Virus record (IMG/VR): IMGVR_UViG_3300027747_002579
Coordinates: 1 to 64,000 of that record
From: a virus
Length of the DNA: 64,000 nucleotides
Strand: one strand, 5' to 3'
Part shown: in pieces, positions 1 through 64,000 of the stretch
Layout of the letters: every line of letters starts with the position of its first letter
How positions within the stretch are numbered: position 1 is the first letter of the stretch
Notes under the pieces: model-generated
What the model saw: the letters and a program-made list of their open reading frames with translations, nothing else
Databases searched by the model: none
Told to the model about the DNA's origin: nothing
Made by a program: the position numbers and the translations under genes

Positions 1-40
1 CTAGAAAAAAAAATTTTTTTTTTGTATTTATATTTCCCCT

Positions 41-48
41 TACCTTTG
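41..48 (+). promoter_or_regulatory. Bacteroidota-type -7 promoter element TACCTTTG
   Basis: Matches TAnnTTTG; TTTG at 21-24 gives a short 16-nt spacer; upstream of first gene. Confidence 0.4.
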
Positions 49-149
49 AAGGGTGGAGGGCGGGAATAGATCTATAGAAACCATAGAATTTTTAGGATTT
101 TATAGCTTATGTGGTTTAGAGGAGTTTTTAGTTTACACGAAAATGTTTC

Positions 150-157
150 TATCTTTG
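150..157 (+). promoter_or_regulatory. Bacteroidota-type -7 promoter element TATCTTTG
   Basis: TAnnTTTG ending 12 nt before ATG at 170. Confidence 0.5.
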
Positions 158-169
158 TAGGAATTAAAT

Positions 170-523
170 ATGGAAAATAGGAAAACGATATTACAGACAT
201 TGAGGAAAACACTTCCTGATGTTTATTCAATAGCAGAAAAGTATTATACATTCATTTCTGTTATGAATGACATTAAGTTGTCTGAGAGAGAAATACAATT
301 GATATCATTTTTTGCTGTTAAAGGGAATATTTCCTATACAGTGAATAAGGAGGAGTTTTGTAAGAAGTATAACAGTTCAGAGGCTACGATGAATAATATT
401 ATTTCTAAGCTTAAGAAGATGAAGATTTTGTATAAGGAAGGAAATAGGATAAAATTACATTCTGCCATTCTTTTGGATTTTAATAAAAACATTTCTTTGA
501 ACATAAATCTTGTACATGAATAG
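170..523 (+). CDS. Small putative winged-HTH DNA-binding protein
   Basis: LSEREIQL...SEATMNNIISKLKKMKILYK pattern. Confidence 0.55.
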   Translation: MENRKTILQTLRKTLPDVYSIAEKYYTFISVMNDIKLSEREIQLISFFAVKGNISYTVNKEEFCKKYNSSEATMNNIISKLKKMKILYKEGNRIKLHSAILLDFNKNISLNINLVHE

Positions 524-866
524 ACCCTCTTCTATGTCGATTAAGGAATACCTTGTACGTTTACAAGCTATGTCTTCTCTAAGAAGTGAGAGTGTTATTA
601 ACAGTGTTATTACACATCAGTTTCAGAGTGCTAACGATGCTATGAAAACAAACAATAGCATAGAGATTTCTGGCTTTGGGAAGTTTTATTTTAATTTGCC
701 AAAGGCTAAGAAAAGGATAGAAGCTCTTAATAATAAAATAAGGAATTATAAGAGAGCGTTAATAGAAGACAGTCCTTCAGAAATTCTCATAAAAAGAATA
801 GAAGCAAGAATTGTTTTTCTACAGGAAGAATTAGACAGATTAAATAATAAAACCAATGAGCTTTAA
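516..866 (+). CDS. HU/IHF-like DNA-binding protein
   Basis: IEISGFGKF resembles HU/IHF signature; ATG at 516 preferred over TTG at 510. Confidence 0.6.
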   Translation: MNRPSSMSIKEYLVRLQAMSSLRSESVINSVITHQFQSANDAMKTNNSIEISGFGKFYFNLPKAKKRIEALNNKIRNYKRALIEDSPSEILIKRIEARIVFLQEELDRLNNKTNEL

Positions 867-1158
867 ACAAATTTTAGAAGGATGGAGAAATCACATTATT
901 CCTCCACATGAAATGAAAGAAGTGATTAATAACACTTCTATAGAAAGAATGAATATATGTAACAAGTGTGAATGGTTTTCTGAGAACAGAAAGAAGACAG
1001 GGGAATATAACACGTTGCGTCCTGATGAACATTGTACAAATTGTGGATGTACGCTTTCTGCTAAAACAAAATGTCTTTCTTGTAGCTGTCCTTTGTCTCT
1101 ATGGGATGCTGTTACAACAGATGAAAGTATTGATGACGAATTAAATGATTTGAAATGA
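856..1158 (+). CDS. Cys-rich putative zinc-binding protein
   Basis: CNKC, HCTNCGC, CLSCSCP then W. Confidence 0.65.
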   Translation: MSFKQILEGWRNHIIPPHEMKEVINNTSIERMNICNKCEWFSENRKKTGEYNTLRPDEHCTNCGCTLSAKTKCLSCSCPLSLWDAVTTDESIDDELNDLK

Positions 1159-1355
1159 ACAATATGACAATAAGGAAAGTGGAATTGTTGGCATTGCTAA
1201 CAGCTTTGAAAGAAGTGTATGAAACAACAGAGGTTAGGTATATTGATATTACAGCAACGCTTCATGACGATGAGGATACATTGATGATAACACCTTCTGA
1301 AGACGATGATGATGACGAAGAAATAATTGAAATTGATATAACAGATTTAGCATGA
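1155..1355 (+). CDS. Hypothetical acidic protein
   Basis: ATGA overlaps with both neighbours. Confidence 0.6.
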   Translation: MNNMTIRKVELLALLTALKEVYETTEVRYIDITATLHDDEDTLMITPSEDDDDDEEIIEIDITDLA

Positions 1356-1528
1356 ACACAATACAAGACGCATTTTATTTTATAGAGAAGTTGGCAGCAA
1401 TATGTGCTACGCCAGGAATTAATGTGACAACACAAGACATTGCAAATAATCAAATACAGAGATTGTTGGGTGTGGTGGAACAGGAAGTGAAGAAGATAAC
1501 AGCACAAAGCAGTGGAATAATAATTTAG
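1352..1528 (+). CDS. Hypothetical 58-aa protein (not in ORF track)
   Basis: Read by eye: MNTIQDAFYFIEKLAAICATPGINV...SSGIII*, ATGA-coupled, fills the gap to 1531. Confidence 0.65.
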   Translation: MNTIQDAFYFIEKLAAICATPGINVTTQDIANNQIQRLLGVVEQEVKKITAQSSGIII

Positions 1529-1530
1529 AA

Positions 1531-1800
1531 ATGGCAAAGAAGAAGAACGAATATAGTGAAATCATTGATGTGCTGAAAGAGCTAAAAACTCTCCATCCCT
1601 CTTATGGCATGGGAAGACACATAGCAACAGCTTTAGATGATTGTGGAGACGTGTGGGGAATGAGAGACAGTGAAATGCTTTTTGCTCTACAGAAATACAA
1701 GAGTGAATTAGATATGAACATTGTCTCAGATGATGCCCTTGACAATATTGTAAAGGATGGATTGAATTTATTTAACCAAGAAGACTATGGCGACTATTAA
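1531..1800 (+). CDS. Hypothetical protein
   Basis: Tightly packed ORF in operon. Confidence 0.65.
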   Translation: MAKKKNEYSEIIDVLKELKTLHPSYGMGRHIATALDDCGDVWGMRDSEMLFALQKYKSELDMNIVSDDALDNIVKDGLNLFNQEDYGDY

Positions 1801-2119
1801 AAAAACTACATACATTAATACAGAACTTCTGTGGGCGGAGGAACAACTTACGTCATGGAAAGCATATGTTAATGCCAATCCTCTTCACGAGTTGAAGGAC
1901 AGGATTGAATGGAAACCAACATCAAAAGGAGGAATGCTCCCAATGGTGATTGCTTCTATAGAGGCTCAGGGGAAGTTTGTTCAAGAGACAATGAAGAACT
2001 ATTTAGCTTTATTAGAAGTGGTGGATAAACTTAGAGAAAAAGAAGAAGCAAAAGTGGAAGTGAGAGGTAAGGGAGAATTGTCTTCTATGGCTGAAGACTT
2101 TCTTAAAAATAGAAAATGA
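1787..2119 (+). CDS. Hypothetical protein, possible terminase small subunit
   Basis: Directly upstream of and ATGA-coupled to TerL; positional inference only. Confidence 0.45.
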   Translation: MATIKKTTYINTELLWAEEQLTSWKAYVNANPLHELKDRIEWKPTSKGGMLPMVIASIEAQGKFVQETMKNYLALLEVVDKLREKEEAKVEVRGKGELSSMAEDFLKNRK

Positions 2120-4143
2120 TCAATCTCAAAAATATAGATTATAAAGATTGGTACATCAATCAAAAAAGAATTCCAGATAAATCCTCTGAAGAACATAGAG
2201 AGTTTTTCAACCATCACAAAGAATTGTGTCTGAACGGAGCAATGATGGATGGTGTGTACATAAACCCATTTTTATATTGGCACCTCAACTTCTGGAACAC
2301 AGAGGTGGATATAATAGATGAACGTGGTAGAATTTCACAAAAATATGCCAATCCCTATTTGAGAGATAATGAATGGGTGATAACAAATGAAATTGATAGG
2401 GCACAGAACGAAAGAAAAGGACTTGTTATTTTAGGCATAAGACGTTTGGCAAAATCAGTTTTAGAATCAAGCTACATAGCTTGGGGAGCAACGTTTGATG
2501 AAAACTCACAGAACGTAATTGCAGGCTTAAATAGCCCTGATATAAAGCTTATTACAGATAAGATAGACAAGGGATTGAATTTCATTCCTGAAGCTTGGAG
2601 GTGGCAAAGAATAGAAGATAATTGGAAGAATCAAGTGACGCTAGGAATTAAAACTAAATCAGGAGAAAGGATTCCTTATTCCTCTATTCTTATTCGTAAC
2701 CTTGATGAAGGTAATAATGAGGAAGCTATTGCAGGTACAAAACCCAGAAAGCTTATTATAGATGAGATAGGAAAAGGATCCTTTCTTAGAGGACTTCAAG
2801 CTGCTATTCCAGGATTTACAACACCCTTTGGTTGGGGATGTAGTCCAATTCTTACAGGAACAGGTGGTGACATGAAAAGATTTATGGATGCCAAGAGTCT
2901 TATGTTTGATGTAGACAATTTTAACTTCCTTACGTACAATAATTCAAAAGACACGTCTAGAATACATGGGCTATTTATTTCTAACAAGTATAGAATGGAA
3001 GCCAAAGAAGACTCTTCTCTTGGTGCTTTCCTAAACGTTCCTCTTTCTTCAGAACTACACCAAGTTAAAATGCTTGTAAGCAATGAAGAAAAAGCAAATG
3101 CTCTCACTGTAAGTAATCTTGAACGTCTGAAGAAAGCTGGAGATAGAATTGCCTATCTAAAAGAAAAGATGTACTATCCTCAAGAAGTGGATGATATATT
3201 TTTAAATGAGGATACAAACATATTTGATATTGAATCTGCCAAGAGACAAAAGAGTAGATTGTTACAACAATTGAGAACAGGCACTCCTGTTATTCTTTTC
3301 CAAGATGAGGGTAAAATATCACACGAGTTTACAGACAAACTACCTATTTCAAACTTTCCTCTAAAGAATTCTGATTTAAAAGATGCTCCTGTAGTTATAT
3401 ATGAATTTCCTATAGAAAATCCTCCATACGGATTGTATGTAGCAGGAGTGGATCCCTACAGACAGGGACAATCAGCATACAGTTCTTCTCTAGGTAGTGT
3501 GTACATATATAAGAGAATGCACAGCTTGATGGATGAAAAATACCAAGACATGTTTGTAGCTTCTTATTGTGCACGTCCTGATAAGAAAGAAACATGGGAA
3601 GAACAAGCTAGAATGCTAATTAAATATTACAATGCTCGCACCCTTTGTGAGAATGATGATATTTCTTTTATAGAATACATGAAGTCAAAAGGAGATGCAC
3701 AATATCTAGAAAAGCAGCCTCAATGGCTCATGGAGATTGTTCCTAACACAACAGTGAAGCGAGAATATGGAATACATAGAAGTAGTCAAAAGATTATTGA
3801 TTATTTACATGCATGTCTGAAGAAATATATGGAAGAATCTATTGTTAAAGAAACTGATGAGAATGGCTCTGTGATTAGAGAGGTGTTTGGGGTGAATAAA
3901 ATACTTGATCCCGTTCTTCTAGAAGAGATTATTCAATATAACGATAATGGTAACTTTGATAGAATCATTGCTGCGGAATTAGCAATAGCACAAGCACTCA
4001 AAATGGATCCTATATTTGGAAGAATTGGAGGAAGTGGAGATGATAGAGTGAAATCTTTGTATTCAGGAAAAAGAAACAATAAATTATTTTCTGAATCAAG
4101 TTCTCTTTTTTACAATAAACAAAAACAAAAACTGTTTACATAA
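2116..4143 (+). CDS. terL: Terminase large subunit
   Basis: Walker A-like GIRRLAKS, Walker B LIIDEIG, TGTGG coupling motif, nuclease motifs AGVDPY and NFDRI; precedes portal. Confidence 0.93.
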   Translation: MINLKNIDYKDWYINQKRIPDKSSEEHREFFNHHKELCLNGAMMDGVYINPFLYWHLNFWNTEVDIIDERGRISQKYANPYLRDNEWVITNEIDRAQNERKGLVILGIRRLAKSVLESSYIAWGATFDENSQNVIAGLNSPDIKLITDKIDKGLNFIPEAWRWQRIEDNWKNQVTLGIKTKSGERIPYSSILIRNLDEGNNEEAIAGTKPRKLIIDEIGKGSFLRGLQAAIPGFTTPFGWGCSPILTGTGGDMKRFMDAKSLMFDVDNFNFLTYNNSKDTSRIHGLFISNKYRMEAKEDSSLGAFLNVPLSSELHQVKMLVSNEEKANALTVSNLERLKKAGDRIAYLKEKMYYPQEVDDIFLNEDTNIFDIESAKRQKSRLLQQLRTGTPVILFQDEGKISHEFTDKLPISNFPLKNSDLKDAPVVIYEFPIENPPYGLYVAGVDPYRQGQSAYSSSLGSVYIYKRMHSLMDEKYQDMFVASYCARPDKKETWEEQARMLIKYYNARTLCENDDISFIEYMKSKGDAQYLEKQPQWLMEIVPNTTVKREYGIHRSSQKIIDYLHACLKKYMEESIVKETDENGSVIREVFGVNKILDPVLLEEIIQYNDNGNFDRIIAAELAIAQALKMDPIFGRIGGSGDDRVKSLYSGKRNNKLFSESSSLFYNKQKQKLFT

Positions 4144-6731
4144 TGCCTATAATTAGATATACAAAAGATGCTACGATTAGATATGCCTATCTTAATATAT
4201 TCCCTGACCAATTTAAAACAGACAAAGAGAAGCAAGATGAGAGTTGGGTGAAGAACACAATGGACTATTTTGCAAACAAAGCATATTCTGAATATGTAAA
4301 GAATAGAGATACATTTGTTAAAAACTATGATCTTATTAAAGGGATTCTTCGTCCTGAAGATTTTTATCAAGAACAAGATGTAAAGTCATTTACAGAAATG
4401 TTACAAAGTGATTTGGAACTTCCTGCATATGTTAAACATTATTCAATTATTACAACACCTGTTAATGAGCTTGTGGGAGAGATTTCAAAAAGACCTAACA
4501 CATATTCTATAAAAGCATTTGATGATGATAGCAAGGCAGAAGAGTTGGAATACAAAACACAGCTTCTTCAGGACTACGTAATGAATCAAGTGAAACAAGA
4601 CATTCTGCAGAAAGCAGCAATGAGAGGAGAAGAAATAGACGAGGAGCAGTTGAATCAAATGACAATGGAGCAGGTGAAAGAAGATTTAGATTCTTACACA
4701 TCTGTTGCAGAGAAATGGGCAAATCACATACTTACAGCTACAAAAGCTGAATTCAATCTCAAAGAAAAGAGTGAGGATGCATTTAGAGACATGATGATCA
4801 CTGCTAGAGAATTCTATCACATCTATGAAGATAATTCTAAAACAGGATATAATATAGAAGTGTGCAATCCTAAGAATACATGGTTTCTCACTACGCCTGA
4901 TAGGAAGTATATTTCAGATGTAACAGGTAGAGCACAAGGAGCGTATGCTGCTGGAACAGTGATGGTGATGGAATTGTCTGAAATTATAGAAACATTCCCA
5001 TTCATCACTAAAGAAGAGATAGATCATTTAAGAAGTTCTTTACAAGACTACGGACTTATAAATGTGAGAGAGTCTAATTTGGGAAACCCTAATGCCACTC
5101 CTGGAACAGACTCTGTACAATACGACACCTATGATCCTCTTGTGCTTCGTACAAGAATGATTATTGAATCAGAAATGAAAGAGAACAATGATGGACTAAA
5201 AGACTTTTTAGGACTCACATCAAATGTTTCCTCATTTGGATACAAATATGTTGTTGTAAGAGCTTATTGGATTTCAAAAAAGAAAATAGGGAAGCTTATA
5301 TTCTTAGATGAAATGGGAAATGAACAATCAATATTAGTTGATGAGAGTTACAAAAGTAACACCATTCCTACACAACAGTCTTTAGAATGGGGATGGGTGA
5401 ATCAATGGTATGAAGGAGTGAAGATAGGACCAGACATCTATCACATCAAACCTTACAAGCTTCTTCCATACTGTCCTATTATAGGACTTACACATGAAGT
5501 GAAGAACACAGAAGCGAAGTCTTTAGTAGACTTAATGAAACCTTTTCAGGTGATATACAATGTTTGTATGAATCAACTGTTCAAACTTCTTGAGAAAGAA
5601 ATAGGAAAGGTTTATTTAACATCAATTAGACACATTCCTGTTCCAAAAGACGGAGATGCACAAGATGCTCTTGATATGTGGGAGTTGGAAGCAAGAAATC
5701 GAGGAGTGGTATTTATTGATGACTCTCCAGAAAATCTAAAAGCACCATCTTCTTTCAACCAGTTCAGAGACATTGATTTAACAAGAACACAAGAAATACA
5801 ATCTCGTTACACTCTTGCACAACAAATGAAGAATGAGTGTTGGGAATTGATAGGTATGTCTAAACAGAGAATGGGAAGTATTTCTGCATCAGAATCTGCT
5901 ACAGGAACAAATGCTGCTCTTACACAAAGTTATTCTCAAACAGAACCTCTTTTTGTAGCTCATGAATATGTATTAGGACAACTCTATCAAGCTGTTATTG
6001 ATGCTTCTCTCTATGTAGAAAGCAAAAAGCCTCAATCAACAATTTCATACATTACATCTAAAGGAGAATCAGCATTTGTAGAAGTGAATGGTACAGATTT
6101 GAGATTTAGAGATTTGAAAGTGTTTGCTACAAATAGACCTGAAGATAAGAAGATGTTTGAAGAGATTAGACAATTGTCTCAAGCTGTTATACAGAATGGT
6201 GGATCATTGTACGACATTATAGAATTGTATTCTACAGATTCTGTACGTCAAATGAAGAAGGTGTTTAAGACATTGAAAGATAGACAAGAGCAAATGCAAG
6301 ACCAACAACAACAAATGCAACAACAGCAGCAACAAGCTCAACAAGAACAAGCTCAAGCTCAATTGGCACAACAACAACAACAACATGAAGAGCAAATAGC
6401 TCATGATGACTATCAAAAACAACTTGATAGACTTTCTAAAGAGAAGATTGCAATTATTTCAGCAACAGGATATGGTAATGTTGCAGCAGAAGATGTTGAC
6501 CAGAACGCTGTTCCAGACGTATTAGAAATGAGTAAGCTTTCTCACGAGCAGGAAAAGGCTGCAAAAGATTATCAGTTGAAAATGCAAGACATTCAATTAA
6601 AGAATAAACAATCAAACGATAAGATGGCTTTAGAAAGAGAGAAGCTTCAAGTGGCAAGAGAAAATCAAAAGAATGATTTAGAGATTGCTAGAACAAATGC
6701 AAAGAACAGAGCATCAAAGAGTAAGAAATAG
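4143..6731 (+). CDS. Portal protein
   Basis: 862 aa, TAATG-coupled to TerL, helical with Gln-rich coiled-coil C-terminus; crAss-like gene order. Confidence 0.88.
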   Translation: MPIIRYTKDATIRYAYLNIFPDQFKTDKEKQDESWVKNTMDYFANKAYSEYVKNRDTFVKNYDLIKGILRPEDFYQEQDVKSFTEMLQSDLELPAYVKHYSIITTPVNELVGEISKRPNTYSIKAFDDDSKAEELEYKTQLLQDYVMNQVKQDILQKAAMRGEEIDEEQLNQMTMEQVKEDLDSYTSVAEKWANHILTATKAEFNLKEKSEDAFRDMMITAREFYHIYEDNSKTGYNIEVCNPKNTWFLTTPDRKYISDVTGRAQGAYAAGTVMVMELSEIIETFPFITKEEIDHLRSSLQDYGLINVRESNLGNPNATPGTDSVQYDTYDPLVLRTRMIIESEMKENNDGLKDFLGLTSNVSSFGYKYVVVRAYWISKKKIGKLIFLDEMGNEQSILVDESYKSNTIPTQQSLEWGWVNQWYEGVKIGPDIYHIKPYKLLPYCPIIGLTHEVKNTEAKSLVDLMKPFQVIYNVCMNQLFKLLEKEIGKVYLTSIRHIPVPKDGDAQDALDMWELEARNRGVVFIDDSPENLKAPSSFNQFRDIDLTRTQEIQSRYTLAQQMKNECWELIGMSKQRMGSISASESATGTNAALTQSYSQTEPLFVAHEYVLGQLYQAVIDASLYVESKKPQSTISYITSKGESAFVEVNGTDLRFRDLKVFATNRPEDKKMFEEIRQLSQAVIQNGGSLYDIIELYSTDSVRQMKKVFKTLKDRQEQMQDQQQQMQQQQQQAQQEQAQAQLAQQQQQHEEQIAHDDYQKQLDRLSKEKIAIISATGYGNVAAEDVDQNAVPDVLEMSKLSHEQEKAAKDYQLKMQDIQLKNKQSNDKMALEREKLQVARENQKNDLEIARTNAKNRASKSKK
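6286..6390 (+). repeat. CAA-rich poly-Gln low-complexity tract in portal
   Basis: QEQMQDQQQQMQQQQQQAQQEQAQAQLAQQQQQ. Confidence 0.8.
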
Positions 6732-6777
6732 TAATGCCATATTAAATTCAAAATTCACTGTTTTCAAACCTAATGTG

Positions 6778-6808
6778 TTTGTTAGAATACATTTAATACA
6801 TATTTTTA
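6778..6808 (+). promoter_or_regulatory. Near-consensus host-type promoter TTTG-N19-TATTTTTA
   Basis: TTTG 6778-6781, TATTTTTA 6801-6808 (one mismatch), upstream of scaffold/capsid genes. Confidence 0.4.
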
Positions 6809-6829
6809 CACTATAAACCAAAACTACAT

Positions 6830-8077
6830 ATGTCTGATAATTTAGAAACCCCATCATTTGGAGATTTCAGTATACAAAATACAATGGAAATGGGAATGGG
6901 CAATCAAGAATTGCTTAAAGACCTAATGTCCGCAGAAACATCCACTGCTTCTCCAGAAGAAGTGACTGAAATAAAAGAAGAAGCTCCAAAACCCTCCACA
7001 AAATCATCATCCCCAAAAACTACAGAAAGCGATGCTCCTAAAAAGGAAGAATCTGACGCAAGCAAATCGATTCAAGATTTTCTTCTTGGAGAAACAGAAG
7101 AAGAAGATGATGATGACGATATTCCTGCAAAACCATCTGCAAAATCTAAAACAGCTCCTTCAAATGAAGAATCTGATGATGATGACAATGATGATGTATC
7201 AAATAGATTTACAGCCCTTTCTAATGATTTATTCAAACTTGGAGTTTTTAATAAAGACGAAGATGAAGAGGATGTTAACATTGAATCAGCAGAAGACTTC
7301 CTTGAAAGATTCAATCTAGAAAAGAAGAAAGGATCTATAGAAATAGTGCAAAACTTCATAGGACAGTTTGGTGAAGATTATCAACAAGCATTCGATGCAA
7401 TCTTTGTAAAAGGTGTAGATCCTAAAGAATACTTTGGTGTATATAATAACATAGAAAGTTTTGCAAACCTTGATCTTTCTGAAGAAAGAAATCAGGAAGC
7501 AGTTTTGAAACAAGCTCTTGCTGATCAAGGATTTGATCCAGAAGATGTTGATTCAGAAATTGAAAGACTAAAAAATTATGGAGATTTAGAAACTGTAGCA
7601 CAAAAACACCACAAGGTGTTAGTGAAAAAAGAAGCAGCAAAACTCCAACAGTTAGAAAGACAAAACGAAGAAAGATTACAAAAGCAATATGCCTTTAGAC
7701 AACAATACGTAAACAACGTACAAAATGTTCTACAGTCAAAACTAAAAACAAAAGAATTTGATGGTATTCCCATCAATCCCAAACTTGCTGGTGATCTACA
7801 GGACTTCTTAGTGACAGAAAAATATCAAACTCCATCAGGAGAAAAACTTACAGAGTTTGATAGACAAATTCTTGAATTAAAAAGACCAGAGAATCATGAG
7901 ATGAAAGTGAAAGTGGGACTGCTTTTAAAAATTCTAGAAACTGACCCTACACTTTCAACAATACAAAAAAGGGCAGTGAGTAAAAAATCAGATGAGTTGT
8001 TTAGTGAAGTGGCAAGACAAACTTCAAAAAGTGGCAAATCACTAAGCTCATCAAAACCATCATCTTGGTTTCTGTAA
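6830..8077 (+). CDS. Probable capsid scaffolding/assembly protein
   Basis: Highly acidic, disordered N-half and coiled coil; between portal and major capsid. Confidence 0.6.
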   Translation: MSDNLETPSFGDFSIQNTMEMGMGNQELLKDLMSAETSTASPEEVTEIKEEAPKPSTKSSSPKTTESDAPKKEESDASKSIQDFLLGETEEEDDDDDIPAKPSAKSKTAPSNEESDDDDNDDVSNRFTALSNDLFKLGVFNKDEDEEDVNIESAEDFLERFNLEKKKGSIEIVQNFIGQFGEDYQQAFDAIFVKGVDPKEYFGVYNNIESFANLDLSEERNQEAVLKQALADQGFDPEDVDSEIERLKNYGDLETVAQKHHKVLVKKEAAKLQQLERQNEERLQKQYAFRQQYVNNVQNVLQSKLKTKEFDGIPINPKLAGDLQDFLVTEKYQTPSGEKLTEFDRQILELKRPENHEMKVKVGLLLKILETDPTLSTIQKRAVSKKSDELFSEVARQTSKSGKSLSSSKPSSWFL

Positions 8078-8102
8078 CAAATAATAATAAAAGATAATAA
8101 AA

Positions 8103-9656
8103 ATGGCAATTTCAACAATTCCTGGAGTTACTGGCTTTACATATGCCAGAGTGGCTTCAATGGACAAAAGAGCGGTGGGCAAGCTTACTGATGCTAACCA
8201 CTTAGAAAGTTTTCACTCTACAGAACCTGCAGACTATGATAAGAAAATCATCAGTCTTTACACACAGAGTTCTTTGTATTCTAACGATTTCTTGGACATG
8301 ATTAACAAGTCCACTCCTTTTTATATTGATAATAACAGTGATGCTTGGAAATGGGACATTCAAGTTCCTTACAAGTTTCCTAAAATTATCGATATTCCTA
8401 CAGCAACTTCCAATCTTACAAAACCTGGTATCGATGGTCAAGAATTTTCTCTTGTTCTTGATACTAATGAGTTCTCTAAGAATGCAATTGTATCTGTAGG
8501 CACTCGTCAGTATGGTCCTCGTTTCTACGTAGTTAAAGATCCTCTTCCTTGGAATGCTGGATATTTGTATTCATTCACTCTTGTGTCTGATAACCCTACA
8601 GTGGATTTTGTTAGTTCTACATTCCTTCAGACAGGTATTGAACTTGAATTGATTGACGCTGCAATTGGCGAATTTGATCAAGACTTGTTAGGACTTCCTC
8701 GTTTGGGTGAGAAAATCACTATGTTTGAATCTTTAGGATCAGCATATGGTTATGAGCACAAAATCACTGAGTGGGCTGATGACAAGATGATGAAAGATGC
8801 TTCTGGTAAAGCTTTGGATATTTTGGTGTATGCTCCTCAACGCAGAAACCAACTTCCTTTAACTCGTAACGATGTTAAATGGGAACCATTCATTGAGTTC
8901 TGGATGCGTAAGTCTATGTTAGAATTGAAAGTGAAGCGTATGATTTGGGCTAAACCAGGTACAGTGAAAACTAATGGTTCTAAGCAAGAATTAAAGCGTA
9001 CATCTGCTGGTGTTTACCACAGAATGAGAAACAACGGTAACTTAGTACAATACAATCGTGGTGAATTCACTGCAAACTTAATCAGAAGTGTATTTGGTGA
9101 TCTTTTCTACAGAAGGGTGGACGTTAAAGACCGTAAGGTGAAAATGTACACCAATGAAGCAGGATTTGACGTTTTCCAACAAGCTTTGAAAACAGATGCT
9201 TTAAATTCAGGACTTACTTTCATGGCAGATAGCGGTAATCGTTACATGCAAGGTGAAGGTCAGCACATCACTTACAACTTTGCGTTTGACTCAATGGTCA
9301 CTCGTGAAACTGGTCGTGTAGAGTTGATTCACTTGAAAGAACTTGATCTTCCACAATCAAATTTAGAATTTGGTCAAAACAAAAAATCCACTCCTGTATT
9401 CATGGTATTTGATGTGTCTCCAATGAGCGATGGTTCAATGGTGAACAACATCAGAGAAGTGAGAATGAAAGGTGCTCCTTCTATGACTTGGGGATATATT
9501 GATGGTACTCGTCACCACTTAGGTTTTGCAAAATCTCAAGGTATGAGTTCTGCTAACAAGTTCCCTGGTTATGAAATTTGGATGAAAGATAGATGCGATG
9601 TATTCATCGAAGATTTATCTCGCACAGTTTTGATCGAAGAAATACCACAGTTCTAA
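8103..9656 (+). CDS. Major capsid protein
   Basis: 517 aa, highly expressed-type codon bias (CGT, GGT, TTC), position, followed by strong hairpins. Confidence 0.88.
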   Translation: MAISTIPGVTGFTYARVASMDKRAVGKLTDANHLESFHSTEPADYDKKIISLYTQSSLYSNDFLDMINKSTPFYIDNNSDAWKWDIQVPYKFPKIIDIPTATSNLTKPGIDGQEFSLVLDTNEFSKNAIVSVGTRQYGPRFYVVKDPLPWNAGYLYSFTLVSDNPTVDFVSSTFLQTGIELELIDAAIGEFDQDLLGLPRLGEKITMFESLGSAYGYEHKITEWADDKMMKDASGKALDILVYAPQRRNQLPLTRNDVKWEPFIEFWMRKSMLELKVKRMIWAKPGTVKTNGSKQELKRTSAGVYHRMRNNGNLVQYNRGEFTANLIRSVFGDLFYRRVDVKDRKVKMYTNEAGFDVFQQALKTDALNSGLTFMADSGNRYMQGEGQHITYNFAFDSMVTRETGRVELIHLKELDLPQSNLEFGQNKKSTPVFMVFDVSPMSDGSMVNNIREVRMKGAPSMTWGYIDGTRHHLGFAKSQGMSSANKFPGYEIWMKDRCDVFIEDLSRTVLIEEIPQF

Positions 9657-9721
9657 TAATCCCCCTAGGAATAGTATTTCTAGACCTACACACACTAGCA
9701 ATAGTGTTTATACATCCTACC

Positions 9722-9762
9722 AAGAAGAATCTCCCCCCACCTCCAAGTGGGGGAGTCTTCTT
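9722..9762 (+). terminator. GC-rich hairpin after capsid gene (partial terminator/stabiliser)
   Basis: AAGAAGA-AT-CTCCCCCCAC loop CTCCAA GTGGGGGAG-TCTTCTT. Confidence 0.65.
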
Positions 9763-9861
9763 ACATACAGAATGAAGAATTAAGGTGATAACTTAATTGC
9801 TATCTCTTCGATGAGGATCATTCTGCAAAAACAAAATAAAAAAAACCAAAACAACTAAATA

Positions 9862-10830
9862 ATGGCAAAGATAGGAAAAATCTCTACGTTAAAGAAAGAG
9901 TATAACAATAGTCAATTGCAAACAATGCAAGGAGGACTTTCTCAAAAAGGTATGACAAGAGTTCCTGGAACAGGAGTGTTCAAGTATCCATATAGAGAAA
10001 TCGATGGTCAATATAGAACAGGATTGAATCCAAATGCTTCATATATTAAACGCATCAGCGATCCTCTTGAGAGAGAATTAGAAATTGAAAGAGTTACCAA
10101 CCTAAAAACAAAACTAGAAGATGCATTAGGAGGAGTGGACTTAGGTCCTCGTTCTACATTCTGGAACAGCGGTCTTAGTGCATCAGAATATGACACTACA
10201 CATGTTCAACCTGTAAAACTTCTAGATGGTGACAACTATTTTGATTTTTCAAACCCTATGTTAGAACTCGCTTTTTCTTGGCTGAGAGTACATCCTACAA
10301 TTGCCAGCTCCTATCAAGCTTGGGAAAGAGGTGAATTTCCTGCTGATACACAATTTTATGTTGTTGATGATGAATTAGAAAGTACAATATTGTTTAAGAA
10401 GAAACAAATTGTAAACAAAGCAATTAGTAAGTTTGATGCGATGGGTCCAGATAAGAAACAAAAAGTTGCAAGACTTTTAGGACTTCCCGTAACATCTGAC
10501 ACAAAAGAAGAAGTGGTTTACAATTTAGTAGATAATCTTCTTAAAGATGTAGAATTTAAAACAGGAAAATATCAAGGACTTTCAACAATAGAAGTTTTTA
10601 CAAGATTTGCTGACATGAAAGAAAATCTTTTACACGTTAGAGACTTAGTAAAACAAGCAGTTCAACATTCCATCTATAGATTGAAACCAAATGGTAAAGT
10701 TTATGAAGGTGAATTTGAGATAGCAAAAGACGAAGATGATTTGATTAAGTTTCTTGTAGATGATAATAATCAAGATGAGCTTCTTACGCTTGAACAGAAA
10801 TTAAAAATGAAAAAACTAGCATCAACATGA
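9862..10830 (+). CDS. Conserved crAss-like capsid-module protein
   Basis: 322 aa directly after MCP, typical of Crassvirales gene order. Confidence 0.6.
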   Translation: MAKIGKISTLKKEYNNSQLQTMQGGLSQKGMTRVPGTGVFKYPYREIDGQYRTGLNPNASYIKRISDPLERELEIERVTNLKTKLEDALGGVDLGPRSTFWNSGLSASEYDTTHVQPVKLLDGDNYFDFSNPMLELAFSWLRVHPTIASSYQAWERGEFPADTQFYVVDDELESTILFKKKQIVNKAISKFDAMGPDKKQKVARLLGLPVTSDTKEEVVYNLVDNLLKDVEFKTGKYQGLSTIEVFTRFADMKENLLHVRDLVKQAVQHSIYRLKPNGKVYEGEFEIAKDEDDLIKFLVDDNNQDELLTLEQKLKMKKLAST

Positions 10831-11558
10831 TACCAGTAGATAGTTTATTATACAAGATTGATCAGAAACTAAATAAACTATCAACAAATGACCATCAACA
10901 AATTCCATTAGAAGACAAAATCTTAGCTCTTAATGAAGCTCAGATTAAGTTGATAAAACAAAAAGTTGATGGTGATAGCACTGTAAGTGGGTTAGGACTT
11001 GATGCTTTTAAAAAGAGATACGAAGATTTACAGAAGCTTGTTGAGCCTTATGAGAAACATGCGTTAGACTTAGTTTTAGCTGATGAAAACATGAATAAGT
11101 GGACAACTTCTCTTTTAAATCTTACGCCTGCATACATGTTTTATATAGATTGTTATTTAACAGCAGACAAAGGAAGATGTAAAGATAGAATAATATACAT
11201 AAACAAAGATTTAACCAAACATGGTGATCTTTCTATGTTTCTAACAAACACTCATTACAAACCATCTTTCGAATATCAAGAAACATTCAATATCATTTCT
11301 TCAGATAGTATAGGAATATTTACAGACGGAACATTCATTCCAAAAAAACTTCATCTCTCATACATGCGTTATCCTCAATACATAGACAAAGAAGGCTATG
11401 TGAAATTGAATGGGACAGATTCTACAAATCAGGATTGTGAATTGAAAAACTATTTAGAAGATGAACTTGTTGATTTGACAGTTCAAAATTTAGCAATGTA
11501 CACAGAAAATCAAAGTGCTGTTCAAAATTCAGCATTTAGAATAAAAACAAACGAATAA
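10827..11558 (+). CDS. Putative tail/neck ring (head-tail adaptor) protein
   Basis: LNEAQIKLIK and YMRYP...CEL...LEDELVDLTV motifs; position. Confidence 0.6.
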   Translation: MIPVDSLLYKIDQKLNKLSTNDHQQIPLEDKILALNEAQIKLIKQKVDGDSTVSGLGLDAFKKRYEDLQKLVEPYEKHALDLVLADENMNKWTTSLLNLTPAYMFYIDCYLTADKGRCKDRIIYINKDLTKHGDLSMFLTNTHYKPSFEYQETFNIISSDSIGIFTDGTFIPKKLHLSYMRYPQYIDKEGYVKLNGTDSTNQDCELKNYLEDELVDLTVQNLAMYTENQSAVQNSAFRIKTNE

Positions 11559-11585
11559 TTATTTAAAACAATAAATTAAAATAAA

Positions 11586-12785
11586 ATGGCAGATTTTTCT
11601 CTAACTACGCTCTTCGTAGTTCCTACAGCCCAAACTTCATTACCTACCACAGGAAGCACTCAAGATTTGACTGCTGGTCAACTTGGTATTTTCACTGATG
11701 CTTATGTTCCAAGTGCAACAGCTGCAACACTTGCTGCTGCTCCTTACATTTATATTGCTCAAGGTAGAGGTAACACCTACTTGCAAGGTTCTAAAAGATC
11801 AGACAAGATTTCTGGTAAGAACAACGCAGGCACTGGAAGAAACGTCACTGAATGGTATAAAGTGAGTGGTATTGCTTATGCTACAACTCAAATCACTAAA
11901 GTGAGTGGATTTAATGTAAAATGTGGAGATGTTGTCACTTTAACATTACGTGCACACTCTTCTTACATTGACACCTTGTATTTCAACGGTTTCACTCGTT
12001 CTGTAACTGTACAAGCTCCTTGTTGCGATTGTGGTGCAAGCGGTTGTGACAATGTTGATGTTCCTGCATTAATTGATCAATTCATTGCAAAACTTACACA
12101 AAAAGCTCCTGGTATCAACCCTGATAACATTAGCTTTAGCACATTCTTCACATTTGCAAGAGTGGGAACTGGTTCTACAGCATATTTGCAAATCACTGGT
12201 AAAGCTCTTACTAAATATGGTGTTCCTTGTGACGTTGCTGCATTCCCTTATGAGTATGACAGAATGTACTTCAGAACATTTGTATATTCAGGTCCTGCAA
12301 CCACTGCTGACTTCATCGTAGCTGACAACTGTAATATCGTTGCCACTGCTACAGTGTTACAACGTGCTTCTTACCCTGCTGGAGGTTCTGACGAAATCAC
12401 TCAACTTGAGAAGAATTATTATTCTTACCAAGCTGGTTATTTAAAGCATCTCTACAGAATGGCTGGATACAATCAAAACTTTGAAAGTTATGTATCTGCT
12501 AACACCACTTATGACACTTATTACATCAGATTTACAGAATACGATAAGAGTGCTTATCAGTGGGGTGATTATATTCCTCAAGAAAGCATGGTGATTATAG
12601 CTGTATTGGCTGGAGGTTCTCTTGCTACAGCAATTGAAGCTGCTTTGGCTGGTGTAACTAGTACATGGGCTGGTCCTTTAGGATTGTACACTGACAACAG
12701 TGCTCCTGCTCCATCAACTACTACTTCTACCACTACCACTGGTACTTCTACCACCACCACTACCACAACCACTTTGATTCCTTAA
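11586..12785 (+). CDS. Auxiliary capsid/decoration protein with C-terminal Thr-rich tail
   Basis: Codon bias like MCP, beta-rich, followed by hairpin; ends PSTTTSTTTTTGTSTTTTTTTTLIP. Confidence 0.7.
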   Translation: MADFSLTTLFVVPTAQTSLPTTGSTQDLTAGQLGIFTDAYVPSATAATLAAAPYIYIAQGRGNTYLQGSKRSDKISGKNNAGTGRNVTEWYKVSGIAYATTQITKVSGFNVKCGDVVTLTLRAHSSYIDTLYFNGFTRSVTVQAPCCDCGASGCDNVDVPALIDQFIAKLTQKAPGINPDNISFSTFFTFARVGTGSTAYLQITGKALTKYGVPCDVAAFPYEYDRMYFRTFVYSGPATTADFIVADNCNIVATATVLQRASYPAGGSDEITQLEKNYYSYQAGYLKHLYRMAGYNQNFESYVSANTTYDTYYIRFTEYDKSAYQWGDYIPQESMVIIAVLAGGSLATAIEAALAGVTSTWAGPLGLYTDNSAPAPSTTTSTTTTGTSTTTTTTTTLIP

Positions 12786-12809
12786 TCAATAAATAACAAA
12801 TCATAACCC

Positions 12810-12850
12810 TATGCCAGAGGTGAGAGAGGATTTCTCAATCCTCTGGCATA
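12810..12850 (+). terminator. Long hairpin after auxiliary capsid gene
   Basis: TATGCCAGAGG/CCTCTGGCATA 11-bp stem plus inner TGAGAG/TTCTCA; weak U-tract. Confidence 0.6.
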
Positions 12851-12866
12851 ATTATTTATAGAGATT

Positions 12867-13418
12867 ATGCCAACATTGCATTTAGATATATTAGTTATTG
12901 ACACTCACGATAGTAGAACATTAGGGATAGCAGACATATCAACTTATGCTACAACACCTTCTGCTCCTACAATAACTATCACTGTACCAGGATTTAACCC
13001 TTTACCAATTCCTTTTGTACCAAATAGTTTTAATGTATTCAATTCTGCAACGTTAGGACTTTCTTCTGCAGGGGTATACAATCCTATTCCTGATGGCATT
13101 TATTATTTAAAATATTCAATTGCTCCTGCAAATGTAAATTTTGTAGATAAAACATTCATGAGAGTGGAAAATCTTCAACAGAAGTTTGATGAAGCTTTTA
13201 TGAAATTGGATATGATGGAGTGTGATTATGCAATTAAGAAACAACAGAAGGTGGAATTGAATAGTATTTACTATTTCATACAAGGATCAATTGCTGCAGC
13301 AAATAATTGTGCTGTAGAAACATCAAATAAACTTTACAATCAAGCAAGTAAAATGCTTGATCATTTTATAACCAATGGTTGCAACTGTTCAGGAAACAAC
13401 TATTTTAATAATTACTAG
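12867..13418 (+). CDS. Virion structural protein (putative tail hub/fibre attachment)
   Basis: PDGIYYLKYS motif; position after auxiliary capsid gene. Confidence 0.55.
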   Translation: MPTLHLDILVIDTHDSRTLGIADISTYATTPSAPTITITVPGFNPLPIPFVPNSFNVFNSATLGLSSAGVYNPIPDGIYYLKYSIAPANVNFVDKTFMRVENLQQKFDEAFMKLDMMECDYAIKKQQKVELNSIYYFIQGSIAAANNCAVETSNKLYNQASKMLDHFITNGCNCSGNNYFNNY

Positions 13419-13419
13419 A

Positions 13420-13515
13420 ATGGCAAACTGTAATCAATGCGGAGCAAATGTAGGATGTGGATGTAATCTAACAAATGGTTTATGTGCATATTGTGCAGGA
13501 ACTCTAAAAAAATAA
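13420..13515 (+). CDS. 31-aa Cys-rich microprotein (not in ORF track)
   Basis: MANCNQCGANVGCGCNLTNGLCAYCAGTLKK*; fills the gap exactly. Confidence 0.7.
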   Translation: MANCNQCGANVGCGCNLTNGLCAYCAGTLKK

Positions 13516-13519
13516 AACT

Positions 13520-13786
13520 ATGCTTTCTCCAAGACTTACTAATTGTGTAGATTGTACAACAGTGTCAGCATTACTTGCAGATATTGATTGCAAACTCACA
13601 ACATTAGCTAACAATCAATATAACAATATTGTATTTATATTAAACAAACCTTTCCCAGACACAGTGTTGGGAGATTTGTTAAACTATAAAAGAATATTGA
13701 CAAACAGGTTGTGCAATCCTGATTATGCTTGCACTTATTCTACAGAACAAATAGCAAGTAGAGTCAAATTATTAATTCATAAATAA
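13520..13786 (+). CDS. Small virion structural protein (putative tail hub partner)
   Basis: Cys-containing 88-aa ORF in structural operon. Confidence 0.55.
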   Translation: MLSPRLTNCVDCTTVSALLADIDCKLTTLANNQYNNIVFILNKPFPDTVLGDLLNYKRILTNRLCNPDYACTYSTEQIASRVKLLIHK

Positions 13787-13796
13787 AATTTACAAT

Positions 13797-14933
13797 ATGT
13801 CTTGTACAAATTGTTTCAACGGATGTCCAGAAACAGGTTCAGATAAATGTATTCAGTATACAGGAATAGGAAGTGAAGTGTTAGGTATTTCTACAGGAGA
13901 TACATTATTAAGTGTAGAGAATGTATTAATCAACAGAGTGGTATCATTTCTTGACGGATCAGGGATTAGAATCACTACTCTTCAAGATTATCTTTGTGCA
14001 TTAATAACACCTTATTTAGACAATACACAAGATCCTACACTTCCAGAAGTGTTGGTGGCATTTGAGCGAGCTCTTTGTGATTTACAAACACAAACAACAG
14101 CTGTAACAAACACGGTGATAGGTCTTAATACTGGATATACAACAACTTGTTTGTCTGGCGTAAGCTCATCATCCACTATTAAACAGGTGGTGCAGGCAAT
14201 AATAGTGAAACTTTGCTCTGTTTCTACAGATCTAACAGCTCTCACAACAAACGTAAACACAAACTACGTAAAACTAGCAGATTTAAACTCTCTAATAGCA
14301 GCCTATCTACAGAGCATTGCTCCATCAGCACAATACTACACTAAGATGGTGCCTTACACTGTTGTTGAGTATTATGGTTCTCTTGCAGGAAACTTTGATG
14401 TAACAGGAAAAGGAATTGCAGCTACAGGATGGGACAAAGTGTATTTGTGTAATGGTTTAAATGGCACTCCTGATAAAAGAGGAAGAGCCACTGTTGGTGC
14501 TATTATAAGTGTAGGTGGAGGAGCTCTTGATTCAGAAGTTAATCCTGCTTCTTCAGCTTTCAATCCCAATTATGCATTGAATACAAAAGCAGGAACAAAC
14601 AGCGTTACGCTTTCTGAAAGCACAATGCCTTCTCACAATCATGCGACAACTGCTACAGATAGTGGACATTTCCATTACACTTCTTCAGAATCTGTAAATT
14701 CAGGAGCAGGAGCAGTTAGTGTAAATTCAACGCATCCAATAGGTATAACTAAGAATGACGGCAATCAAACAAGAAATTATGATTTGGTGATTGGCAATGT
14801 GCCTGCAATATATGGAATAACAAGCACTAACAGTGCAAATATAGTTGTAACAAATCCTCCAAAGGGTGGCGGTCTACCTCACGCAAATATTCAACCTGTA
14901 ATATCAGCATATTACATAATGTACATACCTTGA
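13797..14933 (+). CDS. Tail fibre-like protein with tail-collar domain
   Basis: WDKVYLCNGLNGTPDKRGR, MPSHNH, HFH and HANIQPVISAYYIM motifs of collar/short fibre proteins. Confidence 0.75.
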   Translation: MSCTNCFNGCPETGSDKCIQYTGIGSEVLGISTGDTLLSVENVLINRVVSFLDGSGIRITTLQDYLCALITPYLDNTQDPTLPEVLVAFERALCDLQTQTTAVTNTVIGLNTGYTTTCLSGVSSSSTIKQVVQAIIVKLCSVSTDLTALTTNVNTNYVKLADLNSLIAAYLQSIAPSAQYYTKMVPYTVVEYYGSLAGNFDVTGKGIAATGWDKVYLCNGLNGTPDKRGRATVGAIISVGGGALDSEVNPASSAFNPNYALNTKAGTNSVTLSESTMPSHNHATTATDSGHFHYTSSESVNSGAGAVSVNSTHPIGITKNDGNQTRNYDLVIGNVPAIYGITSTNSANIVVTNPPKGGGLPHANIQPVISAYYIMYIP

Positions 14934-14958
14934 TTTTAAATAAATAAAATTTACCACC

Positions 14959-15276
14959 ATGTCATGTGTTCCAGGAATGCCTTGCTACACTCAAACTGTA
15001 GTTTATTCTAATGAATGTGATGCTTGTAAACCTCTTACAACATCTGACGATGTGTATTACTCAGCATCGAATCTTCCTAACACAGGAATAAACTTCAAAG
15101 ACTCTCTAACATTGGCTCTACAGAAGATAGATGCAGAATTTGATCCAATTACATTAGCCTCAACAATACTTGCAACAATTGCTACAAACTATCAAACAAA
15201 AGCATTGTTCTGTAACCTTGTAACAAGTTGTGCCACTTTCTCCACCACTACATCTACAACCACCACACATTTATAA
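14959..15276 (+). CDS. Small structural protein with Thr-rich C-terminus
   Basis: N-terminal module shared with 13797 and 57342; ends STTTSTTTTHL. Confidence 0.65.
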   Translation: MSCVPGMPCYTQTVVYSNECDACKPLTTSDDVYYSASNLPNTGINFKDSLTLALQKIDAEFDPITLASTILATIATNYQTKALFCNLVTSCATFSTTTSTTTTHL

Positions 15277-15287
15277 AACATTAAACT

Positions 15288-15776
15288 ATGACAGTAGTAA
15301 TAACATTAACTACAGCAGGAACAAATACAGGACCTTTTAATCTATATTCTAATGTTGATGGATTCACATCAGCATTTGCAACAGGAATATCAAAATCAGC
15401 TCTCCTTGCTGGATATACATCAACAGCGGTTCCTAACGGAGCAACAGTTGTAAGAGCTCTTTCTACAGGAACAGATTGTAATGGTTCATATGTAGATATG
15501 AATATTAGTGGACTTCCTACATATTACACATATTTAATAAGCGGCACCACTCAAATGAACAATTCTGATGCATGTACAAACTTAACCACTCCTAATACAG
15601 TGTATTCAAAAGAAGCCAATTCAGATATTGTAATAAATTTTTACACAAACAGTCTTTGTACAATTCTTTTCTCAGGAGATGGAAATTATTACAAATATCG
15701 TCTTCAGAGCTCTTCTTCATTCTATTCTGCACAAATAAATGGAACATCTCCTCTTACTAATATATCACCTTGTTAA
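15288..15776 (+). CDS. Beta-rich virion accessory/decoration protein
   Basis: MTVVITLTTAGTNTGPFNLYS domain, paralogous to 26594 N-terminus. Confidence 0.6.
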   Translation: MTVVITLTTAGTNTGPFNLYSNVDGFTSAFATGISKSALLAGYTSTAVPNGATVVRALSTGTDCNGSYVDMNISGLPTYYTYLISGTTQMNNSDACTNLTTPNTVYSKEANSDIVINFYTNSLCTILFSGDGNYYKYRLQSSSSFYSAQINGTSPLTNISPC

Positions 15777-15811
15777 AAACACGGTTTGTTTGTTGGTTTA
15801 CAGACCTGTGT

Positions 15812-15840
15812 ACCCTGCCTTTTCTAAGGCGGGGTTTTTA
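15812..15840 (+). terminator. Rho-independent terminator
   Basis: ACCCTGCCTT-TTCT-AAGGCGGGGT then TTTT; a second hairpin at about 15779-15811 precedes it. Confidence 0.8.
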
Positions 15841-15882
15841 ATTAATAGAGTTAACCTATATAATCTAATTGGTTAAATTAAT

Positions 15883-15913
15883 TTTGTTTTTTTAAAAATA
15901 CCGTCTATCTTTG
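15883..15913 (+). promoter_or_regulatory. Host sigmaA promoter TTTG-N19-TATCTTTG
   Basis: Full Bacteroidota -33/-7 consensus between terminator and ATG 15938. Confidence 0.75.
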
Positions 15914-15937
15914 TTGTAAATTTGATAAATTTTTTGT

Positions 15938-17176
15938 ATGGCTGAAAACCAAAACGTTCTGTCACAGTTAGAACAACTATTAAGCTGGAAAAAGAGTAAG
16001 AAGTTTTATGCTGAAAAGCTAGGAATTACAGAACAAGAAGTGTCAGACTTATTGAAAGAAATAAGAGGAAAAGAAATCTCTTCTGCACCAGACACTTATG
16101 AAGAATTTGTAGAAGCTCTTGAAGAGCATTATACAAAGGTGAACAATGATAAAGGTACAATAGAGAGTACATTACAAATAGACTTTGAGCCAAAGAGTGA
16201 TTTAGAGCTTGCTAAACTACATAAAATAAACTTAGACAAATACAAGATTTCTAACTATTGGACTAAACAGAAATCAAATGGTAAGTTTACATCTTCTGTA
16301 TTTGCCACTCTGAAGAAACCAAAGGATTATTCTCCAGAAGATTTTTCTAAGTTTTTAGAAACATACAAACCTGCTGACATCATTGTAAGAAGTGTTGAAA
16401 ATGATCCTCTAGAGAAAGAAACAGTGGATGTAGAAGTTTCAATATGTGATTTTCACTTAGCTAAAAGAACATTAGAAGGTGACACAATAGAACAAAAGAA
16501 AGCACAATACTTAGGAGTGGTTAGAGACTTGGTGGAAAAAACAAGAAACTCTTTTGCAATAAACAAGATTGTTTTTCCAATATCAAATGATTTCTTTCAT
16601 ACAGACAACTATCAAAATCAAACAACTAATGGAACTCCTCAAGATGTTCTAGTAGAATATGATAATGAATACGAACAAGGGTTCGATTTATTAGTTACAA
16701 CAATCAATTACCTACAAGCTATTTCTAATAGTGTAGAAGTGATTCTTGTACAAGGTAATCACGACAGAACCAAATCATTCTATTTAGCACACGCATTAGA
16801 TGTGTTCTTTAAGAACAACGATAAGGTTGATTTTCAAAGATGGCATTCTACAACTAAACATGTTGTATTAGGAAACACATTCATAGGATATCATCATGGT
16901 AATTGTAAGATAGATGACCTTCCTCTTTTATTTGCCACAAACAATGATTCTTGTACAGATTTTGGAAATGCTGTTTACAGGGAGCTCCATACTGCTGATA
17001 AGCATCATTACATGGCAAAAGAAATAAAGGGAGTGAGAATACAACAGATGCCTTCATTATCAGGAACAGATAGATGGCATTCTGATAACAACTTTGTAAA
17101 TCAAATTCGTGCAGGGATTGTACTTATTTATCATCCAATCTATGGAAAGATTGGAGAATACGAAAGTCGAATATAA
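15938..17176 (+). CDS. Calcineurin-like metallophosphoesterase with N-terminal HTH-like segment
   Basis: Motifs DFH, NDFFH, GNHD, HHG, DKHH; N-term AEKLGITEQEV. Confidence 0.8.
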   Translation: MAENQNVLSQLEQLLSWKKSKKFYAEKLGITEQEVSDLLKEIRGKEISSAPDTYEEFVEALEEHYTKVNNDKGTIESTLQIDFEPKSDLELAKLHKINLDKYKISNYWTKQKSNGKFTSSVFATLKKPKDYSPEDFSKFLETYKPADIIVRSVENDPLEKETVDVEVSICDFHLAKRTLEGDTIEQKKAQYLGVVRDLVEKTRNSFAINKIVFPISNDFFHTDNYQNQTTNGTPQDVLVEYDNEYEQGFDLLVTTINYLQAISNSVEVILVQGNHDRTKSFYLAHALDVFFKNNDKVDFQRWHSTTKHVVLGNTFIGYHHGNCKIDDLPLLFATNNDSCTDFGNAVYRELHTADKHHYMAKEIKGVRIQQMPSLSGTDRWHSDNNFVNQIRAGIVLIYHPIYGKIGEYESRI

Positions 17177-17181
17177 ACAAT

Positions 17182-17907
17182 ATGTCAACATTACGAAAAC
17201 TAGTCTCAGACGTACGAGGTTCACATAAACTTCTTTCTACAGATGCTCTAATAACAGATAGAGTGATAGCATCTGAGATTAAGAACAATACCATTATGCT
17301 CGTAAAACGAGAAACAAATCTTCGTAAGCTATGGGCAACAGATACATTGTTTACAACAATCCCATGTCTAGAGATGACAGAAGTGAGCATTTCTGAATGC
17401 TGCGGATATGTTGATGATTGTACAATTGCAAGATCTGTAAACAAACTTCCTCGCATCTCTGAGGGCAATTATCAATATACAATACAGGGTGTTTATTCAA
17501 TAAACGCAATGGGTGGAAATGGTAAAAAGCTAAAAGAAATCACTGTCAATAGATATCTCAACTTACTAAAGCTTCCAATAATAAAGAACGAAGAGTATTA
17601 TTGGATAATGAATGGATATTTATACGTTACAAACCCTCTTCTAAAAGCAATAAGACTCTCTGCTTTCTTTGAGGAAGATGTTCCAAATGAAATAATGTTC
17701 TCTGAATGTTGTTGTGGAAATGATTTTAGCATAGATGACTATTGTAAAAATCCTCTAGATAAAGAGTTTCATGCTCCAGGATATTTAGAAACACAGATAT
17801 TAAAAATGACTTCTGATAAATTACTGTCCACTTATTTTAGACTTAAAACAGACATGACACAGGATGCAATAGATGGTCAAGCACCAAACACACCCAATAC
17901 AAAATAA
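17182..17907 (+). CDS. Tail ring/tubular protein
   Basis: Position in crAss tail module; YYWIMNGYLYV motif. Confidence 0.65.
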   Translation: MSTLRKLVSDVRGSHKLLSTDALITDRVIASEIKNNTIMLVKRETNLRKLWATDTLFTTIPCLEMTEVSISECCGYVDDCTIARSVNKLPRISEGNYQYTIQGVYSINAMGGNGKKLKEITVNRYLNLLKLPIIKNEEYYWIMNGYLYVTNPLLKAIRLSAFFEEDVPNEIMFSECCCGNDFSIDDYCKNPLDKEFHAPGYLETQILKMTSDKLLSTYFRLKTDMTQDAIDGQAPNTPNTK

Positions 17908-17918
17908 CATTAACATAG

Positions 17919-18398
17919 ATGAGTAGAGTGAAGATTGAATGGAGGAGTTGTAGTAAAGAGAATTACAAAGATTATTGTGCAAAACATTCTAATACAAAAT
18001 TAACGTTTGAAGAATGGAAAAGCATCATATATAAATTTAATGAAGATTTTAGAAACTATCTTCTAGAGACAGGAAAGAAAGAAAAGCTTCCTCATGGATT
18101 TGGTGATTTTGCAATAAACAAAAAGAAGAGAAAGAAGATTGTAACATACGAAGGCAAAGATTACATCAATCTTCCTATAGATTGGATAAAAACTAGAGAA
18201 AAAGGAAAGATAATATATAATTTCAACCACCATACAGAAGGATATTTCTTTGGATGGATATGGTTCAAACGCACATCAAGAATCAAAGGTCCTGAGTTTT
18301 GGTTCTTCAAGCCTACAAGAGTGACATCAAGAATGTTAGCTCACTATTTAAAAACCAACGACAAATATCAGCATCTATATCAATCATGGATAGTGTAA
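17919..18398 (+). CDS. IHF-like protein of the crAss tail module
   Basis: KLPHGFGDFAINK, basic; characteristic position. Confidence 0.65.
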   Translation: MSRVKIEWRSCSKENYKDYCAKHSNTKLTFEEWKSIIYKFNEDFRNYLLETGKKEKLPHGFGDFAINKKKRKKIVTYEGKDYINLPIDWIKTREKGKIIYNFNHHTEGYFFGWIWFKRTSRIKGPEFWFFKPTRVTSRMLAHYLKTNDKYQHLYQSWIV

Positions 18399-18408
18399 AA
18401 AAATCGAT

Positions 18409-18843
18409 ATGTCTAAAAAAGTAACAGAACGAAGAAGTTCTCCAGAATATAAAGTCTGGAACAATTTTAAAACTAGATGTTATAATTCAAACACTTTAAA
18501 TTATAATAGATATGGTGGTAGAGGAATAACTGTTTGTGACAAATGGTTAACGTTTGAAGGATTTTTAGAAGATATGGGAAAAAGACCCTCTAGAAATCAT
18601 TCTTTAGATAGAATAAACAATGATGGAAATTATTGTAAAGATAATTGTAGATGGACAACTCGTAAAGAACAAACCAGAAATAGAAGCACTAACGTTTATA
18701 TTTTTTACAATGGTCGCAATATGATTTTAAAGGATCTTGCAAAAGAAGTGGGATTAGATTATCAAGTTATAAAAAGAAGATTAGATAAAGGTGTAGATAT
18801 AAATATTGCAGTCAGAAAAGATTTAAAATATGTTAGACTATGA
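18409..18843 (+). CDS. HNH homing endonuclease (free-standing)
   Basis: YGGRGITVCDKW...SLDRINNDGNYCKDNCRW...QTRN, C-terminal HTH. Confidence 0.9.
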   Translation: MSKKVTERRSSPEYKVWNNFKTRCYNSNTLNYNRYGGRGITVCDKWLTFEGFLEDMGKRPSRNHSLDRINNDGNYCKDNCRWTTRKEQTRNRSTNVYIFYNGRNMILKDLAKEVGLDYQVIKRRLDKGVDINIAVRKDLKYVRL

Positions 18844-19763
18844 GCTACTATTACAAATATAATTTCGTAACTCCTGAACCTGTCTATTCTACAGTGAAAG
18901 AAGAGCTTAAGAGCTATTTTGACACTGGTGCTGTAGATGACTTAATGTTCCCTACATATTTAGACAAATGCTTAAGAAAATTAGGCAGGAGTTCATATGT
19001 CATAACAGAAACTCAATTACACATTGAAGATTTTCAAGCAAGACTTCCAGACAACTTCTTTGCTGTAAGAGAAGCTTGGTTGTGTACATACGTGCAAGGA
19101 TATCCCTATCAATCAGCAAACTCGTTCTATTCTCAATCAGAACAAACAACAATACAAGTGTCACCAGTTACAATAAATGGTGTTCCTTGCACAAACTGCT
19201 CATCCCCTTCTTGTGATGGAGCATGTCTTCCCCAACTTATACAGGCTGTTTACAAAACTAACAATTCAATAAATCAGAATTACCAAAGAGCTTTCTTGTT
19301 AAAACCAGGAAACATTTCTGTAAGAGCTGATTGTGCATTGGATTGTGCAAACTTTGGCTCTTCAGCTGCTGACTCATTTGATATTAGAGACAATAAGTTT
19401 GTCACTAATTTTAGAAATGGTGTAGTGCATTTGATATTTTATTCATACGACTACGATACATCTGGTAATCAAATGATTCCTGACAACTATCGTATAAGAG
19501 AATACGTAGAAGCATTCATTAAATATAAAGTGTTTGAAACTCTTTCTAATCAAGTGAATGACGAAACATTCAATCAGATAGAAAAGAAGTTGATGTATTA
19601 TAAACAACTCTCTGAAGAAGCATTCATCATGGCGGATATAGAGGTGAAGAAACAAGACGTTTATAAAAAGCAAAGAAAGATAAGAGAAGAGCTTAATAGA
19701 TTTAACATGTACGAACTTCCAAATCGTATTGATAGTAGATATGGTTGGAGACGCAATGGATAA
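18840..19763 (+). CDS. Tail tubular/ring protein (P22 gp4-like)
   Basis: Immediately before the stabilisation gene; ARLPDNF and MIPDN motifs. Confidence 0.7.
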   Translation: MSYYYKYNFVTPEPVYSTVKEELKSYFDTGAVDDLMFPTYLDKCLRKLGRSSYVITETQLHIEDFQARLPDNFFAVREAWLCTYVQGYPYQSANSFYSQSEQTTIQVSPVTINGVPCTNCSSPSCDGACLPQLIQAVYKTNNSINQNYQRAFLLKPGNISVRADCALDCANFGSSAADSFDIRDNKFVTNFRNGVVHLIFYSYDYDTSGNQMIPDNYRIREYVEAFIKYKVFETLSNQVNDETFNQIEKKLMYYKQLSEEAFIMADIEVKKQDVYKKQRKIREELNRFNMYELPNRIDSRYGWRRNG

Positions 19764-19778
19764 TTTATAATATACATT

Positions 19779-22700
19779 ATGGCAGACAACGAACAAGGCA
19801 ATATACGTACAGAATATAGCGTTGCAAGAATAGGCTTGGACATGGACTCTTCTGTTAATCAAATAGTAGAAGGTAAACTCTCGTATGCCCTAAATGCTGC
19901 TCTTGAGAACTTTGATTCAAATTCTATTAATTATCAGAATGAATCAGGTAATGATTTATGTTTAAAGTTTCCTGAAGATTTTCAACTAATTGGTGAACAT
20001 TTCATCAATGAACAAAATAAACACATATTCTTTTTAACCAATCCAAACACAGGAGAAAGTGAAATTGGATATATGGACAATAACGATTGTGTCTATAGAA
20101 CCTATATAAACGCATTCTGTTTAAACTTTAATGTAGATGATCCCATCCATAAAGCTGTACATAAAATAACTAATTGTACAACAGAAATTTATTGGACGGA
20201 TGGCATAAACCCAAGAAGATATTTAGATTTAACCAATCTTCCCTACAAAATACAACCAGGCACAAATGTGTGTGATAATGTTACAACAACAGAAATTGAT
20301 TGTAATAAATTAAAAGTGCAGCCTAATTTTGAGATTCCCTATTTAGATGTGGTGGACATAATTAGTGGAGGAAGCCTAACATCAGGCACATATCAATTTG
20401 CTGTACAATATTGTAATGCTTCAGGAGATGCTTACACGTCTTATTATTCTGTCACCAACCCCACTCCTATTGCAAAAACTCAACTAATATCTGCTGATTT
20501 TAATTACAATGTAGGAAAGTCTATTGTATTAAATGTTTCCAATCTTGATGTTACAGGATATTTTGAATATTATAATATTGCTGTAATTAAGACAGTGAAC
20601 TCTATATCTTCTGTAGAACTAGTGGGTACATATTTTATAGATGATAATTTTAATCAAATCACTTACACAGGACAGAACGTAACACAAATACGTCTCACAA
20701 TAAACGAAATATTCGAAAAGTTTCCTTATTACGATATTGCTCAAGATTTAACAGCTGTACAAGATGTACTTGTATGGGACCAACTCACTTCTATAGACAG
20801 GATAAATTATCAACAGATAGCTAATCAAATTGAACTTGGATGGCAAACATATAGAATTCCTTCTACAGAAAACTATGCTGATGAACTAAACGCAACAAAC
20901 CTAAGAGGCTATCTAAGGGATGAAGTGTACGCATTTGAAATAGTGTTTCTCTTGAAGAACGGAAAACAAACAGATGGATTTCACATCCCTGGAAGAATAC
21001 AAGACTTCAACGAGTTTTCTCAACCAGATGTTCCTAATACAAATGCAGATTTTATTGGAGAACCCTCGTACACGCAAGGAAACGTGGGATATAGCCCTTA
21101 TTGGAAAATATACAATACAGCAAGCGTAACAGCAAATTCTCCTGAATATACAACAGATTCGAACTACAAGGGTCCTTATCAGTATGGTAAGTTTGCATAT
21201 TGGGAATCTACAGAACTATATCCTTGCAACACGTTAGTGTGGGGAGATCTTGCTAACACTCCCATAAGACACCACAAGTTTCCAGACGTAAATATTAGTC
21301 CAATATTTGAGACACCATTTATTGAATTAAATGGAAATGGTACATACAAACTTGCTACAGCAAAAGATGCTATATTTCCAATAGGTGTAAAGATTGATAT
21401 ACAAAGAGTTTCTCAATTAATTTATACATCCTCTCTTACAAAAGAGCAAATAGACAATATTGCAGGATTTAAAATTGTAAGAGGTGATAGAGGTACAAAC
21501 AAGTCAATTGTTGCTAAAGGTATTTTAAGAAACGTTGGTAAATACGAAAGAGAAGGCACCACATATTTGTTTCCCAACTATCCGTACAACGATTTAAGAG
21601 AAGATCCTTTTATATTAAAAAATCCTAATGCTTTTAATTCTGAGTGTAGAACATACAAAATTGTAACAACAACAAAGATTATTGCTGAATACACTGATTG
21701 TTTCACAAACACTGTGAAGACAAAAGAAATTCCAGCACGTACTACAGAATACATATGTTCATTAACTGTCCCTGTTAGAAGACCTTCTGAAGGAATAGCT
21801 ACAGTGGATTTAATTAAGTTTTCTTCTTATAGACTCACAAGTGTTATTTCTGCAACATTTAGTTATATTGATGCTATTACAGAAGCAGCAACTTCTATAA
21901 ATGTAACATCAGCTACACCAAAGGTGGTGAATGTTAAGCTAGATACAGTGCCTACATTTCTTTATGGAGAAGGAGGATTTACAATTTCTCTATTGAGTAT
22001 AAACATAAACATGTATTGCTATCCCACTGCTCTTAAAGCATTTGATAGTGATGATAGTAAATACAGACATGTATTTAATTCTCCAGACACATCTTTTGGT
22101 CAACCTTTCTTAGGAGATGTATTAAAACTTGAAAGTGTCATATTTGGAAAAGGTTCTGCTCATTTTGTAGAAGTGAAGAAGCATGCTCTTTACAAACTCC
22201 TTTCTAGAGAAGCACAAATAGATGCTCTTAACAGTAGTAGAGATCTTGGTAACATCACTTCTCCGTTTAATCCTGCAGCAATGTTTGCTGCTTATCAATC
22301 GTATTTAACTATTTACATTAATGGTATAACGAGAAGAAACTTTGCTTATTCGTATAACTCAATAGCAAGTTATGACTATGCTTCTTCTATAGAGAATAAT
22401 GTAGGTGTTAAACAGAGAGAATTAGATATTGCTCAATACATATTTCCAGGTGTACAGTCAGTTAATGACACATACAATATTAACAACTATCAAAGAGAAA
22501 CTTCTGTTTATTTAAAAACAGCAGCTACAAAAGTTCCTCTCCCTTTCCCAAACAAAACTCCCTCTCTTCTTCTTCCAGGTAATATAAGTGCTGTAACAGA
22601 TAATTCAAGAAGTACAATTTCTCAACAAGGAAATTGCTCAAAACCTAATGAACAATTCTCAATAGACACAGTGTGTTATTATGCCTCATTGAAAAATCAA

Positions 22701-24953
22701 TTTATTAATCAATGGGGACAGATTTATTCATACGATACAATTGATACAGGATTTCAAAGAAATATTGAAATTGATAACATTATAAATGGACAATCTTCTA
22801 CAGCAACAATATTTGGAGGAGATACATTCATTAACAGATTTGCATTTAAAACAAAGCTTCCATTCTTTATTGACAATAGAGTGAATGCTCCAGATGACAG
22901 TGACATATTCTATGATGAAATAGGAAACGTTGCCTATCCTCAATATTGGTATTCTTCAAGAAGTATATTAAATGACTATCAAGGACTTGGTGACGATTTT
23001 GCCACCAACATGAAGAATATTATTTCTACAAAAGCACATTATTTTGATTGTCCTAACAATCAACTTCCTGCTCCTGATAGCACTGCCAATCCACCAATAG
23101 TAAACATTGACAGAACTTTCTATGATGGAAAGATGTATTTGTTTGCTTATGGTATTCCGTCATTCTATTGCGAATCTTCTATTAATGTTGACCTTAGACA
23201 AGCGTTCAATGACAGAGAAGGAGACTTCTATCCTCACGTTTCTACAGGAATTCCTGATAACTGGTTACAAGAATCCTTTGTATCCATCCAACAAGACAAT
23301 ACATATTTCTATAATACAACATTCTCTAAACAGAATAAAGAAAACTATTTCTCTCATCTTCCAATAAATTGGACAGAGCAATTGTGTTACACACATTTTC
23401 CATTTAGAACAATTTATTCTGATAGACAACAAAGCTTTTCTGACAATAGAATAAACAGCTGGCTCATCTATAGACCAATTTCTAAGTTTGATTTCCCTCA
23501 AAACTATGGTAAGCTTACATCTTTAGATGGTATACAAAATAGAGCCATTCTTGCAAGATTTGAAAATAAGTCTTTACTTTATGGTACACTTCTAACAATC
23601 AATACATCAAATCCTCAAGCTGCGTACATGGGTAATGATACATTATTCCAATCATCACCTCCTGTTGATTTTGCAGAAACAGATCTTGGATATGTAGGAA
23701 GTCAGCACAAGATGTTATTAAAGATTCCTCAAGGGCAACTCACTGTAGATGCTAAAAGAGGGCAAGTGTTTTTGATTCAAGGTAATCAAGCAACAGATAT
23801 TTCTGCTCCAGGTTCTGGAATGAATAGATTTTTTACAGACCATCTTGCGTTTGAAATATTGAGATATTTTCCTGATGTAGATGTAGACAATCACTTTAAA
23901 TCAATAGGACTACACGGTGTGTACGATTCTAAGTTTGACAGAGTGATTCTAACAAAGCTGGACTACCTCCCCCTCAACCCAAACATAAAATACGATGCTT
24001 CTACAGATGAGTTTTACATCAATAAGATAGTAAACAATACAACAATAAAAATAATTGTCTATCTATCAGATAACACTTATTTTTGCAATAAGTCATGGAC
24101 AGTTTCTTACAGTGTAAATAACAAAAGTTGGATTTCTTTTCATTCCTATATTCCAAATTGGTATGTAGCAGAAAATAACTTTTACTATTCAGGAATAAAT
24201 GGAAGTTGTGATTTAGATGTTATTGCTGTACAACAAATAACAACTACGTCAACAACATCCACAACAACAACAAGAACGTCTACCACATCTTCTACAACAA
24301 CAACACAAATTCCAATAAATTGTACATTAATAGGAACATCTGTGTACCAAGCTCCTTACAATTGTCAATTAATAGGAACAGCTGTCTACAGCACCTATCC
24401 AAATTGTACACTTGCAGGAACAGCAGTTTATTCAGCATTCCCTGATTGTAGACTAGCAGGACAAGCTGTGTATTCAAATGGCACCACCACAACAACATCT
24501 ACATCATCTACATCAACAACAACAATTCCTACCACCACCACTACATCTACCACCACATCAACAACAACTACTAAACCTATTACAACCACTACATCTACAA
24601 CGTCAACTACTACCACAGCAGCTCCTACAACCACCACTAGTACAACAAGTTCTACAACCACTACCACTACTACGCAGCCACCTACAACAACCACAACAAC
24701 ATCTACTACCAGCACTACAACCACTCAAGCACCTACCACTACTACATCAACAACAACATCTACAACAAGTACAACTAGCACTACTACATCTACCACAAGC
24801 ACAACAAGCACAACAACATCAACCACCACAACTCGACCTCCAACCACCACTACCACCACTACAACAATTCCTCCATCTTATGCGTTTTGTTTAGGCTATT
24901 CATTAACTAGCGATTTTGCTGCTTGTAATAATTACAGTTCATCATGTTTATAA
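19779..24953 (+). CDS. Tail stabilisation/muzzle protein, N-terminal portion, with mucin-like C-terminal extension
   Basis: IYWTDGINPRRY, GYLRDEVYAF, SWISFHSYIP motifs, then Thr tracts and Cys repeats. Confidence 0.85.
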   Translation: MADNEQGNIRTEYSVARIGLDMDSSVNQIVEGKLSYALNAALENFDSNSINYQNESGNDLCLKFPEDFQLIGEHFINEQNKHIFFLTNPNTGESEIGYMDNNDCVYRTYINAFCLNFNVDDPIHKAVHKITNCTTEIYWTDGINPRRYLDLTNLPYKIQPGTNVCDNVTTTEIDCNKLKVQPNFEIPYLDVVDIISGGSLTSGTYQFAVQYCNASGDAYTSYYSVTNPTPIAKTQLISADFNYNVGKSIVLNVSNLDVTGYFEYYNIAVIKTVNSISSVELVGTYFIDDNFNQITYTGQNVTQIRLTINEIFEKFPYYDIAQDLTAVQDVLVWDQLTSIDRINYQQIANQIELGWQTYRIPSTENYADELNATNLRGYLRDEVYAFEIVFLLKNGKQTDGFHIPGRIQDFNEFSQPDVPNTNADFIGEPSYTQGNVGYSPYWKIYNTASVTANSPEYTTDSNYKGPYQYGKFAYWESTELYPCNTLVWGDLANTPIRHHKFPDVNISPIFETPFIELNGNGTYKLATAKDAIFPIGVKIDIQRVSQLIYTSSLTKEQIDNIAGFKIVRGDRGTNKSIVAKGILRNVGKYEREGTTYLFPNYPYNDLREDPFILKNPNAFNSECRTYKIVTTTKIIAEYTDCFTNTVKTKEIPARTTEYICSLTVPVRRPSEGIATVDLIKFSSYRLTSVISATFSYIDAITEAATSINVTSATPKVVNVKLDTVPTFLYGEGGFTISLLSININMYCYPTALKAFDSDDSKYRHVFNSPDTSFGQPFLGDVLKLESVIFGKGSAHFVEVKKHALYKLLSREAQIDALNSSRDLGNITSPFNPAAMFAAYQSYLTIYINGITRRNFAYSYNSIASYDYASSIENNVGVKQRELDIAQYIFPGVQSVNDTYNINNYQRETSVYLKTAATKVPLPFPNKTPSLLLPGNISAVTDNSRSTISQQGNCSKPNEQFSIDTVCYYASLKNQFINQWGQIYSYDTIDTGFQRNIEIDNIINGQSSTATIFGGDTFINRFAFKTKLPFFIDNRVNAPDDSDIFYDEIGNVAYPQYWYSSRSILNDYQGLGDDFATNMKNIISTKAHYFDCPNNQLPAPDSTANPPIVNIDRTFYDGKMYLFAYGIPSFYCESSINVDLRQAFNDREGDFYPHVSTGIPDNWLQESFVSIQQDNTYFYNTTFSKQNKENYFSHLPINWTEQLCYTHFPFRTIYSDRQQSFSDNRINSWLIYRPISKFDFPQNYGKLTSLDGIQNRAILARFENKSLLYGTLLTINTSNPQAAYMGNDTLFQSSPPVDFAETDLGYVGSQHKMLLKIPQGQLTVDAKRGQVFLIQGNQATDISAPGSGMNRFFTDHLAFEILRYFPDVDVDNHFKSIGLHGVYDSKFDRVILTKLDYLPLNPNIKYDASTDEFYINKIVNNTTIKIIVYLSDNTYFCNKSWTVSYSVNNKSWISFHSYIPNWYVAENNFYYSGINGSCDLDVIAVQQITTTSTTSTTTTRTSTTSSTTTTQIPINCTLIGTSVYQAPYNCQLIGTAVYSTYPNCTLAGTAVYSAFPDCRLAGQAVYSNGTTTTTSTSSTSTTTIPTTTTTSTTTSTTTTKPITTTTSTTSTTTTAAPTTTTSTTSSTTTTTTTQPPTTTTTTSTTSTTTTQAPTTTTSTTTSTTSTTSTTTSTTSTTSTTTSTTTTRPPTTTTTTTTIPPSYAFCLGYSLTSDFAACNNYSSSCL
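24318..24479 (+). repeat. Four tandem 42-nt (14-aa) repeats [ND]CxLxGx[SA]VY
   Basis: Units start at 24318, 24360, 24402, 24444. Confidence 0.9.
24483..24866 (+). repeat. About 128-codon Thr/Ser/Pro mucin-like tract
   Basis: Mixed ACA/ACC/ACT/ACG codons; shorter tract at 24240-24306. Confidence 0.95.
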
Positions 24954-24967
24954 AACTAAAGATATAA

Positions 24968-26020
24968 ATGGCAAATGTTTATTCAAATTGTTCGACATTA
25001 GCAATAGGTTGCAGAATCTTTGACGATCCTGCTCTGCTCACTCCAGCTGCTTTAGGATATTATTCTGATGGCGTAGTTGCATATAATGCAGTGAGAGAAT
25101 CTGGTCAAATATACACAATACTTAATGCAGGATTTACTTGTTCTAATATTCCTGATCCTAATCCAATTATTGTAACCACCACTACATCTACAACAACATC
25201 TACTACTACTAGTAGACCTACCACTACAACTAGCACAACATCAACAACCACATCTACAACTAGTACTTCTACTACAAGTACAACATCTACCACTAGTACA
25301 ACAACGAGTACATCTACATCAACTACTTCCACAACCACTACAGTTGCTCCCGCACAAATTGTAACAAGCGGTTTAATTTATCATCTCGATGCAAATAATG
25401 CCTCAAGCTATACACTAAACGGTTCAACTTGGACAAATTTAGTATCCCCAGGAAGTTCTACAATGTCTCTATCATCTACAACTGGAGGAACAGAAAGCAC
25501 AGGCGGTAAGTATGTTAATTTTGACGGAGTTAGCAGTAAGGGACTTGTATCTAATTACACTTACGGAACAGTTAACACGGTTCAATTTTGGTTTAACCCT
25601 ACAAAAGTGCCCTCACTTTATGGAATTTGGATATCATCAGGTGGAACGGCATATTCATATTCTGCTTATGATTGGGCATTTTTTTCGTATTATCAAACTC
25701 CATATCAATATGAATTTTTAGGCTCTTCAGATAACAGCAAAACAAGAATTACACGTTCTTTATCCTTAAATAATTGGTATTTTATAACTTTGATTAGAGA
25801 TAATGGAACATCAAATCCTTTGCAAGTACAAATTAATGAAGGAACACCAGTTACAGCAACTCAAGGAGCATTTAATAACACTCAACCTAATTTCCTAAGA
25901 ATTAATCAAGATGGAACAGCAGGCTGTAAATTTGGACAAATAATTATGTATAACAGATTACTTACATCTTCTGAAATTACACAAAATTTTAACTTTAATA
26001 AAGCAAAGTATGGATATTAA
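24968..26020 (+). CDS. Virion accessory protein: Cys domain, Thr-rich linker, LamG/concanavalin-like lectin domain
   Basis: IVTSGLIYHLDA...FDG...TVQFWFNP...NNWYFITL...YNRLLTSSEITQNFN; Thr tract about 25175-25342. Confidence 0.8.
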   Translation: MANVYSNCSTLAIGCRIFDDPALLTPAALGYYSDGVVAYNAVRESGQIYTILNAGFTCSNIPDPNPIIVTTTTSTTTSTTTSRPTTTTSTTSTTTSTTSTSTTSTTSTTSTTTSTSTSTTSTTTTVAPAQIVTSGLIYHLDANNASSYTLNGSTWTNLVSPGSSTMSLSSTTGGTESTGGKYVNFDGVSSKGLVSNYTYGTVNTVQFWFNPTKVPSLYGIWISSGGTAYSYSAYDWAFFSYYQTPYQYEFLGSSDNSKTRITRSLSLNNWYFITLIRDNGTSNPLQVQINEGTPVTATQGAFNNTQPNFLRINQDGTAGCKFGQIIMYNRLLTSSEITQNFNFNKAKYGY

Positions 26021-26282
26021 TAACATTGTAAATTATGGAATTTTATCAATTGATTATAAAAATTCAATTGATTATAATGAATTGATTCAAAATGATAGTG
26101 AAAATTTAAGAATATCAAATGATGGAAATTATTTTGTTGTGAATTGGTTTAAAAATGAAAATAACACCATTCCAAATTCAATCGCACCTTATTTAATTGA
26201 TAATAAAGTTTACACTTGGGAGGAAATTTTAGTTGAAATGGACAAAATAAACTGGTTAAAAACATTAGAAACAAACTTATGA
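26010..26282 (+). CDS. Small hypothetical protein, possible partner/chaperone of the LamG protein
   Basis: Overlaps LamG gene stop; very AT-rich. Confidence 0.6.
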   Translation: MDINNIVNYGILSIDYKNSIDYNELIQNDSENLRISNDGNYFVVNWFKNENNTIPNSIAPYLIDNKVYTWEEILVEMDKINWLKTLETNL

Positions 26283-26316
26283 TTTCACTTTTATTTACAA
26301 TTAAAAAACAAACAAT

Positions 26317-26580
26317 ATGAATTTTATCAAAGGACTTTTATTTTTAGGAGCAATCATTGGACAAATTTACATTTGTGAATTTACCAATTTAAGTTATGGA
26401 TTGTGTTATTTGTTAGCTATTCCTGAAGCATTTATTGTAGCATTTGCAATGAGTGAATTAAAGCTTGTTCATCTCTTTAAGAAAAGTGATGACGCAGACT
26501 ACACGCTTTTGTCTCAGGTTTTTATTTTTATGCTAGTTATACTAGTGTTAGCCACTTTTGGCGGTCTTTCTGAACGATAA
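26317..26580 (+). CDS. Small membrane protein (about 3 hydrophobic segments)
   Basis: GLLFLGAIIGQIYI, LCYLLAIPEAFIVAFA, VFIFMLVILVLATFG. Confidence 0.6.
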   Translation: MNFIKGLLFLGAIIGQIYICEFTNLSYGLCYLLAIPEAFIVAFAMSELKLVHLFKKSDDADYTLLSQVFIFMLVILVLATFGGLSER

Positions 26581-26593
26581 TAAATAATTATTA

Positions 26594-27460
26594 ATGGCAA
26601 AGACAATTGTTGTAAAGTTGAAGAGAGCAGGAAATAAAGTTTCTCTGTTTAATATTTCTGATGATAGAGGAAATGTTCTTGGGACAAATGTTCCCAAACA
26701 ATCCCTCATTGATGGAATCTCATATTCTGTAGAAGACAATATCACCACCATTCTTCTACAGACTGTAGGAGCATGTTGTAACAAACACATAGAGATTCCC
26801 ATTGGAACTGCAACTATACAACAATTGGCTGCCATTAAATTCACTCCTCTCAATACAGCTTCTCTCTGGATACATTTACAAAACCCTGTAATATACAATA
26901 CATATTACGGATGTATCAATCCATACATAATAGAATATCCTTTCTCATATAAGTTTCAAGATGAGATTTTACAAAACATAAAAGACTACACAAAGTCATA
27001 CAGGTATTTTCCTAATGATGATGGTGTATTCTTTGATGACGGAAAGGTGGAAATAAATGAATATTTCAATAAAGCAATTCTTTATAATGGTCAACAGAGC
27101 TCAGGGATTCTAAATCTTGTAGCAAAACCAAAAAATAATCTTAGTGATTATTTAAAATACCCAGTGTATTTCACAGACAGTAAAACCATCACATACACTA
27201 AGAGTGATAACTTCTATCAATACAATACATTCTGGAGTCTTCTAAAAGACATAACAAAACCTGCATTCATAAAAACTTGCGAGAGTGTTTCTATAGATAA
27301 GATAGTTAATCAACCAAACATGGACTATTCTAAGAGAAGCTTTAAGAAGTCTCCTCTAAGAGCCAAGGATTTGAAAGTACGTCATGTCCTTGACGACAAA
27401 TCTGATTTGAAATTAGTCTCCCAATTCCTCATTTCTCCATCACAAATCTCTTACAAATAA
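26594..27460 (+). CDS. Probable C-terminal part of muzzle protein fused to a small beta domain
   Basis: LWIH...NTYYG...PYIIEY, FNKAILYNGQQSSG and LRAKDLKVR resemble stabilisation-protein C-termini as recalled. Confidence 0.65.
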   Translation: MAKTIVVKLKRAGNKVSLFNISDDRGNVLGTNVPKQSLIDGISYSVEDNITTILLQTVGACCNKHIEIPIGTATIQQLAAIKFTPLNTASLWIHLQNPVIYNTYYGCINPYIIEYPFSYKFQDEILQNIKDYTKSYRYFPNDDGVFFDDGKVEINEYFNKAILYNGQQSSGILNLVAKPKNNLSDYLKYPVYFTDSKTITYTKSDNFYQYNTFWSLLKDITKPAFIKTCESVSIDKIVNQPNMDYSKRSFKKSPLRAKDLKVRHVLDDKSDLKLVSQFLISPSQISYK

Positions 27461-30400
27461 TGGCTAATAAAATTACATGCACATGTGGACATTCATGGGA
27501 CAAATCAAGTTCCAGTAAAAAGGATGCAACAATATGTCATATATGTGGAAAGAACATTATGAAGAATGGTGGGTGGCTTGATAGGTATGCTGCAGAAGGC
27601 GATGAAATTGAAAAGAAACCAAAACCATTAATTAATCTTACAGATTTAACCTACACTCCTGCGGAGTTACAGTTTTTAAATGATGTTAATAATGGATATT
27701 GTCCCACAGGTAACTGTTTAGAAAGTTCACGCAAGGCATACGACATGACTGCTGGAAGAATAAAAGGTATTCCTGGTAGTAATGATATTTGGACAAAAGA
27801 TTTAAATTTAATAAGTACACCAGGTACTCCTAGTGAAAAACTAGTAAAAGATAATCCTTATTTGAAAGGAGATGTAAGATCTGGATCTGCAGATAGTTGG
27901 GATATACATGGTGCAATTGTAAAATCAGGAGGTAAGAATATATATAGTGGTGCAGCAAAACAGGCAATACCAACAGATATTCCAACAGGAGCAATTGCTG
28001 GATGGGGACCTGCTGGTACAAGAGAAACCAGTAACAAACAACGTAGTCAAGGTATGAATACCCAGTACGGTCTTCAACCTTCTCATCATAGTACAGAAGC
28101 AGTTGGATATGATGATAGTGGCAAACCTATATTTTATGATTCTTATACACGTAAATACGGAACTCTTGATGAAATAAGCAAAGAGTTAAAAGATAAACTA
28201 GGGTATGAGTTAGAAAACATAAGTGTTCCTAAAAGTGTAGCTACTAATACAAAAGAAAATCTTAATAAAAAAGGAATATTAAAAACTGAATTAACTCCTT
28301 TTTCAGCTAACATAGATAAACTATTAGCTGCAACTAAACAATCTTGGGCACAAATAAATGAAGATGGTAAATCCCGTTCCCCAAAGGCTGATAAAGAAAA
28401 ATTATCAAAGTTTGCACAAGCATTAAGTGATAATAAAGGTGAACTTGTTAGTAATTTAGGTTTAAGTGATTCTGATTATAATAGACTTGCAAATTCAGCA
28501 CTAGCTATAGCAATGGCTGAATCTGAAGGTGGAGGAGCATTGGGTTTTGCTGATAATTTTGGTAGCACTCAAGGCATGACTCAATTAAATTTTAACAATG
28601 TTACAAAAGATAAAAGATTAAAAACTGCACTTAGTAAAAAATATAAGGGCAATGGAAATTTACGTAATATACAAGATCCATATAATTCAGCAATTGCTAC
28701 AATGATGTATCTTAGTGTAGCAGATAAAGATGCAAAACGTTTATATGATAAAGGATTAAAACCAGGAGTTAAAACAATCAATCAACCAGGATTTATTGAA
28801 AACTTTAGATCTACCAATAGTAAACTAAATAAAGATGGTTTATTTATTGATGAGTTAAATAAACGTATTCCTTATTCTCAAATTCCAGGATATGAAGATG
28901 GAGATACAACAAAAGTTAATAACTATCTTAAACAATTAACTAAGTCAGATAGATATTCATTTGTTAATAAAGATGGTGAATTATCATTAAAATTAAAAAC
29001 TAAAGGTAACAATCCTGAATTAACAGATGTTGAGAAAATTGCTTACATGTGGCAATCTCCAAACTCACTAAAGACAGGTGATGCTGAAGGAAAAAGTCAA
29101 TATGTAAATAAGATTAAAAACTATTATGATGCTTTAACTAAGTTTAATGATGGTGGTCCTATACAACCTAATTATAATGATGCTTCTACAACTACAGGTC
29201 CAGATTACGTAGGAACAGGATATGACATAACAGGTAGAAACTACAGCCCTGCATGGGGAGGACAGTTTCAATTAGGAGGCTCTCTCCCTGGTTCTGTAGG
29301 ATTCACATACGCACGTACAAAAAACATTCCCTCAAATGGTCCTTACGCTAAGAAGACAAAAGCTTCTGCACAGAATGGAAAAGAAATGTCCTTCTATCAG
29401 AATGGACTTGATTGGGATGCTAAAACTATTAGTCAAGATGGTACAGCAGTGAAAAAACAACCAAGAGACATGAGAACTCTTGCTGAAAGAAAAGCTGATG
29501 AGGCAAAAGCATTAGATGCAAAACTAAGAGCTCAACAACCATCATTACAAAAAGCTTCATCTCCAATTAATGATGAAAGAAGAAGGCAGCTAAATGAACA
29601 ATACGCCCAACAAAGTGGCAAAAGATATAACCCAACAACTGGCTCTATAGAAGATAGATTCAATCCTCAACAAGACAGAATGCTCAACAGAGCATACGAA
29701 AACATTGTTGAACCAATGATAGATGCAGAAATGATAGCAAGTGCTGCTGCTCCATTAGTTGGTAAGGGTGTAAAAGCATTAGCAAAAGGTTTAAAGAACG
29801 CAGGTAAAGAATATTTAGAAAACAAAGCAGCAAAAAATTTATCAAATGAATTACCTTCATTACCTAAAGAATTTTATTATGATGTTAATTCACCTTCTGG
29901 AGGTTTACAACAGTCTGATATAACAGACAAACTTATAAAAGATTATACTCATCACTTAGATGAAGAAGAAAAATTAATATTTGATTTAAATCTACCTGAA
30001 GAAACGTATAATTCAATAAATTTTGATGAAGTTCAAGATATAATAAAAAATAAAAGCCAAATTGTTACTCCAAATAAAAAACCCATTAATTACAGTGAAC
30101 CATTAACGGATGATCAATATGGTAAATGGAGAGAAGAAATTTATAAAGGACTATCAAATTATATATCTCCAGAAGAACTTAAAGAGTTACACAAACAATC
30201 CATAAATCATTTTAAAAATTCAACAGTTACAGGCAGTGGAGGAAAAGAGCATGGATTATTTATTAGAAATTTAATACATGATAAAATTCCTCAATTTAAT
30301 AATCCTATTATAAGAAATGCTAAAGGACAACAAATAGAATTTCAACCCTATGATAAATTAAATGAATTCCCATCCACAAAAGGTGAAGACATTTTAAATC

Positions 30401-31263
30401 TTATAAACAATTCAGGATATGATGTATCAAAATTATCAAGTGAAGATTGGAATATCATTGATGCTTATACACATGGTTATGATAATTCAATAAATGGAGC
30501 ACTTAGAGAAAATAGAACTTCTTTAGGAACTACAGGAAATTTTTATAAAGATCAAGGCAATAAGTTATTGGAATCAATTTTAAAAAATAAAGCTGATAAA
30601 CCGTTTCAAGTTATGAGAGGTGTACGCAATTATGATGTAGAGTTATTACACCCAGAAACACATTTACCTTTAGGAATAAAAAAATCAAGATCAAATTTAT
30701 CAACAGGAGATATTTTTAAAGACGATTCTTTTTTATCAACCTCTATACCAAAAGACTATAGTAGTTTTGGAGAAAATATTTCATCTGAATTAATTGATGT
30801 TCCAGGAGGTAATATACAATCTATAGCTATTCCAGAAGCAAGTTCGTATCCTCAATATAGTGGAGAAAAAGAAATTATTCTTCCTAAAGGATTGATAAGA
30901 AAAGTTGAAGAAACTTATCCTATAGATGAAGTTTATAAACCTTATAGATTTAGAACATCTATATTAAATCCATATACTATTACAGGAGCAATAGGAGGAG
31001 CAGCAGCATTGCAACAAAAAAAACAAGGTGGAAAAATAACCAAAGATGACAACGGATATTGGAATCCTAAGAATTGGGGAAAGCCTGTAGAAATAGGAAG
31101 CAACAATATAACAATGCAAGGTGTTCATCAACCATTAATAGGAATCTCTGATGAGGGTGATGTACAATATATGCATCCAGGAGAACACTACAAATTCAAA
31201 GGAAAGAAAGTGGTAGAATACCCTGTTAAAAAGAACGGTGGTTGGTTAGAAAAATACAATTAA
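27460..31263 (+). CDS. Ejected cargo polyprotein: papain-like, lysozyme/SLT-like and R-S-E ADP-ribosyltransferase domains
   Basis: GNCLES/HHSTEAVG; AIAMAES..GMTQLN..DPYNSA; AYT..INGALR, VMRG, FLSTS, EKEIILPKG. Confidence 0.75.
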   Translation: MANKITCTCGHSWDKSSSSKKDATICHICGKNIMKNGGWLDRYAAEGDEIEKKPKPLINLTDLTYTPAELQFLNDVNNGYCPTGNCLESSRKAYDMTAGRIKGIPGSNDIWTKDLNLISTPGTPSEKLVKDNPYLKGDVRSGSADSWDIHGAIVKSGGKNIYSGAAKQAIPTDIPTGAIAGWGPAGTRETSNKQRSQGMNTQYGLQPSHHSTEAVGYDDSGKPIFYDSYTRKYGTLDEISKELKDKLGYELENISVPKSVATNTKENLNKKGILKTELTPFSANIDKLLAATKQSWAQINEDGKSRSPKADKEKLSKFAQALSDNKGELVSNLGLSDSDYNRLANSALAIAMAESEGGGALGFADNFGSTQGMTQLNFNNVTKDKRLKTALSKKYKGNGNLRNIQDPYNSAIATMMYLSVADKDAKRLYDKGLKPGVKTINQPGFIENFRSTNSKLNKDGLFIDELNKRIPYSQIPGYEDGDTTKVNNYLKQLTKSDRYSFVNKDGELSLKLKTKGNNPELTDVEKIAYMWQSPNSLKTGDAEGKSQYVNKIKNYYDALTKFNDGGPIQPNYNDASTTTGPDYVGTGYDITGRNYSPAWGGQFQLGGSLPGSVGFTYARTKNIPSNGPYAKKTKASAQNGKEMSFYQNGLDWDAKTISQDGTAVKKQPRDMRTLAERKADEAKALDAKLRAQQPSLQKASSPINDERRRQLNEQYAQQSGKRYNPTTGSIEDRFNPQQDRMLNRAYENIVEPMIDAEMIASAAAPLVGKGVKALAKGLKNAGKEYLENKAAKNLSNELPSLPKEFYYDVNSPSGGLQQSDITDKLIKDYTHHLDEEEKLIFDLNLPEETYNSINFDEVQDIIKNKSQIVTPNKKPINYSEPLTDDQYGKWREEIYKGLSNYISPEELKELHKQSINHFKNSTVTGSGGKEHGLFIRNLIHDKIPQFNNPIIRNAKGQQIEFQPYDKLNEFPSTKGEDILNLINNSGYDVSKLSSEDWNIIDAYTHGYDNSINGALRENRTSLGTTGNFYKDQGNKLLESILKNKADKPFQVMRGVRNYDVELLHPETHLPLGIKKSRSNLSTGDIFKDDSFLSTSIPKDYSSFGENISSELIDVPGGNIQSIAIPEASSYPQYSGEKEIILPKGLIRKVEETYPIDEVYKPYRFRTSILNPYTITGAIGGAAALQQKKQGGKITKDDNGYWNPKNWGKPVEIGSNNITMQGVHQPLIGISDEGDVQYMHPGEHYKFKGKKVVEYPVKKNGGWLEKYN

Positions 31264-31284
31264 TAATTATAGAATAAAATTAAT

Positions 31285-34200
31285 ATGAAACAAGATATTT
31301 TAAAAATTGCTGGTGTTAAAGATGAGAAATCTTTCTACAAGAAATTTCCATCTGAAGAAGCATTCATGAAGGTGCATGGTAAAGAATTCAAGAAAGCTAA
31401 AATGGGAGCAGCCATGGTGAAAAAGCAATTAACACAATTGACAGATTTCTCCAATCCTCCACAAGCACAAGAAGGACAAAAAATAGGAAGCTATTCTTCT
31501 ATAGAACAAAAACAAAATCCCAACATGCCTTCTTTCGAGCCAACAATGGTGAACTATCAACAACCTGATGCATTAAATTCATTAGGGGCATTTGTTGGTA
31601 AGATGCAAAGTGCTCAAAAGGGAATAGAAATTCCTGACTTCACTCAAGGAGATTATGATATTAATCAACAGTTTCAGAGAAGTAACAGAGATCCTATGCA
31701 AGGAATGTCTATGGCTCCTGCACAGAGAAGTGCATATCAACAAGACAAAGCAATGCAACCTGGTCCAAAACCTCTTTCTAAGTTTCAACAAGGATGGCAG
31801 AATGTTAAGAAAGAAGTGGAAGATCAAAAAGACACACTTCCTGGTAAGCTAATTGATGAGGTGCAACAAATCAGACAAGATAGACAAAACGAATTAGCTT
31901 CTAAACAAGGGCTCAAAGTGAGTGATGTTGCATTAAAAGCAGCAGAATCTCCTGTAGAAAAAGTGAAAAGAAAATATGTACGTCCAGAAGATATGTCATT
32001 TGCTCCCAATCAAATGGGCAATCCTTATGGTACAGGATATAACACTCTTGCAAGAGATGGTGCAGAAATACAAAACACATACGATCCCAATGATATTTAC
32101 ACTGATGGTGGATATGAACCATTGGCTGATAGTGAAAATATGAAACAGTTTCAGCTTGGAGGATTTATGTCAGCTATTCAAAAGTTTGGAAAAAAGGCTG
32201 GATCAAGCATCGTGGGAGGACTTAAAGAAATGGGTGCTGATAAAGCAGGCAATGTTGGACAATTTGCAGGAAGTTGGTTAGGAGGAGGAAAAGGACAAAC
32301 CTCTGGAGCAGGTCAATTAGGAAGCACTGCAGGAGGTGTTATAGGTTCTGCATTTGGACCTCTTGGTAAAATTGCAGGTTCTGCTATTGGTGGAGCTATT
32401 GGAGGAGTGATTGGGGGTGCACAAGCTAAACGCACAGCAGGTAATATTACAGGAATGCAAAACAACATGTTCAAAGGAGCAATGGCTCAAAACATAGGAA
32501 ACCAAATGCGTAATCAATATTCAGCATTTGCAGAAGATGGAATGTCTCTTCCTATGTATGAAGAAGGTGGATGGATGAATCCTGAATACAACCCTCAAGT
32601 GATAACAAAGTTTGGCGACTACGATGTAAATGATTTGCTTTCTCCAGATCCAATGATGGACACATTAAGAGCAGGTGGTAACATATCCTCTTCTCCATAC
32701 ATACAACCAAGTGAAAGAGCTATGCAAACTTATGCTATGGGAGGAGAACTTCAAACACATTGGGGAGGACATGCTGAACCTATTTCTTACAATCCTTATC
32801 TACCAGATGGTGGAGAAACAGTTATGTTCAGAGGACAATCTCATGATGAAACAAACTCTGAAGGAAAAAGTGGAATTGGTGTTACATATGGTGACAATCC
32901 TGTAGAAGTGGAAAGAGGTGAACCTGCTGTCAAACTTAGAGATGGCGGTGATGAAGAAAATCTTGTTGTATTTGGAAACATGAAAATTCCTAAATATGGT
33001 GTACAAGAGTTGCAAGATAGAAATGCTGAAGGAAAGAAATTCAAACACTACGCAAATCACTTAAGTAAAATAGAAAACAAACAAAATAAAACTATAGAGA
33101 AGTCTTTGAAGATGCTTGATAATCTAGATGAGAACAATCCATTTGATCAATTAAAACTTGCTTCTGCACAAGCTAACATCAATGGAAGCAACATGGTGTT
33201 AAAAGATATTGCTCAAAAGAAACAACTAGCAGCAGGTATTCAAAATGCAATTCTTGATACAGCTAAAGAGCATGGTTTAGAAAGCGATGCTCTCTCCAGA
33301 GGAATAATCAAACAAGACAGAGAATCAGAATATGCAAGAAACGGTGTGTCAATTGCAGAAGACGGAATCTCCCTCTCTAAGAAGTTTGATAATGTAAAAG
33401 AGAAAGCATTAAAGAAAGCACAAGCTCTCTATCCAGGAAAGAAAGTGGAAGTGAGAGAAACTTCTGGAGACAGAGATATTAATACACAAGCAGGATTTGT
33501 AAAAACAGGAGCATCAACAAGTGATGTGTCTGTTCACAATTTTGGTGGAGCAAAAGATTTTGCAATATTTGTAGATGGTGAACTAATTAAAGATCCAAAC
33601 ATTTACAAAAAAACAACACATGCTGCTGCAAAAGAAGAAGGTCTCCATGGACTAGATTGGAAAAAAGATCCCTATCACATATCAGTTGTAAAAGAAGGAG
33701 GAAAAAACACTTTTGCCACTCTCTTAAAACAATATCCAGATTTATTACAAACGGCTGAAGGAAAAAGGTCTCTTGCATATTTAGAAAGCAAAGCTAAGAG
33801 TGATACACTTTCTCCAAAAGAAAGGACTGTCTATGGACAATTGACAGGAAAGGATGTGTCAAAACTAAAAGCCACTCCTATAGACTACACTAAAGCAACA
33901 CCTCTCTATCCTGATAGTCCTTATGAGTTTGACATATCAAAACCAAAGCGTCCAATAGTTCCTATAAACGATAGTCCTCCTGATAAACCTATTCGTGAAA
34001 TGCCTCCTATTAAAATTCCACCCCCTCCAACATTAACAACACCATTACCGCCTCCAGGAACTACACCTCCAAAAGGTCCAGAATGGTGGGAATCATTAAT
34101 TCCTTACATAAGACCTACAAACCAAGAACGTCTAGATCCAACACAGCTCTATCCAGAAATGGCATCAATGGCTATGAACACTCTAGAACCAGTACAAGCA

Positions 34201-34830
34201 CAACTCTACTATCCCCAACTAGAAACCCCATATAGTGTGTCTCTCCAAGATCAACTAAACGCTAACCAAGCTGACTTCAATTCTATGCAAAGACAAGCTG
34301 GATATAATCCTGCAGCAGCAGCATCATTAGCAGCTCAAAAATACGCAGCTAATTCACAAGTGTTAGGACAACAAGAACGATTGAACACAGCTGCCAAAAT
34401 GGAAGCTTATAATAGAAACAGAGCAACACTCAACGATGCTCAAATAAAAAATCTTGGAATCCTTGATACACAATATCAAAGACAAGCACAAGCTAAGAGC
34501 AATACAAAAGAACAAGCTCTTACAGCACTAGACAGCATAGCTAGCAAAATAGCTCAAAACAAACTAGAGAACAGAAAGCTTGGTGTTCTTGAGAATATGT
34601 ATAATTATAGATATGACAAGAATGGTAGAGCAATAAATTACAATGCTCCTGAAAACTTCCAAACAGAAAACCTTGTAGCAAGTTCTGGTAAGTCTTATAT
34701 TCCTGTATTAGACAATGACGGAAAAATTGTTGAATATAGAATGGGAGAAGAAACCCCTGCTGCAAAGAAAACCACAAAAGGTAAAACAGCAAGAAACGGA
34801 TCTATTGTAAAAGCATTCAAACACTTCTAA
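31285..34830 (+). CDS. Ejected cargo protein with glycine zipper and M15-type peptidase domain
   Basis: GGVIGSAFGPLGKIAGSAIGGAIGG; TSGDR...SVHNFGGAKD...DPYH; VEVERGEP. Confidence 0.75.
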   Translation: MKQDILKIAGVKDEKSFYKKFPSEEAFMKVHGKEFKKAKMGAAMVKKQLTQLTDFSNPPQAQEGQKIGSYSSIEQKQNPNMPSFEPTMVNYQQPDALNSLGAFVGKMQSAQKGIEIPDFTQGDYDINQQFQRSNRDPMQGMSMAPAQRSAYQQDKAMQPGPKPLSKFQQGWQNVKKEVEDQKDTLPGKLIDEVQQIRQDRQNELASKQGLKVSDVALKAAESPVEKVKRKYVRPEDMSFAPNQMGNPYGTGYNTLARDGAEIQNTYDPNDIYTDGGYEPLADSENMKQFQLGGFMSAIQKFGKKAGSSIVGGLKEMGADKAGNVGQFAGSWLGGGKGQTSGAGQLGSTAGGVIGSAFGPLGKIAGSAIGGAIGGVIGGAQAKRTAGNITGMQNNMFKGAMAQNIGNQMRNQYSAFAEDGMSLPMYEEGGWMNPEYNPQVITKFGDYDVNDLLSPDPMMDTLRAGGNISSSPYIQPSERAMQTYAMGGELQTHWGGHAEPISYNPYLPDGGETVMFRGQSHDETNSEGKSGIGVTYGDNPVEVERGEPAVKLRDGGDEENLVVFGNMKIPKYGVQELQDRNAEGKKFKHYANHLSKIENKQNKTIEKSLKMLDNLDENNPFDQLKLASAQANINGSNMVLKDIAQKKQLAAGIQNAILDTAKEHGLESDALSRGIIKQDRESEYARNGVSIAEDGISLSKKFDNVKEKALKKAQALYPGKKVEVRETSGDRDINTQAGFVKTGASTSDVSVHNFGGAKDFAIFVDGELIKDPNIYKKTTHAAAKEEGLHGLDWKKDPYHISVVKEGGKNTFATLLKQYPDLLQTAEGKRSLAYLESKAKSDTLSPKERTVYGQLTGKDVSKLKATPIDYTKATPLYPDSPYEFDISKPKRPIVPINDSPPDKPIREMPPIKIPPPPTLTTPLPPPGTTPPKGPEWWESLIPYIRPTNQERLDPTQLYPEMASMAMNTLEPVQAQLYYPQLETPYSVSLQDQLNANQADFNSMQRQAGYNPAAAASLAAQKYAANSQVLGQQERLNTAAKMEAYNRNRATLNDAQIKNLGILDTQYQRQAQAKSNTKEQALTALDSIASKIAQNKLENRKLGVLENMYNYRYDKNGRAINYNAPENFQTENLVASSGKSYIPVLDNDGKIVEYRMGEETPAAKKTTKGKTARNGSIVKAFKHF

Positions 34831-34871
34831 TCATTCTAATTATACGAAATTAATAAAAACTATTACACCTA

Positions 34872-34902
34872 TTGGTGGACATAACATTTTAAATTACATT
34901 TG
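34872..34902 (+). promoter_or_regulatory. Host-type promoter TTG-N20-TACATTTG
   Basis: -33/-7 match ending 3 nt before ATG 34906. Confidence 0.6.
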
Positions 34903-34905
34903 CTA

Positions 34906-37617
34906 ATGGCTTCTTTTACTGACGCAATACACAAATTCAACCCTTATATACAACAACTTCCTGTAGACGAAATGGTGAAGGTGGGAATGTATAAGCAAGA
35001 ACAATACGACAAAGGGGTTGAGAAAATACAATCATACGTAGACAGCATTGCAGGAATGGATGTTGTAAGAGATGTTGATAAACAATACCTCCAATCCAAA
35101 CTTAATGAATTAGGAAGCAACCTGAAGAAGGTGGCAGGAGGAGACTTCTCCAATCATCAATTAGTTAATTCTGTTGGTGGTATGGCTAAACAAATCATCA
35201 GGGATGAAGGTGTTCAAACAGCCGTTAACTCTACAGCTCTCTATAGAAAGAATCTTAAAGATATAGAAGAAGATAGGAAAGCAGGAAAAGAAAATGTAAA
35301 TAATACAAACAAGTTTCATAAAGATGCTTCACCTTGGCTTAATGGTAAAGCTCCAGGAGAAGCACTGTCTGCAAGTTATTTCAAACCTATAGATGTATGG
35401 GGAAAAATAAAAGACATTGCAAAAGAAGTGGGAGTGGATGAAAGTGATATACAACAAATATATCAAACTGATGCTAATGGTAATCGTATTCCAGAATACA
35501 ATTCTAAAAAAGAATTAGTGGGATATAAGTGGAATCCCATCATGGTGGAAAAAATAACAAAAGGTAAAGATCCTGCAAAAATATTAGATGCATTTAAGAA
35601 TGCCCTCACTTCTTCAGACTACAAACAACTTGCCATTGATGGAGAAATGAACAAGGCTCACTACACTCCACAAATGTTAAAAGATGAAATAATCGAAAAC
35701 ACTAGTGGACAGCTCAAACAAGTGGACAACAATTTATTAATGCTAGAAACAGAATTAATAAATGAGAATTCAAAAAACACAAAAGATGAAGCTACAATAG
35801 CTTCTTTGACAAAACAAAAAGAATATTACGAAAGTTTAAAATCAAACCTTGAAACTTCTGTAAGCAATAGTTTAGCTGCTGTAGATAGAAACCCAGATGC
35901 TGTGCGAGCATCCCTCTGGACAAACTCCTATTTAACTTCTATGTCTAAAGAACTTTCAGGAAGAAGTATTTCTGAAAAGTATTCTGTAAACCCATTATTT
36001 ACAGTGACAATGGAACAAAACAAGTTTAACAGACAATTACAAAGAGATGCTATAGAAGATCAAAAATGGCAGAAGGATTATAATTTAAAAGTGAGGGATC
36101 AATTAAGCAGTGAAGAAAAATACAAATTAGAACTTTTCTATAAATATGGTGTAAAAGTTCCAGGACTTGTAATTCCTGAAACAGACAATAAAAATCTTTT
36201 AAAAGAACCTATTCCTACAAAAGATGATCCAACGTATGCAAAAACTCAAGTGATTGATGAGTTTAACAACAAAGTGACCGCACTTAATGAAACAAATAAA
36301 AAATTAACAATTGAGTATTTTAAAAAAATTTATAGAGGTGCTTCAGAAGAAGAAATCAATAAACACATTTCTGATGCTGCAAAAAATAATAAAGAATCTG
36401 TAGACAATGAGTCTGGAGATGTAAATACATTTACAGCAAGGTTTGCTGCAAAACAGCTTGCTGATTGGAATGTTAATCCTTCAATTATTCCAAAAGAATT
36501 TAAAGGGTTAATTGCACAACAAAAAAATTTAATGAAAGAAGTAAACTACGATGCAAAAAACATACAAGACCACAAAGCTCAAGCATTAGTTGAAGCAAAG
36601 AGAAAAGGACTCTCTGTTTCTTCTACAGATGATATATTAAAAAGTATTTCCAATATACAAACCACAGATGCCAATGGTGCCCCAATGACAATTCCTAAAC
36701 ACGATATTCTTGATTATGTAATAATGGAAGAAGCTAAAGGTTTAGAACGTGATCAGATTTATAATCGTCTATCTCTTAAGTATGGAAAAAACTTTGACAA
36801 ATTTAAAACAACACTGGTAGAAAGTTTAGGAGACAGTGGAGCAGTTGTTACAGATAAAGAATACTCAAAAGCAAAAGATTTATTAAAAAACTCAAAGTAT
36901 AAAGAACTTTCTAAAATAGAAGGTGAAATGTATATAAAATCAGGAACAGTGCAACAGCCTGTGTCACAAGTTATCACTAGAACTAGCGACAATAAACAAC
37001 TCATAAATAGTAAAATATCAAGTATACTTGAACAATATAAAAATGATATAAATGAAACTCCAGGATTTGTTGAGAAAAATCTTCAAACAGTGCTATTATC
37101 AGATGATAAAGGTGCTATAAAAGTTACAACAATTCCTGGAGTGGGAACATCCCCATCTAAACATATATTAACTATTACAGATTCTAAAACTGGAGGGCAT
37201 GCATCTGTAACAATTGATGATGATCAATATGCATACATCACTGGAACAAGAGCTCCTACAGGATTACAACTTCCTAAAACTTTGCAGCAGCTCAATTTTA
37301 ACAAAACAACAAATATGAGCATGACGCACGATGATCCAGCATCAGCATTTTGGGGAGCAGATGAAATGCCAAACTTAGATAAAAATCTTGATTATACAAT
37401 AACTGCTGATTTGATTGACGATGCTGGTGACCCTAACTTAGCTTGGATGAAGGTTTATAAATTTTTTAAGAAAGATAAAGGAAAACTTTCTGCTACATAC
37501 ACTCTTCCCACCCCATATAACAAATATAATCAAGACGGAACACCAAACATGATGTTAGATAGACTTAATCAGTCAATAACGGACGCAGCTATACAATCTC
37601 TTAAAAATATTAAATAA
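34906..37617 (+). CDS. Ejected cargo protein
   Basis: FNPYIQQLP...KQEQYD N-terminus; directly upstream of vRNAP; ATG 34906 preferred over TTG 34900. Confidence 0.7.
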   Translation: MASFTDAIHKFNPYIQQLPVDEMVKVGMYKQEQYDKGVEKIQSYVDSIAGMDVVRDVDKQYLQSKLNELGSNLKKVAGGDFSNHQLVNSVGGMAKQIIRDEGVQTAVNSTALYRKNLKDIEEDRKAGKENVNNTNKFHKDASPWLNGKAPGEALSASYFKPIDVWGKIKDIAKEVGVDESDIQQIYQTDANGNRIPEYNSKKELVGYKWNPIMVEKITKGKDPAKILDAFKNALTSSDYKQLAIDGEMNKAHYTPQMLKDEIIENTSGQLKQVDNNLLMLETELINENSKNTKDEATIASLTKQKEYYESLKSNLETSVSNSLAAVDRNPDAVRASLWTNSYLTSMSKELSGRSISEKYSVNPLFTVTMEQNKFNRQLQRDAIEDQKWQKDYNLKVRDQLSSEEKYKLELFYKYGVKVPGLVIPETDNKNLLKEPIPTKDDPTYAKTQVIDEFNNKVTALNETNKKLTIEYFKKIYRGASEEEINKHISDAAKNNKESVDNESGDVNTFTARFAAKQLADWNVNPSIIPKEFKGLIAQQKNLMKEVNYDAKNIQDHKAQALVEAKRKGLSVSSTDDILKSISNIQTTDANGAPMTIPKHDILDYVIMEEAKGLERDQIYNRLSLKYGKNFDKFKTTLVESLGDSGAVVTDKEYSKAKDLLKNSKYKELSKIEGEMYIKSGTVQQPVSQVITRTSDNKQLINSKISSILEQYKNDINETPGFVEKNLQTVLLSDDKGAIKVTTIPGVGTSPSKHILTITDSKTGGHASVTIDDDQYAYITGTRAPTGLQLPKTLQQLNFNKTTNMSMTHDDPASAFWGADEMPNLDKNLDYTITADLIDDAGDPNLAWMKVYKFFKKDKGKLSATYTLPTPYNKYNQDGTPNMMLDRLNQSITDAAIQSLKNIK

Positions 37618-40600
37618 TGCCAGAACAAATCAATGTTGAAAACCAACAAGGTTCTAATCAAGAAATAATAAATCAGAATTTTCCAAAAGAACCTGTTCCT
37701 AAAAAAACAAGTAATGATGTTGAGATAGAAAAGTTGAATGAGATGTTGTTGAAAAACATTCTCAAACAAGGACCTATTCAAAAAAGTGACTTTCCTGTTG
37801 TGTCTACAAAAGACATTCCAACATCTGGAAGATTTCCTTTATATTTTCCTGGAAGGGACAATGAAGAAATGTATGCTCAGGGACAATCAGTTGCTGAGAA
37901 AGCTCGTAATGGTGTAATACAAATGGCAGGTATTGCAGGTACAACATTCATTAATGGTACAGTGGGACTTGTTAATGGAGTTACTGAAATATTTAAACAA
38001 AAAGGAAAGCTTTCTGCATTTTACGATAATGACATGACAAGATCATTTGATGAATTTAACAATTCATGGAATGACAAGTATGCATTATATAAAACTGAAA
38101 GAGAAAGAAGTGGTTCTTGGTGGGAACCAGAAAACTTATTTACAGCAAATTTCCTATTTGACAATATTGTAAAGAACATGGGCTTTATGGCTGGTGCAGC
38201 TGCATCAGGCTTTACGTTTGGAGCTGCATTTAAAGCAATGGGTCTTACAGCAAAACTAATGTCAGCAGGTACTAAAATGGCTGCTGCAGCAGATGCTACA
38301 ATTGCAGCAGAAGTTGCATCTCCTAACATAGCAAAATTGTCTAGTGTTACATCTAAATTAGAAAATTTATGGAATGGTGCTAAACAACAAGTGGGAAAAG
38401 GATTAATGAAAGCTGATCAAGGAATTGTAGCATTTCTTGGTACAACAGGAGAAGCTGGAATGGAAGCTCTTGGTAACTCTCAAGAGTTTAGAAAAAATAT
38501 GATAGATGAGTTTGTCAAAACTCACGGATATTCTCCCACAGAAAATGATTTAAAAGAGATAAATAAGAGTGCTGAGAGTGTAGGTAATTGGTCATTAGGA
38601 CTTAACGTAGCCCTTCTTACAGCAACTAACTATATTCAGTTTCCTAAGATGTTAGGGTCTTCCTATAAGGCTGAAAAGGGCATTATTAATGAATTAGGAA
38701 ATAAGCTTTTTGCTGACATGAGGTTTGATAAAACTTTAGGAAAATATGTATCAAATCTTCCTGAAAAAGGATTTGGAAAACTTCTATATAAAACAGGAAA
38801 GATAGGCTCTTTATTTTTCAATAGAGCAGAAGCATTTGAAGAAGGTGCTCAGTTTGCTATTCAAACAGGTACACAAAACTATTTTGATAAAAAATACAGA
38901 GATCACGAAGCTTCTTTCTTAGATGATGGATTGTTAGCAGGTGCTAAAGAAGCCCTTACAACAGACGAGGGGTTGCTAAACATTTTTACAGGAGGATTCT
39001 CAGGAGCTCTTTCTTCTTCAGGAGCAATAGGATTAAAAAAAGATGAACAAGGTAGACTAAAACCTTCTTTGTTTGGCACTGGTAAAATAGGAGAAAGAGG
39101 ATTTACAGGATATGGTGGAGAAGAGGGAAAACTCAGAGAAGAAAAAATAGCAGCATTAAATAAATCTTTACTAAAAGATAATTTAACTAAAGCATATAGT
39201 AGTGTAAAAGCTGCTGAAATTATTCAAAAACAAAGAGAAGAAGCTATTAGACGAGGAGACATTCTTGAGAGTAAAGATCTTGAGTTTGATTATGCTCATA
39301 CATTCATTGAACCTCGTTTAAAATATGGTGCAAGTGGAACCATTTTTTCTGAAATAAAAGAATTAAAACAACAAGCACAAGAAGACTTTGCAGCATTAAA
39401 AGAAAAAGGAACAGCAGCAGAAACAGATACACAAGAATCATTTATTGCTCGTCTTGACAATTTGAAAGCTCATGCTGAACATGCTATAAAAGTTTATGAT
39501 TCAGTGAATCTGAAATACAAAGGACTTGTAGACAAAGATGGCAAACGAGTGTATAGTGATGAGGTGCTTGAAAAACTTGTGTACGCAGGATCTAAAATAT
39601 TTGATTATAATAGACGAGTTCCTCAATTAGCAGGAAAGCTATTAAGCAAAGGCATAACCACTGCACAAGCCTCTTTGGATGAATATGTAAAAGACAATCC
39701 TTCTACAGAAGCAGTTGAAAAAACATTAGCTGAAATAGAGGATGCAAAGAATGAAAAAAATCTAACAGAAGATGACAAGAAAGATTTAAGACGAGATTTT
39801 CAAGACCTACAAGAACTATCATTAAGAAGAAAACAATTCTTAAATGAGTACAAAGATATAGTGGAGGCTCCTAAGAAGTACGAAGTGGAGAAAAAGAAAA
39901 AAGAAGAAACAATTGTTGATGATGCAGGGAACACTGTTCCAAAGCCTATTCCTACAATAAAAGTAAAAACCAAGAAAGGTGAAAGAGATATTGAAATAGG
40001 AACAGAGTACATGTTAGGAAAAAGAATTTTTAAAAGCAGTTTTGGAGAATCTGAAGTTTTTAAATACACCACCTACCCTACACTCACTGTTATAAAAGAA
40101 AATGCAGATGGGACAATTAAAATAAAAGATGCTAATGGTCAAGAGAGAGATGTAGATAAAGATGTATTGTTAAATTACAATTTAGCCAAGGTTTCTACAG
40201 TGGAAAGTAATATAAAAGCAAAGTTTTATAAAGATAGAATTAATAAAATATATAAATATTACGGAAAGAAAAAAACTATAACTGACAACAATGGTAACAA
40301 GTTACAAGTTCCTGTAGAAGGAATGTTAGGATGGAGTGATAAAACTCGCACTCTATTATTTACATACATGGATGGTGCGGGTAAGATAAAAACCATAGAA
40401 GTGGATGGTAAAGATTTTGTAGCATCTGAAGGGTTTGCACAAGCAAAGATGGTGGAAATAGGTGAGGTGAAACCTGGCGAAGAATATAAATTCAACACTC
40501 CAGAAGAAAAACAAATCACTCCTACACAAACTGAAGAAGAGAAAAAACAATTAGCTGAAGTTATAGCAGAAGAATCAAGAGAATCATTGTTAGAGAAAAA

Positions 40601-43600
40601 AGTTAACAACAGAATTACTATAATTGAGAAATTAATAACTGATGCTAAATCTGCTCTTAAAGAAGCTAATAATAAAATAGAAGCTAACAAAAAGAAACTT
40701 GAGAAATTAAGAGAGCAATTAGAAAAAGATGAACAAAGATTTGAAGAACTTTCTAATGCTAAAAAGCCTACAAAAGAAGCTAGATTAGAACTACAAAGAA
40801 CTTTAGATGCTATTAAATTAGCTTCTGAACAAATTCCTTTTGTAGAAAAAATGATAGCAAATTTAACAGAAGAAGAAGAAGAATTTGATAGGCAAATAGA
40901 ATATCTAACTTCTATGTTAGAGAATGTAAAAGAAATGCCTACAGATGTTAAAGATGTAATCCAAGAATTTGAAGATAATATAAAAGATTTAAACGAGACA
41001 AGAGAAACAATTCAGCAAAGCATTAAAACAGGAAACGATATACTTTCTTCTCTAAAAGATTTATTAACTACATCATTAAAAAAGTTAAGTGATTTTGTAA
41101 GTAAGCTAAAGAGTGAAAATAAAATACCTGTTGTAATAGATGAATACCTCGAAAACTTAGAAAAATTCTATGGAGAAGAGGGAGCTAAACAATTCATAGC
41201 AGAAAAACTTGGATATACAGAAGCTGTATTAGCATTACAAAATCAAATCACTTTATTAGAAGATGAATTAAAAATACCTTCTTCAAAATCTCGTAGTGAA
41301 AATATACAGAAAAATCTAAAAGAGCTAGAAGAATCATATAAGAAGCTTTCTTCAGAACAACGAGTGAAAGAATCATTCTTGATGGCTTTCAAGAATGTAA
41401 TAAAAGAAGCAGAAAAAAGAAAACAAGAGGAAGAAGTTTTTAAAGATGAAAATGTAATAAAGGGTATTACAGATACGGCTGATGTGTCTATATTGAATAA
41501 AACTGTAGACGTAGAGAATGGAGAACAAGACACATTCGAACCAGGTAATCGCAAAGAAGATTTACAAGTGGTAAGTAGTACAACACCCACGCTAACGGAT
41601 CTTCCTCACCACAAACGTGCAAACCTATTTGGAGTGAGATTTCCAAAGCTAAAAAACAAAGCAAACATTCGTGGAATCATTGTCACTTCAAAGAATGAAG
41701 CTTCTTTAGGACTTGTTCCTAAAAATGAAAAAGGTGAATACGATGCAAATAAAGGTTTAATGGTTCATCTAAAAGGTACATCCTCTGTAGATCCTACACA
41801 AACTATAGCTCTTGTTATGGTAGAACAAAATGAGGATGGCACCTTCCATTTCATAGATGAGAATGGTGAAAAAATTGAAAATCCTTCTCCAGAAAACACA
41901 ATCTATCAAGTGTTTCCTGCCACTCTAGATTGGAGTGAACAATACAAAGGACAGAGCATGTTTAGAAAAGGTATTGATGATAATGTAAAAACTGCTCTTT
42001 CTACTCAATTTGAAGCATGGAGAACAAAAACATTACTGTCACCCTCTGACACACTTCACGAAATACAAGCATCTTGGGGCAATCCTGTGTATGTAACCTA
42101 TAAAGAAATAAACAAAGAAGGAAAAGAAGTAGAACAAAGAGACTACAGAGCAAAAACTTCTTTAGAGGATGCACAGCTTGTTAGTGAGTCAGAAATACCA
42201 TCTGCTGATGTGCAAGTGGTTACAAAAAATGATTTATTTGCTAAAGGAAACTTTTCTATAAGTAAGTCTTTAGGAAGAGTGATATTAGTTTTGTCTAACA
42301 GTATTGTTAAACTTAATAACAGAAGACTAAATAAAAATCAAGCTCTCACTATATACAAAGTGTTAAAAGCTTTGTCAGAAAATGTTCAAAAGAACAAAAA
42401 CCTAAAAGATGAGAAATCTCAAAGCATGCTCAATTGGTTGAAATCAACAATCTATTGGGGCTCTAAAGGTATGTCAGAAAGTGCTTCAGTGAGTCAATTG
42501 TGGTTTAATAGAACAGAAGATGGTCTTTATTTATTCTTTGGAAAAAGCGGTAAGCAGTTTGAATTTAAATCTTCTAGCATAGAAGACAACAAATTAGAAA
42601 TAATAGGATTGTTAGAGGAAATGTACACTAACACTAATTCTACAATGCTAGCTAATAGCGTTGCAAAAACTAAAATATACAAAGAGATAATAGACATTGA
42701 TGAAGATGGTAATCTTGTATTTAGAGAATGGGAAAACTATAAAACATATTTGATTTCTAAAAGATACCAAGAGCTCAAGTTTAATGAAGTGACAAAAGAA
42801 GAAAGATGGGTATTTACAACAGATAGAAATGATATTCCTTTAACAACAAACATGCGTCCAATAAAGACAGATGTTGAAGGGGATGTAAATAAACAAGCAG
42901 TGTATTTCACTGTTACAGATTTACAAAAAGATTACACAATTCCTGAAAAGAAAGCTGTCATTACACCCATTGCTCCTGTAACACCACAAGCTGCACAACC
43001 AGCTCCTACAGCTCCTTCAGCTCCTATTGTCACTCCTACACCAGTGGTGGTGGTTGCTACACAACCAATTGTTTCTAAAGAAAATAGATTAATAGTGGAT
43101 GGTGTGACAGAAAATACAAGTCCTGAAGGATATATTTTTACTTATAACGGTGCTACTGGAGGATTTAAATTTAATATTGATAAAACAGAAGATAAAATAG
43201 GCATTGAAGGAATGAAAAAACTTTATGCAGCTATGGGAACAACTGTTAAAGAATTAGATGAATTAGGTGATGAAGAGTACTTTGCAAAATTTAATATTTA
43301 TATTTTTAATAAAGTATTACCCTTAATAGAAAAAGAAGCACTTTTACAACAACAAGAAAAAGAAGCATTAGCACAAGAAGAAAAAAAGAAACAAGAAGCT
43401 GAAAAAGCAGAACAAGCTCCAGAAGCTCCTGCTGGTTCTACAGATGCTAAAGCTGATATAGAAGCTAAGAAAGCTGATGCACAAACAGTTAAAAACAGGA
43501 TGCAGGAAATAGAAAAACAACCTGTATCTATTAATATAACACAAGATGCTTCAGGTAAAATGGAACAAACTTCTGAAGAAGTTATTTCTCAAATAAAATC

Positions 43601-46600
43601 AGAATTAGATAAGATTGGGTTACCATATACTGATGTTGTTGCTAATGATAAAGGGTCTACATATTTTGTAATTACAAAAGATAGTCAACAACATGAAATA
43701 TTAAGGTTGATTAAAACTGGAGATGCATTAGTTAAACCTATGTTAACTAAAGGTAAATGGATTAATCATCTTATAAAAACACAACCACAAGATCTTTATA
43801 ATTTTGTTGATGCAGAACTAGCTGCTTTAGAAACATCTCCTATTGTTAAAGAAACCGCAGAAACTTTAGCAGCAAGAAGATTAGAAGAATTATCAAACTA
43901 TTATGACACCTTTGGTGAAGAAGGTGATTTATTATTTCAAGGTATAGATACTCCTAGTGGTATTGAAAATACTCAAGAATTTAAAGATGCTGTAAAAGTA
44001 ATATATGATAAATATGATAAATTATTAGCTGATCTAAAAGAAACATCTCCTGCTGAAGAAACAGAAGTTACACCAATTAGTCCTTCTCAACAATTAACAG
44101 AAAATGAACAACAGGATATATCTAATGAGTTAGACAATCTTGATGTTTCAACAGACAAAAGAGAAGAAGCAAGAAAAAAACTAAAAGAAGAACTAAAAAG
44201 ATTTGAACCAGAGAATTGGGAACAATTAACTAAATGGCTTAAGAAATTCTTTCCAAATGTTCCTGTATATAGAGTGAAAAATATAATCACGTCTATAGAT
44301 GGAAAAGAAGAAGTTTGGGGAATGTTTAAAGACGGAGCAATATATGTTTATGAAAATGCAGAAATAGGAACTGTCTATCACGAGGTGTTCGAAGCAGTGT
44401 GGAAAATGTTCTCTTCTCCAGAAGAACAAAAAGCAATAATAGATGAATTCAGACAGAGAAAAGGAACATTCATAGACAGACCTACAGGAGAAACAATTAA
44501 ATACTCTGAAGCAACTCCACAACAAATAAAAGAACAACTTGCTGAAGAATTCAGAGATTATATTCTGTATAAGAAAATCCCAGCAAAGCCCACATACGGA
44601 AAACCATTCATTCTGAAACTATTTTCAGATTTAGTGAATTTTATAAAAGAGTTTTTTACAGGAAATAAAGCACAAATTAATACAGCCAATCTATTTGAAA
44701 AAATAAGCACAGGACATTACAATAAACCATCTTTGTATACATCAGCTCTTGCATTAGCAAACAAAGGAGTGATTGATATAGACAGCGTGTTTGCTTCAAA
44801 CTTTAGTGAGTTTAGATTGAAAGGAATTAGACCAAATGTTGTTGGTGACACTCTTCAACAAATGACTTATTCCATTCTCTATGATTTTGTTCAAGGGAAC
44901 AAAAGCTTCTTCAATATTTCAAAACTAGACAAAACAGTTTATGAAAAAATACAAAAAGATGTATACAACACATTTCTTGTAAAATTAAAAACCATAAGAG
45001 AAGAACTAAAAGAACAAGAAAAAGACAAAGAAAAAAACAAGGTGAAAATTGATGTTTTAAACAATCAATTTAATGAATTAGGCTCTATGTATTTAAAAAC
45101 TAAAGAGCAATGGGACGGTATGGTGGAAGAGCACATAGAGTATTTAAAGCCATACAACATTGAGTTTGAAGACGAGGACAAGAATGAAGATAAAGAAGGA
45201 AGAGGAGATTATCAAGATGCAAGTACAATGGATGCTTTCAAGAAAGCTGATGGTGCTATAAAACTTCTTTTGTCTACGTTAGTGAGGGGAACCCTCAAAG
45301 ATGGAAAAAGAGAAACTGGAGAATCTTCTATAGGAGGAGTTACACTACTTCCTCTCACTGAAGTTTTCATAAAGGTGAAAGAAAATGTATACACATCAAG
45401 AACTCCTGAAGAAATGATTGAGAGGATTCGTAAAATGGCTTTGAAAGACTCTAACTATCGCACTCTATACAAACGTCTTACTAAGACAGAATTTATCACC
45501 AACACTTTTAATCCACAAGATTTAGAGAAAGGACATCAGTTGCAGCTCATACAAGCATTGTGGAAAGTGATGAAGCAACAAAAACCTTCTGTTAAAAACC
45601 TATACATATTTGAAAATGGTGAAATTGAAGTGGGTGATTCCAACTTCTCTTCTCAAATCAGAGAACAGAGAAATGAAATAGAAGCAGTTCTTCAAGAAAA
45701 ATTAAGAAATTCTGAAAATCAATATTATTATTATAATGAAAAGTCTGAATATTACGTACGTAAAGCAAATTATGATTCACGTAATTTAGGAAGAACTAAT
45801 GAAGAAACTCTTTCAAATGAATTAAATTCTTTTGGAATTTCTTTCACAAAAGAAGAAATTTTAAAGATAAAAGAAAACGACAGTAGGAAGTATAATATTT
45901 TAAAAGACGCTGTAGAAGGTCTTAAAACTTCTATAAGCCTAGCTCCTGAACTTAAAGCAATTAGTTCAAAATATTTAGATATTAACAAAAGACTTACACA
46001 AATTGCAGCAGTGAGAGTTTCTTTAGACAACCCTGAATATTCTAGTACATTCTTTAATGTAAAAGGAGAACGTGTTCAAACTTTTATTGGAGAAAATGCA
46101 ATGAGTTCTTTATTCAATACACTTTCACAAATTGAAAACCTTAGTGAACTACAAGGAACAAACTTTGAATATCTTCTTACAGATGCATTTTCACAAAACT
46201 CTCGTCTATTAAATGAAATGTTTCATCCAATTAATAATGAAGATCCAAATTCAGGAAAAAAGAAAGTGGAAAACTATGATGACTTATTGTTTACAATTGG
46301 TTGGCAAGATGGAATGATTAATGAACAAACAGGAAAGAATAAACAATCTTCACAACTAAATTATAAAGAAAGACTTATACAAGAACTAAACCTTAATTTA
46401 AAAGGATGGTTTCTTAATCTTGTTCCTGGAGATGCTAGTTTGGAATGGATGGTGTTTATGGGAAATTTCACATCTCCTGAATCTATTAGTAAAGGAGATT
46501 GGACATCTGTGTATAGTAGATTTAGATCATTTCTATATTCTGAAATAGAGACTTCTAGAGAAGACAGAAGTATTGTAAAACTTAGCAAAGAACAAGTTGA

Positions 46601-49600
46601 AAAAGGTGCTACACAAAGAGACTCAAAAGATTTAAGATTTTTCAAAGGAATTCTTTCAGAAAGTCTTCATAACGAACTTGTAAATTCCACTAAAAGTATT
46701 GCTGAGATCCATTTTGCATACAAAGACAAAATAGACGAAGAAGTAAAAAAATACATTTATGACAAAGCGGCAAATGAAAAAGCAACACTAACTGACTATG
46801 GTATAATAGGACAAAGAAAAGAAAAGGACGGTAAGGCTGGAACCTATTATGCCAATGGATTAAATTTTGAAGATGATCAAAATGTTCCAATAGAAAGTAT
46901 TGATAGTCTTATTTTATCAAATGTTATTAATTACACTGTTGCAAACATTGATCTTCATAAACTAATTTATTCTGATCCCTATCAATACAAGGATGAATTA
47001 AAACGTACAAAACTTTTCAACTCTCCTCACCAACCACTTATTGGAAACTCTGATGGAATGAATAAAGCCTTCTCTAAGTTTTATAATGAAGGATATGAGA
47101 AAGGTGATGTTCACTGGACAGAGTTTGAATCAGACATACTTAGATCAATCACTTATGATGATATACGAGGAGTGAGTGATAAAGGTGTTTGGGACGAAGG
47201 TGATGGAGGAGGAAAAATTATTTTCAAAGCATATAGACAATTTAGAATTAGAGAAAGTAATTGGAGTGATGATAACGAGTTGCAATACAGATATGACGTA
47301 GCTTGGGAAAAGAGATATAAGAACGAACAACTTCCTAAAGAAGAACAAAAACCTCTTTCTGAAAAAGAACAAGAACTTTTAAAGAATGGTAATCCAGGAG
47401 TTGCAGATACATATACAGCTACAAAGCCTAAAATGGCAGGCAACAAAGCAAATGGTAAATCTTACAATGATGTGTTATTAGACAAATGTGCGTTGTTCCC
47501 TATATCATTTAGAGTGATGATGGAAATAAATCCAACAGCAAATGCATTGAAGCTTTACAACAAAATGCAAAGAGAAAAGATAGACTATGTAATATATAAG
47601 AGTGGTAGAAAAGTGGGAGCTGAAGAAACAAATCCTGTATACACTGATAAGGGAGATTTTGATGAAACTCCATTTAAGGGAGTGGTAAATGTTCCATTTA
47701 GTATAATAAGTAGACAATCAGAAACTCCTTCAAAAGAAAGTTCAAAAACAAAAATGGGTAGTCAAATCACTAAGATTGGCACTACAAACTTTACAGAAGC
47801 TGGCGTACCAATTGATTTTGCAGACTTTAATAAATCCACTAAGTTTTCTCCAGAACGTTTTTTAGAATGGATGAATCTCACTCCTGAAGAAAAAGAAACA
47901 AGATCTCCTATACACAAAGAACTTCAAAACAACAAAAAACTCATTGATGAAATGAGAAATAACAATTACAAGTCTTTGTTGAAGAAGTTTGGTATAAAAG
48001 AATTTGGAAAGAAGGGTGAGGAGAAAATATACACAATTGATGATGTTAAAAAAACTGTTAAGTTGTTAAGAAAAAATCTTTCTTCTATTAACAACAACAT
48101 GATTGACGCATTAGAAGATTTTGAAAATGGTACAACAATACTAGAAGCTACAAACTCCTATCAACAATTAAGAAATGTTCTCTTTGCAATTGCTGATAAA
48201 CAAGTGATTAGTCCTAAAATAACAGGAGCACAATTAGTACAGATGTCTTCAGATATGTTAGAATCAGTGAGAGCTGAAAAAACAACAATCAATGGAAAAA
48301 CAGGATATACATCAGATGTATTAAAGTTTTATGAAGACAAAGATGGTCAAAGAGTTTGTGAAATAATGGTGAGAAGATGGTTTGACAGTGATATGTCAGA
48401 CAAAGAGTTGATGGATTATTTTAATAATAATCCAGAAGGACAAAAACAAATTGCTGCTCTTGCAGGAATTGCCTATCGTATTCCAACACAAAACAAAAAC
48501 TCTATTGATGTCTTCAGAGTTGCTAAGTTTCTTCCACAAGAGTTTCGTGATGTTGTAATTGTTCCATCTGAATTAGTTCACAAAGTGGGATCTGACTTTG
48601 ACATTGATAAGTTGTTTATTTATTTAAAAAACATTGTTACAGGAAGAGATGGTAAACCTAAGCTTATAGAATTTTTAGATGATAATAATTCTACAATAGA
48701 AGAAAGATATCTTAATTGGATAAGAAGTAATGCAAATCTTGATACTAGAAATTACATAAAATTTTTAACTAAAAAATCTGTACAAAATCTTAAATCTAAT
48801 TTTGAATTAGTTCTTTCTAAGATTAAAGCTGATTATAAATTTATTGGAAAAGAAGAAAAAGAAGATCTTTTTCAAACATCATTAGAAACTTCAAAATCTA
48901 ATATAGAATATGAAATATTTGACCAAGAAGCATATCTTCAAGAATTATTTGATATGGGGAAAAAGGTTTTCTGGAGAATGTCAGATGAAACTAGAGGACC
49001 TTTTTGGGAAGTAAGAGATTTTATTAGAAGTAGAAACATTAAAGGTCCTGATGAGATTAAAAGATATCTTTCTCTCACAATTGCTTTATTAGAAGATGAA
49101 ACTACAATAGAAGATGATATTATAAAACTTGAAGGATTAGAAAAAATTTATTCTGAAGAACTCAGAGTGATAGGAGAAACAAATGAAATTATTAATAGAA
49201 TAAAAAAAGAAGCTCTTGATAATTTTAGAAAGAATAAAAAAGTATTAAGTGAAGCTCTTAGAGTAGATAGATCAGCTGAATTTGAAGAATCTTTTGATAT
49301 TTATAAAAACATTAAGTCTCAAATAAGTCTTGAAGCTGCTGAAGAAATTGCGAACATTGATGGTTTGTATACATTTGAAGATTTTAAAAAACTATCTAAA
49401 TATGAACAAAACAATATAGAAGCTTTAGAAAACGCATACATATCTTCTCTAGAAGTACTAACTTCTCATCCTTTAAACTATGAAAAATTAACATCTCCCA
49501 ACTCAGCAAAAGAACTACAAGATTTGTCAATAGAAATTGTTAACAAACTTGGACTTGGTGCATTTGATTATACAAAAACATCAAACTTGTTAGATAGAAG

Positions 49601-51851
49601 ATTTATGTCAAGAATCAGACATGCCTTTGTAACAGGAAAAAAAGCAATAGGTGTTGCAGCAACAACACAAACAGGTCACTCATTATTTCAAAAAGCATTT
49701 ATATATTTAAATGAACTTAATATAAAGAACTTAGACAAAGAAGATCAAGCGTTTGTTGGTGATGGTAAACTTAATTTCTTTAAAGAGAATGGTGATCCCA
49801 ACTTTAATACAGTGAAAAAAGATGGACAAATACTAACCACTTTGTCTATGATAAAAGACCAAGCTGGAAAATTCATTACAGATACTATAGGAATGTTTAT
49901 TGATGGATATGTGGATATTGCTAATGGTCCATGGATTATGGAACTTGGTGCCACACCAAATGTTGCTCCCACATTCTTGTTTCTTGTGAGAGCAGGGGTG
50001 CCTATCAAGACCATTGCATATTTTATAAACCAACCCATCATTCGTGACTATTTGAAATTGATGGAAACTGAAGGATTTTCTTGGTTGTTTGTTGATAAAC
50101 TAATTGAAGAAATAAAATCTTCAGAAAAATATATAGTTTCTAAAGATGCAAACGTCACTCCTATTTCTCAAATACCTAGCGACACAACGTTACTTGAAAC
50201 AATAGGTAAGAAAACATTATCTGCTCAAGAAAAAACAGAACAGAAATATATACTTGATGAGTTTTTAAAATATGCAAAGATGGCAGATCAATTGTTTAAT
50301 GTTACACAAGCAACAAACTTTGATACAGCAACAATTAACGATCCTATTCTTGTATTCAAGAAAATAGAACAAGTGAAGAAAGCTCAAAATTCTATAATAA
50401 GTTCTGTAGATGATGTTTTAGAAAGTTCATTCTTAGGAAACTTATTAGATACAATGAAGAAATTGAGAGATGCTTTTGGTGAGATATTAATTTCTGATAA
50501 ACAAGGATTGATGAGGAATGTAACAGAAAACATTCTTCTTCCATACATTAAAATGGATGATAGAGACTTTACACAACTTGCTCAAAAACTTGTAAGTAAT
50601 TTATTTGATTGGGCAGTGCAAGTGGGAGATGAGAAACTAAATTCAGAAATAAATAGAATTCTTCTTTCTAAAAAAGGAACAGCTTACCAAATGCAAGAAT
50701 TTGCAAATAGTGTAAAAGCTAACCCTTTACACCCTTTGCACAATAATCAAGTGATAGAATTATTATTATCAAATGTTGCAGATAAAGACAATAAGCCTAA
50801 CAATCTTAAAATTAAGGTGAAGGATAATAAAGTGTATAACCAAAACCAGATGATTTATTCTTTTGCAGAAATTAAAGAATACCTAAACAGTAATGCAGGA
50901 AGAAAAGGACTTCCTTCTTATGATGATTTTGTAAAACTATCAGTGTTACAATCAGGGACATTGAATTCTCCAATATCATTTACATCACTAATTCCTTATG
51001 ATGATTTCAAGAAATTATATGCAACAACAATTTCTAAATTACCATTCAGCAGCGATGTAAATATGTTTAAAAATCTTGATGTTTTCCAAAGAAACAATTG
51101 GAATAATTCAGAAATTGTTCCTAAAAAGAAAGCAAAATGGGTATTTAACGAGTCTTTTCAAAGTTTTAATTACATAAATGATAATTTGAGATATAACGAT
51201 TATTACAAGGACGTAGCAAACGCAATTAAAAACAATATTATTCCTGATGTTATAGCTCTTTCAACATTAACACAAGATGCTCATTTAGACATAGTTTCAT
51301 ATTCTTGGGAAAAACCATTAGTAGACCTACTCACTGAAGAAGAGTTAAAAGCCAATCCTGATGAATTTCAAAGAATAGCATTAGGAAGAAAGAAACAAAA
51401 AGAAATGAAGAGAAAAGCAGATTTTTCATACCTATCTAAAGGACTGTTCAAAAAGGTTTATCTTGCTCCCAACGAACCTTACATGCTATTGGATGAAAAA
51501 AAGGGAGACAAGGGTAACAAGTTTGTTTACAAGATGATAAATGCTTGGGGAGATTCTTTCAGAGCAAATGAATTCTATGATGTTCCAAGGATGTCTATTA
51601 TTGATAACGGTTTTGAAAAAACAAGAGAAGTGAGTGATGCTGATATTATTAGTTATTTCACAGGCAACGTTTCTACAGAAGATACAATGTTTGATGGATT
51701 AACAGACTTCTCTGATGAAAGAAAACAAGAAATATTAACTAACTTTGGCAAGAAGCACAACATGACAAAAGAGCAATCTAAGTATTATATTAATTATGCT
51801 CTTCAGATAGACACACAAAAGAAAATCAACAAATTAAAAGAATGTTACTAA
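37617..51851 (+). CDS. Giant virion-packaged DNA-dependent RNA polymerase polyprotein (4744 aa)
   Basis: Catalytic GSDFDIDK (DFDID 48594-48608) with upstream YRIPTQ as in crAss-like vRNAPs; N-terminal hydrophobic helices, coiled coils, zincin-like HEVFE. Confidence 0.9.
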   Translation: MPEQINVENQQGSNQEIINQNFPKEPVPKKTSNDVEIEKLNEMLLKNILKQGPIQKSDFPVVSTKDIPTSGRFPLYFPGRDNEEMYAQGQSVAEKARNGVIQMAGIAGTTFINGTVGLVNGVTEIFKQKGKLSAFYDNDMTRSFDEFNNSWNDKYALYKTERERSGSWWEPENLFTANFLFDNIVKNMGFMAGAAASGFTFGAAFKAMGLTAKLMSAGTKMAAAADATIAAEVASPNIAKLSSVTSKLENLWNGAKQQVGKGLMKADQGIVAFLGTTGEAGMEALGNSQEFRKNMIDEFVKTHGYSPTENDLKEINKSAESVGNWSLGLNVALLTATNYIQFPKMLGSSYKAEKGIINELGNKLFADMRFDKTLGKYVSNLPEKGFGKLLYKTGKIGSLFFNRAEAFEEGAQFAIQTGTQNYFDKKYRDHEASFLDDGLLAGAKEALTTDEGLLNIFTGGFSGALSSSGAIGLKKDEQGRLKPSLFGTGKIGERGFTGYGGEEGKLREEKIAALNKSLLKDNLTKAYSSVKAAEIIQKQREEAIRRGDILESKDLEFDYAHTFIEPRLKYGASGTIFSEIKELKQQAQEDFAALKEKGTAAETDTQESFIARLDNLKAHAEHAIKVYDSVNLKYKGLVDKDGKRVYSDEVLEKLVYAGSKIFDYNRRVPQLAGKLLSKGITTAQASLDEYVKDNPSTEAVEKTLAEIEDAKNEKNLTEDDKKDLRRDFQDLQELSLRRKQFLNEYKDIVEAPKKYEVEKKKKEETIVDDAGNTVPKPIPTIKVKTKKGERDIEIGTEYMLGKRIFKSSFGESEVFKYTTYPTLTVIKENADGTIKIKDANGQERDVDKDVLLNYNLAKVSTVESNIKAKFYKDRINKIYKYYGKKKTITDNNGNKLQVPVEGMLGWSDKTRTLLFTYMDGAGKIKTIEVDGKDFVASEGFAQAKMVEIGEVKPGEEYKFNTPEEKQITPTQTEEEKKQLAEVIAEESRESLLEKKVNNRITIIEKLITDAKSALKEANNKIEANKKKLEKLREQLEKDEQRFEELSNAKKPTKEARLELQRTLDAIKLASEQIPFVEKMIANLTEEEEEFDRQIEYLTSMLENVKEMPTDVKDVIQEFEDNIKDLNETRETIQQSIKTGNDILSSLKDLLTTSLKKLSDFVSKLKSENKIPVVIDEYLENLEKFYGEEGAKQFIAEKLGYTEAVLALQNQITLLEDELKIPSSKSRSENIQKNLKELEESYKKLSSEQRVKESFLMAFKNVIKEAEKRKQEEEVFKDENVIKGITDTADVSILNKTVDVENGEQDTFEPGNRKEDLQVVSSTTPTLTDLPHHKRANLFGVRFPKLKNKANIRGIIVTSKNEASLGLVPKNEKGEYDANKGLMVHLKGTSSVDPTQTIALVMVEQNEDGTFHFIDENGEKIENPSPENTIYQVFPATLDWSEQYKGQSMFRKGIDDNVKTALSTQFEAWRTKTLLSPSDTLHEIQASWGNPVYVTYKEINKEGKEVEQRDYRAKTSLEDAQLVSESEIPSADVQVVTKNDLFAKGNFSISKSLGRVILVLSNSIVKLNNRRLNKNQALTIYKVLKALSENVQKNKNLKDEKSQSMLNWLKSTIYWGSKGMSESASVSQLWFNRTEDGLYLFFGKSGKQFEFKSSSIEDNKLEIIGLLEEMYTNTNSTMLANSVAKTKIYKEIIDIDEDGNLVFREWENYKTYLISKRYQELKFNEVTKEERWVFTTDRNDIPLTTNMRPIKTDVEGDVNKQAVYFTVTDLQKDYTIPEKKAVITPIAPVTPQAAQPAPTAPSAPIVTPTPVVVVATQPIVSKENRLIVDGVTENTSPEGYIFTYNGATGGFKFNIDKTEDKIGIEGMKKLYAAMGTTVKELDELGDEEYFAKFNIYIFNKVLPLIEKEALLQQQEKEALAQEEKKKQEAEKAEQAPEAPAGSTDAKADIEAKKADAQTVKNRMQEIEKQPVSINITQDASGKMEQTSEEVISQIKSELDKIGLPYTDVVANDKGSTYFVITKDSQQHEILRLIKTGDALVKPMLTKGKWINHLIKTQPQDLYNFVDAELAALETSPIVKETAETLAARRLEELSNYYDTFGEEGDLLFQGIDTPSGIENTQEFKDAVKVIYDKYDKLLADLKETSPAEETEVTPISPSQQLTENEQQDISNELDNLDVSTDKREEARKKLKEELKRFEPENWEQLTKWLKKFFPNVPVYRVKNIITSIDGKEEVWGMFKDGAIYVYENAEIGTVYHEVFEAVWKMFSSPEEQKAIIDEFRQRKGTFIDRPTGETIKYSEATPQQIKEQLAEEFRDYILYKKIPAKPTYGKPFILKLFSDLVNFIKEFFTGNKAQINTANLFEKISTGHYNKPSLYTSALALANKGVIDIDSVFASNFSEFRLKGIRPNVVGDTLQQMTYSILYDFVQGNKSFFNISKLDKTVYEKIQKDVYNTFLVKLKTIREELKEQEKDKEKNKVKIDVLNNQFNELGSMYLKTKEQWDGMVEEHIEYLKPYNIEFEDEDKNEDKEGRGDYQDASTMDAFKKADGAIKLLLSTLVRGTLKDGKRETGESSIGGVTLLPLTEVFIKVKENVYTSRTPEEMIERIRKMALKDSNYRTLYKRLTKTEFITNTFNPQDLEKGHQLQLIQALWKVMKQQKPSVKNLYIFENGEIEVGDSNFSSQIREQRNEIEAVLQEKLRNSENQYYYYNEKSEYYVRKANYDSRNLGRTNEETLSNELNSFGISFTKEEILKIKENDSRKYNILKDAVEGLKTSISLAPELKAISSKYLDINKRLTQIAAVRVSLDNPEYSSTFFNVKGERVQTFIGENAMSSLFNTLSQIENLSELQGTNFEYLLTDAFSQNSRLLNEMFHPINNEDPNSGKKKVENYDDLLFTIGWQDGMINEQTGKNKQSSQLNYKERLIQELNLNLKGWFLNLVPGDASLEWMVFMGNFTSPESISKGDWTSVYSRFRSFLYSEIETSREDRSIVKLSKEQVEKGATQRDSKDLRFFKGILSESLHNELVNSTKSIAEIHFAYKDKIDEEVKKYIYDKAANEKATLTDYGIIGQRKEKDGKAGTYYANGLNFEDDQNVPIESIDSLILSNVINYTVANIDLHKLIYSDPYQYKDELKRTKLFNSPHQPLIGNSDGMNKAFSKFYNEGYEKGDVHWTEFESDILRSITYDDIRGVSDKGVWDEGDGGGKIIFKAYRQFRIRESNWSDDNELQYRYDVAWEKRYKNEQLPKEEQKPLSEKEQELLKNGNPGVADTYTATKPKMAGNKANGKSYNDVLLDKCALFPISFRVMMEINPTANALKLYNKMQREKIDYVIYKSGRKVGAEETNPVYTDKGDFDETPFKGVVNVPFSIISRQSETPSKESSKTKMGSQITKIGTTNFTEAGVPIDFADFNKSTKFSPERFLEWMNLTPEEKETRSPIHKELQNNKKLIDEMRNNNYKSLLKKFGIKEFGKKGEEKIYTIDDVKKTVKLLRKNLSSINNNMIDALEDFENGTTILEATNSYQQLRNVLFAIADKQVISPKITGAQLVQMSSDMLESVRAEKTTINGKTGYTSDVLKFYEDKDGQRVCEIMVRRWFDSDMSDKELMDYFNNNPEGQKQIAALAGIAYRIPTQNKNSIDVFRVAKFLPQEFRDVVIVPSELVHKVGSDFDIDKLFIYLKNIVTGRDGKPKLIEFLDDNNSTIEERYLNWIRSNANLDTRNYIKFLTKKSVQNLKSNFELVLSKIKADYKFIGKEEKEDLFQTSLETSKSNIEYEIFDQEAYLQELFDMGKKVFWRMSDETRGPFWEVRDFIRSRNIKGPDEIKRYLSLTIALLEDETTIEDDIIKLEGLEKIYSEELRVIGETNEIINRIKKEALDNFRKNKKVLSEALRVDRSAEFEESFDIYKNIKSQISLEAAEEIANIDGLYTFEDFKKLSKYEQNNIEALENAYISSLEVLTSHPLNYEKLTSPNSAKELQDLSIEIVNKLGLGAFDYTKTSNLLDRRFMSRIRHAFVTGKKAIGVAATTQTGHSLFQKAFIYLNELNIKNLDKEDQAFVGDGKLNFFKENGDPNFNTVKKDGQILTTLSMIKDQAGKFITDTIGMFIDGYVDIANGPWIMELGATPNVAPTFLFLVRAGVPIKTIAYFINQPIIRDYLKLMETEGFSWLFVDKLIEEIKSSEKYIVSKDANVTPISQIPSDTTLLETIGKKTLSAQEKTEQKYILDEFLKYAKMADQLFNVTQATNFDTATINDPILVFKKIEQVKKAQNSIISSVDDVLESSFLGNLLDTMKKLRDAFGEILISDKQGLMRNVTENILLPYIKMDDRDFTQLAQKLVSNLFDWAVQVGDEKLNSEINRILLSKKGTAYQMQEFANSVKANPLHPLHNNQVIELLLSNVADKDNKPNNLKIKVKDNKVYNQNQMIYSFAEIKEYLNSNAGRKGLPSYDDFVKLSVLQSGTLNSPISFTSLIPYDDFKKLYATTISKLPFSSDVNMFKNLDVFQRNNWNNSEIVPKKKAKWVFNESFQSFNYINDNLRYNDYYKDVANAIKNNIIPDVIALSTLTQDAHLDIVSYSWEKPLVDLLTEEELKANPDEFQRIALGRKKQKEMKRKADFSYLSKGLFKKVYLAPNEPYMLLDEKKGDKGNKFVYKMINAWGDSFRANEFYDVPRMSIIDNGFEKTREVSDADIISYFTGNVSTEDTMFDGLTDFSDERKQEILTNFGKKHNMTKEQSKYYINYALQIDTQKKINKLKECY

Positions 51852-51852
51852 T

Positions 51853-54800
51853 ATGGCATGTATAAATCCCAACACCCCAGAATTTAAAGCAGCGTTAGAA
51901 AGAAATGGTGGCAATCCATTATTAGCTGAGATGGAATTAAGTGAGAAAGAAATTAAACCAGGAGTGGAAGAATTATTCAATTCCTCTCCTGAGTTGGCTA
52001 ATATAGGAACACAAGAACAATATTCTCAATACTTAGATAGTATATTTCCTGATAGTAAAGTAAAAGAAGTTTTATATCATATGACTTCTTATGATGGAAA
52101 AAAAGGAATAGAACAAAAAGGAAGATTTTTAAAACCTGGAGAAAAAGGTTATCAGAAAAGAGATTATGCAACTACAGGAGGTATTTATTTTACAGATAAT
52201 AATAGTTATGATGAAGATACAGAAATGTATGGTTCTCCTGTTACTGGTGCATATGGTTCAGCTTATGTATCAGCTATTCTAAATATTAAAAACCCACTCA
52301 TTGATTTAACTAAAAGTTTTGGTGATATATCTAAAACAGAATTAAAAGATAATGATGGTTTTGTAGGTACAAATGAATCAAAAGAAATTGGCGTTCTTGA
52401 ACCAGAACAAATACACATATTAGGAAATAAACAAGACATAGAAGGATTTAAAGAGTTTGTTAATAAAAAAGAAACAGCTCCTCTTCTTCAATTAGAGGAA
52501 GGACCTAAAAGCTCAAAAGCTTCCACTCAAACATTAAACAAAATAAAAGAGCTTGCTAAGAAAATAGGAGTGAGCATTCAGAGTCTTTCTGAATATGCAA
52601 AAAACAATCCTGATGTTAAAACATCTTCTATAAATGGATTGGCAGACTTAGTGAAATCAATTGTAGCAATTGCTGATGGAAAAGAAGACGTTGCTCTTAC
52701 AGAAGAAATGGTGCACATTGCTACAGCAATGATAGAGCAAACCAATCCAACATTAATTACAGAAGCTATTTCTAAGATTGATAGATTCAAAATATACAAA
52801 AAAACATTAGACGCATATAAAGATAACAAGCACTATCAACTTCCTAACGGAAAACCTGACATACGCAAAATAAAGAAAGAAGCTGTAGACAAACTAATTG
52901 TGGAAGTGATAATAAACAAATCAGAAGGCTCTACAGAATTTCCAGAATTAATGCAAGAAGAAAATGTTTCATTTGTAAGAAAACTATGGAATAGAATTAT
53001 AGATAAAATATTCTCTAAAGTGAAGGGTTCAAACATAAACATATTTGAACAAATAGGAGAAACAGTGTTAGAAGGAAACATTGAAGGACTTGCAAAAGAT
53101 AAAGGTTTGACAGGCATATATTTGCAAACAGTGTCAGATAAACAAAAAGCTGTACAAGAAAGACTATTAATAGACCAAGACAGAATAACAAAAGTTGTAG
53201 AAACTGCTTCTGTAGATCCAATGTTTTTAGACTCTGAAGACGCTAGTAATTTCTACAATATGAAAAATACAAGCGGTGTAGATGAGAGAGTGGTGAAGAG
53301 AGTGACAGACAGAGTGAAGGCTTGGTATAAGAAGAAGTTTGGAACAAAGGTGTTTAGTGAAGCAGAGAAGAAGTATAACAATATGTTAAGAGACTATGGT
53401 GTCAAAGGACACAATGATTTAGAAGAAATTCATTCTAGATTTTTTCATAAAGATGGTACACAAAAAACAACAGCTTCTCCAAGACCTTCTAAATTCAATG
53501 TAGAAAGCGAAGATATTTATTTAAAGCTTGAAGAATATTACATAGATTTAATAAAGCTTTTAAAAAAACAAAACAATGGTGTTGTTCCTCTTGTCTTCTC
53601 TGAGGTGAAGGTTTATGACCCTAAAGAAAAAGAAGCAGGAACAATAGATTTTCTAGCAATAGACTCTAATGGAAAAGGACACATCCTTGATTGGAAGTTT
53701 ATGAATATTAAAGGAGATGATGTTGCTTGGTATAAAAATGGTGCATTCGATATACAATTAGGAAGATATAAACAAATGCTTCGTGATGTTTATGGAATAA
53801 AAGAATTTGGAATGATTAGAGCAATTCCTATCTCTATGGAATTCACTCTCTCCAACCCAAGAGATGTTAAATCAGATTTGAAACTAAAAGGAATTGGTAT
53901 TGGTAGTGCTGATTCTAGAAAAATAGAAGACATTAAATTAATGCCTATTTCTGAAAAAACAGAATCTACAGGATATTCTAAATTAGACAAGCTCATAAGC
54001 AATATGAATGCTTTGATGTCTAGCTATTCAAAAAAAGAAGTGACTTCTGAAGATGATAAACAGTTTAAAATTGAAACGTTAGAGATATTAAGAAAGGCTA
54101 TAAAGGTGGCACAAGCAACCAATAACTTAGTTCCAATAATTGATGTAATTGAAAAGATTAGAATAGAAGGAGAAAAGTTGTTAAATGATTACAACAGTAA
54201 ATATAAAAATCTATCTCCTACAGACACTTCTGTCTCAAGAAGTGAAATAAATGATTTTTCAGAAAGGATGAGGTTATTTTACAATGCTTCTAATATTTTT
54301 ACAGAAACAGGAAGACAATTGTCACAACTGATTTATGAAGAAGGGATGTTGGAAAAAGCTGTTTCTCCAGAAGAGAAAAAAAATGCAACAGAAAGAAAAC
54401 AATTAGCAGATACACTAAAGAAACAATCTCAGGACATTGCAAACATGAGAGATGATATTAGAGATGAGAGTATTGTGTTTGCAGATAAACAAATAGGAAT
54501 ACGAAATCTTATAACAGGACTTCCTAGTGCAGAAGCTGTATTAAAAGGACTAGGAGCTTTCTTCAGAGGAGCTTCAGACCTTCCTAATGCAGCAATTAGA
54601 GTTTTAGTAAAATTAACTTCTTCTGCCAAAGAAATTGCAGCAAAAGAGTCTTTCGATGAAGTGGAAGAGTTGATGAAAATAAGAAAGAAGATTGTTGATA
54701 GAGGTGGAGATGTTAGATCTTTTGTAAAGAAAATCTATAGAAAGAATGAAAAGAACGAAGTGGTTAATAAGTTAATTTCTAAACATTCTCCTGAGTTCTA

Positions 54801-57273
54801 TAGTGTTATAGATGAATTGGCTGCAAAAGGAGGAGATAGAGAAAAACTATTAAATAACATAGACATAGATGTATATAGAAAGAAAGCTAAAGAGATTATT
54901 GACAAACAGGTGAAAAAAATAATGGAAGAGCGTTGGAGCTATGACGATGCTAAAGACAGTAAAGAAAAACAAAAAAGAGTGGAGGCTGTAGAAAAACTTT
55001 ATGATATAGACAATCCAAATTTCTATGGATGGAACAATTGGATAGTTAAAGGTTCTCCAGCAAATAAATGGATAACAAAAGAATATTTAGAAATACAAGC
55101 TGATGAAGATTTAAAAGCGTTGTATGAATTTATTATAAAAATAAACAATAAAGCAAAAGATGCTGGATACATAAATACAGCAGCCACTTCATTTCTACCA
55201 TTTATAAGAAAGGGAATGGCTGAAGCTCTTGCTTGGGATAGTCCTTTATCAGCTATACAAAAATGGAACGATTCTCTTACGTTAAGACCAGGAGACGTAG
55301 GGTATGGAGAATACGATGAGTTTTCAGGAAAGTTAGAGAATTCAATTCCTAAATATTACACATATGATTTTACAAGAAATGACGAAGGCGTGAATAACTT
55401 TTCTGAAGTGAGTGAAGATATTTTTAAAAATATGATAGTGTATCTTCAGCAAGTGAATAAGTATAAACATCTATCAGAAGTAGAAGAACAGTTACGACTT
55501 GTACGAGAAATAGAAGAATTTAAAGGACACATTCAAACTGATAGGTTTGGGAACGTAGTGATAGAAAACGGTAAGCCTAAAGTGATAGATGTTGAGAATT
55601 CAGAAAATACAAAACTTTATGAAAACTTTCTTAAAGTTTTATTGTATGAACAAAAATATCCACTATCTGATTCAGATATTCCATTAAACGTTGGTAAAGT
55701 GTTGAATGGTGTTAAAGATGCAATAAATTCTCTTGTAGGAAAAGAAGTGTTTAAGAAAGATGAAAACCCAAAAGCTACATCATTGATGAAAGTGATGGAA
55801 GCTGCAAATAGAGGATTTCAAGTAAAAACTTTAGCTTTAGAAATTGTTCCTGGGGCAAGTAACTTTTTTGGAGGTGTTGTACAAATTCTCACACAATCAG
55901 GAGCCTATTTTAATAAAAATGAACTTAGAAAGAATTTAGGAAAATCATTAAAACAGAAGTTTGAAAGCGAAGCAGATAAAGAAATGTTTGTTCAATTAAT
56001 CAACACGTTCATGCCTTTGAAAGATAGTCCTATTTATGAGATGTATAAAAAAGCAGGAATGAGTAGTCTTACAAGAGACAATCTTGGAGACAAGTTAATG
56101 ATCACTATGAGATTTCCTGAGCAAGTGTTAGAAGAAAGTGTATTTCTATCTTTATTAGACAATGCAATGGTAGAGAATGGAGAAATTGTAAACATACAAG
56201 ATTATGTAAAAGCTAAATATCCAAATAGATCAAATTCTTCTACAGAATGGAAAGCTGCAAATGAAGCTATTAAGAAAGAAGTGGAACTATTAAAAGAAAC
56301 AAGGTCTATAACAGCAACAAAAAAACTTGTAAATGGTAAATTAGAAATACCAGGACTTGATTTAACCAATCTATTAGAAATACAAAGACTTACAACATTA
56401 ACTAAACGCACTGTATCAAATGCTTTAGGAGGAGTTTCTGGAGAAAATGTTAATTTGGCAGGAATGAATTTGTGGACAAGTAGCATGATGTTATTTCATA
56501 ATTGGATTCCTAAATTAACAGATACACGGTTTTCTGAATTTAAAAGAGTGAGTGATGATTTTAATGTAAGAATAAATGACGATGGTGTTTCTGAAGGAGA
56601 TAGATATGATGTAGGAAGAATTAGACTTCTTCTCACTGTATTAGGAACTTCTATTAGAGATAGGTCTGCAAATGTAAGTAACATTATTGCAATGAATGAC
56701 AAAGGAGTAGAAACAATAAATGAACTATTTGAAAAATATAGAAAAGAATATGAGGATAGAACAGGACAAGTGTTGAATATGACAAAAGATGATTTTGTAG
56801 ATTTAGTGAGAAAAAATCTAAGAAATCAGTTAAAAGAATTATTAACACTAGCTATTCTATTAGGAATTATGTTCTCTTTTGGATTTATTGCTCCAGACGA
56901 TGATGATGATAAAGCTTCTAAAAATGCATTCAGACTTGCACAAAAAGTTATTAATAAATTTACAGATGAGTTGAGTTTCTTCTATAACCCAATGAATTAT
57001 GAAAAATTATTCAGCGGGTCAATGTTTCCTGCATTAGGGTTGATTTCAGACTTTGAAAGATTTATAACAAACTTCATAATGGAAATTACAGGAATTGATG
57101 TATCTCATCTAGACAGTTCTTCAGAGAAGGTGAGAAAGAAAGCACAACCAATCAAATATCTTATGAAAATGTTTCCTGTATCAAAAGCTGCATTTACATG
57201 GCTTTCTGTATTAAATTCTGATTTTGCTGAAGAGTTTGATGTTACAATACAGAAAGAAAACACAATTAGATAG
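51853..57273 (+). CDS. Ejected polyvalent cargo protein: ART-like, zincin-like and PD-(D/E)xK nuclease domains
   Basis: LYHMT...IYFT...EPEQIH; TEEMVH; SEVKVY..GTIDFL..ILDWK..QLGRY; C-terminal hydrophobic helix. Confidence 0.75.
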   Translation: MACINPNTPEFKAALERNGGNPLLAEMELSEKEIKPGVEELFNSSPELANIGTQEQYSQYLDSIFPDSKVKEVLYHMTSYDGKKGIEQKGRFLKPGEKGYQKRDYATTGGIYFTDNNSYDEDTEMYGSPVTGAYGSAYVSAILNIKNPLIDLTKSFGDISKTELKDNDGFVGTNESKEIGVLEPEQIHILGNKQDIEGFKEFVNKKETAPLLQLEEGPKSSKASTQTLNKIKELAKKIGVSIQSLSEYAKNNPDVKTSSINGLADLVKSIVAIADGKEDVALTEEMVHIATAMIEQTNPTLITEAISKIDRFKIYKKTLDAYKDNKHYQLPNGKPDIRKIKKEAVDKLIVEVIINKSEGSTEFPELMQEENVSFVRKLWNRIIDKIFSKVKGSNINIFEQIGETVLEGNIEGLAKDKGLTGIYLQTVSDKQKAVQERLLIDQDRITKVVETASVDPMFLDSEDASNFYNMKNTSGVDERVVKRVTDRVKAWYKKKFGTKVFSEAEKKYNNMLRDYGVKGHNDLEEIHSRFFHKDGTQKTTASPRPSKFNVESEDIYLKLEEYYIDLIKLLKKQNNGVVPLVFSEVKVYDPKEKEAGTIDFLAIDSNGKGHILDWKFMNIKGDDVAWYKNGAFDIQLGRYKQMLRDVYGIKEFGMIRAIPISMEFTLSNPRDVKSDLKLKGIGIGSADSRKIEDIKLMPISEKTESTGYSKLDKLISNMNALMSSYSKKEVTSEDDKQFKIETLEILRKAIKVAQATNNLVPIIDVIEKIRIEGEKLLNDYNSKYKNLSPTDTSVSRSEINDFSERMRLFYNASNIFTETGRQLSQLIYEEGMLEKAVSPEEKKNATERKQLADTLKKQSQDIANMRDDIRDESIVFADKQIGIRNLITGLPSAEAVLKGLGAFFRGASDLPNAAIRVLVKLTSSAKEIAAKESFDEVEELMKIRKKIVDRGGDVRSFVKKIYRKNEKNEVVNKLISKHSPEFYSVIDELAAKGGDREKLLNNIDIDVYRKKAKEIIDKQVKKIMEERWSYDDAKDSKEKQKRVEAVEKLYDIDNPNFYGWNNWIVKGSPANKWITKEYLEIQADEDLKALYEFIIKINNKAKDAGYINTAATSFLPFIRKGMAEALAWDSPLSAIQKWNDSLTLRPGDVGYGEYDEFSGKLENSIPKYYTYDFTRNDEGVNNFSEVSEDIFKNMIVYLQQVNKYKHLSEVEEQLRLVREIEEFKGHIQTDRFGNVVIENGKPKVIDVENSENTKLYENFLKVLLYEQKYPLSDSDIPLNVGKVLNGVKDAINSLVGKEVFKKDENPKATSLMKVMEAANRGFQVKTLALEIVPGASNFFGGVVQILTQSGAYFNKNELRKNLGKSLKQKFESEADKEMFVQLINTFMPLKDSPIYEMYKKAGMSSLTRDNLGDKLMITMRFPEQVLEESVFLSLLDNAMVENGEIVNIQDYVKAKYPNRSNSSTEWKAANEAIKKEVELLKETRSITATKKLVNGKLEIPGLDLTNLLEIQRLTTLTKRTVSNALGGVSGENVNLAGMNLWTSSMMLFHNWIPKLTDTRFSEFKRVSDDFNVRINDDGVSEGDRYDVGRIRLLLTVLGTSIRDRSANVSNIIAMNDKGVETINELFEKYRKEYEDRTGQVLNMTKDDFVDLVRKNLRNQLKELLTLAILLGIMFSFGFIAPDDDDDKASKNAFRLAQKVINKFTDELSFFYNPMNYEKLFSGSMFPALGLISDFERFITNFIMEITGIDVSHLDSSSEKVRKKAQPIKYLMKMFPVSKAAFTWLSVLNSDFAEEFDVTIQKENTIR

Positions 57274-57305
57274 CCATATTATCTTGTATAGATTTTAGAC
57301 AGACA

Positions 57306-57334
57306 TTGTAATTCTCTATAAATAACTATTTTTG
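57306..57334 (+). promoter_or_regulatory. Host-type promoter TTG-N18-TATTTTTG
   Basis: TAnnTTTG at 57327-57334, ATG at 57342. Confidence 0.55.
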
Positions 57335-57341
57335 TATTCTT

Positions 57342-58103
57342 ATGAACATTAATTGTGGTAATATTGGTTGTCCAGATATAATAGATTCTTCTTGTGTATT
57401 TTATACAGGACAGAATTTATTATACATAGGTGTTAACACTAATGATACAATACAAACTTCTCTCCAGAAGATAGATGCAAAAATACAATCTGTATTAGCA
57501 AACAGCACATTACAAGGTTCAGGAACAGCGAATAGAATAGCTAAATGGGCAGCTTCCACCAACCTGACAAATTCTAACATAACAGATGATGGCACCACTG
57601 TAACAATCACTAGTGCAGCTACAATTAGTGGAGTTTCTATTTTAAATAACATTCTCACTATTAATAAAGTGCTCCCTAGTGGTTCTACAATATTTAAAAT
57701 AAATAGTGGAGCTTCTTTTTTAGGAAGTCAATTTGAATTTCAAAACTTTCTAGATGCAGGATTATTAAAAATAGGATATTTTGGCAATGCTGGTAATAGA
57801 ATAGAAATAGATGGAGGATCAAATAACACTGCTCCCACTATAAAATTCTATGAGAAAATTGGTTCTTCAGCTCCTACATTAAATACTTGGATTAATTCTA
57901 ATACACTTGGTGGATTTACATATTTCAATGCAGGAAATTTTCTGATTGGTAAAACAACAAATGGAAATTATAAATTTGATTTGAACGGAAACATACGGGT
58001 GAGTGGAATTGTAGAATATGCATCAAACGCAGCAGCTTTATCAGCAGGACTATTAGCTGGAGCTTTCTATAGAACAGGAGAATTTTTAAAAGTGGTTTAT
58101 TAA
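57342..58103 (+). CDS. Tail fibre/spike-like protein
   Basis: Shared Cys N-module; GSGTANRIAKW and GNFLIGKTT fibre repeats. Confidence 0.65.
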   Translation: MNINCGNIGCPDIIDSSCVFYTGQNLLYIGVNTNDTIQTSLQKIDAKIQSVLANSTLQGSGTANRIAKWAASTNLTNSNITDDGTTVTITSAATISGVSILNNILTINKVLPSGSTIFKINSGASFLGSQFEFQNFLDAGLLKIGYFGNAGNRIEIDGGSNNTAPTIKFYEKIGSSAPTLNTWINSNTLGGFTYFNAGNFLIGKTTNGNYKFDLNGNIRVSGIVEYASNAAALSAGLLAGAFYRTGEFLKVVY

Positions 58104-58115
58104 AAACAAAACAAA

Positions 58116-59510
58116 ATGCCAAAACAAATAGGATGGAGCAATGAGAGTAATCTCCTCTATCAAATCTCTCAACAAATAACAAGGCTAATAAATGTAACAG
58201 GTACAAATGGTGGAGGGTCTATTACAGGATCTGGTACAACAAATTACATTCCTAAGTGGACATCTTCTTCATCATTGAACAATAGTGTTATTTATCAATC
58301 CTCTACAGGTAATATAGGAATAGGCACTACAACACCTTCTCAAAAATTAGATGTTAATGGTAATGTTACAGCTACATATGTTATTGCAGTTAATGAATTT
58401 TATGGCAGCAGTATTAGAGTGAATGGGTTTTATGCAAACACAATAGCTTATATGCCATTTTACTCAAACATATCTCCTTATGGAGAAATAATGAGGGTAA
58501 ATAATAATGGTTCATTATGGATTAACAGGACAACAGATGATGGATCTGGAGCTAAGTTGCAAGTGAATGGTAATATAAGTACGCCTAATAATATTTCTTC
58601 ATTTTTAAATGCAACAACTTTTACATTAAGTAATACTTACATGGGATATGCTGGTGGTAATATACAATTTGCCAAAAGCGATTATGGAACAAGAACGATG
58701 ACCATTTTTGATTCAACAGGCAATGTTTTAATTGGAAGTGGAACATCAGAAATAAACACAGGATATAAGTTACAAGTTGATGGTGGTTTTATAAGTAGAT
58801 TAGGAGGACCAAGCTTTGCCGTTTTAAATTATATTGGTTCAGCAACTTTATATGGTGGTTATGGTGATTTTATAACAAATACTGATAATTATTTTGTAAG
58901 AGCAGACGGTTTAAATGTAGTTCATAAAATACCTTCTACTAATGGATTTATGCTATTCAACACTTCAACTGGAACTGCTATGAAATTGTTAGATAGTGGT
59001 ACTTTTTTAATCAACAGAACAACAGATGATGGAACAGGTTCAACATTACAAGTGAATGGTGGAATTTCTCAAGCTGGAGCAAATAATTATAATTATTTTG
59101 CATCAAAAGTGTTGATAGGTACAACTACTCCAAGTGCTGGATTAATGACTGTTGCAGGCGATATATACCCTAGTGCAAACAATACGTATGAATTAGGTAA
59201 AACTAATAATTTGTGGTTAGCAATAAATACATCAAATTATGTTAATTATGGTTCTACGAATTCGAATTATTTTGCATCTGAAGGACATAAATTTAATGTT
59301 GATTTTGTTTCACCAGTATTAACAATTACAAGTAATAAAAATGTATTAATAGGTACAACAGCAAATAACGGTCGAAAATTAGTAGTAGCTGGACAACAAG
59401 AATGGATAACGACAGTTGGTACTGGTGTACATACAACAAGCGGAAATCACCTTCCTATTTGGGTAAATGGTGTTCAATATTGGTTAGCATTATTAAATCC
59501 TGTAGTATAA
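58116..59510 (+). CDS. Tail fibre protein
   Basis: GNIGIGTTTPSQKLDVNG-type repeats; INRTTDDGxGxxLQVNG twice. Confidence 0.75.
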   Translation: MPKQIGWSNESNLLYQISQQITRLINVTGTNGGGSITGSGTTNYIPKWTSSSSLNNSVIYQSSTGNIGIGTTTPSQKLDVNGNVTATYVIAVNEFYGSSIRVNGFYANTIAYMPFYSNISPYGEIMRVNNNGSLWINRTTDDGSGAKLQVNGNISTPNNISSFLNATTFTLSNTYMGYAGGNIQFAKSDYGTRTMTIFDSTGNVLIGSGTSEINTGYKLQVDGGFISRLGGPSFAVLNYIGSATLYGGYGDFITNTDNYFVRADGLNVVHKIPSTNGFMLFNTSTGTAMKLLDSGTFLINRTTDDGTGSTLQVNGGISQAGANNYNYFASKVLIGTTTPSAGLMTVAGDIYPSANNTYELGKTNNLWLAINTSNYVNYGSTNSNYFASEGHKFNVDFVSPVLTITSNKNVLIGTTANNGRKLVVAGQQEWITTVGTGVHTTSGNHLPIWVNGVQYWLALLNPVV

Positions 59511-59529
59511 ATTTAAATATTAAAATAAA

Positions 59530-59856
59530 ATGGTAAACATTCAACCCGTAGTTTTTCCAATTGTTGGCACGGCAACAAAACTTTCAGTGACAGTTTTAGG
59601 ATTTGCAACTAATGCAAAAACATGTGGCACTTATTATGCTTTATTGACAGACGATAATGTAAAAGTAATTGAAGGCAATTATTATCTCACTGAGGCAGAA
59701 TTTACAGCGTGGGGAGTAGATAATTCATATATCGATGACATTGTAGCATCACATTTAAATGTGGTGATTGTTCCAGAATCTATGGATGATGACGTAGTGG
59801 ATAATGGTGGAGGCGGTGTTCAATCTGCTACATTAGGTGCTCCAAACTTAAATTAA
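59530..59856 (+). CDS. Hypothetical fibre-associated protein
   Basis: Follows fibre gene; A-rich leader. Confidence 0.6.
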   Translation: MVNIQPVVFPIVGTATKLSVTVLGFATNAKTCGTYYALLTDDNVKVIEGNYYLTEAEFTAWGVDNSYIDDIVASHLNVVIVPESMDDDVVDNGGGGVQSATLGAPNLN

Positions 59857-59885
59857 ATTCTTTATATTTGTAAAAAATAAAACCA

Positions 59886-60299
59886 ATGAAAAAAAGTACA
59901 TTAACTATTTCAGATTTCTTAGCTCTTGAAGAAGAATTAACAAATGGAGAGCATTGTCTCCTTGCTCAAAAATTAGCAATGACCACTAAGTATTATTTAA
60001 ATTCTCTGTTAAATAATGTAAAAACAGAAACCACTCCTTGTAACGATATTAAAAATGAGTTGGTAAAGAAATACGGAGAAGAAAAAGATGGAAACTTTAG
60101 CATTAATGTTAAAATCAAGAATGAACAAGGGGAAGAAATTCTCAATCCAAACATGTTAAAGTTTCAAGAAGAGTTTCTTCCTGTTCTAAATATTGAAAAA
60201 GAACTAGAACACAAAGAATTTAAGATTGAAGAATTCAAAGATGTTTCTTCAGAAGGATTCTACCCAGTATTTTATAAACTATTATCTATAGAAGCATAA
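59886..60299 (+). CDS. Hypothetical protein, possible fibre chaperone
   Basis: NELVKKYGEE motif; TATATTTG at 59863-59870 upstream. Confidence 0.55.
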   Translation: MKKSTLTISDFLALEEELTNGEHCLLAQKLAMTTKYYLNSLLNNVKTETTPCNDIKNELVKKYGEEKDGNFSINVKIKNEQGEEILNPNMLKFQEEFLPVLNIEKELEHKEFKIEEFKDVSSEGFYPVFYKLLSIEA

Positions 60300-60607
60300 T
60301 GGAAAACAATTTTAACACAGAACTATCAAAAATGGATCTACGTCTAAAAGAGATGGAAGAAAAGATTGATAATATAACTAAGAAACTTACGCAAGTGGTA
60401 GATGCTATATTAGGCAATTCTCTCACCAAAACAGGTGGATTCATTAATGATATTGAATTGTTAAAACAGAAAATAGAAATTCTAGAGAAGAAAGAATTGA
60501 ACCATGCTGAATTTAAGAAACAAGTGAATTGGACAATAGGCATCCTTGTTGCGTTAAGTTTAGTGGCTCAATATTTAATAACACTCTATTTAAATTTAAA
60601 AAAATGA
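60299..60607 (+). CDS. Coiled-coil plus C-terminal TM protein (holin/antiholin-like)
   Basis: WTIGILVALSLVAQYLI; in lysis cluster. Confidence 0.55.
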   Translation: MENNFNTELSKMDLRLKEMEEKIDNITKKLTQVVDAILGNSLTKTGGFINDIELLKQKIEILEKKELNHAEFKKQVNWTIGILVALSLVAQYLITLYLNLKK

Positions 60608-60807
60608 AATTTGGTTGGGAAGAATATTGGAAACCCACTCCTAAGAACATAAGAAAATTTGCAGATTCTGTAATTGTAGCTTGTGTCTTCTCTGGAGGAT
60701 ATGCTAGTATGAATAACAATCCTATATTAAGTACAACAATATTTATATTAGGATTTGTTTTCAAAATTATCTCTAACTTCTTTTCAGAAACTCCTACAAA
60801 TGAATAA
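60604..60807 (+). CDS. Putative holin (2 TM)
   Basis: MKFGWEEYWKPTPKNIRKFADS then two hydrophobic segments; ATGA-coupled start at 60604. Confidence 0.6.
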   Translation: MKFGWEEYWKPTPKNIRKFADSVIVACVFSGGYASMNNNPILSTTIFILGFVFKIISNFFSETPTNE

Positions 60808-61375
60808 GATATTATATCTAATAATTGCGTTCTTATTGATGATTGTTTTCTTGCAAAAATGTGCAAGTGATAGAAAGACTATCACCCCACCTTCTGTAGA
60901 TACAATTATTGTATACAATACAATTAAAGACACAATTGTAGTTACACCTATTCTTCAACATTCCAGAATAGATACATTCTGGCAGAAAGAACATCCTGCT
61001 GATACAAATTGTACCAAGCTATTAGAACAATACATTGCTTTAGGAAACGAGCACTATGATACAAACATTTATGTAACACCATTTCCTATAAAATATGGAA
61101 GTGTAACAGTGACAGACACTGTTTATGCTAACAAAATATTACATACAAGTGTTTCTTATGATTTAAATATTCCTGAAACAACTATTACAAAAACCATTTT
61201 TCCTGAGAAGAAGAATGAATATTTCATCACTTCTAGCGTTGAGACATTTCCTTCTGCTTCTATAGGACTAATGATGAAGAATAAGAAAGACAACATGTAT
61301 GGACTAAAAATAGGAACTGACTTCAAAGGACATACGTTCTATGGAATAAACACAATGTGGAAAATAAAATTATAA
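60800..61375 (+). CDS. Putative spanin-like lysis protein
   Basis: N-terminal TM/signal ending LQKC, DT-rich linker, C-terminal amphipathic strands; between holin and endolysin. Confidence 0.5.
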   Translation: MNKILYLIIAFLLMIVFLQKCASDRKTITPPSVDTIIVYNTIKDTIVVTPILQHSRIDTFWQKEHPADTNCTKLLEQYIALGNEHYDTNIYVTPFPIKYGSVTVTDTVYANKILHTSVSYDLNIPETTITKTIFPEKKNEYFITSSVETFPSASIGLMMKNKKDNMYGLKIGTDFKGHTFYGINTMWKIKL

Positions 61376-61379
61376 TATA

Positions 61380-61922
61380 ATGGCAAGAAAAATATTTGTA
61401 TCTTCAGGACATGGCGGAATTGATAAAGGTGCTTCTTCAGGACAATTTATTGAAAGAGATCTTACAATAGAATTTAGAAATCTATTAACATTAGAGCTTC
61501 AAAAACTAGGAGTGAAATGGTCTACAGATGCAGACACAAATGCTCTAAAAGAAACATTAGATTTCATAAAGGGGAAGTTTCTTCCTTCTGACATTCTATT
61601 AGACATTCATTTTAATGCAGGTGGTGGAGAAGGTGTAGAAGTGGTAATTCCTAACGTATCTTCTGCATTTGAACAAAGACTTGCTCAATCAATTGTTGAT
61701 ACAATAAGTAAATTGACAGGGTTTAAAAAGAGACAAGGAGGTGTGATTCCTGAATCTTCTACAGCACGAAAAACTCTAGGATGGATGAGACCTAATTCTG
61801 AAAACATATTAATAGAAATGTGTTTTATTGATAACAAATCAGACATGCTCACCTACCAATTAAACAAGGTTAAGATTGCTAAAGAAGTGGCAAAGGTAAT
61901 TTCTGATTTTACAAAATTATAA
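61380..61922 (+). CDS. N-acetylmuramoyl-L-alanine amidase (Amidase_3) endolysin
   Basis: SSGHGG, ERDLT, DIHFNA, ILIEMCFIDN. Confidence 0.9.
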   Translation: MARKIFVSSGHGGIDKGASSGQFIERDLTIEFRNLLTLELQKLGVKWSTDADTNALKETLDFIKGKFLPSDILLDIHFNAGGGEGVEVVIPNVSSAFEQRLAQSIVDTISKLTGFKKRQGGVIPESSTARKTLGWMRPNSENILIEMCFIDNKSDMLTYQLNKVKIAKEVAKVISDFTKL

Positions 61923-61946
61923 CTTCTCACTTTACAAAATATAAAA

Positions 61947-62081
61947 ATGATCAGTAAACAAATAGGCTGGAGTCAAGAAGCAAATCTTCTCTACGAAATT
62001 AGCAACAAGCTGGAAAGATTAATACAAGTGAGTGGAAGTCCTTCAACAACTACATCCACCACCACTACGACAGCACCTTAA
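61947..62081 (+). CDS. 44-aa microprotein: fibre-type N-terminal helix plus Thr tail (not in ORF track)
   Basis: MISKQIGWSQEANLLYEISNKLERLIQVSGSPSTTTSTTTTTAP*; paralog of 58116 N-terminus. Confidence 0.8.
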   Translation: MISKQIGWSQEANLLYEISNKLERLIQVSGSPSTTTSTTTTTAP

Positions 62082-62104
62082 CAAACATAAACCAACAACT
62101 ACAT

Positions 62105-62695
62105 ATGAAAGAGTTAGTATTTATTTGCGAAACATGGAAGCGTTGTCCAGGGTATGAATCTTCTTATGAAGTTAGTACACTTGGGAATGTTAGAAGTATT
62201 GACAGAATATCTGGAAATAGACGTGGAGTGATTAAGAGTAAATTACTAAAATCTTATATTAATAAAAAAGGATATTTAGAAGTAAGATTGTATAAAAATT
62301 CTAAGCACATTTTTAAAATAATACATAGATTGATTGCTAAAGCTTTTTTACCAAATGAAAACAAACCACAAGTCAATCATATAGATGGTAATAAGTTAAA
62401 CAATAGAGTAGACAATCTTCAATGGGTTGATAATTCAGAAAATCAACTACATGCTTATAAATTAGGATTACAACCTAGTAGAGCTGGTGAGAACAATGTT
62501 AAAGCAAAAATTAAAGATAAAGATGTAACTTTATTAAAAGAGTTATATAACTCTGGTAAAACTATTGCTGAAGTTTCTAATATAACAAAAATAAGTGTAA
62601 GTTCAATTAGAGCAATTATTTATGGAAATACTTGGAAATCTAATACAACAGCAATTATAAAAAGAGATGATAGATTTAAACCAACAACAGTATGA
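62105..62695 (+). mobile_element. NUMOD4-HNH homing endonuclease gene
   Basis: WKRCPGYESSYEVSTLGNVRS (NUMOD4), IHRLIAKAF, VNHIDGNKLNNRVDNLQW. Confidence 0.92.
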
Positions 62696-63702
62696 TTAAA
62701 GAATTAAAGTTTTTGTGCTCGCAGCCAGATGATTCGTATTATAAATGGCAAACACATCTATGGCTAGAGAGTCTTAAGAAAATAGGAAAGAGTGAACAAG
62801 CTATTGTATTAGTTTACACTCCCGCAGAAAGGCAATACAATACAGAATGGGACGAATTAAAAGAACTCTATCCAGAAGCAACATTTGGTTTCTATAGAGA
62901 TGAAGATGGTGTATCAGACTTTATTCCAATTTATATTCCAGTGTTGCGTCCTTACACATTAATGAGATGGTTCAAAGATCATCCAGAGATGAAAGACAAA
63001 GCCATTTTCTATTGTGATTGTGACATTGTGTTTACAGAGAATTTCAACATCGATGCTTACATAAATGATGATGTGTGTTATCTGTCTGACACAAACTCTT
63101 ACATAAACGCTTCATATTTTGATAGCAAGAAAAATGATGTTCTACAGGACAAACAAGAACTATACAACACAAGAGACGTATTAAACGAACTCACATCTCT
63201 TATAGGAATAAATAGACAAATAGCTGAAGCAAATAATTTACATTCAGGAGGAGCACAATATCTTCTGAAGAACATAGATTATAAGTTTTGGCAGAAAGTG
63301 TTTAGTGATTGTATTCTTATTAGAAGATTTTTGTTAAACATTAACGGACAATTCTTTGAGAGTGAGAACAAAGGATTTCAAAGTTGGTGTGCTGACATGT
63401 GGGCTGTCTTGTGGAACCTTTGGTATAAAGGATACACAACACAAGTGGTGAAAGAAATGGACTTTGCATGGGCAACTGACCATATATCAAGAATGGATTC
63501 TATAGGACTGTTTCATAATGCAGGAATATCCAATACAGATATGGGACATTACAAAGCATTCTATAAAGGAAAATATATACATGGTGTCTCTCCATTCAGT
63601 GATTTAGATGAGGTGTATAACAACGAAGAGAGTAAGAAGTATTGTACACATTATTATGTCAGTCAGTTGGTAGAATTGAAAAACAAATACAATTTAAAAT
63701 AA
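62692..63702 (+). CDS. GT-A fold glycosyltransferase resembling peptide O-glycosyltransferases (GT96/GT95-like)
   Basis: YYKWQ, YIPVLRPY..RWF, DxD in FYCDCDIVF, GGAQY, WCADMW, FHNAG. Confidence 0.7.
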   Translation: MIKELKFLCSQPDDSYYKWQTHLWLESLKKIGKSEQAIVLVYTPAERQYNTEWDELKELYPEATFGFYRDEDGVSDFIPIYIPVLRPYTLMRWFKDHPEMKDKAIFYCDCDIVFTENFNIDAYINDDVCYLSDTNSYINASYFDSKKNDVLQDKQELYNTRDVLNELTSLIGINRQIAEANNLHSGGAQYLLKNIDYKFWQKVFSDCILIRRFLLNINGQFFESENKGFQSWCADMWAVLWNLWYKGYTTQVVKEMDFAWATDHISRMDSIGLFHNAGISNTDMGHYKAFYKGKYIHGVSPFSDLDEVYNNEESKKYCTHYYVSQLVELKNKYNLK

Positions 63703-63707
63703 ATAAA

Positions 63708-64000
63708 ATGCAATTAGACAACAAATTAAAAGCGTTCGTTAGATATGATGGATCAGAAAGAATCGTTCCTGGTTCTCTCATTCTTAGAAAAAACAAGCCT
63801 AAAGTGGGCAATTGGAAGCAAGTGTCTTCAAACTATTGTTGTGATGGCATAGGTATTAATTACACTCCTGGTAGCTTAACTATTGCAAATGTTGATTTGA
63901 CATTAACGTGCTCTAGTGGAAAATCTATTGTTGTAAATACAAATACAGCATCCACTAACATGGTGACATTGTTAGCAGCATTAAACACTTCTGCAGGATA
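63708..64000 (+). CDS. Hypothetical (probable structural) protein, truncated by window end
   Basis: MQLDNKLKAFVRYDGSERIVPGSLILRKNKPKVGNWK...YCC; open to window end. Confidence 0.65.
   Translation, partial: MQLDNKLKAFVRYDGSERIVPGSLILRKNKPKVGNWKQVSSNYCCDGIGINYTPGSLTIANVDLTLTCSSGKSIVVNTNTASTNMVTLLAALNTSAG

Follow-up and report, generated by a model that had tools for sequence, protein, structure and literature searches.

The gene at positions 11586-12785 (plus strand) of a phage genome encodes a 399-aa protein that ends in a Thr/Ser-rich tail, which raises the question of what such a tail does on a predicted virion protein. The source is the 107.7 kb genome of an uncultured freshwater crAss-like phage; the window, i.e. 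the whole stretch of DNA analysed, comprises positions 1 to 64,000 of IMG/VR record IMGVR_UViG_3300027747_002579 and all coordinates refer to it. According to the original prediction at least five proteins carry Thr/Ser tracts, and the tracts of all five were found where it had placed them, with the single slip that the first muzzle tract ends at 24305 and not at 24306. In a six-frame scan of the whole genome of 107,671 bp Thr-dominated runs in long open frames were restricted to these five proteins, all of which are encoded within the structural half of the genome. The sole other Thr run, at 6368-6385, lies in a frame of 34 codons, which by coordinate arithmetic differs from the frame of the portal ORF. 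Each tag is built from one or several blocks, each with roughly 7-10 Thr and some Ser interspersed, and behind every block comes a short closing spacer, in most cases with Pro as its last residue (xWP, AAP, QPP or a terminal IP). We counted 15 runs of at least eight S/T residues compared to 0.0037 expected for 20,614 residues; thus chance was excluded as the source of the tracts. Shuffling of the residues produced any such run in 5 of 1000 trials.

Neutral trinucleotide slippage might also generate tracts of this kind. In fact, TRF detected arrays with a period of 3 and with longer periods over the tracts, among them one with a 21-nt unit at 94% in the tail of the 399-aa protein, and the length of the muzzle tracts differs between strains. 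On the other hand, the period-3 rows over the tracts reached 64-70% matches at most, and the longest stretch of one identical Thr codon was four. The mixing of synonymous Thr codons, on which the original prediction had based its case for selection, was confirmed with 46% ACA, 26% ACT, 24% ACC and 3% ACG; the share of ACC among Thr codons was 24% in the tracts vs 6% elsewhere. In the orthologous tails of the 399-aa protein three to four codons were used per Thr site, and the Ser sites alternated between the unlinked codon families TCN and AGY. For the 32 canonical tails the invariance of residues follows from the search pattern, so that codon diversity alone counts. Strain indels in the muzzle tracts measured 3, 3, 9, 3, 72 and 90 nt and as multiples of three all preserved the frame. 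The tail of the 399-aa protein was free of indels in the contigs from three other freshwater runs that span it, and it persists in orthologues down to approximately 41% identity. Apparent joints between distant tracts, e.g. from 12736 to 25272, had short sides of 21-41 nt and were rejected as assembly artefacts of low-complexity sequence. The conserved tails, the mixed codons and the multiple-of-three indels support the view that the Thr/Ser tracts are under protein-level selection, as had been proposed, and make an origin by slippage extremely improbable.

The 399-aa gene is the third ORF downstream of the gene for the major capsid protein (MCP; PF23898). Downstream of the MCP gene at 8103 come ORFs of 322, 243 and 399 aa; the corresponding series after the crAss001 MCP is 330, 238, 230 and 333 aa. 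In position and size the 399-aa gene is similar to the auxiliary capsid gene of crAss001. A profile of the 399-aa family (56 sequences) was searched against 177,635 PDB sequences and had its best match in 7qof_a, i.e. crAss001 gp36, albeit a weak one with an E-value of 0.03, 16.4 bits and 60 columns. Pairwise BLASTP of the 399-aa protein with gp36 gave no significant match (best E 0.87). The weak profile match together with the gene position hints at an auxiliary capsid protein on the capsid surface. Relatives of the protein numbered at least 597 in IMG/VR, and neither megablast nor tblastn detected a match in the phage collection.

The tail itself (12714-12773, plus strand) is a pair of S/T blocks at aa 377-385 and aa 387-396, after which come LIP and the stop codon. 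The 118 loci examined yielded 96 distinct orthologues, and 94 of these retain the tail. Two blocks were present in 70 of the distinct orthologues and the IP terminus in 72, with spacers of mainly the xWP or AAP type. A conserved Cys was located not more than three residues ahead of the first block in most of the distinct orthologues scanned (83 of 96). Among the full-length representatives of the family 17 of 68 were tailed and 51 untailed, and crAss001 gp36 terminates at the point where the tail starts here. Thus we consider the tail an add-on to the fold. In crAss001 gp36 is surface-exposed with nine copies per asymmetric unit and constitutes much of the exposed capsid surface (PMC10172136). 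If the 399-aa protein sits like gp36, it may fairly be inferred that the tail would coat the whole head, as had been suggested.

The other tagged proteins fall into two large and two small ones. The name muzzle for the protein of 1724 aa (19779-24953, plus strand) was correct, with a match to PF25731 crAss_MUZ at an E-value of 2.5e-31 and 109.1 bits compared to a cut-off of 27. Its tracts comprise nine blocks in aa 1488-1509 (24240-24305) and aa 1569-1696 (24483-24866), and all nine precede a short spacer with Pro at its end or inside. The adjacent LamG protein of 350 aa (24968-26020, plus strand) has a 69-aa N-terminal part, a Thr/Ser linker with blocks in aa 70-125 (25175-25342) and a lectin-like Laminin_G_3 domain. 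Its name also proved right: PF13385 matched residues 126-350 with an E-value of 6.9e-7 and 30 bits (cut-off 27.6), while a scan of the whole 350-aa protein instead of residues 126-350 alone returned no match to PF13385. The ORF at 14959-15276 (plus strand) encodes a small Cys-rich protein of 105 aa with a terminal tag at 15241-15267, an S/T block of nine residues (aa 95-103) two residues ahead of the stop. Homologues of its N-terminal part had a Thr tail on 18 of 37 distinct C-termini. Finally, the micro-ORF at 61947-62081 (plus strand; 44 aa) combines a fibre N-terminal segment with a Thr tag at 62043-62072, a block of ten residues, again two residues ahead of the stop. It shares 54.5% identity (E 4e-10) with the N-terminus of the 464-aa protein encoded at 58116-59510, and homologues of it account for 37 of the 112 distinct small Thr-tailed ORFs that adjoin the enzyme gene described below in relatives. 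Both small products may be virion proteins. The three terminal tracts indeed link nothing as predicted, since each of them stops two to three residues before the stop codon.

The original prediction further held that the tags are acceptors for a glycosyltransferase encoded at 62692. One part of this claim, the association of gene and tags, stood, while the identity of the enzyme as a glycosyltransferase did not find confirmation. The gene (62692-63702, plus strand) encodes a protein of 336 aa, which we regard as a candidate peptide O-glycosyltransferase because of a DxD motif and the tag association; it belongs to phrog_4417, annotated in PHROGs as 'unknown function'. Thr-tract ORFs were found in 79 of 80 IMG/VR loci with a homologue of this gene, loci which are close kin and not independent. 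They contained 152 small tailed ORFs, and judging by the listed positions some 2 kb or less separates most tracts from the enzyme gene. In bacterial genomes 47 of 60 loci with an enzyme homologue had tracts, and in 41 of the 60 a tract was present in the gene ending directly upstream of the enzyme gene. The 143 bacterial-genome tracts were mostly terminal (107 within 15 residues of the stop) and close to the enzyme gene (124 within 4 kb upstream). At 13 of the 60 loci no tract was detected in flanks of at most 10 kb on each side; therefore, the enzyme family also works without such tags nearby. Nine of these 13 are fusions of 479-829 aa, eight of which are in Bacteroidota genome records.

Searching 50,697 phage records by tblastn with the 62692 enzyme yielded 77 matching records. 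All six cultured phages bearing the gene, phiFL1A and 9183 (Enterococcus), bIL285 (Lactococcus), MA9V-3 (Chryseobacterium), phiCTP1 and Semele, had tags. By contrast, no tracts were present in a small control set of five gene-less phage stretches totalling 215,889 bp, in line with the expectation that tags would be rarer in phages without the enzyme. The enzyme was encoded in four of four tailed relatives with a completeness of at least 90%. The two untailed orthologue types of the 399-aa protein come from contigs that are 25-28% complete, where a missing enzyme gene is uninformative. Of two further queries aimed at enzyme-less relatives with untailed orthologues, one recovered mostly tailed relatives of the 399-aa protein and the other had no matches. 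Across hosts from Firmicutes to Bacteroidota the presence of tags followed the phage enzyme gene. The repeated neighbourhood association in unrelated phages and the absence of tracts without the gene thus support a link between the tags and the gene at 62692.

What kind of enzyme might this be? In its family of 50 sequences (24-66% identity) Y107-x-D109-x-D111 is invariant and H275-N-A-G nearly so. The DxD follows a hydrophobic strand like the metal/nucleotide-sugar motif of GT-A nucleotide-sugar transferases. Neither the single sequence nor the 50-sequence profile matched Pfam, NCBIfam or PDB sequences, and precomputed Pfam labels were absent from all 240 listed homologues of the enzyme and of one distant family member. 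The nearest named relatives in the protein atlas carry the label HPAT (PF23452) on 22 of 30 clusters, with 10-58% of the members labelled, and a cluster with PqqD and HPAT had a TM of 0.70 to the enzyme; both are leads without alignment statistics. PF23452 itself did not match the enzyme at E-values up to 10 (gathering score 23.9 bits) nor the 50 family members at E-values up to 1. A six-frame search with PF23452 of this genome and five homologue-bearing genomes found nothing either, a weak negative as the control genomes were also silent. Long Bacteroidota homologues are fusions with Glyco_transf_7C, a galactosyltransferase domain. Comparison of the family with GT8 by hhalign, first with two sequences and then with 61 GT8 against 84 enzyme family sequences, resulted in non-significant probabilities of 2.3% and 6.3%; the first of these alignments paired the motifs DxD, SGG/NSG and HNAG/HFAG, likewise without significance. 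Genes for GT2, GT1 and GT8 enzymes were not found in this genome, nor were tRNA genes. The DxD, the HPAT-labelled atlas neighbours and the galactosyltransferase-domain fusions are compatible with a glycosyltransferase, an identity that is not established.

We favor the reading that the tracts are portable O-glycosylation acceptor tags on virion proteins and that they are modified in the host cytoplasm by the phage's own enzyme, the product of 62692-63702. From the genomic evidence we assign it a probability of about 0.6. The phage particle would then probably be sugar-coated. The enzyme might be made late, alongside the structural genes, and with a DxD of the nucleotide-sugar-transferase kind it could add sugars to the tags while these are exposed and unfolded, either prior to particle assembly or in its course. 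The terminal tag on the capsid-surface protein would provide several hundred brush-like tails per head, and the long internal tracts of the muzzle and the LamG protein could form stiff glycosylated stalks. The products of ORF 14959 and the micro-ORF, each a docking segment plus a tag, might serve as further glycan carriers. For the particle the outcome could be a hydrated shield or an adhesive coat. The tags, their conservation and their association with the enzyme family are observed, and from them we infer that sugars are transferred, when this happens and how it affects the particle.

The tracts may instead be unmodified, hydrophilic, extended spacers or 'bristles', i.e. interdomain stalks in the muzzle and the LamG protein and elsewhere loose tails that prevent particles from adhering to one another, with the neighbouring enzyme doing another job. 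The long internal tracts between folded parts, such as the 69-aa N-terminal part and the LamG domain, would fit, as would the linker-like in-frame variation of tract length between strains and the 13 of 60 enzyme loci without nearby tags. Yet three tags are terminal and join nothing, and block length, spacer and the final IP of the terminal tail are kept in most orthologues. Plain spacers also do not account for the proximity of tags to a single enzyme family among phages that are unrelated, nor for their absence from the five enzyme-less stretches. We thus regard this explanation as unlikely. A further possibility, to which we give slightly less weight still, is that the tags are modified in another way, either by a host enzyme or by the phage enzyme adding something other than a simple sugar, e.g. 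a phospho-sugar or polyol phosphate. The 62692 enzyme fits no curated glycosyltransferase model, and among its neighbours in the atlas are fusions with PqqD, as is typical of systems that modify peptides, while the DxD that is invariant in its family argues for a sugar. General O-glycosylation of Bacteroidota was considered as a source of sugar and rejected: it is periplasmic, with the motif D-(S/T)-(A/I/L/V/M/T), while phage assembly takes place in the cytoplasm. Streptococci are reported to glycosylate Ser/Thr-rich disordered regions with enzymes of their own, a precedent for a host enzyme, but this system acts outside the cytoplasm (PMC12041528), whereas phage particles are put together inside the cell. 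Moreover, a host enzyme is difficult to reconcile with tags that follow a phage gene from Firmicutes to Bacteroidota.

It is considerably less probable that the tails are signals for assembly or maturation that are cleaved off and missing from the mature particle. Their terminal position would permit this, and the Cys that closely precedes the first block in most distinct orthologues could mark a processing site. However, the internal tracts of the muzzle and the LamG protein could not be removed without cutting these proteins, and removal of the tails would leave the link to the enzyme unexplained. Acceptor tags for O-glycosylation therefore remain our preferred reading.

How does the proposed system compare with known ones? 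Virion glycosylation of the mycobacteriophages Che8 and Rita is said to be the subject of Freeman et al. 2023, Cell Host Microbe 31:1216. According to two reports mycobacteriophage-encoded glycosyltransferases put glycans on major capsid proteins and the resulting shield impairs recognition by antibodies (PMC11256854, PMC12691614). The kind of system, a phage-encoded enzyme and glycans on virion proteins, would be shared. The 77 matching records among 50,697 phage records included no homologue of the 62692 enzyme in Mycobacterium phages. The Che8 capsid and tail-tube proteins end with ...NKTGS and ...YSDGS without poly-Thr, whereas the candidate acceptor here is a mucin-like tag of Thr blocks on at least five proteins. 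On three of them it is C-terminal, with a sequence unlike the Che8 termini. The hosts differ as well, with Bacteroidota and Firmicutes here and Actinobacteria for the mycobacteriophages.

HPAT (PF23452), which we take to be the family of plant hydroxyproline O-arabinosyltransferases, CAZy GT95, is the nearest named family in the atlas. HPAT enzymes glycosylate repetitive, extended, low-complexity peptide stretches, and these acceptors resemble the tags. In contrast, the acceptor here would be Thr/Ser and not hydroxyproline, and a match to the PF23452 HMM is missing. Pro-punctuated Thr/Ser blocks that act as interdomain stalks, as they may here, are also known from mucin-type PTS domains and from the Pro/Thr linkers of bacterial glycoside hydrolases. 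Mucin-type PTS domains and the linkers of secreted glycoside hydrolases are commonly O-glycosylated. These proteins take the secretory pathway or are modified outside the cytoplasm, whereas assembly here is cytoplasmic, and of the five tagged proteins three have their tag at the terminus. The crAss001 virion atlas of Bayfield et al. 2023 (PMC10172136) presents the same kinds of protein, an MCP (PF23898), a muzzle (PF25731) and an auxiliary capsid protein of the outer layer with similar size and gene position. Yet in the 50 kb of crAss001 virion genes examined not even a relaxed threshold brought up a Thr tract, and its gp36 is untailed. Bacteroides phage records matching the 62692 enzyme were absent from the 60 listed matches and from the organism tally.

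More broadly, the unnamed enzyme family and the transferable poly-Thr tag might constitute a mobile two-part kit in phages that infect Firmicutes and Bacteroidota, crAss-like phages among them. The tag could be appended to any virion protein to create a mucin-like glycan brush. In the present case the brush would clothe the muzzle and a lectin-bearing fibre, the head, where the tails would number several hundred, and dedicated micro-proteins with hardly anything beyond a docking helix and the tag. Cytoplasmic mucin-type O-glycosylation would then be common and unrecognised in phage particles. We consider the odds of this wider proposal to be roughly even. If the tags are glycosylated, sugar-coated virions would be a widespread trait not confined to the mycobacteriophages, served by a dedicated enzyme family and by an acceptor code that is simple and readable. 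This would bear on the survival and movement of phages in water, biofilms and mucus and on how antibodies and lectins see them. Tagged proteins would migrate and ionise anomalously, which would affect the interpretation of phage proteomes, and in phage engineering glycans could be displayed in a site-directed manner with a short tag and one enzyme. The crAss-like phages would gain a surface layer that is missing from crAss001, the sole solved structure.

All Thr/Ser tracts of the original prediction were found at the positions assigned to them. The 399-aa capsid-surface protein (ORF 11586-12785 (+)) ends in S/T blocks of 9 and 10 residues at 12714-12773 with a single Gly between them; LIP and the stop come after the second block. 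The 105-aa product of ORF 14959-15276 and the 44-aa product of micro-ORF 61947-62081 carry one terminal block of 9-10 residues each (15241-15267 and 62043-62072), followed by two residues. The muzzle protein (19779-24953) has nine blocks near its C-terminus (24240-24305, 24483-24866). The 350-aa protein of 24968-26020 consists of a 69-residue N-terminal part, a 56-residue tract (25175-25342) and a domain that matched Laminin_G_3 after removal of the tract (E 6.9e-7). Common to all five proteins is a grammar of a Thr block followed by a short Pro-containing spacer. A six-frame scan of the whole genome yielded no further Thr-dominated runs in real coding frames, with none at all in the 64-107 kb half. 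Runs of at least eight S/T residues numbered 15 compared to 0.0037 expected from an S+T content of 14.6%, and only 5 of 1000 residue shuffles contained any such run. Between its two tracts the muzzle also has four copies of a 14-residue unit (24317-24408; TRF period 42) with one Cys and a G-T/Q-A/S-V-Y core.

The source of the window is a distant crAss-like phage. ORF 8103-9656 matched PF23898, the model of the crassvirus major capsid protein (E 7.7e-29), and ORF 19779-24953 matched PF25731, that of the crassvirus muzzle (E 2.5e-31). By capsid protein the closest cultured relatives are a Leptolyngbya phage and Flavobacterium psychrophilum phages at just 22-26% identity. The record of 107,671 bp, of which the window is the first 64 kb, has 33% G+C and a CheckV completeness estimate of 93%. 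Public sequencing data contain near-identical DNA in 24 runs (14 studies), of which 18 carry a freshwater label; two of the runs may be the source sample. A copy of P0001, the 336-aa product of ORF 62692-63702 (+) and candidate peptide O-glycosyltransferase, was located at 63% identity on a contig of 112 kb that was assigned by binning to a Sediminibacterium MAG, a binning hint at a Bacteroidota host. The 144-aa ORF 18409-18843 is cleanly skipped (432-435 nt) in contigs from three other freshwater runs and appears to be an optional gene of the tail module.

Slippage of a simple repeat could produce such tracts, yet they are poor microsatellites. TRF period-3 rows on the tracts have matches of only 64-70%, an identical Thr codon never occurs more than four times in succession, and ACC accounts for 24% of Thr codons in the tracts vs 6% elsewhere in genes. 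Orthologues of the 399-aa protein from 118 loci, with identities of 41-99%, comprise 96 distinct proteins, and the Thr tail was kept in 94 of these. The tailed orthologues have an IP end in 72 cases and two blocks in 70, with VWP, IWP or AAP as the usual spacer. Of all 96 distinct orthologues scanned, 83 have a Cys at most 3 residues ahead of the first block. The commonest 23-residue tail, whose residues were set by the search pattern so that codon spread is the evidence, was encoded by 32 distinct genes; across these, every Thr site uses 3-4 codons, and both TCN and AGY occur at Ser sites. Contigs of three other freshwater runs span the tail of the 399-aa protein without an indel, and among the substitutions listed one falls inside it, at 12716, synonymous by codon reading. 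Strain differences listed for the long muzzle tracts are indels of 3, 3, 9 and 3 nt and simple skips of 72 and 90 nt; therefore the reading frame is always preserved. Codon spread, tail conservation and in-frame indels thus bear out the prediction that the mixed Thr codons reflect selection on the protein rather than slippage. The tags are real, conserved, protein-level features.

Tailless orthologues occurred only at the loci L186/L187 and L194/L200, where one type terminates immediately behind the conserved Cys and the other finishes with 11 unrelated residues; tags are still present on neighbouring genes there. A search of 1.84 billion representative proteins returned 134 relatives of the 399-aa protein. 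Among 68 full-length relatives 17 had a Thr tail and 51 had none; the tail is an add-on to the fold.

The association of enzyme and tags across phages is the main support for the view that the tags are sugar acceptors. IMG/VR loci with a 60-65% identical enzyme contained Thr-tract ORFs on the enzyme's strand in 79 of 80 cases; these loci are close kin and were counted as one lineage. They hold 152 small ORFs (≤200 aa) with a terminal tag, of which 112 are distinct and 37 of these are homologues of micro-ORF 61947, and by the positions listed per locus most tracts are no more than about 2 kb from the enzyme gene. Independent lineages were sampled by 60 bacterial-genome loci of at least 5 kb with an enzyme of 24-63% identity. 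Thr-tract ORFs were present in 47 of them, and in 41 loci the gene ending just upstream of the enzyme carried a tract. Of 143 tracts in this set 107 were within 15 residues of a stop and 124 at most 4 kb upstream of the enzyme, only two being more than 4 kb away on either side. In many Firmicutes loci (mostly Bacillaceae) proteins of about 400, 105 and 210 aa, each terminally tagged, precede the enzyme in this order.

Cultured phages with the enzyme had tags in six of six cases from five host genera: on capsid and tail proteins in phiFL1A, a tail protein in bIL285 and in 9183, the portal, gp11 and tail tube in phiCTP1, gp074 and gp075 in Semele, and the two genes that precede the enzyme in Chryseobacterium phage MA9V-3. 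Tracts were absent from five enzyme-less phage stretches, a small, hand-picked control (Lbo-JY46, 36 kb; FpV4, 50 kb; bIL286, 42 kb; phiFL4A, 38 kb; crAss001 virion genes, 50 kb). Tailed relatives of the present phage that were at least 90% complete had the enzyme in 4/4 cases; four tailed-relative records without it are 25-69% complete. Directly past the major capsid stop and in another frame, Enterococcus phage 9183 has a Thr tail of about 30 residues (L166, 11000-11130) ending 4 codons before a stop, and bIL285 has six Thr (L163, 19956-19973). These may be programmed frameshifting that tags some capsid subunits, or sequencing errors. The capsid protein and orf51 of the enzyme-less Lactococcus prophage bIL286 (L274) end in the very short Thr stubs TTTST and STTTT, which only a relaxed threshold reveals. 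The records of this prophage and of bIL285 give one and the same host strain, and tagging in trans by the bIL285 enzyme is conceivable.

P0001 had been predicted to be a glycosyltransferase, which its DxD motif and atlas neighbours favour, although no curated model matched. Neither P0001 alone nor a 50-sequence profile had a match in Pfam, NCBIfam or PDB sequences, and PHROGs assigned it to phrog_4417, 'unknown function' (E 3.4e-52). Among the 50 sequences, the most distant of which has 24% identity, Tyr-x-Asp-x-Asp does not vary and His-Asn-Ala-Gly hardly does. A protein atlas holds a confident model of P0001 itself (pTM 0.91); its structural matches include a PqqD-HPAT cluster (TM 0.70) and a Bacteroidota cluster of 581-aa proteins with a galactosyltransferase-domain label (TM 0.86), and the HPAT family is found on 10-58% of members in 22 of the 30 closest named clusters. 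One long-form homologue among the fetched loci (L212) has Glyco_transf_7C at residues 485-540 (E 1.4e-5). The invariant DxD, the atlas neighbours and this long form speak for a nucleotide-sugar transferase. A search with the HPAT model found no match, and profile comparison with GT8 was not significant (2.3%, 6.3%); in one of the two comparisons DxD, SGG/NSG and HNAG/HFAG aligned in order, without significance. Because the genome has no GT2, GT1 or GT8 gene, P0001 is the sole candidate found.

On the other hand, 13 of the 60 bacterial-genome enzyme loci had no tract in flanks of up to 10 kb on each side, even by a looser rule; therefore the enzyme family is not tied to nearby tags everywhere. 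Of the 13, four are short forms and nine are fusion forms of 479-829 aa, with eight of the fusions coming from Bacteroidota genome records. The Bacteroidota fusion forms may be cellular relatives with other acceptors. In the fusion loci L210, L212, L216, L217, L226, L227, L230, L233, L241 and L254 a P0001-like domain is joined to a C-terminal extension, which in L212 is the Glyco_transf_7C domain; L210 has one tract 5.6 kb upstream and the other nine have none in their flanks. We consider acceptor tags for the phage's own enzyme P0001 the best explanation, with a probability of about 0.6 from comparative genomics and the motif.

Over its N-terminal 28 residues the micro-ORF 61947 product shares 54.5% identity with the beginning of the 464-aa fibre-like protein 58116-59510. 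A similar Cys-rich segment begins the products of 13797-14933 and 14959-15276. N-terminal homologues of the latter occurred in 67 of the 118 loci with 37 distinct C-termini, some long and fibre-like, some only a tag, which suggests that the Cys-rich N-terminus is a docking module common to these proteins, to which different ends can be attached. A NUMOD4/HNH homing-endonuclease ORF (62105-62695; E 6.5e-13, 1.4e-10) lies between the micro-ORF and the P0001 gene and shares 4 nt with the start of the latter. In relatives about 60 nt separate the end of the tagged micro-ORF from the enzyme gene, with nothing between, and the endonuclease ORF looks like an insertion.

Full-text searches, with most subscription journals outside their coverage, found no literature linking poly-threonine tails on proteins of crAss-like or Firmicutes phages with a glycosyltransferase. 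Mycobacteriophages such as Che8 and Rita are published examples of naturally glycosylated phage particles, in which phage glycosyltransferases decorate the capsid and form a shield against antibodies (PMC11256854, PMC12691614). No Mycobacterium phage record contained a P0001 homologue, and in Che8 the capsid and tail proteins have the ends ...TGS and ...DGS and lack a Thr run, whereas the tags here are Thr blocks. The present case would work like mycobacteriophage virion glycosylation but is not a member of that system.

When a 56-relative profile of the 399-aa protein was compared with all PDB sequences, its top match was gp36, the auxiliary capsid protein of crAss001, a weak match (E 0.03) over the last 60 columns only. 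The gp36 protein stops about 10 residues past the matched stretch and has no tail. The gene of the 399-aa protein is third after the capsid gene, much like that of gp36 in crAss001. According to PMC10172136, gp36 and an insertion domain of the capsid protein form much of the exposed capsid surface of crAss001, whose T=9 shell has nine gp36 copies in each asymmetric unit. If the 399-aa protein were placed like gp36, each head would display about 9 x 60 tails of 19 Ser/Thr each, and thus potential sites numbering on the order of 10^4.

Follow-up and report, generated by a model that had tools for sequence, protein, structure and literature searches.

Which molecule is modified by a glycosyltransferase (GT) that a phage encodes close to a microprotein with a threonine tail? 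We addressed this question for a locus near the end of a stretch of 64,000 nucleotides of viral DNA, the whole of which was analysed and is called the window below. The DNA belongs to an environmental crAss-like phage that is distant from the gut Crassvirales families and not a member of them, since its terminase is only 25-30% identical to those of gut crAss phages and 33-40% identical to those of Cellulophaga and Leptolyngbya phages. The original prediction for this locus had proposed that the phage O-glycosylates its own Thr-rich virion tags using an enzyme of the plant SERGT/HPAT type. The first part of this proposal is well supported by the predicted fold of the enzyme, by synteny, and by the correlated presence and absence of the GT and Thr tails across unrelated phages, whereas the family label is not supported by our searches. 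We therefore consider it likely that a soluble, metal-dependent GT-A enzyme of the phage O-glycosylates poly-Thr tracts in the phage's structural proteins and thereby generates a glycan coat on the virion.

A conserved phage glycosyltransferase family

The GT gene (62692..63702, +) is an uninterrupted open reading frame (ORF) encoding 336 amino acids, and all motifs that had previously been read from the sequence are present in its product: YYKWQ (aa 16-20), YIPVLRPY (aa 81-88) followed by TLMR-WF, the DxD motif D109-C110-D111 (63016..63024, +), GGAQY (aa 186-190), and WCADMW (aa 232-237). The DxD motif is presumably the metal and nucleotide-sugar site and sits directly after strand 104-108 of the structural model described below. 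In an alignment of 75 relatives with 29-94% identity, D109 and D111 are invariant together with Y81, Y137, Q230, F258, K292, and H275 (the latter within an HxxG motif), while G186, G187, Q189, and D235 are at least 90% conserved. As judged from this alignment, the motifs are not due to chance.

The protein matches PHROG 4417, a family of unknown function, with an E value of 3.4e-52 (residues 5-319 versus profile positions 1-286 of 293). No Pfam family was matched in a Pfam scan, and a sequence search of the PDB with the protein and with a 75-sequence profile returned nothing meaningful. Homologues were detected in 77 of 50,697 phage records by tblastn, and 76 of these 77 annotated phage genomes have Gram-positive hosts or are unnamed phage records, while more than 2,000 further relatives come from metagenomes. 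We found no paper describing this family in the literature searched, and the same literature bears out the earlier remark that virion glycosylation of this kind has not been described for Crassvirales. The protein has neither a signal peptide nor a transmembrane segment (maximum 19-residue hydropathy of 0.89, with a beta strand from residue 5), as would be expected because the cytoplasm is where virions assemble and where the enzyme would act.

Predicted fold and relationship to known glycosyltransferases

An AlphaFold (AF2) model of the GT (pLDDT 97.5, pTM 0.94) has the GT-A glycosyltransferase fold, predicted as a single Rossmann-like alpha/beta/alpha nucleotide-binding domain. Foldseek aligned this model to 216 PDB chains at E<=1e-3, which among the matches listed were GT-A glycosyltransferases throughout, and VIA-align returned 94 chains at Z>=8, which among the matches listed were GT-A transferases or related nucleotidyltransferases. 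The top matches were glycogenin (Z 14.1), the catalytic domain of UGGT (14.0), and the Skp1-glycan alpha-galactosyltransferase (13.9), followed by LgtC, WbbM, and GlyE (Z 12.9). The best structural neighbours are thus retaining GT8-type enzymes (Z 12.6-14.1), several of which glycosylate proteins. Those among them with protein-linked acceptors, i.e., glycogenin, the Skp1-glycan alpha-galactosyltransferase, and the pneumococcal GlyE that acts on the serine-rich-repeat protein PsrP, share the DxD motif and the soluble cytoplasmic location with the phage enzyme. However, they match it (Z 12.9-14.1) over about 210-240 residues at an identity of only 6-12%, and the phage enzyme has additional helical insertions (336 aa compared to around 250-280 aa). 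The GT8 metal site combines a DxD motif with a downstream His, for which the invariant H275 would be a candidate. The GT8 model PF01501 did not match the GT protein at E<=1 and found nothing in the phage genome at E<=0.1, though control genomes gave matches. The DNA glucosyltransferases of phage T4, in contrast, have a GT-B fold.

The proposed kinship to plant enzymes was based on the motif order of SERGT1 (YFDWQ / YPAINKP / LDADM / WISEMY), and SERGT1 (GT96) and HPAT (GT95) are indeed also GT-A enzymes with a DxD motif that glycosylate hydroxyl residues in low-complexity peptides. Plant HPAT and SERGT are Golgi enzymes with a membrane anchor, which the phage protein lacks, and the structural comparison gave GT8-type enzymes as the nearest among solved structures. 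The Pfam model for HPAT, PF23452, matched neither the GT protein at E<=1 nor any of 75 relatives at E<=0.01, and in 12 bacterial genomes encoding relatives it had no match at the GT loci (best match elsewhere at 15.7 bits versus a cut-off of 23.9). The label is therefore unconfirmed. A search of the phage's own genome gave no match to PF23452 either, but control genomes were blank as well, and neither relatives of a deltaproteobacterial family member nor the long fused forms themselves carry a PF23452 label, though precomputed labels may predate the model. The one pointer in the other direction, which we regard as a lead only, is a protein-language-model and structure atlas in which 10-58% of the members of the nearest named clusters carry the PF23452 label.

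The GT is usually flanked by ORFs with Thr tracts

Upstream of the GT gene, and following an Amidase_3 endolysin (61380-61922), the phage encodes a microprotein of 44 amino acids (61947..62081, +) that combines a fibre-type N-terminal segment with the C-terminal tail SPSTTTSTTTTTAP and that is conserved at this position. Its first 28 or so residues match the N-terminus of a fibre-like protein of 464 amino acids (58116..59510, +) with 64% identity (E 1e-11), and this sharing of an N-terminus with fibre proteins suggests that the microprotein docks on the virion. A NUMOD4/HNH homing endonuclease (62105..62695, +), flanked by a 12-nt repeat, lies between the microprotein and the GT but outside the proposed system. 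It is missing in most relatives, with a same-site copy in one of them (G008), and it is an insertion, as the original prediction had described, because HNH-free relatives have the Thr-tailed microprotein abutting the GT. Downstream of the GT starts an ORF of 133 amino acids (63708..64000, +, continuing beyond the window to 64109) that belongs to a conserved "LKAxVRxDGSxRxV" family. This ORF has no poly-Thr run in our phage, while its counterparts in three relatives (G001, G006, and G007) are 58-80 amino acids long and end in a poly-Thr tail.

This arrangement is a general feature of the close clade, which we surveyed at 80 IMG/VR loci with GTs that are 58-65% identical. Thr-tract ORFs were found within 1 kb upstream of the GT at 70/73 loci and within 1 kb downstream at 68/74 loci, compared to 0-11% in other 1-kb bins around the GT. 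Genes are ordered as fibre, Thr-tailed microprotein, and GT, followed by one whose product has a Thr tail in some relatives, and the ORFs that immediately flank the GT in the crAss-like clade encode peptides of 37-80 amino acids. A pattern scan with a tighter alignment returned only this close clade.

Further Thr-tract proteins are encoded in the structural module

Four additional candidate acceptors are encoded in the window far from the GT, at distances of up to 51 kb. Among them, a 399-aa structural-module protein (11586..12785, +) has a C-terminal poly-Thr tail (nt 12708-12779), and a 105-aa structural-module protein (14959..15276, +) ends in ...STTTSTTTTHL. A mucin-like Thr-rich region of around 210 amino acids (nt 24234-24872) is found in a 1,724-aa protein (19779..24953, +) that matches phrog_37948, "virion structural protein", with an E value of 3e-107, and the adjacent 350-aa protein (24968..26020, +) contains a Ser/Thr tract of around 100 amino acids (nt 25169-25483). 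The major capsid protein (8103-9656) has no Thr tract. Comparison to the PDB, including the virion chains of crAss001, gave no matches for the Thr-tract proteins, so that the virion status of the other three is suggested by gene position because they have no relatives among solved structures. The tracts are encoded by a mix of ACA, ACT, and ACC codons and are therefore selected at the protein level.

GT and poly-Thr tails co-vary across distant phages

Homologues of the GT are also encoded within the structural modules of phages infecting Enterococcus, Lactobacillus, Lactococcus, Clostridium, Staphylococcus, and Chryseobacterium, where poly-Thr tracts adjoin them on capsid, tail, or small neighbouring proteins. 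The GT gene directly follows the major capsid gene in bIL285 and Planchet (one gene further in iLp84), the major tail or tail tube gene in phiFL1A and PT1-1, and, in FA88, an unannotated ORF that lies shortly before the tape measure gene. Six of the eight phages inspected encode poly-Thr tails or tracts near the GT, on capsid, tail, or decoration proteins or on neighbouring proteins. A seventh, Planchet, encodes a Thr tail that is only visible in the -1 frame of its capsid gene. C-terminal Thr tails on capsid or tail tube subunits were seen in phiFL1A, R3.3, iLp84, PT1-1, and FA88 (ORF11 and ORF18), and on a tail protein of bIL285. Going by these genomes, the pairing of GT and Thr tag is not specific to crAss-like phages.

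Presence and absence of the two elements are tightly correlated. In a paired control of 11 phages with a homologous major tail protein, the two that encode the GT have Thr tails on both capsid and tail protein, whereas the other nine have no Thr tails and lack the GT in their whole genomes. The original prediction had proposed such co-occurrence as a check, and at the level of whole genomes, it was evident as runs of at least six Thr codons in 22/23 GT-positive genomes but in only 1/16 GT-negative relatives, including seven crAss-like phages or nearest relatives with zero runs each. A Fisher test of this association gave p = 1e-8 (0.001-0.009 by lineage), though the genomes are not phylogenetically independent, and part of the co-variation could be linkage because GT and tails are often located in one mobile structural module. 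Four crAss-like contigs without GT were left out of these statistics and are unusable as negatives because, at a portal-to-GT distance of around 58.5 kb, they probably end before the GT locus. An exception to the pairing is Lactobacillus phage SAC12B, which has a member of the GT family outside the structural module and no poly-Thr run in 136 kb.

A model for virion glycosylation and its alternatives

The functional evidence for this GT family is association throughout, and we infer from it what the acceptor and the sugar donor are, that the linkage is to oxygen and the mechanism retaining, and any biological role, for instance in shielding, adhesion, or stability. The enzyme would be soluble, cytoplasmic, and metal-dependent, with a GT8-like GT-A fold and probably a retaining mechanism. 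It would use a host nucleotide-sugar as donor to modify the threonine hydroxyls in poly-Thr tracts of structural proteins before or during assembly, resulting in a glycan-coated virion. In our phage, the likely acceptors would be the adjacent 44-aa Thr-tailed "mini-fibre" together with Thr tracts in at least four structural-module proteins. The model is also supported by fused relatives of the GT, which carry GT2, GT4, GT6, DXD-sugar-binding, GlcNAc-transferase, and methyltransferase domains, and by the chromosomal homologues of bacteria, whose location in bacteriocin/RiPP-type clusters points to peptide acceptors.

A broader version of this model, to which we would give an even chance, is that tag-based virion glycosylation is widespread and combines an unnamed family of soluble retaining GT-A enzymes with a portable poly-Thr tag. 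The enzyme family would be related to bacterial RiPP peptide glycosyltransferases, and the tag would have been grafted onto capsid, tail tube, decoration, and fibre proteins as well as onto "mini-fibre" microproteins that reuse the virion-docking N-terminus of the fibre. In some phages, a fraction of the capsid subunits may be tagged via -1 frameshifting or stop-codon readthrough.

An unlikely alternative is that the GT acts only on the Thr-tailed microproteins and that these are free or secreted glycopeptides similar to RiPPs or glycocins rather than virion components. This idea draws on the small size of the peptides flanking the GT in the crAss-like clade and on the chromosomal homologues of bacteria, which adjoin Peptidase_C39-ABC exporters, LanC-like proteins, and a GT2 in bacteriocin/RiPP-type clusters, therefore implying ribosomal peptide substrates. 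These bacterial homologues, which are two-domain proteins of 450-830 amino acids without Thr tracts nearby, share the locus architecture of glycosylated bacteriocins with the glycocin/RiPP glycosyltransferases of the SunS or GccA type. The known glycocin transferases are GT2 enzymes. However, the phage copies come without exporter, leader peptidase, or double-glycine leader. The fibre-type N-terminus of the microprotein and the location of the siphophage Thr tails on major capsid and tail tube proteins also argue against free peptides.

Slightly less probable still, the acceptor might be a polymer on the host surface (wall teichoic acid, capsule, LPS, or O-antigen) whose glycosylation in infected or lysogenic cells would mask receptors or prevent superinfection, as is the case for prophage-encoded TarP and Gtr-type enzymes, with the Thr tails being unrelated linkers. 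Phage GT-A enzymes of this kind exist, TarP is among the structural matches of our model (Z 9.3), several GT-positive phages are temperate (phiFL1A and bIL285), and the SAC12B homologue is found apart from the structural genes. However, the GT is soluble without a membrane segment, its gene lies inside late structural operons away from lysogeny modules, and it is also found in large, probably strictly lytic phages. Modification of a host polymer would further leave unexplained why the GT co-varies with Thr tails of virion proteins and why Thr-tailed ORFs flank it at more than 90% of loci.

It is very improbable that the GT and the Thr tails are biochemically unconnected hitch-hikers on an exchangeable structural module, with the GT having an unrelated or lost function. 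In favour of this view, the GT and the tailed genes are usually a few kb apart at most, and these phages often exchange modules (GT identity between phiFL1A and R3.3 is 64%). However, the catalytic residues of the GT are invariant across the family, so that the enzyme is under selection. Moreover, podo-, sipho-, and crAss-like phages that infect Bacteroidota and Firmicutes show the same pairing with non-homologous acceptors (capsid, tail tube, and decoration proteins, fibres, and microproteins), and in our phage the rule extends to tracts at distances from the GT of as much as 51 kb.

Glycosylation of hydroxymethylated bases in phage DNA to evade restriction, though DNA glucosylation is given as the best known role of phage glycosyltransferases in PMC12619734, is extremely unlikely given the different fold of the T4 enzymes, the presence of this GT family in head/tail operons of small temperate siphophages (35-40 kb), the failure to account for the co-variation with Thr tails, and the lack of any hydroxymethylase, TET/JBP-type, or base-modification gene among ten Pfam-scanned ORFs of the adjacent stretch at 63.5-79.4 kb (which encode a dUTPase, RecA, PhoH, and an intein-bearing ORF).

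Comparison to known virion glycosylation systems

Virion glycosylation as the preferred function of the GT has its closest precedent in mycobacteriophages, including Che8 and Rita (Freeman et al. 2023, Cell Host Microbe 31:1216), for which two citing articles describe phage-encoded GTs, glycans on the C-terminal ends of capsid and tail tube subunits, and a proposed glycan shield of the virion (PMC11256854, PMC12619734). As stated in PMC11256854, glycosylation of phage particles has been demonstrated only in a few mycobacteriophages, where the shield can affect how antibodies are produced and prevent them from binding to the capsid. The relatives of our GT in phages of Gram-positive hosts resemble this system in their pairing with C-terminal tails of capsid and tail tube proteins, whereas the phage studied here has its tails and tracts on other structural-module proteins and the microprotein rather than on the major capsid protein. 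Further differences lie in the enzyme family (the 77 records found by tblastn include no Mycobacterium phage), in the acceptor (a near-pure poly-Thr tag that is also present on fibres and microproteins), in the hosts (Bacteroidota and Firmicutes), and in the evidence, which here consists of genes and a predicted fold. The GT genes of Maravista (cluster F1, like Che8) lie near the 3' end of the genome according to PMC11256854, while the GT described here is embedded beside its presumed substrates.

A second precedent is A64R of chlorovirus PBCV-1 and other capsid-glycosylating enzymes of giant viruses, which are also virus-encoded GT-A enzymes and glycosylate the viruses' own major capsid protein in the cytoplasm. 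They differ in belonging to eukaryotic viruses, in forming unusual N-linked glycans, and in having no poly-Thr tags, and our GT model is closer to GT8 enzymes than to A64R (Z 11.0 by VIA-align).

If the whole enzyme family acts through poly-Thr tags in this way, glycan coats would be common on virions of phages that infect Bacteroidota and Firmicutes. Enterococcus and Staphylococcus phages of kinds considered for therapy would be among those concerned, as would abundant environmental crAss-like phages and the Lactococcus and Lactobacillus phages that cause problems in dairy fermentations. This would have a bearing on phage immunogenicity, adherence to mucus or surfaces, particle stability, and host recognition, and it would explain what a PHROG family numbering thousands of proteins does. 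The compact pair of enzyme and tag might also be useful for glycoengineering. The prediction is directly testable because several GT-positive phages are available in culture, among them phiFL1A and Planchet of Enterococcus, iLp84 of Lactobacillus, PT1-1 of Staphylococcus, and MA9V-3 of Chryseobacterium.

We also noted a second GT-like ORF of 289 amino acids, for which single-sequence fold prediction gave a pLDDT of 32.

A predicted glycosyltransferase in the late operon of a distant crAss-like virus

The window forms a single long plus-strand late operon that encodes a crAss-type terminase, portal and major capsid protein as well as giant virion proteins including one ORF of 4,744 aa. Its terminase shares 40% of its residues with the one from Leptolyngbya phage Lbo-JY46, and identity drops to 33% for Cellulophaga phages phi4:1 and phi17:2 and to 25-30% for gut Crassvirales. 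Because these identities are low (25-40%), we view the phage as an environmental and distant member of the crAss-like viruses. The whole record comprises 107,671 bp at 33% G+C. Among contigs in bacterial bins, the nearest ones with the glycosyltransferase (GT) gene studied here belong to Sediminibacterium, Cytophagales, and Saprospiraceae MAGs, and this bin taxonomy hints at a host among Bacteroidota. The replication arm of the record additionally encodes a 952-aa ORF with an intein that contains a LAGLIDADG endonuclease domain (record positions 70816-73674, minus strand; 7317-10175 of L004, the stretch from 63.5 to 79.4 kb).

The GT gene is an open ORF of 336 aa on the plus strand (62692-63702), and all sequence motifs listed in the original prediction were found at the stated coordinates, including DCD at nucleotides 63016-63024. 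No Pfam family matched the protein and no sequence relative was found in the PDB; a PHROG search assigned it to family 4417 (E 3e-52), whose function is unknown. Relatives number more than 2,000 at 90% clustering and 774 cluster representatives at 50%, and homologs occur in 77 annotated phage genomes, where each one listed is given as “hypothetical protein” or without functional annotation. Across an alignment of 75 diverse relatives, D109 and D111 of the DxD motif are invariant together with Y81, Y137, Q230, F258, H275, and K292.

The AlphaFold model built from this alignment is very confident (pLDDT 97.5, pTM 0.94), and Foldseek and an independent aligner agree on GT-A glycosyltransferases as its structural neighbors. 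Nearest are retaining GT8-type enzymes, namely glycogenin (Z 14.1), the catalytic domain of UGGT (14.0), and the Skp1-glycan alpha-galactosyltransferase (13.9), besides LgtC, WbbM, and GlyE, the last of which glycosylates a serine-rich-repeat protein. A64R, the capsid-glycosylating enzyme of PBCV-1, matched with a Z of 11, and among viral predicted structures uncharacterized phage proteins were closest, followed by GT8-like enzymes of giant viruses. Because its sequence contains no hydrophobic segment, the GT should be a soluble cytoplasmic enzyme. In relatives, the GT domain is fused to GT2, GT4, GT6, DXD sugar-binding, GlcNAc-transferase, methyltransferase, or radical-SAM domains, which would be expected company for an enzyme of a multi-step glycan pathway. 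Going by the structural model, we regard the protein as a genuine predicted glycosyltransferase of an unnamed family that occurs mostly in phages. The resemblance to plant SERGT/HPAT enzymes that had been proposed was not confirmed, since the Pfam HPAT model gave no match to the GT, to any of its 75 aligned relatives, or at the loci of bacterial homologs. Neighboring clusters in a protein-language-model and structure atlas carry the HPAT label in 10-58% of their members, so that a distant kinship to these plant enzymes is possible.

Threonine-tailed proteins around the GT gene

Upstream of the GT gene, domain matches identified an Amidase_3 endolysin (61380-61922) and a NUMOD4/HNH endonuclease (62105-62695), between which translation reveals a 44-aa microprotein ending in SPSTTTSTTTTTAP (61947-62081). 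The HNH gene thus separates the threonine-tailed microprotein from the GT gene, as originally described, and HNH-free relatives have the order fibre-like protein, microprotein of ca. 45 aa (a fibre N-terminus plus a poly-Thr tail), GT, and a protein of the “LKAYVRFDGSGRVV” family that in 3 relatives (G001, G006, and G007) is 58-80 aa long and likewise poly-Thr-tailed. In this region (62085-62720), the starts of the HNH and GT genes are each immediately preceded by a copy of the 12-mer TAAACCAACAAC, of which the window contains no others (0.02 expected by chance). The HNH product starts with MKELVFIC and the GT with MIKELKFLC. In the relative G008 (locus L090) an HNH gene lies at the same site, and its N-terminus MKDLKFIC is that of the GT in HNH-free relatives. 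Judged by these sequences, the endonuclease appears to have inserted into the GT gene at its 5' end.

The microprotein begins with a segment of ca. 28 residues that a 464-aa fibre-like protein (58116-59510) also has at its N-terminus, at 64% identity. This segment (consensus MAIPSRQIGWxxxxNLLWxISKQLE) is common to fibre-like proteins of 145-464 aa and Thr-tailed microproteins of ca. 45 aa in the window and at loci L087, L088, and L093, and looks like a portable docking or oligomerization module. Four further ORFs of the window's structural module contain mucin-like tracts, either as C-terminal tails (11586-12785 and 14959-15276), as a Thr-rich region of ca. 210 aa in a PHROG “virion structural protein” (19779-24953), or as a tract of ca. 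100 aa (24968-26020). Threonine codons are mixed within these tracts, which are therefore maintained at the protein level.

Across 80 IMG/VR loci with a GT 58-65% identical to that of the window, the first kilobase upstream of the GT gene contained a Thr-tract ORF in 70 of 73 cases and the first kilobase downstream in 68 of 74; in the remaining 1-kb bins out to ±9-10 kb the share was 0-11%. Downstream of the GT gene, G008 and G009 (locus L088) also encode ORFs of 53-84 aa made almost wholly of Thr/Glu/Ile-rich repeats (e.g., ...TTTTSTTETTTEAPTTSTSTTDTTTETTTDTTTIV) and a 35-36-aa ORF with a terminal poly-Thr tail. It seems that a whole group of Thr-tagged microproteins exists in the clade and is overlooked by ORF callers.

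Threonine tails co-vary with the GT in distant phages

Annotated phages of gram-positive hosts encode homologs of 26-30% identity inside their structural modules, directly after the major capsid gene (bIL285, Planchet) or one gene further (iLp84), directly after the major tail or tail tube gene (phiFL1A, PT1-1), or directly after an unannotated ORF18 just upstream of the tape measure gene (FA88). Poly-Thr tails are found on the capsid and tail proteins of phiFL1A, on the capsid, a 125-aa protein, and the tail protein of iLp84, on ORF11 and ORF18 of FA88, on a 369-aa protein and the tail tube of PT1-1, and on the tail protein of bIL285. Chryseobacterium phage MA9V-3 has internal Thr-rich tracts in 2 proteins, one encoded directly upstream of the GT. 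Two tails, both just upstream of the GT homolog, are accessible only by recoding: In Enterococcus phage Planchet (~9760-9890), the end of the major capsid gene encodes, in the -1 frame, a poly-Thr extension of ca. 45 aa that follows the canonical slippery heptamer C CCA AAA, and in Lactococcus prophage bIL285 (5944-5985) NDKTTTTTTRHD follows in frame after the TAA stop of the capsid gene. With such recoding, only some of the capsid subunits would carry a tag.

The phiFL1A-type major tail protein is common to 11 phages, of which phiFL1A and R3.3 have the GT, and both are Thr-tailed on capsid and tail protein. The other 9 (five Streptococcus prophages, SPP1, SplendidRed, and phiJL-1 and ATCC8014 from the same genus as R3.3) lack the GT across their whole genomes in a profile search, and none has a poly-Thr tail; their tail proteins stop within ca. 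20 residues of the conserved PGETTGDY motif. Similarly, 7 crAss-like or nearest-relative genomes (99-151 kb) have neither a GT nor a run of six Thr codons, while 14 GT-positive crAss-like records contain 5-42 Thr-codon runs. The proposed co-occurrence of the GT with Thr tracts was recovered: Six-codon runs are present in 22 of 23 GT-positive and 1 of 16 GT-negative genomes (Fisher p = 1e-8; 0.001-0.009 with each lineage counted once). Four GT-less contigs were left out of these counts because they stop at or short of the expected GT locus. Only Lactobacillus phage SAC12B clearly departs from the pattern, with its homolog outside the structural module and no poly-Thr run.

Proposed virion O-glycosylation and alternative explanations

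We consider it likely that the phage GT O-glycosylates poly-Thr tags of the phage's own virion proteins, as the original prediction had it; this is the best-supported explanation for Thr-tailed ORFs that flank the GT gene and tails that co-vary with it. Fold, motifs, solubility, synteny, and co-variation were observed here, and acceptor, linkage, donor, and role of the enzyme are inferred. Late in infection, the soluble GT would bind a host nucleotide-sugar through its DxD-metal site and pass the sugar to hydroxyl groups of threonines in disordered poly-Thr tags on new structural proteins and mini-fibres. The configuration would probably be retained, as it is by the GT8-like enzymes that resemble the GT in structure, and the virion would then assemble bearing a glycan coat.

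The bacterial homologs of the GT are chromosomal two-domain proteins of 450-830 aa (Chitinophaga, Sphingobacterium, Pedobacter, Mucilaginibacter, and Elizabethkingia) with no Thr tracts nearby. A Peptidase_C39-ABC-type exporter was seen upstream in 3 of 4 inspected loci (Pfam-confirmed in two), and LanC-like proteins and an extra GT2 are found near the homologs. Clusters from Chitinophaga, Sphingobacterium, Elizabethkingia, and a Bacteroides MAG (L197, L199, L205, and L222) combine a C39-peptidase ABC exporter, a two-domain GT homolog (450-710 aa), a LanC-like protein, and sometimes a GT2, and L205 includes a 73-aa ORF whose leader is of the double-glycine type (...NVFGG/EV...). By gene content, this is the layout of a putative bacteriocin or RiPP cluster, which suggests that members of the GT family in general act on peptides or proteins of ribosomal origin. 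These uncharacterized Bacteroidota clusters are candidates for a new class of glycosylated peptides. The RiPP context also suggests that the GT glycosylates only free peptides, which for the phage enzyme is nevertheless unlikely, as it does not fit the tails on capsid and tail tube proteins or the fibre-like N-terminus that the microprotein has.

That the GT modifies a host surface polymer is distinctly unlikely, given that it is soluble and its gene lies in late structural operons; this reading would also leave the co-variation of GT and Thr tails unexplained. Pure genetic hitch-hiking of both is very unlikely, being hard to reconcile with invariant catalytic residues and with non-homologous acceptors across several phage morphotypes. 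Glycosylation of DNA is highly improbable, with no base-modification pathway among ten ORFs scanned in the adjacent 63.5-79.4 kb and small temperate siphophages that have the GT gene in head and tail operons.

The known precedent for virion O-glycosylation as proposed here is the virion glycosylation of mycobacteriophages, where glycans sit on the C-termini of capsid and tail tube proteins and form a shield, according to two papers (PMC11256854, PMC12619734) citing Freeman et al. 2023. In agreement with the initial impression that nothing of this kind was described for Crassvirales, full-text literature searches found no report of virion glycosylation for crAss-like, Enterococcus, Lactococcus, or Lactobacillus phages and no paper tying poly-Thr tails to a phage glycosyltransferase.

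A 289-aa ORF located 2.9 kb past the window end (record positions 66924-67793, minus strand; L004:3425-4294) has no Pfam or PHROG match; it probably encodes another GT-A glycosyltransferase, preceded by a beta domain of ca. 70 aa at the N-terminus. Its residues 73-289 align with GT2-like clusters at TM 0.63-0.66 (atlas model, pTM 0.75), and it is an accessory gene because only 1 of 17 close relatives has it.
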